DNA of 64,000 bases, from the NCBI RefSeq assembly GCF_046119375.1, contig NW_027362771.1, forward strand, positions 585,032,001 through 585,096,000, given 5' to 3'. Positions 1-64,000 of the stretch are shown here, one piece after another; within the stretch, counting starts at the first letter, position 1, and every line of letters starts with the position of its first letter. The stretch is from Phyllobates terribilis. Taxonomy: Eukaryota. A program made the position numbers and the translations under genes. Below the pieces are notes generated by a model. That model made no database searches and had not been told where the DNA came from. It was given only the letters and a program-made list of their open reading frames with translations.

Positions 1-129
1 AAAAAAAAATGGAGATCTTCATTATTCCTGCAGAGATCCATCCCCTGCCCCTCCCCCCACCCCGCTGTACACTCAAACTGCGTATTAACATTAATTTTCA
101 TCATTACTGAGAAAAAATCCAGTTATGAT

Positions 130-276
130 TTTGGTGCACGAACAGTTATCGAACATAACCTCGAACAGCCGGATTTTTCTCAAATTGTTCGTGTTCACCG
201 AACGGCTCGAACACCGCCCAAAACAGCTCGAATTTGAGATTGGCGAACAGTTCGAGTAGAACAACGCTCATCTCTA
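130..276. mobile_element. End fragment of a non-autonomous MITE-like repeat (TAGAGATGAGCG-type terminus)
   Basis: Ends in ...acaacgctcatctcta (reverse complement TAGAGATGAGCG) and contains repeated (c/t)tcgaac motifs. The pattern is recalled as a common frog interspersed repeat. Confidence 0.4.
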
Positions 277-640
277 GTGCACAGCAATCCTGGCCGTGAC
301 CAAGGTATCACAGTCACAGAACAGCGCTGTCAGTAGGGGACATTCACTCATCCTCCTCCTGCACGTCCCGGCAGCTGTAGCGCCTCCCTATGGGCAGTTA
401 TACAGAACACAGGACTAGCAGTTTCTACATTTAAGAAAAACCCAAAACATCCAATTGTGAAAACATTTTTTTTTCCTGCCATCTGTTGCACTTTTGTTCC
501 TGGGAAAACCCCTTTAAATTCCCCTCCCCCAAATAAAAAAAAAATTAAAAATAAATACAAAAAAAGTATCACAATATAAAAGGATTTAACCCATTAAGGT
601 CTTGAACTGCAGAATTTAACTGCCAGGTCATTTTTATCAT

Positions 641-682
<42 letters not shown>
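641..682. repeat. (GATA)n microsatellite, ~10 units
   Basis: Direct reading: atagatagatag... Confidence 0.95.
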
Positions 683-684
<2 letters not shown>

Positions 685-889
685 AAAAACAAACAAACAA
701 ACAATGGCAGAAAAAGAAATAAACGAAAGAGCAAAAAAAAATATGAAAAAAGGCTACGACAGGAAAGGGTTAATAATAGAGTAGCCAATATATGAGGAAC
801 TAGCAGCAGACATCACACTGACAGATGATTGTGTGCAGCCCCCTGGACTCCTCCATGCATATGATGATGATGATGGAGGGGGCGATCAC

Positions 890-988
890 CTGGTATGGCG
901 GCGGGGGCTCCCCGGGCAGGCTGGCACCGTCTGAATCGTTGAGCAGGGACAGATCATCAGCAGTCTGCGAGGACAGACAGTTCCCCAT
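890..988 (-). CDS. rnf11: RING finger protein 11-like, first coding exon (gene continues left of the window)
   Basis: ATG at 988 gives MGNCLSSQTADDLSLLNDSDGASLPGEPPPPYQ (33 codons), then a GT donor (CAG|GTGATC). It shows the RNF11 N-terminal hallmarks: G2 myristoylation, C4, acidic dileucine DDLSLL and the PPPPY motif. Probably an RNF11 paralog rather than the mammalian ortholog. Confidence 0.85.
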
Positions 989-1079
989 CCCCCAATCCCG
1001 GAGCTCCCCGCGCCCCAAGTCTCCAGCTCCGGGCTGTTTACACTCACGTCCGGCAAGTCTGTGCAATAGCTGAAAGGAA

Positions 1080-1375
1080 AAAACTACAACTCCCGACACG
1101 CTCCTGGGCTGAGCTTATTGTATACGTCATCACCGTGCGCCCGCACTGAGCACGTGATCGGGCTGCTCAGTCACGTGGTGTAAATTCCTCCTAGATTCTC
1201 CTACATGGCTGCTTAATTGGTTCATGGCGCTGATTACAGATGGATCTGCGTCGTTATTCCCTGTTTTAGTCGATCTCCAATCTGTGGCAACTCCATCAGT
1301 TGTGGGACTACAACTCCCAGCATGCTTCAACAGCCAATGGCCATCAGGGCATGCTGGGAGTTGTAGTTCTCACAG
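1080..1375 (-). promoter_or_regulatory. Promoter region of the rnf11-like gene
   Basis: Lies just upstream of the minus-strand ATG. Contains CACGTG E-boxes (~1152, ~1173), three ACTACAACTCCC (ZNF143/THAP11-type) motifs at ~1083, ~1307 and (reverse) ~1355, and a CCAAT. Confidence 0.55.
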
Positions 1376-3575
1376 GTGATTTGAGTGCCATTGCATTTTT
1401 TTGTCTTATTTCTTTTATTTCTTCTAACTAAGGGGAATAAAACTGATTCTTTGATGCATTTTAGTCCTTTTTTTTCTGGTTTTCATTGTTTTACATTTTG
1501 TGCTTTAGTCTTAAATTTGCGGGTTTCTTTGTTTTCAAATCAATTTTTTATGTTTTTGTGTTTTTATTTTTAATGGTTTACATTGTAGCCGAGGTTTGGG
1601 GTCTTGAGATGTTTTCGGCTGATTCATCAATTCCATTTTACATATTTTTAGCCCAAATATGTCCCGTTTCCCCTTCCTGGAGTCATTTCATTTGCTCTTG
1701 GGGAGTTTTCTGTGCAAATTTTGCTTTCTTTTAACAGAACTCGTTACTTTTTTTGTGTTAAAAAGTTGCAAAAATGGTTAAAAGAAAAAAAAAATTTTTT
1801 TTGATTTTGTACAAAATTGATGAATCCTGTCGGCCATTTTGGTTAATGTGATGCAAAAAAACCAAAACATCAATCAATACAAAACAGAGAAAAGAAAGGC
1901 CGATTCAGCAAAGTCCCCATGGGCCCCTCTTCGCTTCCGATTTTTCCTCCTCGCCTTCCAAGACCTGGGTTGTTTTTTCTTTTTTTCGGATGACGGCCTT
2001 CATTTTTGCAGCACGAGCCATTAGGTTTTATTCTTACCCTTTTGGGGTCTATATAACTTTCCGATATATTTTTATTCCATTGTTTTAAATCTTTGTTAGA
2101 ACTTTTTTTTATATATGGTAACATTTTTTTTTATTTTTTATTTTTTTTAGATTTTGCTCTTTCAGTTTTTGTTTTGTTTCAGCCTTTTCGTTCGGGTAGT
2201 AATGTAAACCGCAATACCAGATATGTTCATTTATTTTTTATTTTCTAGATTTTTTTAAATTTTTTAAGGACTTTTTTTTTATATATTCAAAATTATTTTT
2301 TTTTTTAGATTCTGCGCTTTCAGTTTTTGTTTTATTTGTTTCAGCATTTTCTTCATTTGGGTAGTAATGCAAGCCGCAATACCAGATATGTTCATTTTTT
2401 ATTTTCTAGATTTTTTTCATTTTTTAAAATTTTTTGCTTGCCGTTTTATGCAGACATTATGTTGCACTGCTGTTACATTACTTCAGTATAAAGCTGCCAC
2501 AGTATGTTGGTAATGTTCCAGCACTATATGGTGGTACTTACCTGTATGGCATTGATACTTGAGTACTGTGCCATATATTATTTTGTAGAGGAAGGTGCAG
2601 CAATCAATTGCCACAGGGGTCCTACACAGAAGGAATCACACAGGGTATCACCCAATATAAGGCCCTCCGTGGAGAACATCATCTGAGAGCACCAGGCACT
2701 GGGTAGGACCACCGAATCCTGGAGACAGTCCTGGTAAATAGTCATTGTCCTTTCAACAAACTTTGTATGAATCAAAAGTACAAGTGAATATAAGAAACTT
2801 GTCATCGCCCCGAACGCTTCAGTCATTCTGAAAAACTGCTAATATCCATCAAGGTCAAAACCAGATTACAGCTGCCTATGGAGGTATATATCCCCATCAA
2901 TATACTTCAGTAGGCAGCTGTAATCCTGACCCGAGACAGTAGGGGGCGACACACTGTTATGTTTCACCTAGTGAGGTGGGTCCTCAAAGCCCCCAGTCTG
3001 GAAAAGCAGCTCTTAAAGGAAATCTGTCATGACGATTGAATCTCCCCACACACACACTCCAGACAGGTGTGTAACGGTTTCAATCTTAGATGTTGTGACC
3101 GGGCCTGTGTGGGAGGGGGGCCCACCGACCACACCACCTACTTTAGCTGGATGTGCATCCTCGGATTGGTGCAGGGACCCGCCGGCGCCAATCAGAGGCC
3201 GGTAGCTGACATTGGCATGCCAGGCATTGGCATCTCGTGGCAGTGACATCATATATCGCCATAGCAGGCACATCGATGTCAGCTGCCGGCCTCTGATTGG
3301 CCGGCTGTGAGTATTGTAGTGCAGAGAGCCGGAGCGCCGCTGCTCTGCAATACACTTCAGGTGAATATGCTGAAGGACACACATCCAGCCGAAGAAGGCG
3401 CTGGGGTCGGCGGTCCACCCCACCTTCCCCCACACGGGCCCGGAAGAGGTTGCCGTACGTCGAGGGAGCGGAGGAAGGCGAGAAGAATGTTTTGGGTTTT
3501 TTTTATTATGGAGAACGGGGAACATCTGTACCAGGATGGGAGACACACAGTATATACCAGGATATGGGGGACGTA

Positions 3576-3745
3576 CAGTTGAAACCAGAAGTTTCCATAC
3601 ACTATATAAAAAGACACATCTGCATGTTTTTCTCAATATCTGACATGAAATCAGAATAAATCTTTCCCGTTTTAGGTCAATTAGGATTACCAGAATAATG
3701 CAAAGTCAAAAGTTTACATACACTCAGATTACTATGCCTTTAAAC
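3576..3745 (+). mobile_element. Left IR/DR end fragment of a Sleeping-Beauty-like Tc1 element
   Basis: TA|CAGTTGAAACCAGAAGTTTCCATACAC outer repeat and AAGTCAAAAGTTTACATACAC inner repeat resemble Tc1 IR/DR ends. Part of it is repeated at ~4218-4345. Confidence 0.6.
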
Positions 3746-3752
3746 AATGGAG

Positions 3753-5550
3753 GCTGATAGCAGTGCTGGAAGAAGGATGTAGCAGAGTTATAACAGTGGA
3801 AGCCAAAAGCAATGCTGGAAGAAGGATGTAGCAGAGTTATAACAGCAGAAGCTGATAGCAATGCTGGAAGAAGGATGTAGCAGAGTTATAACAGCAGAAG
3901 CTGATAGCAGTGCTGGAACAAGGATGTAGCAGAGTTATAACAGCGGAAGCTGATAGCAATGCTGGAACAAGGATGTAGCAGAGTTATAACAGCAGAAGCT
4001 GATAGCAGTGCTGGAACAAGGATGTAGCAGAGGTATAACAGCGGAAGCTGATAGCAGTGCTGGAAGAAGGATGTAGCAGAGTTATAACAGCGGAAGCTGA
4101 TAGCAATGTTGGAACAAAGATGTAGCAGAGTTATAACAGCGGAATTATAGCAGCGGAAGCTGATAGCAGTGCTGGAACAAGGATGTAGCAGAGTTATAAC
4201 AGTGGAAGCTGATAGCAGGTCAATTAGGATTACCATCATTTTTAATATTTGCCAAATGCCAGAATAATGAGAGAGAGCGAATGTTTTAAGGCATTTTTAT
4301 TACTTACTGCAAAGTCAAAAGTTTACATACACTCAGATTACCATGCCTTTAAACAATTGAGGCTGATAGCAGTGCTGGAAGAAGGATGTAGCAGATTTAT
4401 AACAGCAGAAGCTGATAGCAGTGCTGGAACAAGGATGTAGCAGAGTTATAACAGCGGAAGCCAAAAGCAATGCTGGAAGAAGGATGTAGCAGAGTTATAA
4501 CAGCAGAAGCTGATAGCAGTGCTGGAACAAGGATGTAGCAGAGTTATAACAGTGGAAGCTGATAGCAGTGCTGGAACAAGGATGTAGCAGAGTTATAACA
4601 GCGGAAGCTGATAGCAGTGCTGGAACAAGGATGTAGCAGAGTTATAACAGTGGAAGCTGATAGCAGTGCTGGAACAAGGATGTAGCAGAGTTATAACAGT
4701 GGAAGCTGATAGCAGTGCTGGAACAAGGATGTAGCAGAGTTATAACAGTGGAAGCTGATAGCAGTGCTGGAACAAGGATGTAGCAGAGTTATAACAGTGG
4801 AAGCTGATAGCAGTGCTGGAACAAGGATGTAGCAGAGTTATTACAGCGGAAGCTGATAGCAGTGCTGGAACAAGGATGTAGCAGAGTTATTACAGCAGAA
4901 GCTGATAGCAGTGCTGGAACAAGGATGTAGCAGAGTTATAACAGCAGAAGCTGATAGCAGTGCTGGAACAAGGATGTAGCAGAGTTATAACAGCGGAAGC
5001 TGATAGCAATGCTGGAACAAGGATGTAGCAGAGTTATAACAGTGGAAGCTGATAGCAATGCTAGAATAAGAATGTAGCAGAGTTATAACAGCGGAAGCTG
5101 ATATCAGTGCTGGAACTAGGATGTAGCAGAGTTATAACAGCAGAAGCTGATAGCAGTGCTGGAACAAGGATGTAGCAGAGTTATAACAGCGGAAGCTGAT
5201 AGCAATGCTAGAATAAGAATGTAGCAGAGTTATAACAGCGGAAGCTGATATCAGTGCTGGAACTAGGATGTAGCAGAGTTATAACAGCAAAAGCTGATAG
5301 CAGTGCTGGAACAAGGATGTAGCAGAGTTATAACAGCAGAAGCTGATAGCAATGCTGGAACAAGGATGTAGCAGAGTTATAACAGCGGAAGCTGATAGCA
5401 GTGCTGGAACAAGGATGTAGCAGAGTTATAACAGCAGAAGCTGATAGCAGTGCTGGAACAAGGATGTAGCAGAGTTATAACAGTGGAGGCTGATAGCAGT
5501 GCTGGAACAAGGATGTAGCAGAGGTGTAACAGCAGAAACTGATAGCAGTG
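3753..5550. repeat. 49-bp tandem array (~34 units), interrupted at ~4218-4362
   Basis: Unit gctgatagcagtgctggaacaaggatgtagcagagttataacagcggaa. Period 49 (4561 to 4610). Confidence 0.95.
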
Positions 5551-5744
5551 CTAAAATAAGAATGTAGCTGAGTTGTAGTTTAGTCTAAGTAGCACACCAA
5601 TGCCAGCACTAAGTAGTCAGGTTGCCACAGCAAATTGATTCACAGAAGCAGACAAAACAGTATGATGGAGAGAGGCAACGAAGCGTTCACCACTGGAACC
5701 AAGAAAAGGTGAGTAACATGCACAATAACATTGTAGTTTTATAG

Positions 5745-8515
5745 TGAGTGTTTATCTCACCCCAGCACTGGATGCACAGCTACACTGCTCAGTACTGATG
5801 TATAATGTCCTGCTGCTTCTATGAGTGTTTATCTCACCCCAGCACTGGATGCAGAGCTACACTGCTCAGTACTGATGTATAATGTCCTGCTGCTTCTATG
5901 AGTGTTTATCTCACCCCAGCACTGGATGCAGAGCTACACTGCTCAGTACTGATGTATAATGTCCTGCTGCTTCTATGAGTGTTTATCTCACCCCAGCACT
6001 GGATGCAGAGCTACACTGCTCAGTACTGATGTATAATGTCCTGCTGCTTCTATGAGTGTTTATCTCACCCCAGCACTGGATGCACAGCTACACTGCTCAG
6101 TACTGATGTATAATGTCCTGCTGCTTCTATGAGTGTTTATCTCACCCCAGCACTGGATGCACAGCTACACTGCTCAGTACTGATGTATAATGTCCTGCTG
6201 CTTCTATGAGTGTTTATCTCACCCCAGCACTGGATGCACAGATACACTGCTCAGTACTGATGAATAATGTCCTGCTGCTTCTATGAGTGTTTATCTCACC
6301 CAAGCACTGGATGCAGAGCTACACTGCTCAGTACTGATGTATAATGTCCTGCTGCTTCTATGAGTGTTTATCTCACCCCAGCACTGGATGCAGAGCTACA
6401 CTGCTCAGTACTGATGTATAATGTCCTGCTGCTTCTATGAGTGTTTATCTCACCCCAGCACTGGATGCAGAGCTACACTGCTCAGTACTGATGTATAATG
6501 TCCTGCTGCTTCTATGAGTGTTTATCTCACCCCAGCACTGGATGCAGAGCTACACTGCTCAGTACTGATGTATAATGTCCTGCTGCTTCTATGAGTGTTT
6601 ATCTCACCCCAGCACTGGATGCACAGCTACACTGCTCAGTACTGATGTATAATGTCCTGCTGCTTCTATGAGTGTTTATCTCACCCCAGCACTGGATGCA
6701 CAGCTACACTGCTCAGTACTGATGTATAATGTCCTGCTGCTTCTATGAGTGTTTATCTCACCCCAGCACTGGATGCAGAGCTACACTGCTCAGTACTGAT
6801 GTATAATGTCCTGCTGCTTCTATGAGTGTTTATCTCACCCCAGCACTGGATGCAGAGCTACACTGCTCAGTACTGATGTATAATGTCCTGCTGCTTCTAT
6901 GAGTGTTTATCTCACCCCAGCACTGGATGCACAGCTACACTGCTCAGTACTGATGTATAATGTCCTGCTGCTTCTATGAGTGTTTATCTCACCCCAGCAC
7001 TGGATGCACAGCTACACTGCTCAGTACTGATGTATAATGTCCTGCTGCTTCTATGAGTGTTTATCTCACCCCAGCACTGGATGCAGAGCTACACTGCTCA
7101 GTACTGATGTATAATGTCCTGCTGCTTCTATGAGTGTTTATCTCACCTCAGCACTAGATGCAGAGCTACACTGCTCAGTACTGATGTATAATGTCCTGCT
7201 GCTTCTATGAGTGTTTATCTCACCCCAGCACTGGATGCAGAGCTACACTGCTCAGTACTGATGTATAATGTCCTGCTGCTTCTATGAGTGTTTATCTCAC
7301 CTCAGCACTGGATGCAGAGCTACACTGCTCAGTACTGATGTATAATGTCCTGCTGCTTCTATGAGTGTTTATCTCACCCCAGCACTGGATGCAGAGCTAC
7401 ACTGCTCAGTACTGATGTATAATGTCCTGCTGCTTCTATGAGTGTTTATCTCACCCCAGCACTGGATGCAGAGCTACACTGCTCAGTACTGATGTATAAT
7501 GTCCTGCTGCTTCTATGAGTGTTTATCTCACCCCAGCACTGGATGCACAGCTACACTGCTCAGTACTGATGTATAATGTCCTGCTGCTTCTATGAGTGTT
7601 TATCTCACCCCAGCACTGGATGCAGAGCTACACTGCTCAGTACTGATGTATAATGTCCTGCTGCTTCTTTGAGTGTTTATCTCACCCCAGCACTGGATGC
7701 AGAGCTACACTGCTCAGTACTGATGTATAATGTCCTGCTGCTTCTATGAGTGTTTATCTCGCTCCAGCACTGGATGCAGAGCTACACTGCTCAGTACTGA
7801 TGTATAATGTCCTGCTGCTTCTATGAGTGTTTATCTCACCCCAGCACTGGATGCAGAGCTACACTGCTCAGTACTGATGTATAATGTCCTGCTGCTTCTA
7901 TGAGTGTTTATCTCACCCCAGCACTGGATGCAGAGCTACACTGCTCAGTACTGATGTATAATGTCCTGCTGCTTCTTTGAGTGTTTATCTCACCCCAGCA
8001 CTGGATGCAGAGCTACACTGCTCAGTACTGATGTATAATGTCCTGCTGCTTCTATGAGTGTTTATCTCGCTCCAGCACTGGATGCAGAGCTACACTGCTC
8101 AGTACTGATGTATAATGTCCTGCTGCTTCTATGAGTGTTTATCTCGCTCCAGCACTGGATGCACAGCTACACTGCTCAGTACTGATGTATAATGTCCTGC
8201 TGCTTCTATGACTGTTTATCTCACCCCAGCACTGGATGCAGAGCTACACTGCTCAGTACTGATGTATAATGTCCTGCTGCTTCTATGAGTTTTTATCTCA
8301 CTCCAGCACTGGATGCAGAGCTACACTGCTCAGTACTGATGTATAATGTCCTGCTGCTTCTATGAGTGTTTATCTCGCTCCAGCACTGGATGCACAGCTA
8401 CACTGCTCAGTACTGATGTATAATGTCCTGCTGCTTCTATGACTGTTTATCTCACCCCAGCACTGGATGCAGAGCTACACTGCTCAGTACTAATGTATAA
8501 TGTCCTGCTGCTTCT
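5745..8515. repeat. 77-bp tandem array, ~36 highly homogeneous units
   Basis: Unit atgagtgtttatctcaccccagcactggatgcagagctacactgctcagtactgatgtataatgtcctgctgcttct. Period 77 (5821 to 5898). Confidence 0.97.
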
Positions 8516-9128
8516 AAGCATGTGCTGCAGAGCAGGAATCCCTCAGGTCTGTGTTTCTACCCAGTAGGTCTGAGACAAATGATAACTGATGAAAAGGCAG
8601 CCCTGACAGATTCAGGTGCTAATTCCAAAATTCTGAGACTCCATAGATTATAGGGTGGATTATAGCATACCGACAGGATAATAGATACAAGTGTCTCTCC
8701 TGTATATGAAGTGTCCTGCGCGTCCCGGCGGTGCCCCAGTTTCGGCACCAGCAGCCCGTCTCGTTAGGTCACAGTGGAGCAGGCTCTCCCGTATACATTT
8801 GGGGGATGTTTCCGCTTGAACCACATTTAATTAGAGAAATGTCTCATCATTAGAGAAAGAAGCCTGTAACCCCTTGTGTCCATCTGTCAGCTCTGTCACA
8901 CGGCATTAGGATGAGGCACAAGCAGATGGCGCAGGGGGGCAACACCGCCTGCTTCACCGGGGATTTGTAAAGCTTAAGTCCTGCCATCCAGCACCGGGAC
9001 ACAACGTTACCCCGCAGAAGCCTCCTCACTCATTCTATAGGATTTCGGGGCTCACAAAACAATATTCACACCCAGGCACGTTCCACCCTCAGCAAATAAA
9101 TGTTAATTTAGTATACACCTTTCATATA

Positions 9129-11708
9129 CAGTGCTCAGCATAAATGAGTACACCCTTTTTGAAAAGTACGATTTTAATCAATTTCTCACTTCAACACACA
9201 AACAATTTACAACATTTTGAAACTTCTGAGTTTTATAGAACATTTTTTACCCCATAACATGAGAGTAAGGTTATTTATATAACTTTCTTTACAAAATATT
9301 CAGTTTTACTCAAATTAAGTTGATGCAAAAATGAGTACACCCCACATCAAAAACTCCAACATCTAGTATTTTGTTTGACTTCCATGATTAGGATTATTAA
9401 GGAAAGCACCAAGTCTTCTAGGCCTGGGATCAACAAGTTGGCGACATATTGTAACATCTATCTTTTTCCATTCTCCAAGAACGAGTTCTCTTAGAGCCTG
9501 GACGTTGGATGGAGAGTGATGACAACTTGACTCTTCAGAGGTTCCCACAGGTGTTCGGTTGGGGTCAGATCAGGAGACACTTGGCCACCGAGTCACTGTC
9601 ACCCTGTTCTTATGAAATGCAACAAATGTGAGTTTTGTATCATTGAGATGTTGGAAAAGTGCTCGTCTACCAAGGGCACAGAGTGATGGCGGCATCTTAT
9701 CTGTCACTATAGAGCAGTACATCTGTGAATTCATGATACCATCAATGACATGTAGCCCTCAACACCAGCAGCTCATGTGCCCCCGACACCAGCAGCTCAT
9801 GTGCCCCCGACACCAGCAGCTCATGTGCCCCCGACACCAGCAGCTCATGTGCCCCCCCGACACTGGCAGCTCATGTGCCCCCCGACACCAGCAGCTCATG
9901 TGCCCCCGACACCAGCAGCTCATGTGCCCCCCGACACCAGCAGCTCATGTGCCCCCCCCTGACACCAGCAGCTCATGTGCCCCCGACACCAGCAGCTCAT
10001 GTGCCTCCCTACACCAGCAGCTCATGTGCCCCCCGACACTGGCAGCTCATGTGCCCCTGACACCAGCAGTCCATGTGTCCCCCGACACCGGCAGTTCATG
10101 TGCCCCCGACACCAGCAGCTCATGTGCTCCCCCCTGACACGAGCAGCTCATGTGCCCCCCGACACCAGCAGCTCATGTGCGCCCTCCATCAGCAGTCCAT
10201 GTGCCCCCGACACCAGCAGCTCATGTGCCCCCTGACACCAGCAGCTCATGTGCCCCCCGACACCAGCAGCTCATGTGCCCCCCGACACCAGCAGCTCATG
10301 TGCCCCCCCGACACTGGCAGCTCACGTACCCCCTGACACCAGCAGCTCATGTGTCCCCTGACACCGGCAGTTCATGTGCCCCCGACACCAGCAGCTCATG
10401 TGCCCCCCCTGACACGAGCAGCTCATGTGCCCCCCGACACCAGCAGCTCATGTGCCCCCCCCATCAGCAGTCCATGTGCCCCCGACACCAGCAGCTCATG
10501 TGCCCCCCGACACCAGCAGCTCATGTGCCCCCCGCCACCAGCAGCTCATGTGCCCCCCGACACCAGCAGCTCATGTGCCCCCGACACCAGCAGCTCATGT
10601 GCCCCCCGACACCAGCAGCTCATGTGCCCCCGACACCAGCAGCTCATGTGCCCCCCCGACACCAGCAGCTCATGTGCCCCCTGACACCAGCAGTCCATGT
10701 GCCCCCCGACACCAGCAGCTCATGTGCCCCCGACACCAGCAGTCCATGTGCCCCCGACACCAGCAGCTCATGTGCCCCCGACACCAGCAGTCCATGTGCC
10801 CCCTGACACCAGCAGTCCATGTGCCCCACATAAGGACGCGGCCACCACCATGTGTCACTGCAGGCACCCGGCATTTTTCCTTGCTTTCGTCATCTCACAG
10901 TTTTGAAGCCGTCCGTTCCAGAAGCCTTTATCTTGGTCTCATCCCTGCAGAGTATGGAGGCCCCGGATCTTCATGGTTTTCATCGTGGACCCTGGCACAT
11001 TGCAGGTGGCTTTCCTGTGCATGGGCTTTAGGAGAGGATTCCCTTGTGGACGACCCCCATACGTGTAGTTCCCCTGACCTGTACCCCATATTGTGTCACC
11101 CCAGTTTGGCTTTCTGTTTCTTTAGATAACAGCAGTGATAATTACAGGTGGATTTTCTTCATCCCTTCTCATCAGAAGACGCTCCTGTCTAGGTGGTAAC
11201 TTCCGTGCTCGGCCCGGACTCTATGAGATGGTCGCAGTTCCATCTTCCATCACTTTTGCTTCAGTATCTTACCGATAAGTAAAGCTTTGCTGATTTTCTT
11301 GTAGACGTCACCTTTCTTGTGTAAAGAAATCATGTTCTTTCTCAGGTCTGGTGACATTTCTCTTCCATGTGGTGCCATTGCTGACAGCATGAAATGGGAA
11401 GAGGTTTTCTTTGTTAAGTAAAGGTACCGGTGATTGGATTCTTGTAGTGTTTTGTAATCTAAACGTCACCTTTGCGCCTAATACTTTAATTGGGGGTGTT
11501 CTCATTTTTCCAACATGGTCTTGAATAAATTTGTTAGCCAAATTACTTTTTTGGGTGCGCAAAATAATAAATCTTATTCGCAATCAATGACTCACATTTG
11601 TGTGAGTATTTTGTAGTATGGTGTCCCATAAAAAATGCTGAATTATTAAAGCAAATTTAAGGTTTTCTGTCAAATCTGTTGGGGTGTACTTATTTATGCA
11701 GAGCACTG
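9129..11708 (-). mobile_element. Decayed Tc1-family transposon, expanded by an internal minisatellite
   Basis: TIRs CAGTGCTCAGCATAAATGAGTACACCC / GGGTGTACTTATTTATGCAGAGCACTG flanked by TA. Minus-strand transposase remnants include GGGRVLMWG (~10830-10860) and ALRELVLGEWKKID...RRL...GSQTKY (9363-9548). Frameshifted. Confidence 0.85.
9762..10829. repeat. ~23-27-bp minisatellite (gacaccagcagctcatgtg + variable C run), ~43 units
   Basis: Direct reading. Lies inside the decayed Tc1 transposase. Confidence 0.95.
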
Positions 11709-12742
11709 TATATTTTCTGTATCCATTCTCAACAGTTTTCAAGATCTCTGCTTGCTGTCATTGCATAGAAATTCCATCATTTTTTATTACCAGATGCTAC
11801 AAACCAGTTGTGGTTACAAGTCATAGCTCTGATAACTCGGCCAGCTGGGACATCATGGTCCATACTGGGACTGTGAAAGTCAGAAGGATCAAACTGGTCT
11901 TACTGTAATGAACCATGCAGCTGTTGGCAATAAGGTCTAGAAAGTGAGCCATAAGGGAGCTCATGGAGCCTAATCATGGAAGCAGGCGATGTTTGGTAGT
12001 ACCTATGGATTTAGCATGTGATCTCCTTATACCCCTAATCAAACCACTGCCAAATATATGACAAACCACATTTCCATTCGGAAATGCCTGATCGCTTCCA
12101 CCTTACTTGGGCTCCGTAAGGTGACGATTGGGCGACTCCAGCCTAAGTTACCTTCCTATCTTATTTACTCTTCCTAAGCAGATTATATCAGACTTCCATT
12201 GCTTTTCTCCTCCCTCTATCCACTGCGTGTTTTCCTTTCTCACATTCCTTGGTTAATTATTACCTCTTTTCTGATACTGATACCATTCTGATTTAGAGGT
12301 TATGCTAATTTATCAGCTCTTCGCCGGATGTCCACAGTCAGACTTGTTCCAAGCCGCTCAACTCAGTAGAGTTTAGGGGCGGTGCTCTGGTTCTTACCCT
12401 TTAACACCTATATATCGAAATCTGCAGGTACCCCTATATTGTATATGTAGAGTATCTGCCGACCGGGAACAGAACCTGAAAGACAGGGACAAGGACAAAA
12501 ATGCATCCAAATGTGTGCTCTGTGGAAGCCGGGTCACCGTCCAAGAAGTCAATCAGAATAAACAGGAGGAAAGGAGTCAGGTAGTCCAAAAGTCAAACCA
12601 GTTAGGGCATCCAAGGGTTAATTAGGAGAGAGCACCAATTAAAAAAGCACCATGGTGTTATCCAAAAGGTACAAAATGTTTTTTTCACTTAATACTTTTA
12701 GTCAACTTTTTACTGTGGAATTACCTTTAATAACAAGCTGAA

Positions 12743-15700
12743 CACCTGAGGACACCCCCTGTAAGAATACTAGGGTTATAATACCTGAAAACGCTCCATC
12801 TAAGTACACTAGGGTTACATCACCTGAGGACACCCCCTGTAAGAATACTAGGGTTATAATACCTGAAAACGCCCCATCTAAGTACACTAGGGTTACATCA
12901 CCTGAGGACACCCCCTGTAAGAATACTAGAGTTATAATACCTGAAAATGCCCCATCTAAGTACACTAGGGTTACATCACCTGAGGACACCTCCTGTAAGA
13001 ACACTAGGGTTATAATACCTGAAAACGCCCCATCTAAGTACACTAGGGTTACATCACCTGAGGACACCTCCTGTAAGTACACTAGGGTTATAATACCTGA
13101 AAACGCCCCATCTAAGTACACTAGGGTTACATCACCTGAGGACACCTCCTGTAAGTACACTAGGGTTATAATACCTGAAAACGCCCCATCTAAGTACACT
13201 AGGGTTAGATCACCTGAGGACACCCCCTGTAAGAATACTAGGGTTATAATACCTGAAAACGCCCCATCTAAGTACACTAGGGTTACATCACCTGAGGACA
13301 CCTCCTGTAAGAATACTAGAGTTATAATACCTGAAAATGCCCCATCTAAGTACACTAGGGTTACATCACCTGAGGACACCCCCTGTAAGAACACTAGGGT
13401 TATAATACCTGAAAACGCCCCATCTAAGTACACTAGGGTTACATCACCTGAGGACACCTCCTGTAAGAACACTAGGGTTATAATACCTGAAAACGCCCCA
13501 TCTAAGTACACTAGGGTTACATCACCTGAGGACACCTCCTGTAAGTACACTAGGGTTATAATACCTGAAAACGCCCCATCTAAGTACACTAGGGTTAGAT
13601 CACCTGAGGACACCCCCTGTAAGAATACTAGGGTTATAATACCTGAAAACGCCCCATCTAAGTACACTAGGGTTACATCACCTGAGGACACCCCCTGTAA
13701 GAACACTAGGGTTATAACACCTGAAAACGCCCATCCAAGTACTCTAGGGTTAGATCATCTGAGGACACCTCCTGTAAGAACACTAGGGTTATAATACCTG
13801 AAAACGCCCCATCTAAGTACACTAGGGTTATATCACCTGAGGACACCTCCTGTAAGAACACTAGGGTTATAATACCTGAAAACACCCCATCTAAGTACAC
13901 TAGGGTTACATCACCTGAGGACACCCCCTGTAAGAATACTAGGGTTATAATACCTGAAAACACCCCATCTAAGTACACTAGGGTTACATCACCTGAGGAC
14001 ACCCCCTGTAAGAATACTAGGGTTATAATACCTGAAAACACCCCATCTAAGTACACTAGGGTTACATCACCTGAGGACACCCCCTGTAAGAACACTAGGG
14101 TTATAATACCTGAAAATGCCCCATCTAAGTACACTAGGGTTACATCACCTGAGGACACCCCCTGTAAGAACACTAGGGTTATAATACCTGAAAATGCCCC
14201 ATCTAAGTACACTAGGGTTACATCACCTGAGGACACCCCCTGTAAGAATACTAGGGTTATAACACCTGAAAACGTCCCATCTAAGTACACTAGGGTTACA
14301 TCACCTGAGGACACCCCCTGTAAGTACACTAGGGTTATAACACCTGAAAACGCCCCATCTAAGTACACTAGGGTTAGATCACCTGAGGACACCCCCTGTA
14401 AGTACACTAGGGTTATAACACCTGAAAACACCCCATCTAAGTACACTAGGGTTACATCACCTGAGGACACCCCCTGTAAGAATACTAGGGTTATAATACC
14501 TGAAAACACCCCATCTAAGTACACTAGGGTTACATCACCTGAGGACACCCCCTGTAAGAACACTAGGGTTATAACACCTGAAAACGCCCCATCTAAGTAC
14601 ACTAGGGTTACATCACCTGAGGACACCCCCTGTAAGAATACTAGGGTTATAACACCTGAAAACGCCCCATCTAAGTACACTAGGGTTAGATCACCTGAGG
14701 ACACCCCCTGTAAGTACACTAGGGTTATAATACCTGAAAACACCCCATCTAAGTACACTAGGGTTACATCACCTGAGGACACCCCCTGTAAGAATACTAG
14801 GGTTATAATACCTGAAAACGCCCCATCTAAGTACACTAGGGTTAGATCACCTGAGGACACCCCCTGTAAGTACACTAGGGTTATAATACCTGAAAACACC
14901 CCATCTAAGTACACTAGGGTTACATCACCTGAGGACACCCCCTGTAAGAATACTAGGGTTATAATACCTGAAAACACCCCATCTAAGTACACTAGGGTTA
15001 CATCACCTGAGGACACCCCCTGTAAGAATACTAGGGTTATAACACCTGAAAACGCCCCATCTAAGTACACTAGGGTTACATCACCTGAGGACACCCCCTG
15101 TAAGAATACTAGGGTTATAATACCTGAAAACGCCCCATCTAAGTACACTAGGGTTACATCACCTGAGGACACCCCCTGTAAGTACACTAGGGTTATAACA
15201 CCTGAAAACGCCCCATCTAAGTACACTAGGGTTAGATCACCTGAGGACACCTCCTGTAAGTACACTAGGGTTATAACACCTGAAAACGCCCCATCTGAGT
15301 ACACTAGGGTTAGATCACCTGAGGACACCCCCTGTAAGAACACTAGGGTTATAACACCTGAAAACGCCCCATCTAAGTACACTAGGGTTACATCACCTGA
15401 GGACACCCCCTGTAAGAATACTAGGGTTATAATACCTGAAAACGCCCCATCTAAGTACACTAGGGTTACATCACCTGAGGACACCCCCTGTAAGAATACT
15501 AGGGTTATAATACCTGAAAACACCCCATCTAAGTACACTAGGGTTACATCACGTGAGGACACCCCCTGTAAGAATACTAGGGTTATAACACCTGAAAATG
15601 CCCCATCTAAGTACACTAGGGTTAGATCACCTGAGGACACCCCCTGTAAGAATACTAGGGTTATAACACCTGAAAACGCCCCATCTAAGTACACTAGGGT

Positions 15701-18380
15701 TAGATCACCTGAGGACACCCCCTGTAAGAATACTAGGGTTATAACACCTGAAAATGCCCCATCTAAGTACACTAGGGTTACATCACCTGAGGACACCTCC
15801 TGTAAGTACACTAGGGTTATAATACCTGAAAACGCCCCATCTAAGTACACTAGGGTTACATCACCTGAGGACACCCCCTGTAAGAATACTAGGGTTATAA
15901 CACCTGAAAACGCCCCATCTAAGTACACTAGGGTTAGATCACCTGAGGACACCCCCTGTAAGAACACTAGGGTTATAACACCTGAAAACGCCCCATCTAA
16001 GTACACTAGGGTTACATCACCTGAGGACACCCCCTGTAAGAATACTAGGGTTATAATACCTGAAAATGCCCCATCTAAGTACACTAGGGTTACATCACCT
16101 GAGGACACCCCCTGTAAGAACACTAGGGTTATAATACCTGAAAACAACCCATCTAAGTACACTAGGGTAACATCACCTGAGGACACCCCTTGTAAGAATA
16201 CTAGGGTTATAACACCTGAAAACGCCCCATCTAAGTACACTAGGGTTACATCACCTGAGGACACCTCCTGTAAGAATACTAGGGTTATAATACCTGAAAA
16301 CGCCCCATCTAAGTACACTAGGGTTACATCACCTGAGGACACCCCCTGTAAGAACACTAGGGTTAGATCACCTGAAAACGCCCCATCTAAGTACACTAGG
16401 GTTACATCACCTGAGGACACCCCCTGTAAGAATACTAGGGTTATAACAGGTGAAAACGCCCCATCTAAGTACACTAGGGTTAGATCACCTGAGGACACCC
16501 CCTGTAAGAATACTAGGGTTATAACACCTGAAAACGCCCCATCTAAGTACACTAGGGTTAGATCACCTGAGGACACCTCCTGTAAGTACACTAGGCTTAC
16601 ATCACCTGAGGACACCCCCTGTCAGTACACTAGGGTTATAACACCTGAAAACGCCCCATCTAAGTACACTGGGGTTACATCACCTGAGGACACCCCCTGT
16701 AAGTACACTAGGGTTACATCACCTGAGGACACCCCCTGTAAGTACACTAGGGTGATAACAGCTGAAAAAGTCCCATCTAATTACACTAGGGTTACATCAC
16801 CTGAGGACACCCCCTGTAAGTACACTAGGGTTATAACACCTGAAAACGCCCATCCAAGTACTCTAGGGTTAGATCATCTGAGGACACCTCCTGTAAGTAC
16901 ACTAGGGTTATAACAGGTGAAAACACCCCATCTAAGTACACTAGGGTTAGATCACCTGAGGACACCCCCTGTAAGAACACTAGGGTTATAATACCTGAAA
17001 AAGCCCCATCTAAGTACACTAGGGTTACACCACCTGAGGACACCCCCTGTAAGAATACTAGGGTTATAACAGGTGAAAACGCCCCATATAAGTACACTAG
17101 GGTTAGATCACCTGAGGACACCCCCTGTAAGAACACTAGGGTTATAATACCTGAAAAAGCCCCATCTAAGTACACTAGGGTTACACCACCTGAGGACACC
17201 CCCTGTAAGAATACTAGGGTTATAACACCTGAAAATGCCCCATCTAAGTACACTAGGGTTAGATCACCTGAGGACACCCCCTGTAAGTACACTAGGGTTA
17301 TAACACCTGAAAACGCCCCATCTAAGTACACTGGGGTTACATCACCTGAGGACACCCCCTGTAAGTACACTAGGGTTATAATACCTGAAAACGCCCCATC
17401 TAAGTACACTAGGGTTACATCACCTGAGGACACCCCCTGTAAGAATACTAGGGTTATAACACCTGAAAATGCCCCATCTAAGTACACTAGGGTTAGATCA
17501 CCTGAGGACACCCCCTGTAAGTACACTAGGGTTATAACACCTGAAAACGCCCCATCTAAGTACACTGGGGTTACATCACCTGAGGACACCCCCTGTAAGT
17601 ACACTAGGGTGATAACAGCTGAAAAAGTCCCATCTAATTACACTAGGGTTACATCACCTGAGGACACCTCCTGTAAGAACAATAGGGTTATAACACCTGA
17701 AAACGCCCCATCTAAGTACACTGGGGTTACATCACCTGAGGACACCCCCTGTAAGTACACTAGGGTGATAACACCTGAAAACGCCCCATCTAAGTACACT
17801 AGGGTTACATCACCTGAGGACACCCCCTGTAAGAACACTAGGGTTATAACAGGTGAAAACGCCCCATCTAAGTACACTAGGGTTACATCACCTGAGGACA
17901 CCCCCTGTAAGAACACTAGGGTTATAACAGGTGAAAACGCCCCATCTAAGTACACTAGGGTTACATCACCTGAGGACACCCCCTGTAAGAATACTAGGGT
18001 TATAATACCTGAAAACACCCCATCTAAGTACACTAGGGTTACATCACCTGAGGACACCCCCTGTAAGAATACTAGGGTTATAACAGGTGAAAACGCCCCA
18101 TCTAAGTACACTAGGGTTAGATCACCTGAGGACACCTCCTGTAAGAATACTAGGGTTATAATACCTGAAAACGCCCCATCTAAGTACACTAGGGTTACAT
18201 CACCTGAGGACACCCCCTGTAAGAATACTAGGGTTATAACAGGTGAAAACGCCCCATCTAAGTACACTAGGGTTAGATCACCTGAGGACACCCCCTGTAA
18301 GAATACTAGGGTTATAACAGGTGAAAACGCCCCATCTAAGTACACTAGGGTAACATCACCTGAATACGCCGCTTCTAGGT
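12743..18380. repeat. Satellite of 39-bp monomers arranged as a 78-bp dimeric higher-order repeat (~145 monomers)
   Basis: Monomer A tagggttacatcacctgaggacaccccctgtaagaatac alternates with monomer B tagggttataatacctgaaaacgccccatctaagtacac. The ORF track shows a 26-aa period. Confidence 0.97.
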
Positions 18381-19745
18381 TGTGACGGCGGTGGGTGTTG
18401 ACCCACTGTGACACTGCACTAGCTTACCCTGGAGGGGCATGACTAAGTGGCTACCCAGTTTCCGCTAGAGCCTCTGATGGTGAGGATAGGCTTGGGTCAT
18501 TAGGGTAGCCACAAGGTGCCACTCCAGGGCAGAGCCCAGACCTTCAGCAATTTCCCAACGGGTCAAGTCAGAGATACCTAACCTGAAGATGCCGCCTCAA
18601 AGTACACTAGGGCTAGAACATCTGAGGACGCCCCCTCTAAGTACACTAGTGTTAGATCACCTGAAGATGCCCCCTCTAAGTACACAAGGGTTAAATCAAC
18701 TGAAGATGCCCCCTCTAAGTACACAAGGGTTAGATCACCTGAAAACGCCCCCTCTAAGTACACAAGGGTTAAATCAACTGAAGACGCCCCCTCTAAGTAC
18801 ACAAGGGTTAGATCACCTGAAGACGCCCCCTCTAAGTACACAAGGGTTAGATCACCTGAAAACGCCCCCTCTAAGTACACAAGGGTTAAATCAACTGAAG
18901 ACGCCCCCTCTAAGTACACAAGGGTTAGATCACCTGAAGACGCCCCCTCTAAGTACACTAGGGTAACATCACCTGAATACGCCGCTTCTAGGTTGTGACG
19001 GCGGTGGGTGTTGACCCACTGTGACACTGCACTAGCTTACCCTGGAGGGGCATGACTAAGTGGCTACCCAGTTTCCGCTAGAGCCTCTGATGGTGAGGAT
19101 AGGCTTGGGTCATTAGGGTAGCCACAAGGTGCCACTCCAGGGCAGAGCCCAGACCTTCAGCAATTTCCCAACGGGTCAAGTCAGAGATACCTAACCTGAA
19201 GATGCCGCCTCAAAGTACACTAGGGCTAGAACATCTGAGGACGCCCCCTCTAAGTACACTAGTGTTAGATCACCTGAAGATGCCCCCTCTAAGTACACAA
19301 GGGTTAAATCAACTGAAGATGCCCCCTCTAAGTACACAAGGGTTAGATCACCTGAAAACGCCCCCTCTAAGTACACAAGGGTTAAATCAACTGAAGATGC
19401 CCCCTCTAAGTACACAAGGGTTAGATCACCTGAAGACGCCCCCTCTAAGTACACAAGGGTTAAATCAACTGAAGATGCCCCCTCTAAGTACACAAGGGTT
19501 AAATCAACTGAAGACGCCCCCTCTAAGTACACAAGGGTTAGATCACCTGAAGACGCCCCCTCTAAGTACACAAGGGTTAGATCACCTGAAAACGCCCCCT
19601 CTAAGTACACAAGGGTTAAATCAACTGAAGACGCCCCCTCTAAGTACACAAGGGTTAGATCACCTGAAGATGCCCCCTCTAAGTACTCTAAGGTTAGGTC
19701 AAGTGAGGACGCCCCCTCTAAGTACACTAGAGTTAGATCACCTCA
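18349..19745. repeat. 613-bp tandem duplication of a ~210-bp unique insert plus variant 39-bp monomers
   Basis: The segment tgtgacggcggtgggtgttg...cagagatacc occurs at ~18383 and ~18996 (offset 613). It is followed by 39-bp variants cctctaagtacacaagggttagatcacctgaagacgccc. Confidence 0.9.
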
Positions 19746-19917
19746 GGCTGACTAAGGGTAAATGATTATAACTAGTGGTGCTATAATTAGATTATATATT
19801 AAGGTTAATTATATTGTGTATTGGAAGTAGGAATTTTAATATACCCTAACTGGATCTTATATGAGCTGTGATATTGCCAGTTTTCAGCATTATATAATTG
19901 AGTTGCAACCACACATA

Positions 19918-21541
19918 CAGTACAGACCAAAAGTTTGGACACACCTTTAAAGATTTTTCTGTATTTTCATGACTATGAAAATTGTACACTCACACTGAAG
20001 GCATCAAAACTATGAATTAACACATGTGGAATTATATACTTAACAAAAAAGTGTGAAACAACTGAAAATATGTCTTATATTCTAGGTTCTTCAAAGTAGC
20101 CACCTTTTGCTTTGATGACTGCTTTGCACACTCTTGGCATTCTCTTGATGAGCTTCAAGAGGTAGTCACCGGAAATGGTTTTCACTTCACAGGTGAGCCC
20201 TGTCAGGTTTAATAAGTGGGATTTCTTGCCTTATAAATGGGGTTGGGACCATTAGTTGTGTTGTGCAGAAGTCTGGTTGATACACAGCTGATAGTCCTAC
20301 TGAATAGACTGTTAGAATTTGTATTATGGCAAGAAAAAAGCAGCTAAGTAAAGAAAAACGAGTGGCCATCATTACTTTAAGAAATGAAGGTCAGTCAGTC
20401 CGAAAAATTGGGAAAACTTTGAAAGTGTCCCCAAGTGCAGTTGCAAAAACCATCAAGCGCTACAAAGAAACTGGCTCACATGAAGACCGCCCCAAGAAAG
20501 GAAGACCAAGAGTCACCTCTGCTTCTGAGGATAAGTTTATCCGAGTCACCAGCCTCAGAAATCGCAGGTTAACAGCAGCTCAGATTAGAGACCAGGTCAA
20601 TGCCACACAGAGTTCTAGCAGCAGACACATCTCTTCAACAACTGTTAAGAGGAGACTTTGTGCAGCAGGCCTTCATGGTAAAATAGCTGCTAGGAAACCA
20701 CTGCTAAGGACAGGCAACAAGCAGAAGAGACTTGTTTGGGCTAAAGAACACAAGGAATGGACATTAGACCAGTGGAAATCTGTGCTTTGGTCTGATGAGT
20801 CCAAATTTGAGATCTTTGGTTCCAACCACCGTGTCTTTGTGCGACGCAGAAAAGGTGAACGGATGGACTCTACATGCCTGGTTCCCACCGTGAAGCATGG
20901 AGGAGGAGGTGTGATGGTGTGGGGGGGCTTTGCTGGTGACACTGTTGGGGATTTATTCAAAATTGAAGGCATACTGAACCAGCATGGCTACCACAGCATC
21001 TTGCAGCGGCATGCTATTCCATCCGGTTTGCGTTTAGTTGGACCATCATTTATTTTTCAACAGGACAATGACCCCAAACAAACCTCCAGGCTGTGTAAGG
21101 GCTATTTGACCAAGCAGGAGAGTGATGGGGTGCTACGCCAGATGACCTGGCCTCCACAGTCACCAGACCTGAACCCAATCGAGATGGTTTGGGGTGAGCT
21201 GGACCGCAGAGTGAAGGCAAAAGGGCCAACAAGTGCTAAGCATCTCTGGGAACTCCTTCAAGATTGTTGGAAGACCATTTCCGGTGACTACCTCTTGAAG
21301 CTCATCAAGAGAATGCCAAGAGTGTGCAAAGCAGTCATCAAAGCAAAAGGTGGCTACTTTGAAGAACCTAGAATATAAGACATATTTTCAGTTGTTTCAC
21401 ACTTTTTTGTTAAGTATATAATTCCACATGTGTTAATTCATAGTTTTGATGCCTTCAGTGTGAATGTACAATTTTCATAGTCATGAAAATACAGAAAAAT
21501 CTTTAAATGAGAAGGTGTGTCCAAACTTTTGGTCTGTACTG
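19918..21541 (+). mobile_element. Full-length Tc1-like transposon, DD38E (Intruder-type)
   Basis: TA TSDs at 19916-17 and 21542-43. ~265-bp TIRs (19918-20179 and 21274-21541) start CAGTACAGACCAAAAGTTTGGACACACC. They differ by one 6-bp indel and very few substitutions. Confidence 0.95.
20326..21378 (+). CDS. Tc1-family transposase, 350 aa, uninterrupted, DD38E
   Basis: Paired-like HTH with GRPR, plus WSDE, VKHGGG-WG, QQDND and SPDLNPIE motifs. There are 38 residues between the second catalytic D and the E (counted). Confidence 0.93.
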   Translation: MARKKQLSKEKRVAIITLRNEGQSVRKIGKTLKVSPSAVAKTIKRYKETGSHEDRPKKGRPRVTSASEDKFIRVTSLRNRRLTAAQIRDQVNATQSSSSRHISSTTVKRRLCAAGLHGKIAARKPLLRTGNKQKRLVWAKEHKEWTLDQWKSVLWSDESKFEIFGSNHRVFVRRRKGERMDSTCLVPTVKHGGGGVMVWGGFAGDTVGDLFKIEGILNQHGYHSILQRHAIPSGLRLVGPSFIFQQDNDPKQTSRLCKGYLTKQESDGVLRQMTWPPQSPDLNPIEMVWGELDRRVKAKGPTSAKHLWELLQDCWKTISGDYLLKLIKRMPRVCKAVIKAKGGYFEEPRI

Positions 21542-22668
21542 TATATCTGAGTGTTGTTAAAAAGTGGATTGACCATATAACACCCAGATTTAAGAGGAGC
21601 AGCCGGTATGACTACTGCAAGTCCTGCTGCTAATGTCGGGTGGGCTGCGGTTAGCAGAGTAGATCAGCTGCTGTCAGCGCCTGCACAGCTAATGATGGTG
21701 TTCAGGCGGGTGGAAAGGAATTATTGCTTTAATACAGGCTGCACTACTTAAATCTGGGTGTTATATGGTCAATCCACTTTTTACGAAAATTCAGATATGC
21801 ATGTGCTTGTAACTCAGTTATATAATTCTGCAAAATGGCAACATCACAGCTCATACTAGATCCAGTTAGGAAATAATGCCACATATTTTTGCCTAATTAA
21901 TTATATACATACATATACCATATGTACGTATTCACAACCAGTGGCATAACTAAAGTCCCATGGGCCCCGATGCAAACGTTGAACCTGGGCCCCCATCTCC
22001 ATATTGATCATATGTAAGGGCCATTGTAGAGTTCTAGATCCTATAAAGACATACAGGTGCATCTCACTGAATTAGAATACCATAAAAAAAAGTTAATTTA
22101 TTTCAGTTCTTCAATACAAAAAGTGAAACTCATATATTATATAGAGTCATTACAGACAGAGTGATCTATTAAGCATTTAAAAAGGTGCCTTAGGCTGTTT
22201 CAGTAGGCTCCACAATCATTGGGAAGACTGCTGACTGAAATAAACTGAACGTTTTGATGATATTCTAATTTAGTGAGATGCACCTGTAGATGTAATAATG
22301 TTCCCCATCCTGTCCCTTTTTTGTAATAAGGTCCCCAGTCCTGGCCTCATTCTGTAATAATGTCCCCAGTCCTGGCCCTCATCTTGTTATTATGTCTCTC
22401 ATCCCAGAATCCCCTTCTTGTTATAATATACCCTATCCTTGGCCTCTTCCAGATATAATGTCCCCCATCCTGGGCATTTTCCTGGTATAATGTTCCCCTA
22501 CCTGGTATAATTTCCTCCATTCTGGACCATTCCTGTAACAATGTCCCCCATTCTGGACCCTTCCTGTAACAATGTTCCCCTTCCTGGTATAATGTGCCTC
22601 ATCATGGGCCCCCATCCTATAATAATGTCCGCCATCCTGGACTCCATTCTGGTATAATGACACCTATC

Positions 22669-23360
22669 TGTTATGAATGTGTTCACACTCACACCAGGGA
22701 AACGCCACAACTACACTCCACTGGTCCCTGTACAGACTAGAAAGGCCCTACCCGCAGAACTAAAGAACACCACCTCATACCTGGCTCCCTAAAAGGTCAT
22801 CAAGGGGTTTCTCGTACCTCCTGAGGAACCAGAGGGGAGGTGGCAAAACACTACCGATAAGGGGAAAGGAAAGCGTGAGGAGAAATAAGAGAACCCAAGG
22901 TGAGAAACTAAGACACATTCAAATAAGGTGGAGGGATGAAGGTTAAAGAGTACCAAAAATAAAAGGAACAAGAAAGACCTCCCAAAAACCTAACAGTGGT
23001 AAAAGGAAAAGGTGCTGGGAGGGAAAGAAAACCAACTTGCAGCAAGAATGCAACTGGAGTTTACCCAGCAAGGTAAACCCATAAGATAAAGATCAAGAAC
23101 TATACATCCACCAGGAAATATAGCCAGCAAGGAAGTGCAGAGAAGGGATACTATATAAAGCCCCACCCAGAACATGATAGGGCAAACCAAAATGGGAATA
23201 TCGAAAACACTTGGAAGGGAGCAAACCAAGAAGGGAGAATAAGGACAAAGGAAGAATCAGCATTTGGACAGGGAAAGAAAAGAGCCTTCGCTCAACAGGC
23301 AGAAGAACCAACCACGAAGTAACAGGTCACTGGATCGAATCCCCAAACTGAGCCATGACA
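22669..23360. mobile_element. Probable solo LTR (692 bp) inserted in a degenerate ~22-bp repeat tract
   Basis: Starts TGTTATG and ends CATGACA (imperfect inverted termini). Flanked by ctatc / ccatc (5-bp TSD with one mismatch). It interrupts the ggtataatgacccccatcctggg tract spanning ~22290-23570. Confidence 0.55.
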
Positions 23361-24374
23361 CCATCCTGGGTGTCTTCCTAGTATAATGACCCCCATTCTG
23401 GTATATTGACCCACATCCTGGGCCTCTTCCTTGTATAATGACCCTCATTCTGGACCCCATTCTGGTATAATGCCCCCAATCCTGGGCCCCTTCTTTGTAT
23501 GATGTCCTCAATTCTGGGCCCCTTCTTTGCGTAATGACCCCCATCCTGGGCCCCTTCCTGATATAATGTCAGTTCTGTTTTCCAAACATAAAAAAAAAAG
23601 ATTATTTTTATGTTCCTCCCCTCCCACGACGTACAGCATCCTCTTCTGTAGCTGACTTCATTGTAGCGGCAGGGTCAGCGTATGACGTCGCTGCCATGCG
23701 CCGCTCGTGACTGGCACGCCAACGTCAGCTGCTGGCCTCTGATTGGCCGGCGGTGTGTATTTCAGCACTGGGAGCCGGTGGGTCCCTACGCTGCAATACA
23801 CTTCAGCTGAATGTGTGTCCTCGGATGCAGATCCAGCTGATGTAGGCGCCGGTGTCAGTGGCATAGGCGGATTATAATGAGGGCAATCTGGGCTACTGCC
23901 CAGGGCCCCGAACCTCCAGGGGGCCCGGGGCTCCGGGGTGTCTATGGCCAGATTGCCCTCATTATATGTGCGGCGCCGTGGCAAATACCGGTAGACAGTG
24001 GCGGGGGGGCCCGGACCGCTCCCCCAGCAGCGGCGCACGGCCGCTGCTTCTTCTTTGGCCAGGCCAGCACTGCAGCAGTTAATTTCCCTGTGCTTGCCTG
24101 GCCGCGTCACTGCTAGGAGACACGTCTCTGTGCGCGGCCGTGTTTCCTAGCTGTGACGTCACACGCAGTGCTGCACCAGAAAAGAGCAGGAGGACTGGAG
24201 CCGAGCGATGGTGAGTGTGTGTGTGTCTGTGTGTGTATGTATGTGTGTGTATGTGTTTGTGTGTGTGCAGGCAGATATCATTGTGTGATGTCTGTTTATA
24301 TGTATTTTTGTGTTTCAAATGTGTTTATGCGTGTATGTATATGTCTGTATATGTTTGTGTACGTGCGTGACTGC

Positions 24375-25495
24375 GTGCGGCCTCCTGCTGAGTATAGATG
24401 GCGCCGTGCGGCCTCCTGCTGTCTCTGGGGGGGCGCCGTGTGGCCTCCCCCTGTGTATAGATGGCGCCGTGCGGCCTCCTGCTGTGTATAGATGGCGCCG
24501 TGCGGCCTCTCGCTGTGTATAGATGGCGCCGTGCGGCCTCCCGCTGTGTATAGATGGCGCCGTGCGGCCTCCCGCTGTGTATAGATGGATACGTGCGGCC
24601 TCCCGTTGTGTATAGATGGCGCCGTGCGACCTCCCGCTGTGTATAGCTGGCGCCATGCGGCCTCCCGCTGTGTATAGATGGCTACGTGTGGCCTCCCGCT
24701 GTGTATAGATGGTGCCGTGCGGCCTCCCGCTGTGTATAGATGGTGCCGTGCGGCCTCCCGCTGTGTATAGATGGTGCCGTGCGGCCTCCCGCTGTGTATA
24801 GATGGCGCCGTGCGGCCTCTCGCTGTGTATACATGGCGCCATGCGGCCTCCCGCTGTGTATAGATGGCTAAATGCGGCCTCTCGCTGTGTATAGATGGCG
24901 CCGTGCGGCCTCCCGCTGTGTATAGATGGCGCCATGCGGCCTCCCGCTGTGTATAGATGGCGCCGTGCGGCCTTCCGCTGTGTATAGATGGCGCCGTGCG
25001 CCCTCCCGCTGTGTATAGATGGCGCCGTGCGGCCTCCCGCTGTGTATAGATGGCCACGTGCGGCCTCCTGCTGTGTATAGATGGCTACGTGCGGCCTCCT
25101 GTTGTGTATAGATGGCTACGTGAGGCCTCCTGCTGTGTATAGATGGCTACATGCGGCCTCCTGCTGTGTATAGATGGCTACGTGCGGCCTCCTGCTGTGT
25201 ATAGATGGCTACGTGAGGCATCCTGCTGTGTATAGATGGCTACGTGCGGCCTCCTGCAGTGTATAGATGGCTATGTGCGGCCTGCTGCTATGCATAGATG
25301 GCTACGTGCGGCCTCCTGCTGTGTATAGATGGCTACGTGAGGCCTCCTGCTGTGTATAGATGGCTACGTGCGGCCTCCTGCTGTGTATAGATGGCTACGT
25401 GCGGCCTCCTGCTATGCATAGATGGCTACGTGCGGCCTCCTGTTGTGTATAGATGGCTACGTGTGGCCTCCTGCTGTGTATAGACGGCTACGTGT
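24375..25495. repeat. 31-bp tandem array, ~36 units, two subtypes in blocks
   Basis: gctgtgtatagatggcgccgtgcggcctccc up to ~25050, then ...gatggctacgtgcggcctcct. Confidence 0.95.
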
Positions 25496-26434
25496 GCTCA
25501 ATATTGAGTCATACAATTAATGTAAGGCTATGTGCCCACGATGCAGAAATGCTCTGGATTTTTTTTGAGCGTTTCTGCATCTCCCTGGCAGAAAAAACGC
25601 ATGCGGATTGTACATGCGTTTTTCCTGCCAGGGACTTGCAGATGTGAAGCGTTCTTCACTTGCATTTCCGCATGCGGGTTGACAAGCGATTTTAGCATCA
25701 CTTGGAAAGTGCTTGACAACTTGGTCACACTATATAAATCCATGCAACCGGCATGGATTTATATAGTGTGACCGTAAAAGAATGGTAAAAAATAAATATA
25801 TAATTACCTTCTGATGGGCTTCCGACGTCAGCGGTCGCGTGACCCGTCACATGACTAAATGACGTCACGGCAGGTCCTTTTCAGACCATCGCGAGCTGCC
25901 GGCAAGCCAGGACGCATCGGATAAAGACACCGGGGGCCATCAGAAGGTAAGTATATTTATTTTTTATTTTATTCTTTTTTTACAGGTTCTATGGTACCCG
26001 GGTCCGGAGGAGAGTCTCCTGTCCTCCACACCCGGGTACCATCCGCACATTGAAACGCATGGATTCTGCATGTACAGATCCAGTGATGCGGATTACATGC
26101 GTTCCAATGCAAGTCAATGGTGGCGAAAGCGCAGCGCTTCCGCAAAATAATTGGTAATGCTGCGGATTTTTCCGCAATGATAATCCGCAGCGGAAATTTC
26201 CGCAGCATGTGCACAGCACATGCGGATTATCATTGGGGAACATGGCAGACCTTCTACCAAGCGTTTTTTAAGCATTTCTGCAGCGGAATTGCCGCTGCGG
26301 AAAAGCTTAAAAAACGCATAGTGGGCACACAGCCTAAAAAAAAATATTATAATTAATATTGTGCCAAATTAATTTCACGTGAACTATCACATGATCTATC
26401 ACAGGGGATCATGTGACATGTCACGTGATACATC

Positions 26435-26471
<37 letters not shown>

Positions 26472-27059
26472 GGGCCCGCGCCTTCTAAACTGCCTGGGGC
26501 CCTTGCTACTCTTAATCCACCCCTGGTCAGTGGGCCCCATCCCGCACGGGCCCGGTCGCAGTCACACCCTCAATTTACAATGTTGCAAAGGGTCAATGTC
26601 GCAGTTCATATAACATCCAGTTAGGATATAATGCCACATTAAAATTCCTACTCACAATACACAATATAATTAACCTTAATATATAATCTAATTATAGCAC
26701 CACTAGTTATAATCATTTACACTTCGCCAGCCTTAGTTCAATTATTCACAGAAATACTTTCAATGAAATTATAGCGCTACCCAATAATTATAATACTTAT
26801 AATACCGTCACTGCTTACTGTAAAGGAAAATCGTATCCCAATAGTTAACCGGGAATCAATTTTACTCTCTTCCAATCCCAATAAGAATTCTTGGTTAGGA
26901 ATAGGGACAATTTTAACTATAAGTATTTTAATGATTATAATAAAAATTAAATTTTTATATTATTTATTCACATGTCTACCCCTTTCTTTAATTTTCTCTT
27001 TACAATCAGTTTATTTGGTGGTGTAAACTACATGTGAATATAGATATGAGAGGGTGGTA

Positions 27060-27900
27060 CTTGTAATTGCCCCTATAAGTACATTAGGACTAGAACACCT
27101 GAAGGACGCCCTCTAAAAACAATTGCACTAGAGTACCTGAGGAACGTCCCCCCCCCTTCAAGAACAATCTATCTAGAACAGCTGAGGGACTACTCCCTAA
27201 AAACAATTGAGCTAGAACATTTGTGGATGACCCCTAAGAACAAGAGGATGTCCCTACAATTACTTTAGAGCTAGAACACCTGAGGACGTCCCATTTTAGG
27301 ACACTCACGTTAGAACGCCTGAGGAACTCAGGTGTTCTAGCTAAGGACACTTGAGCTAGAACACCTGAAAGGACCTCCTCTAAGGGCACCCCCTCTATGG
27401 ACTCTGAACTACACTAGAACCTCTGAGACAACCCCCTCTAAGTATACACATGTTATATCACCTGAAAAGGCCCTCCTAAAAAAAACACAATTATAATATA
27501 CATCTGAGGAGGCCCCTGTAAAGACCCCTGCACTAGAATACCTGAGAAAGCCCCCTCTATAGACACTTGCACTAAAATAACTGAAAAAGTCCCCTCTATA
27601 GACACTTTTGCTAAAATACCTGAGAAAGCCCCCTATGAGGGCATAGCAGAATACCTAATGAGGCCCCCCTCCAAGAACACTCACACTAAAACAGCATGGA
27701 GAAGCCCCTCCGATAGACACTTATGCCCCCTTTAAAGATACTCTCGCTAGAACTCCTGAGGAAGCCCCCACTAAGGATACGTGGCATAGAACAGCTGAAG
27801 AGGGCCACTTTAGCGACATGAACGCTAGAACACCTGTGGACACCCCTTCTAAGGATACGAGTACTACAAAACTTGGGGATGTCCCTTCTTAGGACACAGG
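27060..27900. repeat. Degenerate relatives of the 39-bp satellite monomer
   Basis: Recurrent ctagaacacctgaggac...cccctctaag motifs at ~36-40-bp spacing. Confidence 0.7.
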
Positions 27901-28639
27901 AGGCCCTGTGCACACATTGAGTATTTGGGGAGTTTTGTACATCAGTATTGTAAGCCAAAACCAATACTCAACGTGTGAACGTGGCCTTAGATTAAATTGG
28001 TTCCACAACCTTTGGTAACAATGACGACCTTGTAGCCATTTGTGAGCGTCTTGTCCTCGTCTACTGGGAGATTCTCTTGGACCAGGTTAACAGTCCAGCT
28101 TTTCCTTATTAACCCTTCATGTGTATCTCAGGGTGAGTATTCTGCTGTAGGACTTATTTTTTTCCGTTTTCTTAGATTATGGTGCACATTTCACTATAAA
28201 AGGCTATGACGTTCCTCTGGCTTCATTGTTTCTGTAACACATTCAACACCTCCAGTCCCAAAGGCTTCAAAGCAGCCCCACAACAATATGGCCAATATGG
28301 CTGCTCCGTCATGTGTCGCTTTCTTCTATAGGTTCCTCCACAATATGTCTCTATAGGTATGTGGACACTGCAGAGCTCCTTTTTCTGGATTTCTGTGGGG
28401 GTCGCAGCCGTCGGGCCCCCAGGAATCAGTAAGTTATCTTCTATTCATAGGGGATAATTTGATTTTATATCCCTTTAAGGCCAAAAATGTCTCACCACTA
28501 AAGAGTTAAATAATCATGTAGTCTTCACACAAAAAAAAACCATATACCGTAGGGTGATGCGCTCTCATGGTGGGTGATCAGTGAAAATGGGGGCACACAG
28601 CTCCAGAAAAAGAGCAGGAACAGATATCAAATAGCTCAA

Positions 28640-28973
28640 AGGCACAGCCAATCAGAGTCCAGCTCTCAAAATGAAAGTAGCGCTTTTATTGGTCGCCCCC
28701 TCTGTGACATCATCCCACCAGGTTTCCTTTTTTCCAACTGCCCAAAACAAAGATGGCGCCCGCGGACAGTCACGTGCTGTAGCGCAGTTGGCATGGCGGC
28801 ATTTGAAATAGCCCAGGCTAAAGACGGCGGTCGGGAGGGGTCATGGTAAAACTGGCTCCGCCCATTTGAAGGCAGTTTATTGGTTGGTTGTAAGGGTGCA
28901 AATGACGTCATCAGCCCGCGCTCTCTCTCTTTCTGTGTCTCCGCCGCCTGCGAGTCTCCTCCATCTCTGCGAG
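28640..28973 (+). promoter_or_regulatory. TNPO2: TNPO2 promoter / CpG island and probable non-coding exon 1
   Basis: CCAAT boxes (~28648, ~28688, ~28879), AAGATGGCG (YY1-type, ~28750), CACGTG (~28772) and TGACGTCA (~28902). Donor GAG|GTGAGC at 28974 is followed by a GC-rich intron start. Confidence 0.7.
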
Positions 28974-30454
28974 GTGAGCGGCACCGGGGGGGGGGGAAGC
29001 GGAGAGGGAAGGGGTCAGCGGCGGCAGCTGTGGTGGGAGAGGAGAGGGGAGGACCGGCTGCGGGGCCGGGGGGAGAGGAAGAGCAGGCGAGAGCTACAGG
29101 TGGGAGCCGGCCGGGCCGTAGGAGTGATCTGTGGGGAGGGGGAAGCCAGAATGTGATCCAGTGCGGCGGGATCTGCTGACCGAGGGGCATGTGGGGCCGG
29201 GATCTGGCCGGTTCTGAACGCGGTCTACCATTGTTCCACTCTGATAGGATGGAATAAAGATCTGTGAACTTCCCGGACCAATAAAATCTCAGGATCTCCT
29301 GGGGCAGATTGTTGGATCTGGGATCGGCCGGGGCAGTTTGGGGGCGGTGGGATCAGCTGGGGCTGCGAGATCTGGGATCCACCAGAGCAGATCAGATAGG
29401 TCTGGAGGGGTCTGGGGTCCTCCCAGGTAGATCAGGGGTCACCTTGGGGGGCAAAACCCCCGAACCTTTCTAGATTGGATCTAAATCTGATCCTACACGA
29501 GATGATCTGCAGACCTTTGGCTGATTTAAAGGAGTGATCTCAGGATCATTTGATCAGTTGTGCTCCTGACTGACAGATGGGCCGGGGCTGAGCTTCCGGT
29601 CCGCGCTGTGCGCTGTCCGGTGCTGCGGTCAGAGGCGGCCTTCACTCTGCAGCATCAAGGAGTGCGGATCTTCAGCTTCAGAGTAGAAAGCTGTTCTCAT
29701 TGTCTAGGAGACTAGCCGCCTCTGATAGATTGCGGAGGTAGCCGGTAGCCAAGGCAGCAAGCAGTAAATTATAAACTTAAAGATCTCTCCACTCTTTAGA
29801 ACAGAGGATTTTTAGATAAGAGGTAAAAGGTGATTGATTTATGAGAACGTTCCAATTACTCTTTATTACGATGCGACAACCCCTTTACTAGATGTGATTA
29901 CAGCTGCGTCAGTCTGATGCCGTCGTGGTCCAAAATGTGAGATCAACAGCTGACGCCACTGACCAGGACCTGCCGCCCTGTGTGCAGGGGGAGATCTGTG
30001 ATCTGCAGGGAGAGGAGGAAGCTCCTGACATTTACAGGGAATTTGTCACCAGTGTTTGAAATGTAATCTGAGAACTGTATGTTTGAGGGGCAGAGACTCT
30101 GATTGCAGCGATGTCACTTATTGGGCTAATTGCTGTAGTTTTGATTGAAAACTGCTTTCTTTGCTGCAGATCTCCGAGTTTCCTGAATGCTGAGCCCTTT
30201 ATCACCCCACCCACACCACTGATTGGCTGCTTTCTGTGTACACTGTGCATAGGCTGAAAGTTACCAGTTAGAGATGAGGCGGGGTTATACATAACTCATG
30301 AATATGGAGCACCACATGGCAGCCGGCTTGGTAGTCCTCTATTGATCTAGTAATCTCCTGCTGATAAAACTGTGATTTTATCAAAACTGCAGCAGGCAGC
30401 CTAGTAAGTGGCACATCACTGGAATCGGGGATTCTGCCCCTACATCATGCTGCT

Positions 30455-31082
30455 GCCCCCCCCCCCCTTGTGCCTCTCGCTGGGCCCCCCCCCCCCTTGT
30501 GCCTCTCGCTGGGCCCCCCCCCCCTTGTGCCTCTCGCTGGGCCCCCCCCCCTTGTGCCTCTCGCTGGGCCCCCCCCCCCTTGTGCCTCTCGCTGGGCCCC
30601 CCCCCCCCCCCTTGTGCCTCTCGCTGGGCCCCCCCCCCTTGTGCCTCTCGCTGGGCCCCCCCCCCCCTTGTGCCTCTCGCTGGGCCCCCCCCCCCTTGTG
30701 CCTCTCGCTGGGCCCCCCCCCTTGTGCCTCTCGCTGGGCCCCCCCCCCTTGTGCCTCTCGCTGGGCCCCCCCCCCCTTGTGCCTCTCGCTGGGCCCCCCC
30801 CCCTTGTGCCTCTCGCTGGCCCCCCCCCCTTGTGCCTCTCGCTGGCCCCCCCCCCCCCCTTGTGCCTCTCGCTGGCCCCCCCCCCTCGTGCCTCTCGCTG
30901 GCCCCCCCCCCTCGTGCCTCTCGCTGGCCCCCCCCCTCGTGCCTCTCGCTGGCCCCCCCCCCCCCTCGTGCCTCTCGCTGGCCCCCCCCCCCCTCGTGCC
31001 TCTCGCTGGCCCCCCCCCCCTCGTGCCTCTCGCTGGCCCCCCCCCCCCCCCCCTCGTGCCTCTTGCTGGGCCCCCCCCCCCA
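30455..31082. repeat. Minisatellite (gtgcctctcgctgg + C7-C13 run); G-run-rich on the minus strand
   Basis: Direct reading, ~23 units, in the TNPO2 5' intron. Confidence 0.93.
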
Positions 31083-31540
31083 ATCATCTCGCCGTGTGCC
31101 GCCATCCCCCGACCTCATCTGTTGGGGGCCAGTTGGAGGGTGACCACACATCAGAGTATCGGTGGGTTTAGCCGACACCAGTCTGCATGGGGGGGGGCGG
31201 TTTTAGGTCCCTCCATACACATTAGCTGAACCCACCAATTTGAGCAGGACTGACCCTTCACTCCATGGGTTTAGGCGTCTTGACTCTTCCCAAGTGGATT
31301 GGGGAAGGAGGGGGGGATTTCCCCATGTTCAGCACTTGTCAGGTGGGCTCCTCTCCCTATAGAGAATACGTTTACACCCTGCCTCGCTGATCATAAATGT
31401 GTATGGGGGTCAGCTGAGGCGGCTGTCGGCCAAATGAGCCGAGCTCTGTCTCGTATCCTGCGGTGGTCTCCTAATGGGCAGGAGCTGGGGGGCCGATACC
31501 AGGATTGGGCCCAGGGGGACAGTGACCACACGTCTATGTG

Positions 31541-31610
31541 AGACCCCTGGAGATGATGCACATCCTGGGCACCATGATGTCTCTAGCTCATACTGTCTGA
31601 TCGAGGGTCT
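31541..31610 (+). ncRNA. SNORD41: SNORD41-like C/D snoRNA, variant copy with a shortened guide
   Basis: Stem agaccc/gggtct, C box ATGATGC (31553), D box CTGA (31597). The guide keeps TCATACTG but not the full GTATTCATACTG. Confidence 0.6.
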
Positions 31611-31978
31611 CCCAGCGCCACAATCTACAGATTCAGGGGTGGAAACCATACGGTCCTTCAGCAGCACAGAGTATTTCAGAAGAAGCCTGTGCTGATCTTG
31701 TGATCCGAATACTTACATAGTTGACAGAAGCTGCCGGGGAAGAACAGAGTCTCCGGAGACGTCCGTACTGATCTCGTGTGGCTCTGCAGCACAGAGGACT
31801 TCAGGAGATGATGGGCTCTTCCTGCAGTACAGACATGGAGCTGTTTATGCTGCTGGCTGTTATGTGTTCTATTTACAATACAGCAGTGCCCACGGCAGGC
31901 GGAGGGGCAGTACTGCATGGCTGAGTATTGCTGATGCTGTTTCCCTTCTGTGTCTTCTTGCAGCCTGTGATTGTGACG

Positions 31979-46119
<14,141 letters not shown>

Positions 46120-46158
46120 CGTGATCATGGGCAAATCTACACACACCCAGCGTGGGAG

Positions 46159-46239
46159 GTAACGGGCGGAGGGTCTGCTGCGGGTGGGGAGGGGTCAGGA
46201 ATAAGCTGTGCTTATATTGTCCTCCTTCTCTTCCTCCAG
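46159..46239 (+). other. TNPO2: TNPO2 3'UTR intron (81 nt)
   Basis: Donor GAG|GTAACG 39 nt after the stop codon. A pyrimidine tract precedes CCAG| at 46239. Confidence 0.7.
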
Positions 46240-48635
46240 GTTCCTGTTAGGTCCATGAGGTCATTGGGATTGGTGTCCTACACCCCACACATCAGTCTTT
46301 AGCGGGGTTTCAGGGAACAGTGTCCTGGGTCAGCGACATCCCTCCATTCCAGACTCCTTCCACCCGACTCCCAAGACACCTCAGCGGAGAACAGCAGGAT
46401 GCAAACACTACGCCACCCTCCCGCCATCGGAGATCTTCTTTTTTTTTTATTTTTTATTTTCTAGTAACAGAGCATGATGGGGGGAGTTGTCTTAGGATTG
46501 AGATGTTAACCCTTGTAGGGTGGGGGGTGGAGGAGCTGGTCCCACGTCAGGGCAGGAGGGTTAGACTATAGAGCGGGAGGGAGGAAGGGGATCTACGGCA
46601 ATAGGCAGATCGGAGCAGGTTAGGGGTCAAACATTAATAATGTCAGAAAAAGCAGAATCCAATCACAGCAGAATAGGGTTGTAACCACAGACTGGAAGGT
46701 CGGACATCACCACCAGGCCCAGGCTCGGCCGGAGGAAGAGATCGCATCGTCATCAGCTTGTGAACTTATTTTTATTATTATTTCTTTGCGTCTTACTACT
46801 TTTTGCTCCCTTGCTAATTTGCACAAGAGGTAAATGGTTCACTACAAGTTCTCAGTTTTCACCAGCCTTTATCAATACGGCAGGAAGAGTCTCAGACGGG
46901 GTTGAGGTTTCCTCACTTATTTTTTATTTTATTTTTTTTATCCTAAATCATGTCCAAGGGGGTGAAAGACTTTGCAGAGTTCAGACTGGCCCTATAAGGG
47001 AACAGGTGGTTGTGTAAAAAGCAAGTAGAGGGAGCCACCTAGTGGGCAAAAAAACAAGTCTAGTTTCCAGTGCAAAGTTCGAACCTTCGTGAGGGTAACG
47101 GCGAAATAATGAATATTTTCTATTATTAATTATATATTAGGCCGGGCGCTGGGACGTGACGTCTCTGCCGGCTGTCGGAGGGGGCTTTAATTTAATGGGC
47201 ATTAGCAATAAGGAGCTTTATGTATCTGGACTTAAAGGCGAGAACAGTAAAGGGTTTCTATGTAGGATTGGACGGCCCCTGCAGTGATCCCTTGCTGCTC
47301 ACACTGCGGCCTTTAGGGGGCAGTGTTTTGCATTCATCATAATTGTGATTAATGGTCACTGCAGCCATTAACACCCCCCCCCCAATAATGGCACTCAGAG
47401 TTTAGCTGTATGGCGCGGTTTAACCCCTACTTGTATATGGGTAGATGCCCTTTATCTGTTAATACTAATTATGCAATGTCGACTCTGGCGCCTCCAGGAC
47501 TTGGTGGTCCATAGGGGTCACTGGTGAGGAGGTGGACGCCACCACCACTAAAAATCTACAGCATTGTGACCAATTTGCCCCTTCCTCAGTGGTTGCAGGG
47601 CATGTCTGATCCTCAACAGGGGGTCCTGCCCGTGAAGGTCTTAAAAATGTGGTAGGGCAGAGCCAGGCAATCTACCCAATCCGTGAGTGCCATGGACCAT
47701 GCATGGTGTATCAGGTCATTCCAAATGGTTCAGGTGGCACAGGTAAGGCGGTGGGCACCATGTCGGCAAGCGGTTCCTCACCCGGTGCAGGGTGCTGTAC
47801 AGCGAACTTGCTATAAAGGCAAAGTCTCCATTTTTTTTTTTTTCCTTTCACCTCCCTGTTGCGTTTAGAGCACGGCGGGAACCAACCCGGATGTGGGAAG
47901 CGTCAGACGGTCTGCGACCAACATTCCAGTTTACATACCGACAGAAAACGTATATATATGTATGCTTTCTTTTGTTGTTTTTATATACATATATAGATTT
48001 ATAGCCATTTCCAGCAGATGAAGACGGAGAAGAAAGGTCCTGAGACTTGACTGACACTGTGAAAAGGGAGACGAGCGTGTAACATGGCTTTAGGCTTAGG
48101 GTGGTCTAGGAAAGGGTTAAACCTGCGGGGAGGTAGAAGGGGGACCGGGGAACATTTTTAATAGGTAGAGCAGGGTTTAGATGGCGTCCTGGTACGTGTC
48201 GTGAAGTGTGCGCTCCTGGGCCGAGGGTTCATTAGCATCCTCCCTTCCTGTTTTGTATAGTAGGGCACACCACTAGGCTCCAGGCGAATTCTGGGACTGT
48301 ATATTGGTATTTGTGATGTAATGTTTCCTATGGTAAAACTGCAGTGTATTTAGTGTAAAGCCGTCTGCTTGCACCTTTGCTCAGATGAGAATTATATTCT
48401 CATTTTATGTATATTTTTTTTTTCATTTTTTTTTTTTTTTCTTTGTTAAACTAAAATGCAGTTTTTTTTTTGTGACTCTACTAGTCTACTGTCCTGTTAT
48501 TTTTATGGGGTGGAGTGTTGGTATCGGTAGTGCTGGTGCACCCATCTCACAGTGTATAGACAACACGATCGAGGGTCGATCCAGAGCCAATGCAGAAATA
48601 TGTAAAAAGAAAAAAATCAAGTTTATTCTATCTTT

Positions 48636-48641
48636 AATAAA
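48636..48641 (+). terminator. Probable TNPO2 polyadenylation signal
   Basis: AATAAA at the end of a ~2.4-kb U-rich 3'UTR-like tract. Confidence 0.6.
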
Positions 48642-50167
48642 ATCACATTAATGACCTGAAAAAAAAAGGGTTAAACACCCAGCCGACGCGTTTCAGGCCC
48701 ATTGCATAGAGCAGCACGTAGTACAAGGTCGACATATAATCCATATGAAAAAGAAAGAACAGCTGCAGTCCGATCTATGGAAAAGCAACATTGACCGTAG
48801 AAAAAAGCGGCTCTCGCCACCTAGAACAAAATAGCTCTTAGCTAAGTCCTTACGGGCGCAGTCAGACACCGTATAGATAGGACCGCAGTGCACGGACTGG
48901 CTGGCGGCTCTCCCGGCCTGAGCGTGACTGCTTCATGTATTTCTACGCAGCTGTCACACTGTAGTCTGGAGAGCAGACTTCCAGTCCGTGCACTGCAGTG
49001 CGATCCTTGTCTGAGACATACGGCTGTCTGATTCATCCCTTAAAATGCAACCTGTAGGGCACACATCACTTTTGGCATTTGGCCCTCTATACTACATGTG
49101 CAGGGATACAATTCATATACCATTTAATATGGTAAACAGAATCATGATTACAACTTTTCCTATTAGGGGTTGTCCAGGCTTGGGGTGCAAGCATTCAGTT
49201 ACTCTGTGACTGCCGACTTGTTAATCCTCACACTGCGCGCGGTCAGGACTCTTTGGTACGGGCAAGCTCGTGACCGCAAGTATGTGATTTGTAGACTTCC
49301 AGCCACGTTACGACTAGATGTGTCCGGCGTCACTCAGTACATCTAGTTGGCATGTGACCGCATATATGCCAATCCCATACTTGCAGGCACACGCCTACCC
49401 ACTCCTTACTCAAGGTTTTGACAAGGTGGGGTCCCGTTCAGTGATCTGATCTGCAGATATTTGAGTCGGGGTGTCGCAGTACTTACAGCACCAGTGAAAG
49501 GGCTGGCTGATCATCTAGGTAGCCAAACCAGCCCCCTTCTCTGAATGCATTTGCCATGACGACAGTGGCTACTGCACCTTTTGGTTCTTGGGTTATGTCT
49601 GAATCCTGGAGGTGAGAAATGAAGATCTGAAAGCTGAGATAATGGATGCGCATAAGTAAGTTGTATTTTTTTGTGTTTTTTTTTTTTTTATTTTTTTTAA
49701 TTTAAGGTTACAGTCACACATTTGTTTCACAGACCAGGTATAGAATGTGATTTTTATACCCTCAGTGGGGTCTCCTGACCTGAACTCGAAATCCCCCTAT
49801 CCTGGGAATAGACCGTAATTTCTGGACTGGCCACTGTTTTCCTGACCTAACCTCGCCAGCCTCGTGGATGTGGCTGCAGCTGGCAGGGGCTCCGCCGCCA
49901 GTCCGGCATCATGGGCCATAAAACATGGGCCTATGAGTGCCCTAAATATACAACAAATTTATGCCCAACATATAGTAACTTGTATTATTGCAGAATGAGT
50001 GTAAAGGTAAATGACATGGCGGTATAATTTATGAAAAAAATAACATTCGGAAATAGTTCTGTCCAATTGGCGTTACTTTAACATAAAAGGGGCAACAGAA
50101 TCCCTGCCTGGGGTGGTGAGCACGTGTGGACAGAGCCAACCTTGGGTAATGGAGATTCCCTGGACTA

Positions 50168-51428
50168 GGCATGGTGGAGCAGGAGCTACTGGCCATGAAG
50201 AAGAACTAGGTATGGCAGAGAAGTGACTACTGGGCATGAAGAAGGACTTAGGCATGGTGGAGCAGTGACTACCGGCCATGAAAAAGAACTAGGCATGGTG
50301 GAGCAGTGACTACTGGCCATGACGGAGCAGTGACTACTGGCCATGAAGAAGGACAGGGCATGACGCAGCAGTGACTACCGGTCATGAAGAAGGATTAGGC
50401 ATGGTGGAGCAGTGACTACCGGCCATGAAGAAGGACTAGGCATGGTGGAGCATTGACTCCTGGCCATGAAGAAGGACTAGGCATGGCGAAGCAGTGACTA
50501 CCGGCCATGAAAAAGGACTAGGCATGCTGGAGCAGTGCCTACTGGCCATGAAGAAGGACTGGGCATGACGCAGCAGTGACTACTGGTCATGAAGAAGGAT
50601 TAGGCATGGTGGAGCAGTGACTACCGGCCATGAAGAAGGACTGGGCATGACGGAGCAGTGACTACTGGCCATGAAGAAGGACTGGGCATGACGGAGCAGT
50701 GACTACTGGCCATGAAGAAGGACTGGGCATGACGGAGCAGTGACTATTGGCCATGACGGAGCAGTGACTACTGGCCATGAAGAAGGACAGGGCATGACGC
50801 AGCAGTGACTACCGGTCATGAAGAAGGATTAGGCATGGTGGAGCAGTGACTACCGGCCATGAAGAAGGACTAGGCATGGTGGAGCATTGACTCCTGGCCA
50901 TGAAGAAGGACTAGGCATGGCGAAGCAGTGACTACCGGCCATGAAAAAGGACTAGGCATGCTGGAGCAGTGCCTACTGGCCATGAAGAAGGACTGGGCAT
51001 GACGCAGCAGTGACTACTGGTCATGAAGAAGGATTAGGCATGGTGGAGCAGTGACTACCGGCCATGAAGAAGGACTGGGCATGACGAAGCAGTGACTACT
51101 GGGCATGACGGAGCAGTGACTACTGGCCATGAAGAAGGACTGGGCATGACACAGCAGTGACTACCGGCCATGAAGGAGGACTGGGCATGACGGAGCAGTG
51201 ACTACTGGCCATGAAGAAGGACTGGGCATGACGGAGCAGTGACTACTGGCCATGAAGAAGGATTAGGCATGGTGGAGCAGTGACTACCGGCCATGAAGAA
51301 GGACTAGGCATGGCGAAGCAGTGACTATTGGCCATGAAAAAGGACTAGACATGGTGGAGGAGTGACTACCGGTCATGAAGAAGGACTAGGCATGATGGAA
51401 CAGTGACTACCGGCCATGAAGGACTAGG
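50168..51428. repeat. 41-bp tandem array (~30 units) with a 434-bp higher-order duplication
   Basis: Unit gaagaaggactaggcatggtggagcagtgactaccggccat. The diagnostic variant ggacagggcatgacgcagc occurs at 50351 and 50785. Confidence 0.93.
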
Positions 51429-52099
51429 TTGCTGCATAGAAGATCTGCACGGCCCAAGATGGGAGCGAATGATCTGCTCCAGCCAGGGACACTGATTATG
51501 ACCTATGGATGATGATCCTTCATGTGGACCAGAATATTCAGTGCTTCATAGATATAGGCAGGGTGGTGTCTATGGCACAGTGGTCTGGTATGTCTCCCAT
51601 GAAATATGAAGTATGTGACCTACATCCCTGAGAAAGTTGTAAAAAGCAGCCATTATATCTACTGCTGTTCTAGGCCCCAGTACAGGAGTACGGACCGGTC
51701 ATAGGTCTAAGCCAAACTCAGCACCCACATATGCTGAGTACAAGCTGCGGAGTTGGGGTCGGGGTCCCTGCGGCCGGTCTGGACATTGCCGTCTGTACTC
51801 AGACCGTGAATGTCGGATGTGTGATACCCTGGCCACATGTTGCCACCGATATGGCTGCTGTAAGTCCAGCTCATTATCTGCAGGCCGATTTGCTGTTTGT
51901 TTATCTCTTAAAAATGATGAATTCGTTTGACAAATCCGTGGCGTAAATATGTGCCAAGTGTGAATTCGGCCTTATGGAGGTGTCTGGGTCCGCCAGCTCG
52001 TAATGTCCTTCATGGCATCTCTGCTGGAGAGTTATTATGTTGTGCCAAGTTTAGGGCCTAAAATCTACAGGTGACAACTCCACATGAGCAGTATAGGGG

Positions 52100-52132
<33 letters not shown>

Positions 52133-52151
52133 TGTATATGTATGTATGTAT

Positions 52152-53058
52152 TGTAAGGCAGCGCTAGTCATCATACTGGGGGTAACTCGCTTCGCTGCGT
52201 CAATCAATGCACACGTGCAATGTCTTTACCTTTTTCACACAGTGTTGCAGTTTATTATGGCACTTCATAAACCGCTGTTCACACACAGTTCATCTTAGTC
52301 CGCCACCGGCAGGTTTACACACAAACAATTCATGAGCCAAGTGGCACACCGGCCCACTTGCTCCAGGGTACAGCTTACGGCAAGGTAATAAAGTAGCAAT
52401 GTTCATATCACAATGTCCATATAGCACCGGGTATTACCTTTGCCAGGTATAGCTGTCTCAGTCCGTTACTCTGCCACCACTGTGGCTCTGCGGCTTCCCA
52501 GGTAGGGGTCTCCAGCCGTCGTTCCCTCAAAGGCCACTGACATCCACACAGGATCCAGGCTCTGCCTTCCAGGAGTCTTACTCAAGCCGGCTCTCCCTCA
52601 AAGGCCACTGACATCCGCACAGGATCCAGGCTCGACCTTTCAGGTACCAGGCTTCACTTCAAAGCCGCTGCCTTCCAAGGCCACTAGCATCCGCACAGGA
52701 TCTAGTCTTTGCCTTCAGGCTGCCAGGCTTCACGGTATCCCGGTATCCCACACACATGGGGAACAGGCCTCACGCCTCTCACACCGAACACACCTGTCTC
52801 AAATTAAGCAGGTTTATATATGCTGTGCACAGACAGCCTCATACTGACAGGACCTTGCTGATGTCACAGTCATGTGATCAGTCAGCTGTGTGTATAGGTC
52901 CTGTGTGCTGTCCCAGTCATGTATACAGAGCTTTACTGTGCATGCAGGACCTGGGTGATGTCACAGTCATGTGACCAGTCAGATAAAGGGGAAGGTACAT
53001 GGTCCAGTAAGCACATCCTGGACCATTTACAGTAATGCTAGCAACCTGCTGCATTACA
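52152..53058 (-). repeat. 3' LTR (907 bp)
   Basis: TG...CA ends. Minus-strand TATATAAA (~52812-52820) and AATAAA (52251-52256). Confidence 0.95.
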
Positions 53059-53076
53059 TATCCCCCCTCTCTGTTC
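53059..53076 (-). other. Polypurine tract
   Basis: Minus strand GAACAGAGAGGGGGGATA immediately precedes the 3' LTR start TGTAATG. Confidence 0.85.
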
Positions 53077-53159
53077 AAACTTGTGGGGTTGAACACATAA
53101 TATACACAATAACATTATAACCCCCAGCTCACATATAGACCATGAACTTTACAATTGTG

Positions 53160-55883
53160 CTACTCAGCCCCTGGAACCTTAGTCAATGACATTAGCCCAT
53201 TCCTTAGGGACCTACCATTTGTCACTGTCACTGACTTCGTCAGGTCACCTTTCCGGGTTGTAACTTTGTCAGGTCTCCCCCGCTCCCAGCGGTCAATCAA
53301 AACCCTGTCAGGTCTTCCCCGCTCCCAGCGGTCAATACAGCAGCGCGACTCGCATGCCCCGGTATCTAAGGTCCGGTTCGACTCCGTACTGTCCCGTCCT
53401 CTATTGGGTCGTTTGTATGGGCTGCTCAAACCGGAGTTACTGGAGGTCTCACTACCTCTAAACCCACGCCCACTACTCTCAGGACATCCTAAAAGGTCCC
53501 TAACTTCAGCTGTAGCTGTTCTGTTATTTAGGCGGCCCTTTCTCTGTCGGGTCTCACTATTTCTAGACGGCTTCCATCTTCTGCTGCTCAGATGATGCTG
53601 TCTATCTACTCGCAGTCTAGCGAGATTCAATTGTTCTACCTCCTGCAGGCAGGTCACTCGGTACTCAATCAGCATGCGTATATATTCTAGGCTTTCTTCT
53701 GTTCCTACCGCGGAAAAGGACACCATGCCGTCTTTGTCTGGTATCCAGTCCTGTTGATCACGTGGACTGCTTACTTTCACCACACCAGACTTCTTGACCA
53801 TCATCTGCATGGCTCGACCGCTTCTCCCAATGAGCTTTCTCACCAGAACATGAGGCACCCGGATGACCTCTTCACGCATACTGTGAGCTTTTCTCCTAAG
53901 CTCCAGTTGTCTAACGGCTTGTTCCGTCTTCAACAGGAGAAACCGCTTCGTGCGAACACATCGCCAGTGCATGTCACTTAGGATAGCCACCCTCTTCACT
54001 GTGACTTTGGTCGTGGACAGGACCACCAGCTGTTTAGTTTCTGAGGTCAAGTAGACCTTACAGGCTCCCACAGCCTTCTTAAACTCTTCATGCACGGACT
54101 CACGGGTGCATTCTTCCCTCAAGTCCTCGGGTACTTCTACGAGGCACTTGTACCGAGACGTTTCGGTCTCACCAGTGGTTTCCAGACGATCAACCAGCTC
54201 AGGTTTCAGGAACAACTGACTTCCAGCTTCTTCACCCTGGATGCTTCCCCTGAGCTGACTCACAGCTACCACTTCACAACTTTTCGTCTTGACCACCTCC
54301 ACTTCACCTTTATCTTCCAACACCATACTTTTAGCTCTCCTCAGGTCCTCCTTCTCAGGGTCTAAGGGAGTAAGTGCAACTTGTTTGCCTTTTCCCTTCT
54401 CCAAGGAGACCTCGTTCACCACGTGACACTTTGCTAGGCGACCTTTGAGCTCTAAAACTTCTCCTTCCAGCTCAGTTACTCGCCTCTCAGCGGCCCGTCT
54501 CTGAAGCTCTTCCTGCTTCAACTGCTCTTCCAGCAGCAGAGCTCTCTCAGACCTCTCCGTCTCCAATGTGCCCACTCGGCGCTCAATAGCCAGTCTCTCA
54601 CGCTTCTCTTGCGTCCACTGGGTTTGTAGCAACTCCTTGAGCTCCCTGATCTCGGCTCTTACTTCCACCGAATCATCCAAGCTCGCATCACTCGAGGAGG
54701 TATCTGTTTCACACCTCCCCTCACCAGCGGCCAACTCCTGGCCCTGGTCTGTGGCTTCTCTGACGGACTCCTCCATCTTTTTCCGCTCAGCTTCCATCTT
54801 GCTGACTGTTTCTTTAAGGCACGTCTCCGCCCTCTGGAGAGTATCACAGGACATCTGTAGCTCCTTCACCTGAGCTTCCAGATCTAGGGTCTTTCCACGG
54901 AGACCATCATTCTCCTCACGGGTGTCTTGCAGAGTGGTCTCAACCACTTGGCGCACTTGCTCTGCACCCGCCTTATCCTCCTCTAGTTTTTCCTTCACCT
55001 TGAGGAGATCTTCATAATCTCTCTTACTCTGTTGCAGTTCCCTACTGCGTTCACTACACACCTTCTTGGAGTCACACAGCTCCTGGTTGAGCTGTTTGCG
55101 CAGTCGTTCTAGGATTTGTTCACGTCCAGAAACACCATCCTGCCGCGCCTCCTTCTCAAGCTTCAACTGCAAAACCTCTTCCTTGATTTTGCGGCGGTCC
55201 TCCTTAATTGCGTAGAACATTTCCTTCCAATGGTTAATTTCCGCGTTGCTTCCCTCCACGTCTCGCTGCCAGTTCCTCATAACCTGGTATATTTTCTGCT
55301 GTTCAGACTCCAGGTTCAGCTGGTCTGCGGACACGTCACTCTGACACTGTTGCCTGATAGGCTCCAGTTCCTGGTCATGACTGGCCACCTTCTCTTTCGG
55401 GTCTGTCAGATCCTGATCCGTCAGTCTCAGTACCGTACCGGAGGTTGCTACTGGAAACGTCACCTCCTCTTCTACCTCTAAAGGAGGATCCACACTTGAA
55501 GCATAGGCACACAGTACTACATTCTTTTTATTTTCATTTTCAGCCAAGTCTACAGGAGCAACCTTTTTGTGGCCCTTGCGCCGTCTACGAGATGGGGACT
55601 CTCTCACCTCGTCTAGCCCCTCCTGACTGAACTCACTTTTTACTTTCATAGTGTCACAGTCAGCTACGGGGTCTGTGTCACTACCCATGGTGTTGTGGAC
55701 TAACAGGTCACCTCCCACTTTGACTTCACCCCCTTCTACTGGAGTTACCCCGTTATCAACGGTCACATTGTCATTTTTAGGAGGCACCAACCCACCAACA
55801 GTAACAATTTTCAGTTTTCTACACTCCACACTCGTGAAAATCCACCCCTTTTTTAGACTCCGCCCCCTTTTTAACAACCACAC
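53160..55883 (-). CDS. Chimeric cargo ORF: coiled coil (cingulin-like) + FXR1-derived KH0/KH2/C-terminal fragment; 907 codons open (842 aa from the first ATG at 55688)
   Basis: Open with no introns. aa ~577-762 align with recalled FXR1 (VPEDLRE, FKKAVGAC, TVKRV.ILSDMH, K.IGRSG...KSGVV, DGMV, LQEVEQL). aa ~831-846 DSTESNRTLDTGACES matches FXR1 DNTESDQTADTDASES. aa ~284-385 align without gaps to the recalled cingulin rod. Confidence 0.85.
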   Translation of the reverse strand: MWLLKRGRSLKKGWIFTSVECRKLKIVTVGGLVPPKNDNVTVDNGVTPVEGGEVKVGGDLLVHNTMGSDTDPVADCDTMKVKSEFSQEGLDEVRESPSRRRRKGHKKVAPVDLAENENKKNVVLCAYASSVDPPLEVEEEVTFPVATSGTVLRLTDQDLTDPKEKVASHDQELEPIRQQCQSDVSADQLNLESEQQKIYQVMRNWQRDVEGSNAEINHWKEMFYAIKEDRRKIKEEVLQLKLEKEARQDGVSGREQILERLRKQLNQELCDSKKVCSERSRELQQSKRDYEDLLKVKEKLEEDKAGAEQVRQVVETTLQDTREENDGLRGKTLDLEAQVKELQMSCDTLQRAETCLKETVSKMEAERKKMEESVREATDQGQELAAGEGRCETDTSSSDASLDDSVEVRAEIRELKELLQTQWTQEKRERLAIERRVGTLETERSERALLLEEQLKQEELQRRAAERRVTELEGEVLELKGRLAKCHVVNEVSLEKGKGKQVALTPLDPEKEDLRRAKSMVLEDKGEVEVVKTKSCEVVAVSQLRGSIQGEEAGSQLFLKPELVDRLETTGETETSRYKCLVEVPEDLREECTRESVHEEFKKAVGACKVYLTSETKQLVVLSTTKVTVKRVAILSDMHWRCVRTKRFLLLKTEQAVRQLELRRKAHSMREEVIRVPHVLVRKLIGRSGRAMQMMVKKSGVVKVSSPRDQQDWIPDKDGMVSFSAVGTEESLEYIRMLIEYRVTCLQEVEQLNLARLRVDRQHHLSSRRWKPSRNSETRQRKGRLNNRTATAEVRDLLGCPESSGRGFRGSETSSNSGLSSPYKRPNRGRDSTESNRTLDTGACESRCCIDRWERGRPDRVLIDRWERGRPDKVTTRKGDLTKSVTVTNGRSLRNGLMSLTKVPGAE

Positions 55884-56154
55884 CGGCAGGGTAATTTTTA
55901 CACAAAAAATCTGCAGTAGTCTTAGGACTCAGTTCACAACATCTCTTACCACCTCCCCGGGCACTCTGGGACAACACTGGCGCCCCCGGAGAGTCCATAG
56001 AATGGTCCACTGCAGCCATTCCATATGGTGCCCACAGCTCCTGCGGTTCCTGCACCATGTCCAGAAAAAGTTTCCCAAATACCTGCTCCGGTCCCAACCG
56101 GTCCTTCAACCGCTCAATAGCTCCAGACAGATCTGCTGCTTTGCTCACAGCCAT
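55819..56154 (-). CDS. 111-aa upstream ORF overlapping the cargo ORF in another frame (possible N-terminal part of it)
   Basis: ATG at 56154 lies ~230 nt after the 5' LTR. It overlaps the main ORF across A/G homopolymer runs. Confidence 0.45.
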   Translation of the reverse strand: MAVSKAADLSGAIERLKDRLGPEQVFGKLFLDMVQEPQELWAPYGMAAVDHSMDSPGAPVLSQSARGGGKRCCELSPKTTADFLCKNYPAGVVVKKGAESKKGVDFHECGV

Positions 56155-56363
56155 CGCGGTACACTGTTCACACTAGCACTTCATCGCTCTCCCGGAAAAA
56201 TTTTCGTGGCCCCACCAAGCCACCGCAAAACGGGATTTGAGTGCGATGAGAATCTTCGCAACCCCGCCGAGTTGCCGCAAGATGCTTTATCCACACTCGT
56301 CGTCCTGTGCCGTTGCCCCTAGCAACCGGGGTTGTCGTTGCCACTAGCAACCGGGCTGCCGTT

Positions 56364-56381
56364 GCCCGCACTCTCGAACCA
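56364..56381 (-). other. Primer-binding-site-like sequence (atypical)
   Basis: TGGTTCGAGAGTGCGGGC starts 2 nt after the end of the 5' LTR. Confidence 0.55.
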
Positions 56382-56383
56382 TA

Positions 56384-57292
56384 TGTAAGGCAGCGCTAGT
56401 CATCATACTGGGGGTAACTCGCTTCGCTGCGTCAATCAATGCACACGTGCAATGTCTTTACCTTTTTCACACAGTGTTGCAGTTTATTATGGCACTTCAT
56501 AAACCGCTGTTCACACACAGTTCATCTTAGTCCGCCACCGGCAGGTTTACACACAAACAATTCATGAGCCAAGTGGCACACCGGCCCACTTGCTCCAGGG
56601 TACAGCTTACGGCAAGGTAATAAAGTAGCAATGTTCATATCACAATGTCCATATAGCACCGGGTATTACCTTTGCCGGGTATAGCTGTCTCAGTCCGTTA
56701 CTCCGCCACCACTGTGGCTCTGCGGCTTCCCAGGTAGGGGTCTCCAGCCGTCGTTCCCTCAAAGGCCACTGACATCCACACAGGATCCAGGCGCTGCCTT
56801 CCAGGACTCTTACTCAAGCCGGCTCTCCCTCAAAGGCCACTGACATCCGCACAGGATCCAGGCTCGACCTTTCAGGTACCAGGCTTCACTTCAAAGCCGC
56901 TGCCTTCCAAGGCCACCAGCATCCGCACAGGATCTAGTCTTTGCCTTCAGGCTGCCAGGCTTCACGGTATCACGGTATCCCACACACACATGGGGAACAG
57001 GCCTCACGCCTCTCACACCGAACACACCTGTCTCAAATTAAGCAGGTTTATATATGCTGTGCACAGACAGCCTCATACTGACAGGACCTTGCTGATGTCA
57101 CAGTCATGTGATCAGTCAGCTGTGTGTATAGGTCCTGTGTGCTGTCCCAGTCATGTATACAGAGCTTTACTGTGCATGCAGGACCTGGGTGATGTCACAG
57201 TCATGTGACCAGTCAGATAAAGGGGAAGGTACATGGTCCAGTAAGCACATCCTGGACCATTTACAGTAATGCTAGCAACCTGCTGCATTACA
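56384..57292 (-). repeat. 5' LTR (909 bp)
   Basis: Differs from the other LTR by about six substitutions and one CA indel (by eye). Confidence 0.95.
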
Positions 57293-57363
57293 GTATATAT
57301 ATATGAACAGTATAGGAACATCACAGGCTGTGTATATAGATATGTATGTGTATGTGTATATAT

Positions 57364-58622
57364 ACGAGGGGCGTTCATTAAAGATTTCCCCTGACCCTCT
57401 TCTATTTATCACAGGATGCTAAAATTTCACATGTATAATGATATAAGTCTCTATAGGTTACGTGCCAATTTGCAGCTCAGAACTGATTACGGTCTTGATG
57501 TTACAGGTGCTGAAGTGGTGTGAGGTTTGATAATGGACCCAGTCATCAAGTTCCTGTACTTGAAAGGTCGCACCCCAGAGGAGACGTTCGATGACATGAA
57601 AGAGGTTTATGGTGATGATTCCCCATCAGATCATGTAGTCAAGAACTGGCATCGTCAATTGAAATGTGGTCGGACTTCGGTGCAAACAGTTCCAATTCCA
57701 GAGCGACCCCCATTCTGCTATTGAACACACCATTCAGCAAGTGGAAGTCGCCATTTTGGAAAATTGCAGCGTAACCATTCGCCATCTAGCCCAAAATGTC
57801 AAGATTAGTGTGGGGTCTGTGGAAAAAAATCATCCAAGACCATCTTCACATGCATAAGCTATCCGCTTGCTGGGTTCCCCGGCTGCTCGCACCTTTCCAG
57901 AAGCAAGAACGAGTCGAATGCTCTCAGGCTCAATTGACGATGTGCCATGGAAACCAGGAGGACTTTTACAACAGACTGATCACACAGAATGAAAGCTAAG
58001 TCCATCACTATGATCCTGAGACTAAAGTCCAGTCGATGCAATAGAAGCATCATGACTCACCGCCTCCAAAGAAGGCTGGTGGCCAACCCTCGGCAGGCCA
58101 GGTCATGCGCACAGTATTTTTGGACCAGCACGGAGTAGTATTGATGGATTTCCTAGCAAAGGGTACCATGATCACTGGGGCATACTATGCTTCACTGCTG
58201 CGGAAATTGCAGGAGGCCTTCAAAACCAAGAGACGTGGCATGTTCACCAAAGATGTCCGCCTTCTGCAAGACAATGCACCAGTTCACAACTCACATGATG
58301 CCAAAATGGAAGCTGCTCCTGTGGCTTTGAAATTGTACCGCACCCCCCTTATTCACCCGGCCTCGCACCATCGGACTTCCACCTCTTTCCCACAATGAAG
58401 TTATTTTTGAAGGACAAGCATTTTCCAGATGATGAGACTCTGATTTCCAAAGTCACAACGTGGCTTTTGGAGCAACCTGACAACTTCTACAAGCGAGGTG
58501 TTTACAGCTGCTTAAAGAGAGGGGGGAAGTGTGTGTCCTTAGGTGGCACCTATGTAGGAAAGGACTAATAACTGTGCCAAGTTTCATTGCTCTCAGTCCA
58601 CAGGAAGTGGGTCAGGGGCCAG
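57364..58622 (+). pseudogene. Decayed mariner (DD34D-type) transposon
   Basis: 5' end TA|CGAGGGGCGTTCATTAAAG. Remnant motifs WVPRLL, HHYDPE, LQDNAPVH and HPPYSP.LAPSDF across frameshifts and stops (~57533-58568). Confidence 0.88.
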
Positions 58623-58657
58623 TGTGTGTGTGTACATGGATGCATATAATAAGCAGT

Positions 58658-58793
58658 NNNNNNNNNNNNNNNNNNNNNNNNNNNNNNNNNNNNNNNNNNN
58701 NNNNNNNNNNNNNNNNNNNNNNNNNNNNNNNNNNNNNNNNNNNNNNNNNNNNNNNNNNNNNNNNNNNNNNNNNNNNNNNNNNNNNNNNNNNNN
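58658..58793. other. Assembly gap (136 N)
   Basis: Run of N. Confidence 1.
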
Positions 58794-60419
58794 GCACCCC
58801 TATTAATCTTCAGCTTATTGTTTTATATAAATTGGTGTTTTTGCACCAGCTATTTCAGCTTGATATATGTAATAACTGTTGGACACAGTAATGGTTCTGC
58901 CTTGAAATGAGGTTTATTGTACTAACAGAAAATGTGCAATCTGCATTCAAACAAAATTTGACAGGTGCATAAGTATGGGCACCTCACCAGAAAAGTGACA
59001 TTAATATTAAGTAGATCCTCCTTTTGCAAAAATAACAGCCTCTAGTCGCTTCCTGTAGCTTTTAATGAGTTCCTGGATCCTGGATGAAGGTATTTTTGAC
59101 CATTCCTCTTTACAAAACAATTCCAGTTCAGTTAAGTTTGATGGTCGCCGAGCATGGACAGCCCTCTTCAAATGATCCCACAGATGTTCAATGATATTCC
59201 GGTCTGGGGACTGGGATGGCCATTCCAGAACATTGTAATTGTTCCTCTGCATGAATGACTGAGTAGATTTGGAGCGGTGTTTTGGATCATTGTCTTGCTG
59301 AAAGATCCATCCCCTGCGTAACTTCAACTTTATCACCGATTCTTGAACATTATCGTCAAGAATCTGCTGATACTGAGTGGAATCCATGCGTCCCTCAACT
59401 TTAACAAGATTCCCGGTGCCGGCATTGGCCACACAGCCCCAAAGCATGATGGAACCTCCACCAAATTTTACTGTGGGTAGCAAGTGTTTTTCTTGGAATG
59501 CTGTGTTTTTTTGCCGCCATGCATAACGCCTTTTTGTATGACCAAACAACTCAATCTTGGTTTCATCAGTCCACAGGACCTTCTTCCAAAAAGAAATTGG
59601 CTTCTCCAAATGTGCTTTTGCATACCTCAGCCGACTCTGTTTGTGGCGTGCTTGCAGAAACGGCTTCTTTCGCATCACTCTCCCATACAGCTTCTCCTTG
59701 TGCAAAGTGCGTTGTATAGTTGACCGATGCACAGTGACACCATCTGCAGCAAGTTGATGCTGCAGCTCTCTGGAGGTGGTCTGAGGATTGTCCTTGACTG
59801 ATCTCACCATTCTTCTTCTCTGCCTTTCTGATGTTTTTCTTGGCCTGCCACTTCTGGCCTTAACAAGAACTGTCCCTGTGTTCTTCCATTTCCTTACTAT
59901 GTTCCTCACAGTGGAAACTGACAGGTTAAATCTCTGAGACAGCTTTTTGTATCCTTCCCCTGAACAACTATGTTGAATAACCTTTGTTTTCAGATCATTT
60001 GACAGTTGTTTTGAGGAGCCCATGATGCCACTCTTCAGTGGAGATTCAAACAGGAGAACAACTTGCAAGTGGCCACTTTAAGTAGCTTTTCTCATGATTG
60101 CATACACCTGGTTATGGAGTTCAAAGCTCAATGAGGTTACAAAACCAAAAAAAGTGCTGTAGTAAGTCAGTAAAAAGCAGGTAGGAGTATTTAAAACAAG
60201 AAAATGATAAGGGTGCCCATACTTATGCACCTGTCAAATTTTGTTTGAATGCAGATTGCACATTTTCTGTTAGTACAATAAACCTCATTTCAAGGCCGAA
60301 ACATTACTGTGTCCAACAGTTATTACATATATCAAAGTGAAATAGCTGTTGCAAAAACACCAATTTTTATAAAACATTAAGCTTAAGATTAATAGGGGTG
60401 CCCAAACTTTTTCATATAA

Positions 60420-60422
<3 letters not shown>
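58794..60422 (-). mobile_element. Tc1-like IR/DR transposon (DD34E); one tip lies in the gap
   Basis: ~200-bp TIRs with outer GGGGTGCCCAAACTTTTTC and inner GGGTGCCCATACTTATGC repeats. Ends ...ataactg|TA into a (TA)n run. Confidence 0.92.
59007..60020 (-). CDS. Tc1 transposase, near-intact, 337 aa from ATG 60020
   Basis: WTDE, QQDNDPKH and a D34E spacing (counted). SPDLNPIE is altered to SPDRNIIE. The stop falls at the K of the terminal TKY (ACT TAA TAT TAA). Confidence 0.85.
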   Translation of the reverse strand, partial: GSSKQLSNDLKTKVIQHSCSGEGYKKLSQRFNLSVSTVRNIVRKWKNTGTVLVKARSGRPRKTSERQRRRMVRSVKDNPQTTSRELQHQLAADGVTVHRSTIQRTLHKEKLYGRVMRKKPFLQARHKQSRLRYAKAHLEKPISFWKKVLWTDETKIELFGHTKRRYAWRQKNTAFQEKHLLPTVKFGGGSIMLWGCVANAGTGNLVKVEGRMDSTQYQQILDDNVQESVIKLKLRRGWIFQQDNDPKHRSKSTQSFMQRNNYNVLEWPSQSPDRNIIEHLWDHLKRAVHARRPSNLTELELFCKEEWSKIPSSRIQELIKSYRKRLEAVIFAKGGST

Positions 60423-60454
<32 letters not shown>

Positions 60455-60559
60455 CAGTATAGGCACATCACAGGGTGTGTATGATTTTTTTCCATTGCTA
60501 TGCCACCTGATCACCAGCAGGGTGCGCACTTTCCTAACAGAACGCAAGTCATAGCAGCT

Positions 60560-60720
60560 AATAGTCCATCCTGTAGCCACGCCCCCATCCCTTTTATTGG
60601 TGCCCTTACTGTTTCCACGGTTACACCTAGTCGCCGCTCCGCACAAGGTACAGAGAGTTCCTGTCGCCGTGACGTCATCTCCAGGCGTCGGCTGTTCGGG
60701 CGGTGTCCTAGGAGACAGGT
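60560..60720 (+). promoter_or_regulatory. Probable FBXW9 promoter / non-coding first exon
   Basis: CpG-rich patch with ATTGG (~60596), TGACGTCA (~60670) and a candidate donor CAG|GTGTGT (~60718). An acceptor-like ...ggtgtag| at 62460 precedes the ATG. Confidence 0.45.
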
Positions 60721-62507
60721 GTGTAGAGCTGAAGAGAGTGAGAAACATGACGAAATGTCTATATGTCGGCGGTTACTCGGTGCTGCCCTCAGTGTAAGGC
60801 TCCTGTATAGCACTGCCCCTGTATACAGCCTGGCATGGGTCGGTATTGCCGGATCATCTCAGTAAATGGCTACTGAGCCTCATATAATGGGTATAAATGG
60901 TGTTACTGTGGGAATGCAGCAGATAACTGTAGGTATTGGGATAGTGATATGGGGCCTTAGAGGGGTTGTCAGGTCATGGTGATAACTAGGTGTTGTGATA
61001 GGGGTTGTCAGCGGCTGCACGAAAGGAAGGAAAGCCATAATAATCCACCATTCCTCTCCTTCTATCCAGCTGCTCTCTGGTAACTGTGGCGCCGCAGTGA
61101 CATCATGCAGACACGTGACTGCTCCAGCCAATCCCCAGCCTCGGCTGTCTTGTGCTGTGATGGGCTGCAGCAGTCAGGTGATAGTGTGTGATGTCCGATG
61201 GCCTCTTCTACAGCCTTTTAGTCCGCAATCCCTTCTGCATAGCACAAACATACCCTTTATCATACAGTCCGGCCAATGGGTGTTGCTGGTCTGGATCCAT
61301 CGCCTCCTCACTAGTCGCAAGCGCTGCCCTGTTGGTGTCATGTGCCTGCAATTGCAAGCAGGAGGATCAACACCAGCAACGCCCATCAGACCGGACCGCA
61401 GCCTATGGGGGTACAATAAATTGTATTTTTGTGCTATGCAGAGGGGATTGCGGACTTGTAGCTTACTAAAATGCCATAAAGTGGCCTGAAAGGTTATGAC
61501 CGTACTTTATACAGGGAAAACCTGGTGACTGGCTCCCTCTAAAGGAGGACAAAAAAAGTGCGTGCACATTATAAAGGAAAAATCCACATTATATCTGTGC
61601 AAGATCTGATGTTCAGCTTGCAGGGGCAGATTTGACCATGGATTTTTAGCCCCCCTGTATTGAAAACCGTGAGATGTTCCAGGGATCAGCTGTAATGTGT
61701 TGGGGAACTCGCAAGCAATTGCTAAATTTACCTGCGGCGCCGTCACAGGAGTAATGCAGAGTTACACATTTCTCATTGAAATCAATGGGTTGTCCATGTT
61801 GTACAGAAAATTGCCAGGTACTCCCCAGCGAGACTCTTTGTAACCACCTGAGTTTGCGTGAATCGATAAGTGCGTCCCATACCATTGACCACAACAGCAG
61901 TGAGTGGCTCATAGGCGGATATTGGGGAGTACCACCTGACGACATCTGCAGCTCGCCTTTTGATTAGCCGGACTGGAACGACATCAGACCAGGCCAATGA
62001 ATGAAAAGAAAAGACGCAGATGCCATCAGGGGAGAGCCTGTTCTCCTTTTCCCGTCCAGTGACCCCTGACCATTGTCACAGCTTTACACACAGCTCAGCA
62101 TTCTGAGCTCTGCTAGACCTGCAGCAGAGAAAACGGTGATTGTATTACAACTGCTGCACCCAGTAAACTTAGTGACACATCGCTGGAATCAGAGTCTCTG
62201 CGTCTACACCATTCTGCTGTCATATTACATAGCCAAAGCTATTGATTGATTCCCTTAAACTAAAAATGGCCCTATTGTATTTGATAGTGGGTTTTGTGAA
62301 CTAACAGCCCCTTTAGGTTTCTTTGGTGGCTGATGTGAATGATGGCCAATGCCGGGGAATTAGCAGATTATTATAATCTGCCGTTAGTTATTTACGCTTC
62401 CTCCTATCTTCCGTCTCATGGATTACTTTTGTCCTTTAGTTTTCCTGCCCTCGGTGTAGATGCACAGATAGGAACGTTCAGGGACTTTGCCCACCCTGAT
62501 TATCACC

Positions 62508-62919
62508 ATGGCAAGTGCTCGGGAGGCAGAGTCTGATAACGACTCTGATGGGGAAACAGGAGAAGACCCTGAAAGACAAGCAATGGATTATGTCTCAAGG
62601 GTCCTAAGTACCGTGACGCTACAAGACAAAGCCAGGCGACAGCCGCACACTCTGCCTGTGGAAGCCCAGGATGGGATCCAGCATGGCGGCCTGGATCTGA
62701 AGAAGTCTCCTGTATCGGGGGAGGACGTAGAGGTGACGTCGCTGCTGTTACTTCTTCCCCTGGAGCTTATTTTGCACATTCTGTCGTTTCTGGAAGCACG
62801 GTTCATCCTCGGTGTCCTCCCCCTGGTGTGCCGCATGCTCCGAGATATCGTGTCACAGAAGGTAACCTGGAGGCTGAGGGTTCAGAAGAAGATCAGCTCC
62901 AGTTACCCCGTGGTGGAAC
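62508..62919 (+). CDS. FBXW9: F-box/WD repeat protein 9, first coding exon (gene continues right)
   Basis: Kozak ACCATGG at 62508. F-box LLLLPLELILHILSFLEARFILGVLPLVCRMLRDIVSQKVTWRLR...YPVVE matches recalled FBXW9. Donor GTGAGT at 62920. TNPO2-FBXW9 tandem synteny as in human. Confidence 0.9.
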
Positions 62920-62962
62920 GTGAGTTATAATCCTGCAATTCATTAACCTCTGCTAATACACA

Positions 62963-64000
62963 GACATCAGGACACACGGACCTCTCCTCCTCCTAATACA
63001 CAGACAATAGGACACACAGACCTCTCCTCCTCCTCCGACATCAGGAAACACAGACCTCTCCTCCTCCTCCGACATCAGGACACACAGACCTCTCCTCCTC
63101 CTCCTCCTCCTCCAACATCAGGACACACAGACCTCTCCTCCTCCTCCTCCTCCATCAGGACACACAGACCTCTCCTCCTCCTCCTCCTCCTCCGACATCA
63201 GGACACACAGACCTCTCCTCCTCCTCCGACATCAGGACACACAGACCTCTCCTCCTCCTCCGACATCAGGACACACAGACCTCTCCTCCTCCTCCGACAT
63301 CAGGACACACAGACCTCTCCTCCTCCTCCTCCTCCGACATTAGGACACACAGATCTCTCCTCCTCCGACATCAGGACACACAGATCTCTCCTCCTCCTCC
63401 TCCGACATCAGGACACACAGACCTCTCCTCCTCCTCCGACATCAGGACACACAGACCTCTCCTCCTCCTCCGACATCAGGACACACAGACCTCTCCTCCG
63501 ACATCAGGACACACAGACCTCTCCTCCTCCTCCTCCGACATCAGGACACACAGACCTCTCCTCCTCCGACATCAGGACACACAGACCTCTCCTCCTCCTC
63601 GGACATCAGGACACACAGACCTCTCCTCCTCCTCGGACATCAGGACACACAGACCTCTCCTCCTCCTCGGACATCAGGACACACAGACCTCTCCTCCTCC
63701 TCGGACATCAGGACTCACAGACCTCTCCTCCTCCTCGGACATCAGGACTCACAGACCTCTCCTCCTCCTCGGACATCAGGACTCACAGACCTCTCCTCCT
63801 CCTCGGACATCAGGACTCACAGACCTCTCCTCCTCGGACATCAGGACACACAGACCTCTCCTCCTCCTCCTCCGACATCAGGACACACAGACCTCTCCTC
63901 CTCCGACATCAGGTCACACAGACCTCTCCTCCTCCTCCTCCGACATCAGGACACACAGACCTCTCCTCCTCCGACATCAGGACACGCAAACCTCTCCTCC
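62963..64000. repeat. Intronic minisatellite (gacatcaggacacacagacct + variable (ctc)n), ~28-43-bp units
   Basis: Direct reading; runs to the window end. Confidence 0.95.

Follow-up and report, generated by a model that had tools for sequence, protein, structure and literature searches.

Does the stretch at 52152-57292 (minus strand) of the 64,000-nucleotide sequence analyzed here (the window), from the poison frog Phyllobates terribilis, hold a mobile element whose cargo is a protein assembled from host genes, and if so, how does such an element move and why is the protein kept? The stretch is a real, complete non-autonomous LTR retroelement that was recently inserted. Every part of the LTR structure claimed in the original prediction (terminal bases, polypurine tract, TGG, and GTAT) was found, and the outline of the element is as follows.

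52152-57292, minus strand: whole non-autonomous LTR retroelement (5,141 bp), with an LTR pair, a 4-bp duplication, a PBS-like site, and a polypurine tract (PPT)
56384-57292, minus strand: 5' LTR in element sense, 909 nt, TG..CA
56364-56381, minus strand: PBS-like stretch starting with TGG (56379-56381), 2 nt past the 5' LTR
56203-56352, minus strand: structured leader, two GTTGC-loop-GCAAC hairpins and then two hairpin modules
53160-56154, minus strand: the only gene; the intact sister copy has 998 codons, the window copy one frameshift
53061-53072, minus strand: PPT, a 12-nt purine run 2 nt upstream of the 3' LTR
52152-53058, minus strand: 3' LTR, 907 nt, TG..CA
52510-52720, minus strand: three tandem repeats of 71-76 nt within the 3' LTR (repeat search, family D5)
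52148-52151, no strand: target-site duplication GTAT, arm one, in a GT/GTAT microsatellite
57293-57296, no strand: target-site duplication GTAT, arm two

The two LTRs of the window copy are 99.12% identical, differing by 6 substitutions and one 2-nt indel. Their divergence of 0.66% amounts to ~2% of the synonymous divergence between the cingulin genes of P. terribilis and D. tinctorius, and the insertion is young. The same three tandem repeats lie in the 5' LTR at 56742-56952; in element sense, motif matching alone also places a TATA-like sequence near nt 239 of this LTR and an AATAAA near nt 805. Because the site sits in a microsatellite, GTAT taken alone is weak evidence of insertion. At the other three copies that we examined, two of the 4-bp duplications (CTAC and CTGC) lie in unique DNA and the third (ATAT) lies in an (AT)n run.

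Pfam detected no gag, protease, reverse transcriptase (RT), RNase H, or integrase in the window copy and no enzymatic domains in any of the four copies. The single gene fills 3.0 kb of a 3.3-kb interior, which therefore has no room for pol, in agreement with the absence of retroviral motifs stated in the original prediction. The copies examined were the window copy and L001 (8774-14007; 98.9% identical to the window copy, with its own flanks), both in P. terribilis-type sequence, and L002 and L003 in Anomaloglossus baeobatrachus. These are four independent insertions in two frog species, with distinct 4-bp duplications and LTR pairs that are 98.7-99.1% identical. The window copy thus belongs to a family of non-autonomous LTR retroelements in dendrobatoid frogs and is not a lone locus. 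Four independent insertions without RT or integrase also support mobilization in trans, as had been proposed. Mouse ETn (with MusD) and VL30, like the plant LARD and TRIM elements, are non-autonomous and are mobilized in trans by a related autonomous family. They have LTRs, a PBS, a PPT, and trans mobilization in common with the frog element but, unlike it, carry no long conserved frame of host origin.

It is very probable that the element is copied in trans by a helper and that its host pieces arrived by recombination or template switching. An autonomous element would supply reverse transcription and integration and may recognize the conserved leader, PBS, and PPT. The PBS-like stretch is kept in L001, L002, and L003 and deviates at a few positions in the window copy; a search for a tRNA partner to it identified none. 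The PPT and first LTR bases are conserved in four of four copies. The leader hairpin modules, of which each copy has 2-5, consist of a 5-bp stem and a G-rich 8-nt loop, and their motif is confined to the elements, with 0 occurrences expected by chance. Covariation supports these predicted hairpins: compensatory changes are seen at four of the five stem pairs, and stem cells are paired in 92.5% of cases versus 27-43% in slid controls. Elements of another frog family have kept the PBS-like region, the leader hairpins, the PPT, and the N-terminal coding sequence, which argues for common descent of the elements themselves.

The 2.7-kb open reading frame first noted in the window copy is a genuine stop-free frame of 907 codons, but it is part of a longer gene that is frameshifted once. 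Relative to the intact gene (P0001, locus L001), the window gene has 29 substitutions and is broken only once, by a frameshifting indel. Of the four copies, only the P. terribilis sister copy L001 has an unbroken frame, 998 codons without a stop. NCBI lists it as protein-coding (XP_073527937.1), and this would fit a domesticated host gene at a single locus, expressed from an LTR promoter, with the window copy as its dead duplicate. We consider such a history very improbable indeed, as the window and L001 copies each have their own LTR pair, target duplication, and unrelated flanks, their LTRs are just 0.7-1.2% diverged, and the Anomaloglossus relatives are also dispersed and young.

The gene is a mosaic: an N-terminal part specific to the element continues in frame into segments derived from processed mRNAs of the host. 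In order from the N terminus, its parts are as follows.

55433-56154, minus strand: element-specific N-terminal part, ~240 codons, mostly disordered by prediction, with a conserved Arg-rich patch
54729-55432, minus strand: cingulin-derived coiled coil, built from parts of seven successive CGN exons of the host, without the introns
54429-54680, minus strand: second predicted long helix/coiled coil (AlphaFold helix, P0001 residues 493-576)
54231-54359, minus strand: fragment, probably of the mitochondrial Lon protease LONP1, matching the segment that immediately precedes the AAA+ module
53343-54167, minus strand: FXR1-derived part, with KH0, a KH2-type KH domain, the C-terminal core helix, and a tail
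53910-54152, minus strand: KH0 domain (Pfam KH_9, 7e-26; FMRP structure 4qvz, 8e-20)
53670-53870, minus strand: type I KH domain that aligns with KH2 of FXR1 and keeps its GXXG loop

The derivation of the C-terminal third from FXR1 is borne out by several comparisons. Its closest named relatives, topping the match list, were amphibian FXR1 proteins (2e-60), and in a tree the four element proteins formed one clade (96% bootstrap) joined to FXR1 (79%). AlphaFold modeled both KH folds with pLDDT >90 and placed two long helices, of ~220 and ~85 residues, upstream of them; Foldseek matched the model to FMRP KH0 at an rmsd of 1.1 Å and to FMRP KH1-KH2 at 8e-09. In A. baeobatrachus, the element's version runs collinearly with residues 126-567 of host FXR1 (51% identity, 2 gaps), and the host gene spans 164 kb versus a gap-free cDNA-like stretch in the element. 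The Tudor domains and KH1 of FXR1 are absent from the FXR1 part of the window element.

The resemblance of the central segment to cingulin also held. It matched dendrobatid cingulins at 2e-53, P. terribilis cingulin at 43-55% identity (BLASTP), and the host CGN exons in L004 at 77-97% nucleotide identity (blastn), and the exon-exon junctions were exact at the three that were read, one of which spans a 6.3-kb intron. For the stretch at 54231-54359 the match is marginal: phmmer against the PDB gave LONP1 chains at E values of 0.006-0.02, with 21 of 43 residues identical, and NCBIfam TIGR00763 ("lon") fell at the same positions with an E value of 0.035. On this similarity the stretch probably derives from LONP1. 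The second helix matched neither cingulin nor the Anomaloglossus linker significantly and is possibly a diverged upstream part of the LONP1-like piece. The N-terminal part, which is modeled with low pLDDT, had no relative in 1.84 billion representative proteins, in a word-indexed search, in Pfam, or in the PDB. It is homologous to the N-terminal part of the Anomaloglossus elements (tblastn, 36-41% identity) and, contrary to the original prediction, is not recognizable as host cargo.

The original prediction also held that two spliced host mRNAs were captured and fused. The pieces are indeed spliced and intronless, but they did not arrive in one event. The A. baeobatrachus elements carry the FXR1 part, N-terminal part, leader, and PPT, and the cingulin part is absent from them; capture was therefore serial, with FXR1, common to elements of two frog families, taken first. 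The FXR1 piece of A. baeobatrachus runs from KH0 to the C-terminal region, and KH1 was lost later, in the Phyllobates lineage. Comparison with host cingulins places the addition of the rod exons after FXR1, roughly when Phyllobates and Dendrobates diverged: the element shows the dendrobatid state at all three dendrobatid-specific residues, and it agrees with P. terribilis alone at 23 nucleotide sites and with D. tinctorius alone at 12. The LONP1 fragment was probably also added after FXR1. The host pieces would have entered through template switching or recombination with co-packaged host mRNAs.

Why the protein is kept is a separate question, on which selection bears. Between two frog lineages, the KH0 region had a pN of 0.23 and a pS of 0.64, for a dN/dS of 0.19 (bootstrap 0.10-0.39) that is rough because synonymous sites are saturated; KH2 had a pN of 0.33 and a pS of 0.76. 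Purifying selection between the frog lineages is clearest on KH0, with a dN/dS of about 0.2. Elsewhere the picture differed. The N-terminal part gave a dN/dS of 0.63, with a bootstrap range reaching 1.04, and near-identical copies gave 0.58 and 0.75 (27 and 39 differences), which is not clearly different from neutral. The cingulin part was near-neutral against the host gene (pN 0.15-0.16, pS 0.14-0.24), whereas host cingulins compared with each other had a dN/dS of 0.13; any constraint on this part is thus on the helix and the open frame rather than on its sequence.

These near-neutral values and the three broken copies are what one would expect if the host pieces were neutral hitchhikers and the protein inert, its frame being open through youth or because it protects the RNA from decay. 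However, replacement changes in KH0 and KH2 are far fewer than silent ones between lineages, the KH folds and GXXG loop both persist although identity to FXR1 is 37-51%, and one copy keeps its 998-codon frame free of stops; we therefore think inert cargo unlikely. We tentatively suggest that the protein has been retained as an oligomerizing RNA-binding factor from which the element's own RNA benefits. Judging from domain identity, the coiled coil would oligomerize and the KH domains would bind RNA, forming an RNP on the RNA that encodes the protein, and this RNP might favor RNA stability or entry into the helper's particles, a role analogous to that of L1 ORF1p or Gag nucleocapsid. The comparison with LINE-1 ORF1p, likewise a coiled coil followed by an RNA-binding module and encoded by a mobile RNA, is a working analogy: there is no homology, Pfam found no ORF1p domains, and element class and domain origins differ.

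Alternatively, the protein could be a truncated FXR1 mimic that benefits the element by disturbing host FXR1/FMRP RNPs or the silencing or translational control linked to them. Selection on the KH domains, the predicted gain of oligomerizing helices, and the retention of KH0, KH2, and the C-terminal core helix without the Tudor domains would all suit a mimic, but partner binding is uncertain at 37% identity to FXR1, and the addition of cingulin and LONP1 pieces is left unexplained. We hold this to be rather improbable. Taken as a whole, a mosaic non-autonomous family that is mobilized in trans and whose protein may aid its own RNA is likely the best explanation of the data.

Acutely transforming retroviruses carry gag-onc fusions, are replication-defective, and depend on a helper. 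Like the frog element, they join an N-terminal element-encoded segment in frame to host cDNA, have lost pol, and need a helper to spread, and the family might descend from a defective gene-transducing virus of this type that entered the two frog lineages separately, instead of having been inherited as an intracellular retrotransposon. The 4-bp duplications and structured leader are also compatible with this, as is a pS between the frog elements (0.64-0.76, saturated) that exceeds the dS of 0.29 between P. terribilis and D. tinctorius host genes. Yet env, capsid, and other viral domains are absent from all four copies, the clade of the element is not assignable, and the excess divergence is accounted for just as well by retro-copied sequence evolving faster, the cingulin part having 60 element-specific changes versus 12-23 on the host lineages. 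A viral origin of this sort therefore seems highly unlikely. Gag-onc viruses are somatic, short-lived, infectious, and selected for transformation, whereas the frog family resides in the germline, is long-lived, and carries no growth-control gene as cargo.

Among animals, the element is a rare case of mobile DNA that assembles a new protein from parts of host genes (FXR1, cingulin, and probably LONP1). The original prediction knew of no described family like it, but its kind is already known from maize Bs1, gene capture by crocodilian ERVs, and gag-onc fusions, and the frog element is a new member. The crocodilian CrocERV29 and CrocERV31 carry captured KIT-ligand and nectin3 (PMC4299795). Like the frog element, they are vertebrate germline LTR elements with an intronless host mRNA copy, a capture common to related hosts, several copies, and reported purifying selection on the captured frame; they differ in keeping gag-pol, with nectin3 in place of env and KITLG added without domain loss (PMC4299795). 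Each also took one near-complete host CDS, whereas the frog element holds fragments of two or three genes and has lost its enzymatic genes. Maize Bs1, according to PMC13317346 (citing Jin & Bennetzen 1994 and Elrouby & Bureau 2001, 2010), has a hybrid frame from successive transductions of pieces of three host genes. It matches the frog element in being a non-autonomous LTR element without RT, with one hybrid frame fused to the element's own remnant. The frog element differs in being animal, in having no recognizable gag remnant, in its donors (RNA-binding, junctional coiled-coil, and probably protease genes), in the presence of dispersed young copies, at least four of them, across two frog families, and in the measurable purifying selection on its KH part.

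The minus-strand element of the window is one copy of a family of non-autonomous LTR retroelements in dendrobatoid frogs. The single gene of this family consists of an element-specific N-terminal part fused to pieces of processed host mRNAs that were acquired serially, and in the young window copy it carries one frameshift. The LTR structure of the original prediction was borne out, with long terminal repeats ending in TG..CA, a 4-bp target-site duplication, and a polypurine tract all present. The element was assigned to the minus strand because its coding strand, purine tract, and TGG agree. Its features, and those of related copies at one further Phyllobates terribilis locus (L001) and two Anomaloglossus baeobatrachus loci (L002 and L003), were as follows.

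Features of the window element and its relatives
Window 52152-53058 (907 nt) and 56384-57292 (909 nt), minus strand: LTRs, direct repeats in the same orientation, 99.12% identical, TG..CA ends
Window 53061-53072, minus strand: polypurine tract, a 12-nt purine run 2 nt upstream of the 3' LTR, kept in all four copies
Window 56154-53160, minus strand: gene; DNA alignment to the intact gene gives 29 substitutions and a single frameshifting indel, with no further break
Window 56364-56381, minus strand: PBS-like stretch starting TGG, 2 nt downstream of the 5' LTR, conserved across both frog families
L001 8774-14007: second full copy, own LTR pair 98.8% identical, unrelated flanks, clean CTAC duplication
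L002 7530-12747: Anomaloglossus element, LTRs of 698 nt, 98.7% identical, CTGC duplication
L003 7464-12747: Anomaloglossus element, 95.3% identical to the L002 element

The two window LTRs are separated by six substitutions and one 2-nt indel. GTAT flanks the element on both sides, and because it lies inside a GT/GTAT microsatellite this duplication is weak evidence when taken alone. A 4-bp duplication was found at all four insertions, however, with a different sequence each time (ATAC for the window copy in element sense, CTAC, CTGC, and ATAT). Simple repeats surround both the window copy (GT/GTAT/AT; window 52100-52151 and 57293-57360) and the L003 copy (an (AT)n run), and with two of four insertions in such sequence, there may be a target preference. 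The window and the fetched loci contained no tRNA genes with which the PBS-like stretch could be compared.

The 907-codon stop-free frame first reported is real, but the whole gene is longer, spanning 998 codons in the sister copy, and is interrupted in the window by its one frameshift. A search of the protein collection returned XP_073527937.1 (P0001), a 998-residue P. terribilis product annotated as an "uncharacterized protein," which shares 97% identity with the window's entire long frame. A second window frame, farther upstream and beginning with the ATG at 56154, matches the first 107 residues of this product at 99% identity. P0001 is encoded at L001, on chromosome-scale scaffold JBJBSG010000003.1 of GCA_046119375.1, in one open 998-codon frame, and the interiors of the two copies are 98.9% identical. 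This second full copy shows that the element is one member of a family. Further copies were recognized at L002 and L003, making four insertions in two species.

The interior of the element, 3.3 kb in all, is filled by a 229-nt leader, the 3.0-kb gene, and ~100 nt before the 3' LTR, which leaves no space for pol. No Pfam domain for Gag capsid or nucleocapsid, protease, reverse transcriptase (RT)-RNase H, or integrase was found in any of the four copies, in agreement with the predicted lack of retroviral motifs, and the only Pfam domains of the gene are those of the FMRP family. The full enzyme set of an autonomous LTR retrotransposon or endogenous retrovirus is thus missing. We have good confidence that RT and integrase would be supplied in trans for replication, on the grounds that the four copies integrated independently, that none of them encodes these enzymes, and that the cis signals have been conserved. 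That these copies represent a helper-dependent defective virus strikes us as improbable. As for a helper within the window, the large open reading frames (ORFs) outside the element comprised two Tc1/mariner transposases and satellite sequence with no RT or integrase frame among them, and the leader motif did not recur elsewhere in the window or loci. One of the Tc1/mariner-type transposons (window 19913-21546) has terminal inverted repeats of ~270 nt and a 350-codon transposase frame (HTH_Tnp_Tc3_2, DDE_3), and a 96.7% identical copy neighbors the sister element (L001 14982-16611). The other transposase frame (window 59007-60068, minus strand; 353 codons; HTH_SB, HTH_Tnp_Tc3_2, DDE_3) comes directly after a masked or gap stretch, the N run at 58658-58793. 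The large satellite (window 12743-18363 and 18581-19500) is built of 78-nt units, each with a 39-nt half-unit, in ~72 copies with 94% matches, and generates spurious ORFs as long as 967 codons whose Pfam hits are meaningless. A further satellite, with a 41-nt unit, ~27 copies, and a higher-order period of 434 nt, occupies window 50162-51421, 700 bp from the element.

The derivation of the C-terminal third of the protein from FXR1 was confirmed at several levels. Pfam KH_9 (the KH0 domain of FMRP) matched at 7e-26, with weaker matches to KH_1 and the FXR C-terminal core, and PDB searches returned the solved FMRP N-terminal structure (8e-20) and the FMRP KH1-KH2 structure (5e-12). The closest named relatives in the protein collection were amphibian FXR1 proteins (2e-60), above FXR2 and FMR1. 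In Phyllobates, the alignment to FXR1 begins at about residue 122, where KH0 starts, and after a gap at KH1 resumes with KH2, the core helix, and part of the tail; the GXXG loop of KH2 is retained. AlphaFold modeling based on an alignment of the FXR family gave pLDDT values above 90 in both KH folds, and Foldseek matched the model to FMRP KH0 (rmsd 1.1 Å, 49% identity) and FMRP KH1-KH2. The element gene gave no match to Agenet or Tudor_FRX1, the tandem Tudor/Agenet domains of the FXR/FMRP family, and of the KH0-KH1-KH2 series, complete in the Anomaloglossus copies, KH1 is absent from the Phyllobates copies. Because these domains are missing, this is an FXR1-derived fragment and not an FXR1 gene.

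The central segment likewise proved to come from spliced cingulin mRNA, as had been proposed. Dendrobatid cingulins match the element at 2e-53, in two collinear blocks with 43-55% identity to P. terribilis cingulin. At the DNA level, comparison with L004, the host P. terribilis cingulin gene locus, aligned the element to a consecutive series of seven rod exons (77-97% identity), and three exon-exon junctions could be read directly, all exact and one spanning a 6.3-kb intron. Some exons are only partially represented, so there have been internal deletions too. What the element holds is therefore not a full cingulin with head domain, complete rod, and tail, but ~237 residues drawn from those seven exons.

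Between a second helix and KH0 lies a 43-residue stretch (window 54231-54359) that matches the segment of human mitochondrial Lon protease immediately preceding the AAA+ module, with 21 of 43 residues identical, including a run of eight. The match had an E value of 0.006-0.02 by phmmer against PDB, and the NCBIfam "lon" model hit the same positions at 0.035. On this marginal similarity, LONP1 is probably a third host donor. No source was identified for the preceding helix (P0001 residues 493-576). The N-terminal ~240 residues returned nothing from Pfam or PDB, and AlphaFold confidence across them was low; HMMER, run exhaustively with the first 111 residues on 1.84 billion representative proteins, gave no matches, and a word-indexed search with P0001 residues 1-245 found only itself. 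This N-terminal part is common to the Phyllobates and Anomaloglossus elements, has no host match, and is fused in frame with the host pieces.

Relatives of the element in the second frog family were found through an A. baeobatrachus protein annotated as "FXR1-like" (P0107), which lacks Tudor domains, and its paralogue on another chromosome (P0131), both lying inside LTR elements, at L002 and L003. The Anomaloglossus gene opens with a homologue of the N-terminal part seen in Phyllobates (tblastn identity 36-41%), followed by tandem repeats and a linker, and ends with an FXR1 segment that is collinear with host FXR1 residues 126-567 (51% identity with two gaps in protein comparison), where the host gene spans 164 kb. 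Both genes are broken, at L003 at least once and at L002 at least twice. Neither the cingulin nor the Lon-like piece is present in these copies, and the linker preceding KH0 has no significant similarity between the two genera. The PBS region, leader hairpins, polypurine tract, and first LTR bases are kept between the frog families; the remainder of the LTR could not be aligned.

Several minor features of the Anomaloglossus copies may be recorded here. Their tandem repeat has a 12-residue, Lys/Gly-rich unit (L002 8640-8990 and L003 8590-9000), differs in copy number between them, and is absent from the Phyllobates gene. The stretch between these repeats and the linker, also missing from Phyllobates copies, contains a cluster of Cys and His residues and a pair of motifs that by eye resemble a retroviral-type aspartic protease with altered catalytic triad (L003 at about 9000-9500 and the L002 equivalent); these candidate zinc-knuckle and protease remnants gained no support from Pfam, at E values up to 10, or PDB. 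Each of the two elements is inserted in an intron of a host gene, one for an acyltransferase and the other for a kinase/RabGAP-TBC protein, and reads in the same direction as that gene. Their coding sequence is contiguous, yet the "FXR1-like" models drawn by NCBI at these loci extend over 10-16 kb. For genome annotation, the "FXR1-like" and "uncharacterized protein" models of poison frogs are to be read as transposon genes.

In a neighbor-joining tree, the four element proteins formed one clade (96% bootstrap), which joined FXR1 and not FXR2 or FMR1 (79%). Together with the shared cis signals, this argues for a single capture of FXR1 before the element lineages split, and the same evidence, with the differences in cargo, for the later addition of cingulin and probably the Lon piece and for loss of KH1 in the Phyllobates line. 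The proposal that two spliced host mRNAs had been captured thus holds for the intronless FXR1 and cingulin pieces, but capture was serial, and the Lon piece was probably added as well. Recombination with host mRNAs that were packaged together with the element's RNA is the probable route by which these pieces were acquired. All four insertions, in two species, carry the FXR1 part, meaning that it was propagated after capture, and domestication of the gene by the host is very hard to credit. Intronless host sequence, in-frame fusion, and propagation after capture together are the marks of a gene-transducing non-autonomous LTR element.

The paired LTRs of the window copy have diverged by 0.66%, and those of the remaining copies by 0.9-1.3%. 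The cingulin genes of P. terribilis and Dendrobates tinctorius have a synonymous divergence of 0.286 (474 codons). Assuming that LTRs change at roughly the rate of silent sites, the age of the insertions is ~2-5% of that of the split between these species. For the cingulin capture itself, the element has the dendrobatid state at all three dendrobatid-specific cingulin residues, and of its segments that match cingulin exons, five of the six longer ones and a short one of 29 nt are closer to P. terribilis than to D. tinctorius. In addition, 23 sites of the cingulin part are shared with P. terribilis alone and 12 with D. tinctorius alone (p = 0.09). These observations place the capture at about, or soon after, the Phyllobates/Dendrobates divergence. 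The cingulin part shows 60 private changes on the element branch, compared with 12-23 on the host branches, and the captured copy therefore evolves several times faster.

Between sister copies, dN/dS was 0.58 for the window against L001 (9 silent and 18 replacement changes) and 0.75 for L002 against L003, values that are uninformative about selection. Between the Phyllobates and Anomaloglossus elements, KH0 gave pN 0.23 and pS 0.64, for a dN/dS of 0.19 (bootstrap 0.10-0.39); KH2 gave pN 0.33 and pS 0.76; and the second N-terminal block had a dN/dS of 0.63 (0.38-1.04). The cingulin part compared with the host gene gave pN 0.15-0.16 and pS 0.14-0.24, and host cingulins compared with each other gave a dN/dS of 0.13. 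Purifying selection has acted on the KH module within the element lineage, and the coiled-coil part shows little constraint apart from remaining open and helical. Silent sites are saturated between the two element lineages, at a divergence far above that of the one host pair compared, P. terribilis and D. tinctorius; this may reflect either faster evolution of retro-copied sequence or old parallel lineages.

In the leader, the PBS-like site is followed by two GTTGC-loop-GCAAC hairpins and then by 2-5 tandem modules, in each of which a 5-bp stem closes a conserved G-rich loop of 8 nt. Compensatory double changes were seen at four of the five stem pairs among 14 modules from the four copies, with 92.5% of cells paired, compared with 27-43% after sliding of the partner. 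The number of modules differs among copies, even within a species: in the sister copy, a leader duplication of ~90 nt (L001 9787-9952, compared with window 56203-56278) takes it from two to four. Folding of the whole leader was no more stable than that of shuffled sequence (z = 0.41), so that support is confined to the small modules and comes from covariation. Rfam reported nothing on the element at its gathering scores, and a sub-threshold SCARNA7 match in the flank is attributed to chance. The modules may serve in packaging or dimerization or be bound by the element's own protein.

With modest confidence, we propose that the protein would serve the element as an oligomerizing, RNA-binding RNP factor. 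Its likeness to L1 ORF1p and Gag-like RNP chaperones is one of architecture, as Pfam and PDB searches returned no ORF1p or Gag domains. It is less likely that the host pieces are passenger cargo, and less likely again that the protein would interfere with host FXR-family RNPs. A bolder and rather unlikely reading is that a helper-dependent retroelement exchanged its own structural protein for one built from host parts, the FXR1 KH RNA-binding module and helices derived from cingulin or Lon, and maintained it by selection through tens of millions of years in two frog families. On this reading, the protein would bind the hairpin-rich leader and stand in for Gag or ORF1p, or would shield the element from silencing; if true, this would be a natural example of a retroelement RNP protein originating de novo from host genes.

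No description of FXR1 or cingulin within an LTR element was found in the literature library searched, but elements of this kind are known. Maize Bs1 is an LTR element without RT whose hybrid frame derives from three host genes (PMC13317346), and crocodilian ERVs took up KIT-ligand and nectin3 mRNAs, with purifying selection on the copies (PMC4299795). Transforming retroviruses carry gag-onc fusions. Gene capture by LTR elements, well documented in plants and in transforming retroviruses, is rare in vertebrate germlines. The cargo of the frog family is an RNA-binding module under selection inside an element that cannot copy itself, and non-autonomous elements may thus evolve RNP proteins of their own from host genes. 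The family is also notable for residing in a vertebrate germline, for persisting in two frog families, and for a capture history that can be read step by step, from exact splice junctions and the donor order (FXR1, then cingulin and probably LONP1) to the later loss of KH1 and an intermediate form that survives in a sister frog family.

Follow-up and report, generated by a model that had tools for sequence, protein, structure and literature searches.

An FXR1-derived KH0 domain under purifying selection in the replicating lineages of a non-autonomous LTR element of Phyllobates terribilis

Why a fragment of the fragile-X-family protein FXR1 that is missing one of its KH domains should stand in an open frame of the Phyllobates terribilis genome, and whom such a protein would serve, is the question raised by a locus within a stretch of 64,000 nucleotides (GCF_046119375.1 NW_027362771.1:585032001-585096000), referred to here as the window. 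The preliminary description of this DNA recognized FXR1 KH0 and KH2, which holds, but overlooked that the module is carried by a gypsy-type LTR element, that it is fused to pieces of cingulin and LONP1, and that its RGG box is lost. The module is cargo of the element and not a host gene. The element is young and non-autonomous, measures 5,141 bp, and occupies positions 52152-57292 on the minus strand (Table 1). The two LTRs of the window copy differ by 6 substitutions over 907 aligned nucleotides, for a K2P distance of 0.0066 (~0.7%). From its ATG the window copy retains an ORF of 842 aa (53160-55688, minus strand), from which the residue numbers first assigned to the module were offset by 64. 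The nearest named protein to the ORF is a 998-aa Phyllobates terribilis record with 98% identity, and this record places the start of the family ORF at 56154 and a frameshift near 55,830 in the window copy, whose full family ORF is thus broken. An Rfam search returned 0 matches.

Table 1. Features of the element copy in the window (positions counted from the first nucleotide of the window).
Feature	Position	Strand	Remarks
5′ LTR	56384..57292	-	909 bp, TG...CA; direct repeat with 52152-53058
3′ LTR	52152..53058	-	907 bp
Left target-site duplication	52148..52151	n/a	GTAT, 4 bp
Right target-site duplication	57293..57296	n/a	GTAT, 4 bp
Primer-binding site	56363..56381	-	variant of the tRNA-Ala(AGC) site of sister copies and the Gmr1-like family
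Polypurine tract region	53049..53095	-	~47 bp common to the autonomous Gmr1-like family, 90-94%
Family ORF, 5′ end	55833..56154	-	starts MAVSK; severed from the rest by the frameshift
Main open frame	53160..55928	-	922 aa stop to stop; 842 aa from ATG 55688
Captured spliced cingulin coiled-coil rod	54729..55432	-	six blocks against host exons, 77-88% nt
Captured mitochondrial Lon protease (LONP1) fragment	54231..54359	-	source region just before the AAA domain
FXR1 KH0 domain	53928..54152	-	host 127-201; purifying selection
CC1 helix and KH1-deletion junction	53880..53927	-	net loss of 63 aa, with 60+3 aa as the best reading
FXR1 KH2 domain	53643..53879	-	host 281-359; GxxG loop GRSG at 53828-53817
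CC2 helix (EVEQL...)	53580..53642	-	host 360-380
Second deletion junction	53346..53426	-	RGG box removed, then DSTESNRTLDTGACES (~host 510-525)

The window copy belongs to a large family. A genome search gave 4,394 first-look candidates, and 150 of the 150 matches that were scored are 93-100% identical over the module, many of them sitting in frames of ~1,000 codons. The copy count is a lower bound, with at least 150 near-identical copies scored, and the family likely comprises thousands of copies. It has one ORF, ~1000 aa long in open-frame copies. LTR dating covers the 15 of 40 fetched copies with parsable ends (0 of 20 older copies could be parsed), and in these the LTR pairs are 0-0.8% apart; 4-bp target-site duplications flank 14 of the 15 parsed sister copies. 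Five longer copies contain unrelated insertions or rearrangements within the element, their ORFs having been judged by eye. We found no prior description of the family in the titles and abstract openings of the open-access literature.

A Pfam domain scan of the element detected none of gag, SCAN, protease, RT, and integrase, and the retroviral gag, pol, and env domains that would point to endogenous-retrovirus ancestry were likewise not found in it. Its ends offer a clue to how it moves. A query built from the LTR end and the primer site had 1,312 genome matches, and the first 30 comprised 14 older members of the element family and 16 loci outside it. Six ORFs from these 16 loci matched SCAN, zinc knuckle, protease, integrase, and RT. 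[quoted passage not shown] The purine-tract region is found at 90-94% identity to the element in 3 of 3 helper-type loci, and the primer site and LTR end are common to the element and the Gmr1-like family in the Phyllobates terribilis genome, where tRNA-Ala(AGC) genes carry an end complementary to the primer variant of the sister copies. These shared ends argue for a helper of the gypsy type, and from them, short as they are, we infer that a Gmr1-like family mobilizes the element. The likeness to Gmr1-like Ty3/gypsy elements is confined to the primer site, LTR end, and purine-tract region; unlike them, the element, which is not itself a Gmr1 member, lacks a gag with SCAN as well as protease, RT, and integrase, and the body of its LTR cannot be aligned to that of the helper.

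The origin of the module in FXR1, as first proposed, was borne out by identities of 52% to Phyllobates terribilis FXR1, 46% to FMR1, and 41% to FXR2 and by a tree in which the module nests within frog FXR1. On the 842-aa ORF, Pfam places KH_9 (FMRP KH0) at aa 513-593 (E 6e-26) and KH_1 at aa 607-673, with a weak match to FXMRP1_C_core; KH0 at about half identity and a retained KH2 with its GRSG loop were thus correctly recognized from the start. Similarity to FXR1 starts at about host 121-127, and the layout is KH0-CC1-KH2-CC2 plus part of the C-terminal core. Both KH parts of the module also have matches among FMRP structures. The monomer prediction that had been suggested for this protein was made with AlphaFold2 and a 28-row alignment, and both KH folds are predicted with one long helix between them (pLDDT 85, pTM 0.47); the predicted KH0 superposes on 4OVA at 1.0 Å over 77 columns. 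Within the module, divergence from the host is greatest in the CC1 region, where 4 of 16 residues are identical. The reported lack of Agenet/Tudor domains was confirmed, since neither family was detected in 2 of 2 proteins scanned. The segment upstream of KH0 was considered as a decayed Tudor region, and it gave no alignment to FXR1 1-124 above shuffles (p 0.2); it derives from LONP1. A second deletion, of about host 440-505, has taken away the RGG box. The protein of the element is therefore not a full FXR member, as it lacks Tudor, KH1, and RGG; it further differs from FXR1 in sitting behind cingulin and LONP1 pieces and in being mobile. Host fxr1 exons were mapped, and the element crosses their joints without introns, which indicates that the source of the FXR1 part was an mRNA.

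The loss of KH1 has a more complicated history than a single event. None of the 40 loci of one set has KH1, nor does any of the 14 module-bearing loci in a set of 17 chosen by primer site, and a KH1 search of the Phyllobates terribilis genome returned the three host genes only, with no copy outside them. The gap relative to frog FXR1 is exactly 63 aa, which is the distance from the KH1 GxxG to the KH2 GxxG, so the net loss of one KH repeat stands. The proposal that KH1 was excised precisely and in register is right in this net length and fails at the DNA level. The 7-codon linker matches the host codons expected after a single in-register cut (211-217) at 4-6 of 21 nt, as against 11-14 of 21 nt for host 211-213 joined to 274-277 in 52 of 52 linkers, from 57 loci. 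The linker residues KAHS match exon-9 KARS at 10 of 12 nt (p 0.0035). Given these matches, the 63-aa gap is best read as two cuts of 60+3 aa, and the cut points, when the junction is mapped against fxr1 exons as had been suggested, appear to lie near, but off, the ends of exon 8. Had exon 8 (host 211-267) simply been skipped, the linker would have 13 residues; it has 7, and clean skipping was rejected. A 5′ cut at the end of exon 7 with re-entry at 271 comes close to the 60+3 reading in score (11-13 of 21 nt) and is a plausible alternative.

Relatives from another poison frog may bear on the order of these losses. Protein searches returned no KH1-less relatives outside Phyllobates, a result that does not amount to absence because annotation usually masks repeats. 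They did return four Anomaloglossus "FXR1-like" protein records, all with RefSeq gene models, that lack Tudor and retain KH1, with the KH1 GxxG destroyed in 4 of 4 copies (GTHG changed to ALRR, ALRS, or SLRS). In the tree the Anomaloglossus records and the element group within frog FXR1 (support 100/97, on long branches), and the two share 20 of 51 doubly changed residues when 4.5 are expected. The grouping and the shared new residues make a single old capture of FXR1, common to the element and the Anomaloglossus copies, likely. KH1 would then have been inactivated first and deleted later in the Phyllobates lineage, an order that we infer from the two states. Non-FXR1 sequence common to the element and the Anomaloglossus copies was also looked for and was not upheld, as P0041 reached only p 0.046 and P0049 and P0050 gave nothing.

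The rest of the ORF is a patchwork. The element joins consecutive host cingulin exons across introns of up to ~6.3 kb, and in older copies up to seven blocks of the cingulin part can be aligned, 83-97% identical to the host. With the first 330 aa as query, 16 proteins were recovered, and 10 of the 10 looked up are named cingulin or cingulin-like. The ORF thus fuses spliced pieces of host mRNAs, among them the FXR1 and cingulin parts. Between these two lies the LONP1 piece, matched at E 0.002 in the window copy and, for family member P0189, at E 5e-11; the 120 kb examined contained no host LONP1 exons. Residues ~1-240 and 478-550 have no source in Pfam, PDB sequences, or 50% representatives, and the best Atlas scores, 0.89 and 0.79, are leads only. 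Measured against the host, synonymous distance comes to 0.13-0.30 for cingulin, and for FXR1 it exceeds 1.2 in 17 of 17 copies, the latter values being near saturation and rough. This difference suggests that FXR1 was captured before cingulin and that the element was assembled stepwise.

Whether any of this cargo matters to the element was addressed through selection. In a codon model of 31 of 40 copies, KH0 had an omega of 0.29 on inner branches (p 0.002), KH2 plus helix 0.67 (p 0.34), and the non-FXR parts 0.9-1.2. These copies had been found through KH0-KH2 similarity, so the test was redone on copies from an N-terminal search, of which 40 were fetched and 39 used after one with wrong coordinates was dropped. 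The 39 copies were hand-picked and are not a random sample, and recombination between copies can raise counts of "shared" variants. Shared variants in KH0 numbered 12 N/23 S (pN/pS 0.20, p 4e-6), as against 180 N/76 S (0.90) in the non-FXR1 part, a difference with p 3e-5; private variants in KH0 numbered 28 N/13 S (0.84). The effect persists without CpG sites (6 N/18 S in KH0 versus 139/64 in the non-FXR part, p 6e-5). Among recent copies KH2 is not significantly constrained (0.68, p 0.35) and the cingulin part is near neutral (0.96-0.98), and CC2 has 0 N and 1 S shared changes, which are tiny numbers. A high synonymous count in KH0 suggests deeper or recombinant ancestry of that segment. Indels tell a similar story, with 17 of 21 shared indels in frame (4 of 21 shift the frame) versus 11 of 27 private ones (p 0.008). 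KH0 is under purifying selection in the lineages that replicated. Against the host gene, KH0 has dN ~0.2 at dS 1.3-3.4 (one copy saturated) and KH2 dN 0.40-0.60, with dS >1.2 for both, and such low dN at high dS indicates that both domains were constrained in the past, KH0 most.

These numbers bear on two explanations in which the protein does nothing for the element. If one or a few copies were a domesticated retrogene that serves the frog and the family were its by-product, the RefSeq models for XP_073527937.1, a family member, and for the Anomaloglossus copies would be understandable; we consider this very improbable, because the constraint falls on variants inherited across dispersed young insertions whose LTR pairs are just 0-0.8% apart, and private variants are neutral. 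The fragments could instead be filler, with a long frame that only guards the RNA from nonsense-mediated decay and a KH0 kept by limits of folding or toxicity or by a past host function. An omega near 1 over two thirds of the ORF and the in-frame indels agree with this, and passive re-transposition has been described for LTR retrocopies (PMC5131818). Filler explains neither a constraint specific to KH0 next to a folded and freer KH2 nor a KH0 dN of 0.2 at dS >1.2 since capture, and an explanation already disfavored on these grounds is quite improbable in our estimation.

The constraint on inherited KH0 changes and the frame-keeping indels indicate instead that the lineages which replicate depend on the protein, probably in cis. 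Decay is neutral after insertion yet constraint runs along the lineages that copied themselves, as would be expected if the protein benefits its own copies. What that benefit could be is suggested by work on human proteins in a preprint that has not been peer reviewed, where FXR1 127-199 is reported to be essential for binding to BICD2-CC3 and dynein to be activated by FXR1 together with BICD2; according to the same work, the interface on KH0 is necessary and not sufficient, and FXR-dynein binding runs via unmapped sites (bioRxiv 10.64898/2026.09.25.754448). In Drosophila, I-factor RNA is carried by Egl-BicD-dynein during oogenesis (PMC6056234), and the ova of poison frogs show high expression of gypsy elements (PMC6278860). 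Since the BICD2-binding piece coincides with the start of FXR1 similarity and with the constrained piece, and given these precedents, we tentatively favor a self-encoded adaptor whose KH0 would hook its own RNA onto BICD2-dynein transport in cis. The element would be transcribed from its own LTR in the germ line, the nascent protein would remain on its encoding RNA via the polysome or KH2, KH0 would engage BICD2 so that the RNA is moved to sites of helper-particle assembly or toward the nucleus, and a SCAN-Gag Gmr1-like helper would provide Gag and Pol. KH1 and RGG would be dispensable, or harmful through the loading of host mRNAs, and the cingulin rod could be a spacer or dimerizing stalk whose exact sequence is of little importance. 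With KH2 not significantly constrained, tethering of RNA by KH2 is unsupported for today's lineages. Host identity is 16 of 26 in the predicted BICD2 interface (176-201) and 32 of 49 in the remainder of KH0, so the interface is no better conserved than the rest, and the data show that a fold is kept and not which partner it serves.

A partner within the FXR family itself would lead to a different role. CC1-CC2 of the element could dimerize with host FXR1 or FMR1 and, lacking Tudor, KH1, and RGG, poison an FXR-dependent repression of retroelement RNA, close to the dominant negative or decoy first envisaged. Both coiled coils are retained, CC2 is without a shared amino-acid change (the counts being tiny), and RNA-binding parts are lost or inactivated in both frog lineages. 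Dimerization and network formation by FXR1 are reported to need CC1 and CC2, with Tudor not essential (bioRxiv 10.1101/2023.11.05.565677), and reviews link fly FMR1 to piRNA silencing (PMC5454977, PMC6381874). The proposed prediction of a complex with FXR1 (residues 120-385) was run and supports association weakly, scoring 0.58 versus 0.01 for the best of 3 controls. No alignments were used in it, its runs agree in at least 85% of contacts, and the partner pLDDT is at least 77. Of solved pairs 51 of 78 reach the mark for a pass, and of mismatched pairs 2 of 108; at 0.60 or less, however, only 5 solved pairs reach it yet all 4 passing mismatches do, and a pass here may stem from resemblance to solved FMRP structures. 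CC1 is the most diverged region, however, and the clear signal of selection is on the KH0 fold instead. A diffusible decoy would also be a shared good, a poorer account of the rarity of descendants from broken copies, and inherited indels that are mostly in frame argue for an advantage in cis and against a decoy open to all copies; the distinction between private and shared replication goods is framed in PMC13558583, from which no evidence is drawn here. FXR-dependent silencing of gypsy elements in frogs was not found in the literature examined. On balance we regard the decoy as unlikely, although it is the strongest competitor of the adaptor reading.

The same prediction score lends weak support to another role without a motor, in which KH0 and the coiled coils would enroll the RNA of the element in FXR1 condensates of germ cells, sites of storage or translational activation, for stability or for co-location with helper RNA. 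The KH0 constraint and frame-keeping indels also fit this, and coiled-coil domains reportedly suffice to recruit clients to the FXR1 network (10.1101/2023.11.05.565677), which could explain the cingulin rod. The near neutrality of the cingulin part among recent copies speaks against it, and we find it improbable.

Taking the dynein adaptor as the preferred reading, a fuller scenario can be drawn, as a whole somewhat doubtful, of a motor adaptor built by a parasite: FXR1 would have been taken before Phyllobates-like frogs and Anomaloglossus split, the binders of host RNA stripped, a cingulin rod added, and KH0 left to drag the RNA of the element along germline dynein, to yield thousands of copies in a 10-Gb genome. 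To our knowledge, non-autonomous LTR elements have been assumed to require no protein. Here selection has maintained KH0 from a time before the split of two poison-frog lineages, evidence that a captured fragment of a cellular gene is of use to the element, much as viruses benefit from the genes they have captured.

The closest known case is Bs1 of maize, with other LTR-mediated chimeric retrocopies (PMC5131818). Bs1 is likewise a non-autonomous LTR element, its one hybrid frame combines partial, spliced sequence from three host genes, and its type involves multiple template switches and further rounds of retroposition (PMC5131818); intron-less partial copies of host mRNAs, with FXR1 and cingulin exons, stand between the LTRs of the frog element in the same manner. 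Bs1 is present in 1-5 copies, and no selfish use is described for it (PMC5131818), whereas the element described here has at least 150 near-identical copies and probably thousands, resides in a vertebrate genome, arose by stepwise assembly, and is under domain-specific selection in those of its lineages that replicate. The I factor offers a parallel to the outcome proposed here, with BicD-dynein as the carrier of a retroelement RNA; it uses an RNA signal that a host adaptor reads (PMC6056234), and the element would encode its own adaptor of host derivation. For the fragile-X family, the element provides a natural deletion series in which Tudor, KH1, and RGG are lost and KH0 is kept, and it singles out KH0, the least understood domain, whose partner is directly testable. 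The family may also bear on the abundance of gypsy-type DNA in poison-frog genomes. In read coverage, four contig runs from 2 studies span 30 of 30 bins; that these runs are RNA is a guess, and the coverage speaks neither for nor against expression.

The element may lie, in antisense orientation, within a downstream intron of a transportin (karyopherin-beta2) gene, of which one exon was located in the window (see the table). Next to the element's 5′ LTR, and immediately adjoining it, is a broken mariner-like transposase sequence, a reading made by eye. Two other frames, both unbroken, resemble Tc1-type transposases.

Features of the window outside and within the element
Feature	Window position	Strand	Remarks
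Long short-unit tandem array	12700-18420		
Unbroken frame	20326-21378	+	340-350 aa
Transportin gene exon	33852-33995	+	E 9e-21 to transportin-1 residues 215-259
Long short-unit tandem array	50500-51430		
LTR direct repeats	52510-52720		3′ LTR
13-codon tandem unit DRWERGRPDRVLI	53210-53330	-	close to element ORF end
LTR direct repeats	56742-56952		5′ LTR
Mariner-like transposase sequence	57500-58200	+	broken
Unbroken frame	59007-60023	-	340-350 aa

The long short-unit arrays contain frames uninterrupted by stops, the longest reaching 1,062 codons. Each LTR carries three 64-nt direct repeats spaced by 71 and 76 nt, and the number of 13-codon units differs from one element copy to another, mostly by 39-nt steps. 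Elsewhere in the genome, element copies stand head-to-tail, ~3-4.4 kb apart, at L025/L026 and at G000:C1:1165490734-1165499972. The older copies L192 and L197 (L167) have a Q-rich repeat close to the ORF start; the Q-rich start of the gag of the candidate helper family bears a loose likeness to this N-terminal repeat that alignment did not support.

The motif of tRNA-Ala, the primer-site match, has 318 matches genome-wide, and nearly all of the 100 matches listed fall within a tandem array of Ala, Met, and Asn tRNA genes with a unit of ~1.32 kb (L219, G000:C3:6543028-6546046).

Among the proteins from the homologue search, a Carassius record annotated as ZBED1 (P0048) fuses a BED-finger protein with Agenet and KH0 domains, and is possibly an independent FXR-transposon fusion or else a gene-model error.

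Follow-up and report, generated by a model that had tools for sequence, protein, structure and literature searches.

The window, as we call the whole analysed stretch of 64,000 nt of Phyllobates terribilis DNA, contains on its minus strand a young LTR element of 5.1 kb that has two LTRs and carries neither gag nor pol. The 5′ LTR (56384..57292, bounded by TG...CA) has a TATA-like site near 57052 and an AATAAA near 56488, the 3′ LTR is located at 52152..53058, and a 4-bp target-site duplication, GTAT, flanks the element at 52148..52151 and 57293-57296; clean 4-bp duplications were observed for 11 of 13 other young copies as well. Between the two LTRs we found 6 mismatches in 906 aligned bases, which translates into an age of ~1.3 million years if the rate in PMC11152451 is applied. 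Two nucleotides after the 5′ LTR lies a primer-binding site (56364..56381, minus strand) that matches the tRNA-Ala(AGC) 3′ end imperfectly, and the polypurine tract region (53059..53095, minus strand) resembles its counterpart in L217, a SCAN-gag Gypsy element, with 91% identity over 47 nt that extend into the beginning of the LTR. The element has no integrase, a motif scan in six frames revealed neither a reverse transcriptase (RT) nor a zinc knuckle, and FXR1 domains are all that Pfam detects. TG...CA LTRs, primer site, polypurine tract, target-site duplication, lack of enzymes and dispersed young copies together mark the element as a non-autonomous LTR retrotransposon, while a search for retroviral gag, pol or env within it gave nothing that would make it an endogenous retrovirus. 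Outside the element, two full-length ORFs at 20326-21378 (plus strand) and 59007-60023 (minus strand) resemble Tc1/mariner transposases, short coding stretches at ~32900-38000 (plus strand) are reminiscent of transportin exons, and an ORF start at 62508-62930 (plus strand) holds a putative F-box-like motif. A 41-bp tandem repeat array was observed just beyond the 3′ LTR (~50160-51500).

Frame and domain reading between the LTRs gave a main ORF of 842 aa from its ATG (53160..55688, minus strand; open from 55928), which encodes, in this order, an N-terminus, a cingulin piece, a coiled-coil linker, the FXR1 domains KH0 and KH2 and remnants of the FXR1 tail. A further piece of 111 aa (55819..56154, minus strand) is the N-terminal part of what is a single ORF in the family, cut off by a frame break near 55830, upstream of the cingulin piece. 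The other 29 loci of the set L001-L030 lack the break, and a single frame of 985-1,019 aa was observed in all 12 young copies for which a start was located; a programmed frameshift between the 111-aa and the 842-aa frames was rejected, as the break is private to the window copy. The ORF N-terminus gave 0 matches among 1.84 billion representatives, no usable Atlas match and nothing above shuffles against the Gag of L217. The coiled-coil-like linker (54186..54728, minus strand), which is near-neutral in sequence, had no match in three FXR1-like proteins of Anomaloglossus.

Both FXR1-derived domains lie on the minus strand: a spliced KH0 (53897..54183, 66% nucleotide identity to host fxr1, a gene on C3) and KH2 with the following helix (53555..53879, 56%), in which the GxxG loop is kept, as it is in 47 of 48 copies. 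The FXR1 piece is intron-less like the cingulin piece and overall ~60% identical to host fxr1 at the nucleotide level. From the architecture of the FXR1/FMR1 family (tandem Tudor, KH0, KH1, KH2, RGG), KH0 and KH2 are present, whereas the Tudor domains are absent and KH1 has been deleted just before KH2. A structure model of the KH region has a mean pLDDT of 86 and matches FMRP KH0 at ~1 Å rmsd, with FXR1 relatives in the underlying alignment biasing it towards that fold. The KH2 domain of host FXR1 is reported to bind RNA and to mediate polysome association (PMC2722981). The three Anomaloglossus proteins (P0062, P0071 and P0076) are Tudor-less, diverged and cingulin-free. They share 12 derived residues with the FXR1 part of the element among 142 invariant columns, and the tree that joins them to it was flagged for long branches; they may be relatives of the element or belong to an independent FXR1-carrying mobile family.

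Our starting point was a 102-residue peptide at 55034-54729 on the minus strand, which a sequence-only reading had described as a gap-free match to the cingulin rod. The coordinates given there (54729..55034) are right, while the residue numbers (~284-385) are shifted by 65: the peptide corresponds to residues 219-320 of the 842-aa frame. The similarity had been put at about one third identity over ~70 aa to human cingulin. Against cingulin of the host (P0005) it is stronger, with 75 of 102 residues identical and, as described, no gaps. The alignment score was 375, compared to a mean of 75 and a maximum of 99 in 300 shuffles, and the other coiled coil of the ORF scored only 83 against host cingulin. 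Of 1,352 candidates in a protein search with residues 100-330, 20 matched: 17 bear the name cingulin, 2 are element-type proteins and 1 is unnamed but has the same Pfam label. Myosins were absent from the matches. The best generic coiled coil in the PDB was vimentin (E 0.011), and a cgnl1-like paralogue locus on C11, taken to be cgnl1, reached 24.6 bits and gave no blastn match. The host exons on C6 of genome G000 translate exactly to residues 550-1126 of the protein named Phyllobates terribilis cingulin, and in the nucleotide alignment to this gene four exon junctions are crossed exactly. Apart from the prior expectation that coiled coils cross-match weakly, nothing speaks for a generic coiled-coil resemblance, and nucleotide collinearity, four exact splice junctions, a search that yielded only cingulin, and negative paralogue and PDB controls make this explanation practically negligible. 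A cgnl1-like origin was ruled out along with it by the protein search, PDB, shuffles and paralogue locus. The caution that coiled coils give spurious matches is removed by the junctions, the collinearity, the shuffles and the two controls. The cingulin call had been ranked as less secure than that of FXR1, but cingulin is the closer of the two (84% against ~60% nucleotide identity).

The cingulin-derived region is larger than the peptide. We found that it extends over 54729..55432 on the minus strand, covers host residues 571-950 and is 84.4% identical to the host over 704 nt, so the end of the previously proposed capture holds but its start has to be moved upstream to 55432. The five blocks of the piece are collinear with the host, with 12, 30, 219 and 171 nt deleted in frame between them. 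Exon junctions lie at 55325, 55176, 54998 and 54791, and the host introns of 253, 6,347, 101 and 111 nt are exactly absent, which identifies the captured cingulin as a copy of spliced mRNA. The 102-residue peptide is the last of the blocks (54729..55034, minus strand, host residues ~849-950) and contains two of the junctions. It also holds the 3′ breakpoint of the capture at 54729, the position at which older copies part from mRNA-like contigs of host cingulin. In 26 older loci 959-1,172 nt of cingulin are present with 89.5-93.8% identity, beginning at about residue 555. As these copies are longer (~1.1 kb), the original insert would have measured ~1.19 kb and has since shrunk by in-frame deletions. 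Different copies retain different parts: L119 holds only the 5′ block and L175 mainly the 3′ block, and the two do not overlap. An apparent 14-nt deletion at the 3′ end of the insert in four copies turned out to be an alignment overrun past the breakpoint and was not counted. A functional cingulin paralogue, for which a globular head and a full rod under purifying selection would be expected, was rejected as well, because only rod residues 571-950 are present, with deletions, at a dN/dS of ~0.8-1.2. With 4 cgn and 6 fxr1 junctions, an intron-less copy of host mRNA internal to a two-LTR element, insert ends inside coding sequence, no poly(A) and no L1 hallmarks, the locus has the features of an LTR-mediated retrocopy. 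The view of the ORF as a two-gene chimera is thereby borne out, both pieces being spliced and joined in one frame between LTRs; what the sequence-only reading had missed is the high-copy mobile family and the differing selection on the two parts.

Junctions between LTR and primer site occur 643 times in the genome in exact and 1,477 times in relaxed form, compared to 0 in reversed controls. All of the first 30 exact junctions by position are accompanied by cingulin (29 within 1.5 kb, the last further on), and so are 15 of 20 variant junctions chosen from the first 100 listed, which makes 45 of 50 over both samples. The remaining 5 variant loci comprise three solo LTRs, one truncated copy and one copy with a large internal deletion. 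A cingulin-free ancestral copy, against which microhomology at the insert's switch points could be judged, was not found in these samples, and a further set of 20 loci all carry cingulin. At L049-L050 (G000:C1:1165.49-1165.50 Mb) we observed three head-to-tail copies that share LTRs and lie within one apparent GGCC target duplication; each of them was matched in a 1,017-aa open frame. Two gene models in the protein annotation, the ‘cingulin-like’ P0004 and the ‘uncharacterized’ P0003, are copies of the element, which may serve as a warning to annotators.

For analysis of selection on the ORF we used 48 copies (14 young, 14 older and 20 from the further locus set) and defined shared variants as those present in three or more copies, with private variants as the control. 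The values below have to be read with the composition of this set in mind: 41 of the 48 were obtained by protein searches with their bias towards open frames, the subfamily pairs are not independent and recombination is not modelled. Stops made up 1 of 600 shared but 31 of 917 private variants (p 3e-6, 48 copies), and 29 of 32 shared indels were in frame, compared to 40 of 79 private ones (p 7e-5). Within cingulin the ratio of non-synonymous to synonymous changes was the same in both classes (132/53 shared and 178/77 private, p 0.75), while stops were depleted there too (0 of 185 shared, 6 of 261 private, p 0.044). For the two KH domains we observed 51/51 shared against 116/49 private changes (p 0.001); KH0 alone was not significant in this comparison (p 0.25). 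Four of the six ORF segments were near neutral in the same test. In a comparison of the window copy with L098, dN/dS was 0.83 in cingulin, 0.43 in KH0 and 0.27 in KH2; calculated from fixed differences among five subfamilies, it was 0.79-1.20 in cingulin and 0-0.32 in the KH domains. Thus, the KH domains are under purifying selection (dN/dS ~0.1-0.4) while cingulin drifts (~0.8-1.2), and the neutral and the selected cargo in one frame provide an internal control.

The tRNA-Ala(AGC) primer site of the family is perfect in many older copies and in SCAN-gag Gypsy elements and imperfect in young copies; the youngest, still multiplying subfamilies keep an imperfect site although priming normally restores a perfect one. 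Gmr1-type Ty3/Gypsy elements have their integrase before the RT. This order is found in L217, in which SCAN, zinc knuckle and integrase precede the RT, and L217 shares with our element the primer site, the 2-nt spacer and the polypurine tract region but not the LTR body. The SCAN-type gag and integrase-before-RT pol that define Gmr1-type elements are present in L217 and absent from our element, and the Gmr1-type cis signals it does have (tRNA-Ala primer site, polypurine tract) argue for its being moved by such elements, not for membership. Gmr elements of frogs are the only ones in which SCAN has been reported (PMC4131045). From the shared priming signals and this restriction, a Gmr1-type Gypsy helper likely moves the element, with L217 itself sharing only the priming signals; several genome searches for a helper sharing the LTR body found none. 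The pol of L184 was discarded as a helper part since it lies outside the 3′ LTR of a family copy; L184 (G000:C1:68.24-68.25 Mb) represents another Gypsy element, located just beyond that LTR, and its pol frame comprises 1,056 aa. ARAGORN detected no tRNA in four of four loci, and a tRNA-Ala gene was found in the tandem array L216 (G000:C3:6.54-6.67 Mb), whose ~1.3-kb units, with at least ~100 of them listed, contain tRNA-Asn, -Ala and -Met.

The older copies share 3 of 7 cingulin residues found only in Phyllobates and 0 of 3 found in Dendrobates and Ranitomeya, and in a quick tree they group with Phyllobates cingulin at a support of 89. Both observations place the cingulin capture partway along the Phyllobates branch, as far as such residue sharing can indicate. 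The far greater divergence of FXR1 suggests that it was captured first and cingulin later, although part of this divergence could reflect rate. Contigs of the runs X17 and X19 (organism B) and X18 (organism C), which are presumed to be RNA, carry the trimmed chimera at ~90-95% identity to the window; one of them spans the leader into cingulin and another reaches from cingulin to the start of FXR1. The spliced host cingulin contigs of these runs differ from L098 at 135-136 of ~1,120 positions, with the G000 gene being 92.2% identical. At host position 616 (D616E), cingulin of B and C has D (judged by eye), while E is found in G000 and in 25 of 26 older copies. Should the capture be younger than the separation of this lineage from B and C, the element would have arrived in these two organisms later, by possible horizontal transfer or introgression of the chimera; the visible sites are few and host rates unequal, and contamination may be another source of the contigs.

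Taken together, a spliced piece of host cingulin, placed in frame upstream of an older FXR1 KH0-KH2 module, forms part of the only ORF of an enzyme-less LTR retrotransposon with a high copy number, and we consider it probable that it entered this element by template switching and persists in it as a passenger. According to this explanation, host mRNA would be brought in by a template switch of the reverse transcriptase in particles of a Gmr1-type Gypsy helper that uses tRNA-Ala as primer, following the model given for LTR-mediated retrocopies (PMC5131818). The chimeric protein would be made, and its KH module would act in cis by binding the RNA of the element itself or granules of the host FXR1 family, thereby favouring stability, translation or packaging of the element RNA; we infer action on its own RNA or granule as selection on a non-autonomous element most simply needs a benefit in cis. 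Cingulin would be kept only in frame, because the KH module downstream of it must be translated. A counterpoint to a pure passenger is that cingulin, present in 45 of the 50 junction-sampled loci, was never cleanly lost. Alternatively, the element may profit from the rod as a coiled coil that dimerises or acts as a spacer and multimerises the KH module; in this case its sequence would be free as long as some rod is there. Retention of cingulin in all 30 position-ordered copies and in 15 of the 20 of the second sample would agree with this, as would the in-frame deletions and the apparent displacement of any cingulin-free form by the one with cingulin. However, a single founder explains the universal presence, the dN/dS of ~1 equals the private-mutation control, L119 and L175 retain non-overlapping parts and the ORF has another coiled coil, and we regard a useful rod as unlikely.

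It is more improbable still that the protein does nothing and that the long frame only spares the genomic RNA from nonsense-mediated decay. Purging of stops and frameshifts along the whole ORF, together with four near-neutral segments out of six, is what one would expect from this, but the dN/dS of 0-0.4 confined to the two KH domains and the kept GxxG loop are left unexplained. The captured pieces might also act as RNA, with piRNAs of the element silencing host fxr1 (or cgn). Drosophila Fmr1 has been reported in the piRNA pathway (PMC5454977), such an action was proposed for Drosophila telomeric elements with captured nxf2, piwi or aub (PMC13534243), and the cingulin piece has retained 84-94% identity with the host. 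The FXR1 piece, however, is only ~60% identical, whereas almost no host-targeting piRNAs are described already at ~80% in the latter study, and selection acts on amino acids and not on nucleotide identity; we assign this explanation a very small probability. Another reading, which stays doubtful, goes further than the favoured explanation: the element would have domesticated a host gene, its own coding content being replaced by the trimmed FXR1 KH module for anti-silencing or RNA chaperoning and the cingulin rod serving as a scaffold, and the chimera would then have jumped to other poison-frog lineages whose cingulin lacks the marker change.

LTR-mediated gene capture in animals is usually seen as rare, low-copy debris, and here we observe many hundreds of copies with an ORF built largely from host parts, which record capture, trimming and selection stepwise. 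With this family one can test if captured host proteins raise the fitness of a transposon, and it directs attention to a part played by FXR1-family proteins in transposon control in the vertebrate germline. Our literature search gave nothing linking cingulin with an LTR retrotransposon or retrocopy and, judged by titles and abstracts, nothing on this element family; cingulin and FXR1 are absent from the main texts of three poison-frog genome papers, whose supplementary repeat libraries could hold the element. LTR-mediated capture of several genes is known; in the literature searched we found no high-copy mobile family whose captured RNA-binding module is selected at the protein level. The closest parallel are the LTR-mediated retrocopies of animals, in which partial spliced mRNAs lie between LTRs, chimeras arise from several parents and recopying is non-autonomous (Tan et al. 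2016, PMC5131818). Our element resembles them in its partial spliced pieces, its multi-gene chimera, its further non-autonomous copying and the template-switch model. The retrocopies described there are single loci or have few insertion sites, whereas we found ~640-1,480 junction-bearing copies in several subfamilies, and the frog element goes beyond those cases in that its open frame is selected and one captured module is under purifying selection.

A host RNA-binding domain inside an LTR element is also known from bird endogenous retroviruses, which have repeatedly captured the cold-shock domain and further domains of cellular origin (PMC12287698). Their classification as retroviruses rests on the RT, whereas in the frog element an RT is missing, no gag is recognisable, KH domains are accompanied by a second host gene and the signals are of the Gypsy type. 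With the Drosophila telomeric retrotransposons (PMC13534243) it shares a part of a host gene linked to RNA silencing that is fixed across the copies of a mobile element; these, however, are LINE-type with a proposed piRNA action, in contrast to protein-level selection and a far-diverged FXR1 in the frog. The likeness to Gmr1-type SCAN-gag Ty3/Gypsy elements such as L217 comprises the tRNA-Ala primer site, the 2-nt spacer and the polypurine tract region, but SCAN, zinc knuckle, integrase and RT are missing from our element and its N-terminus is unmatched to the L217 Gag. The acutely transforming retroviruses AEV and MH2 are helper-dependent as well, with two cellular genes in a defective genome and spliced host pieces fused in the first ORF. 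In contrast to these viruses, the frog element resides in the germline, has no env, is long-lived over many subfamilies and carries a cargo without a known role in growth.
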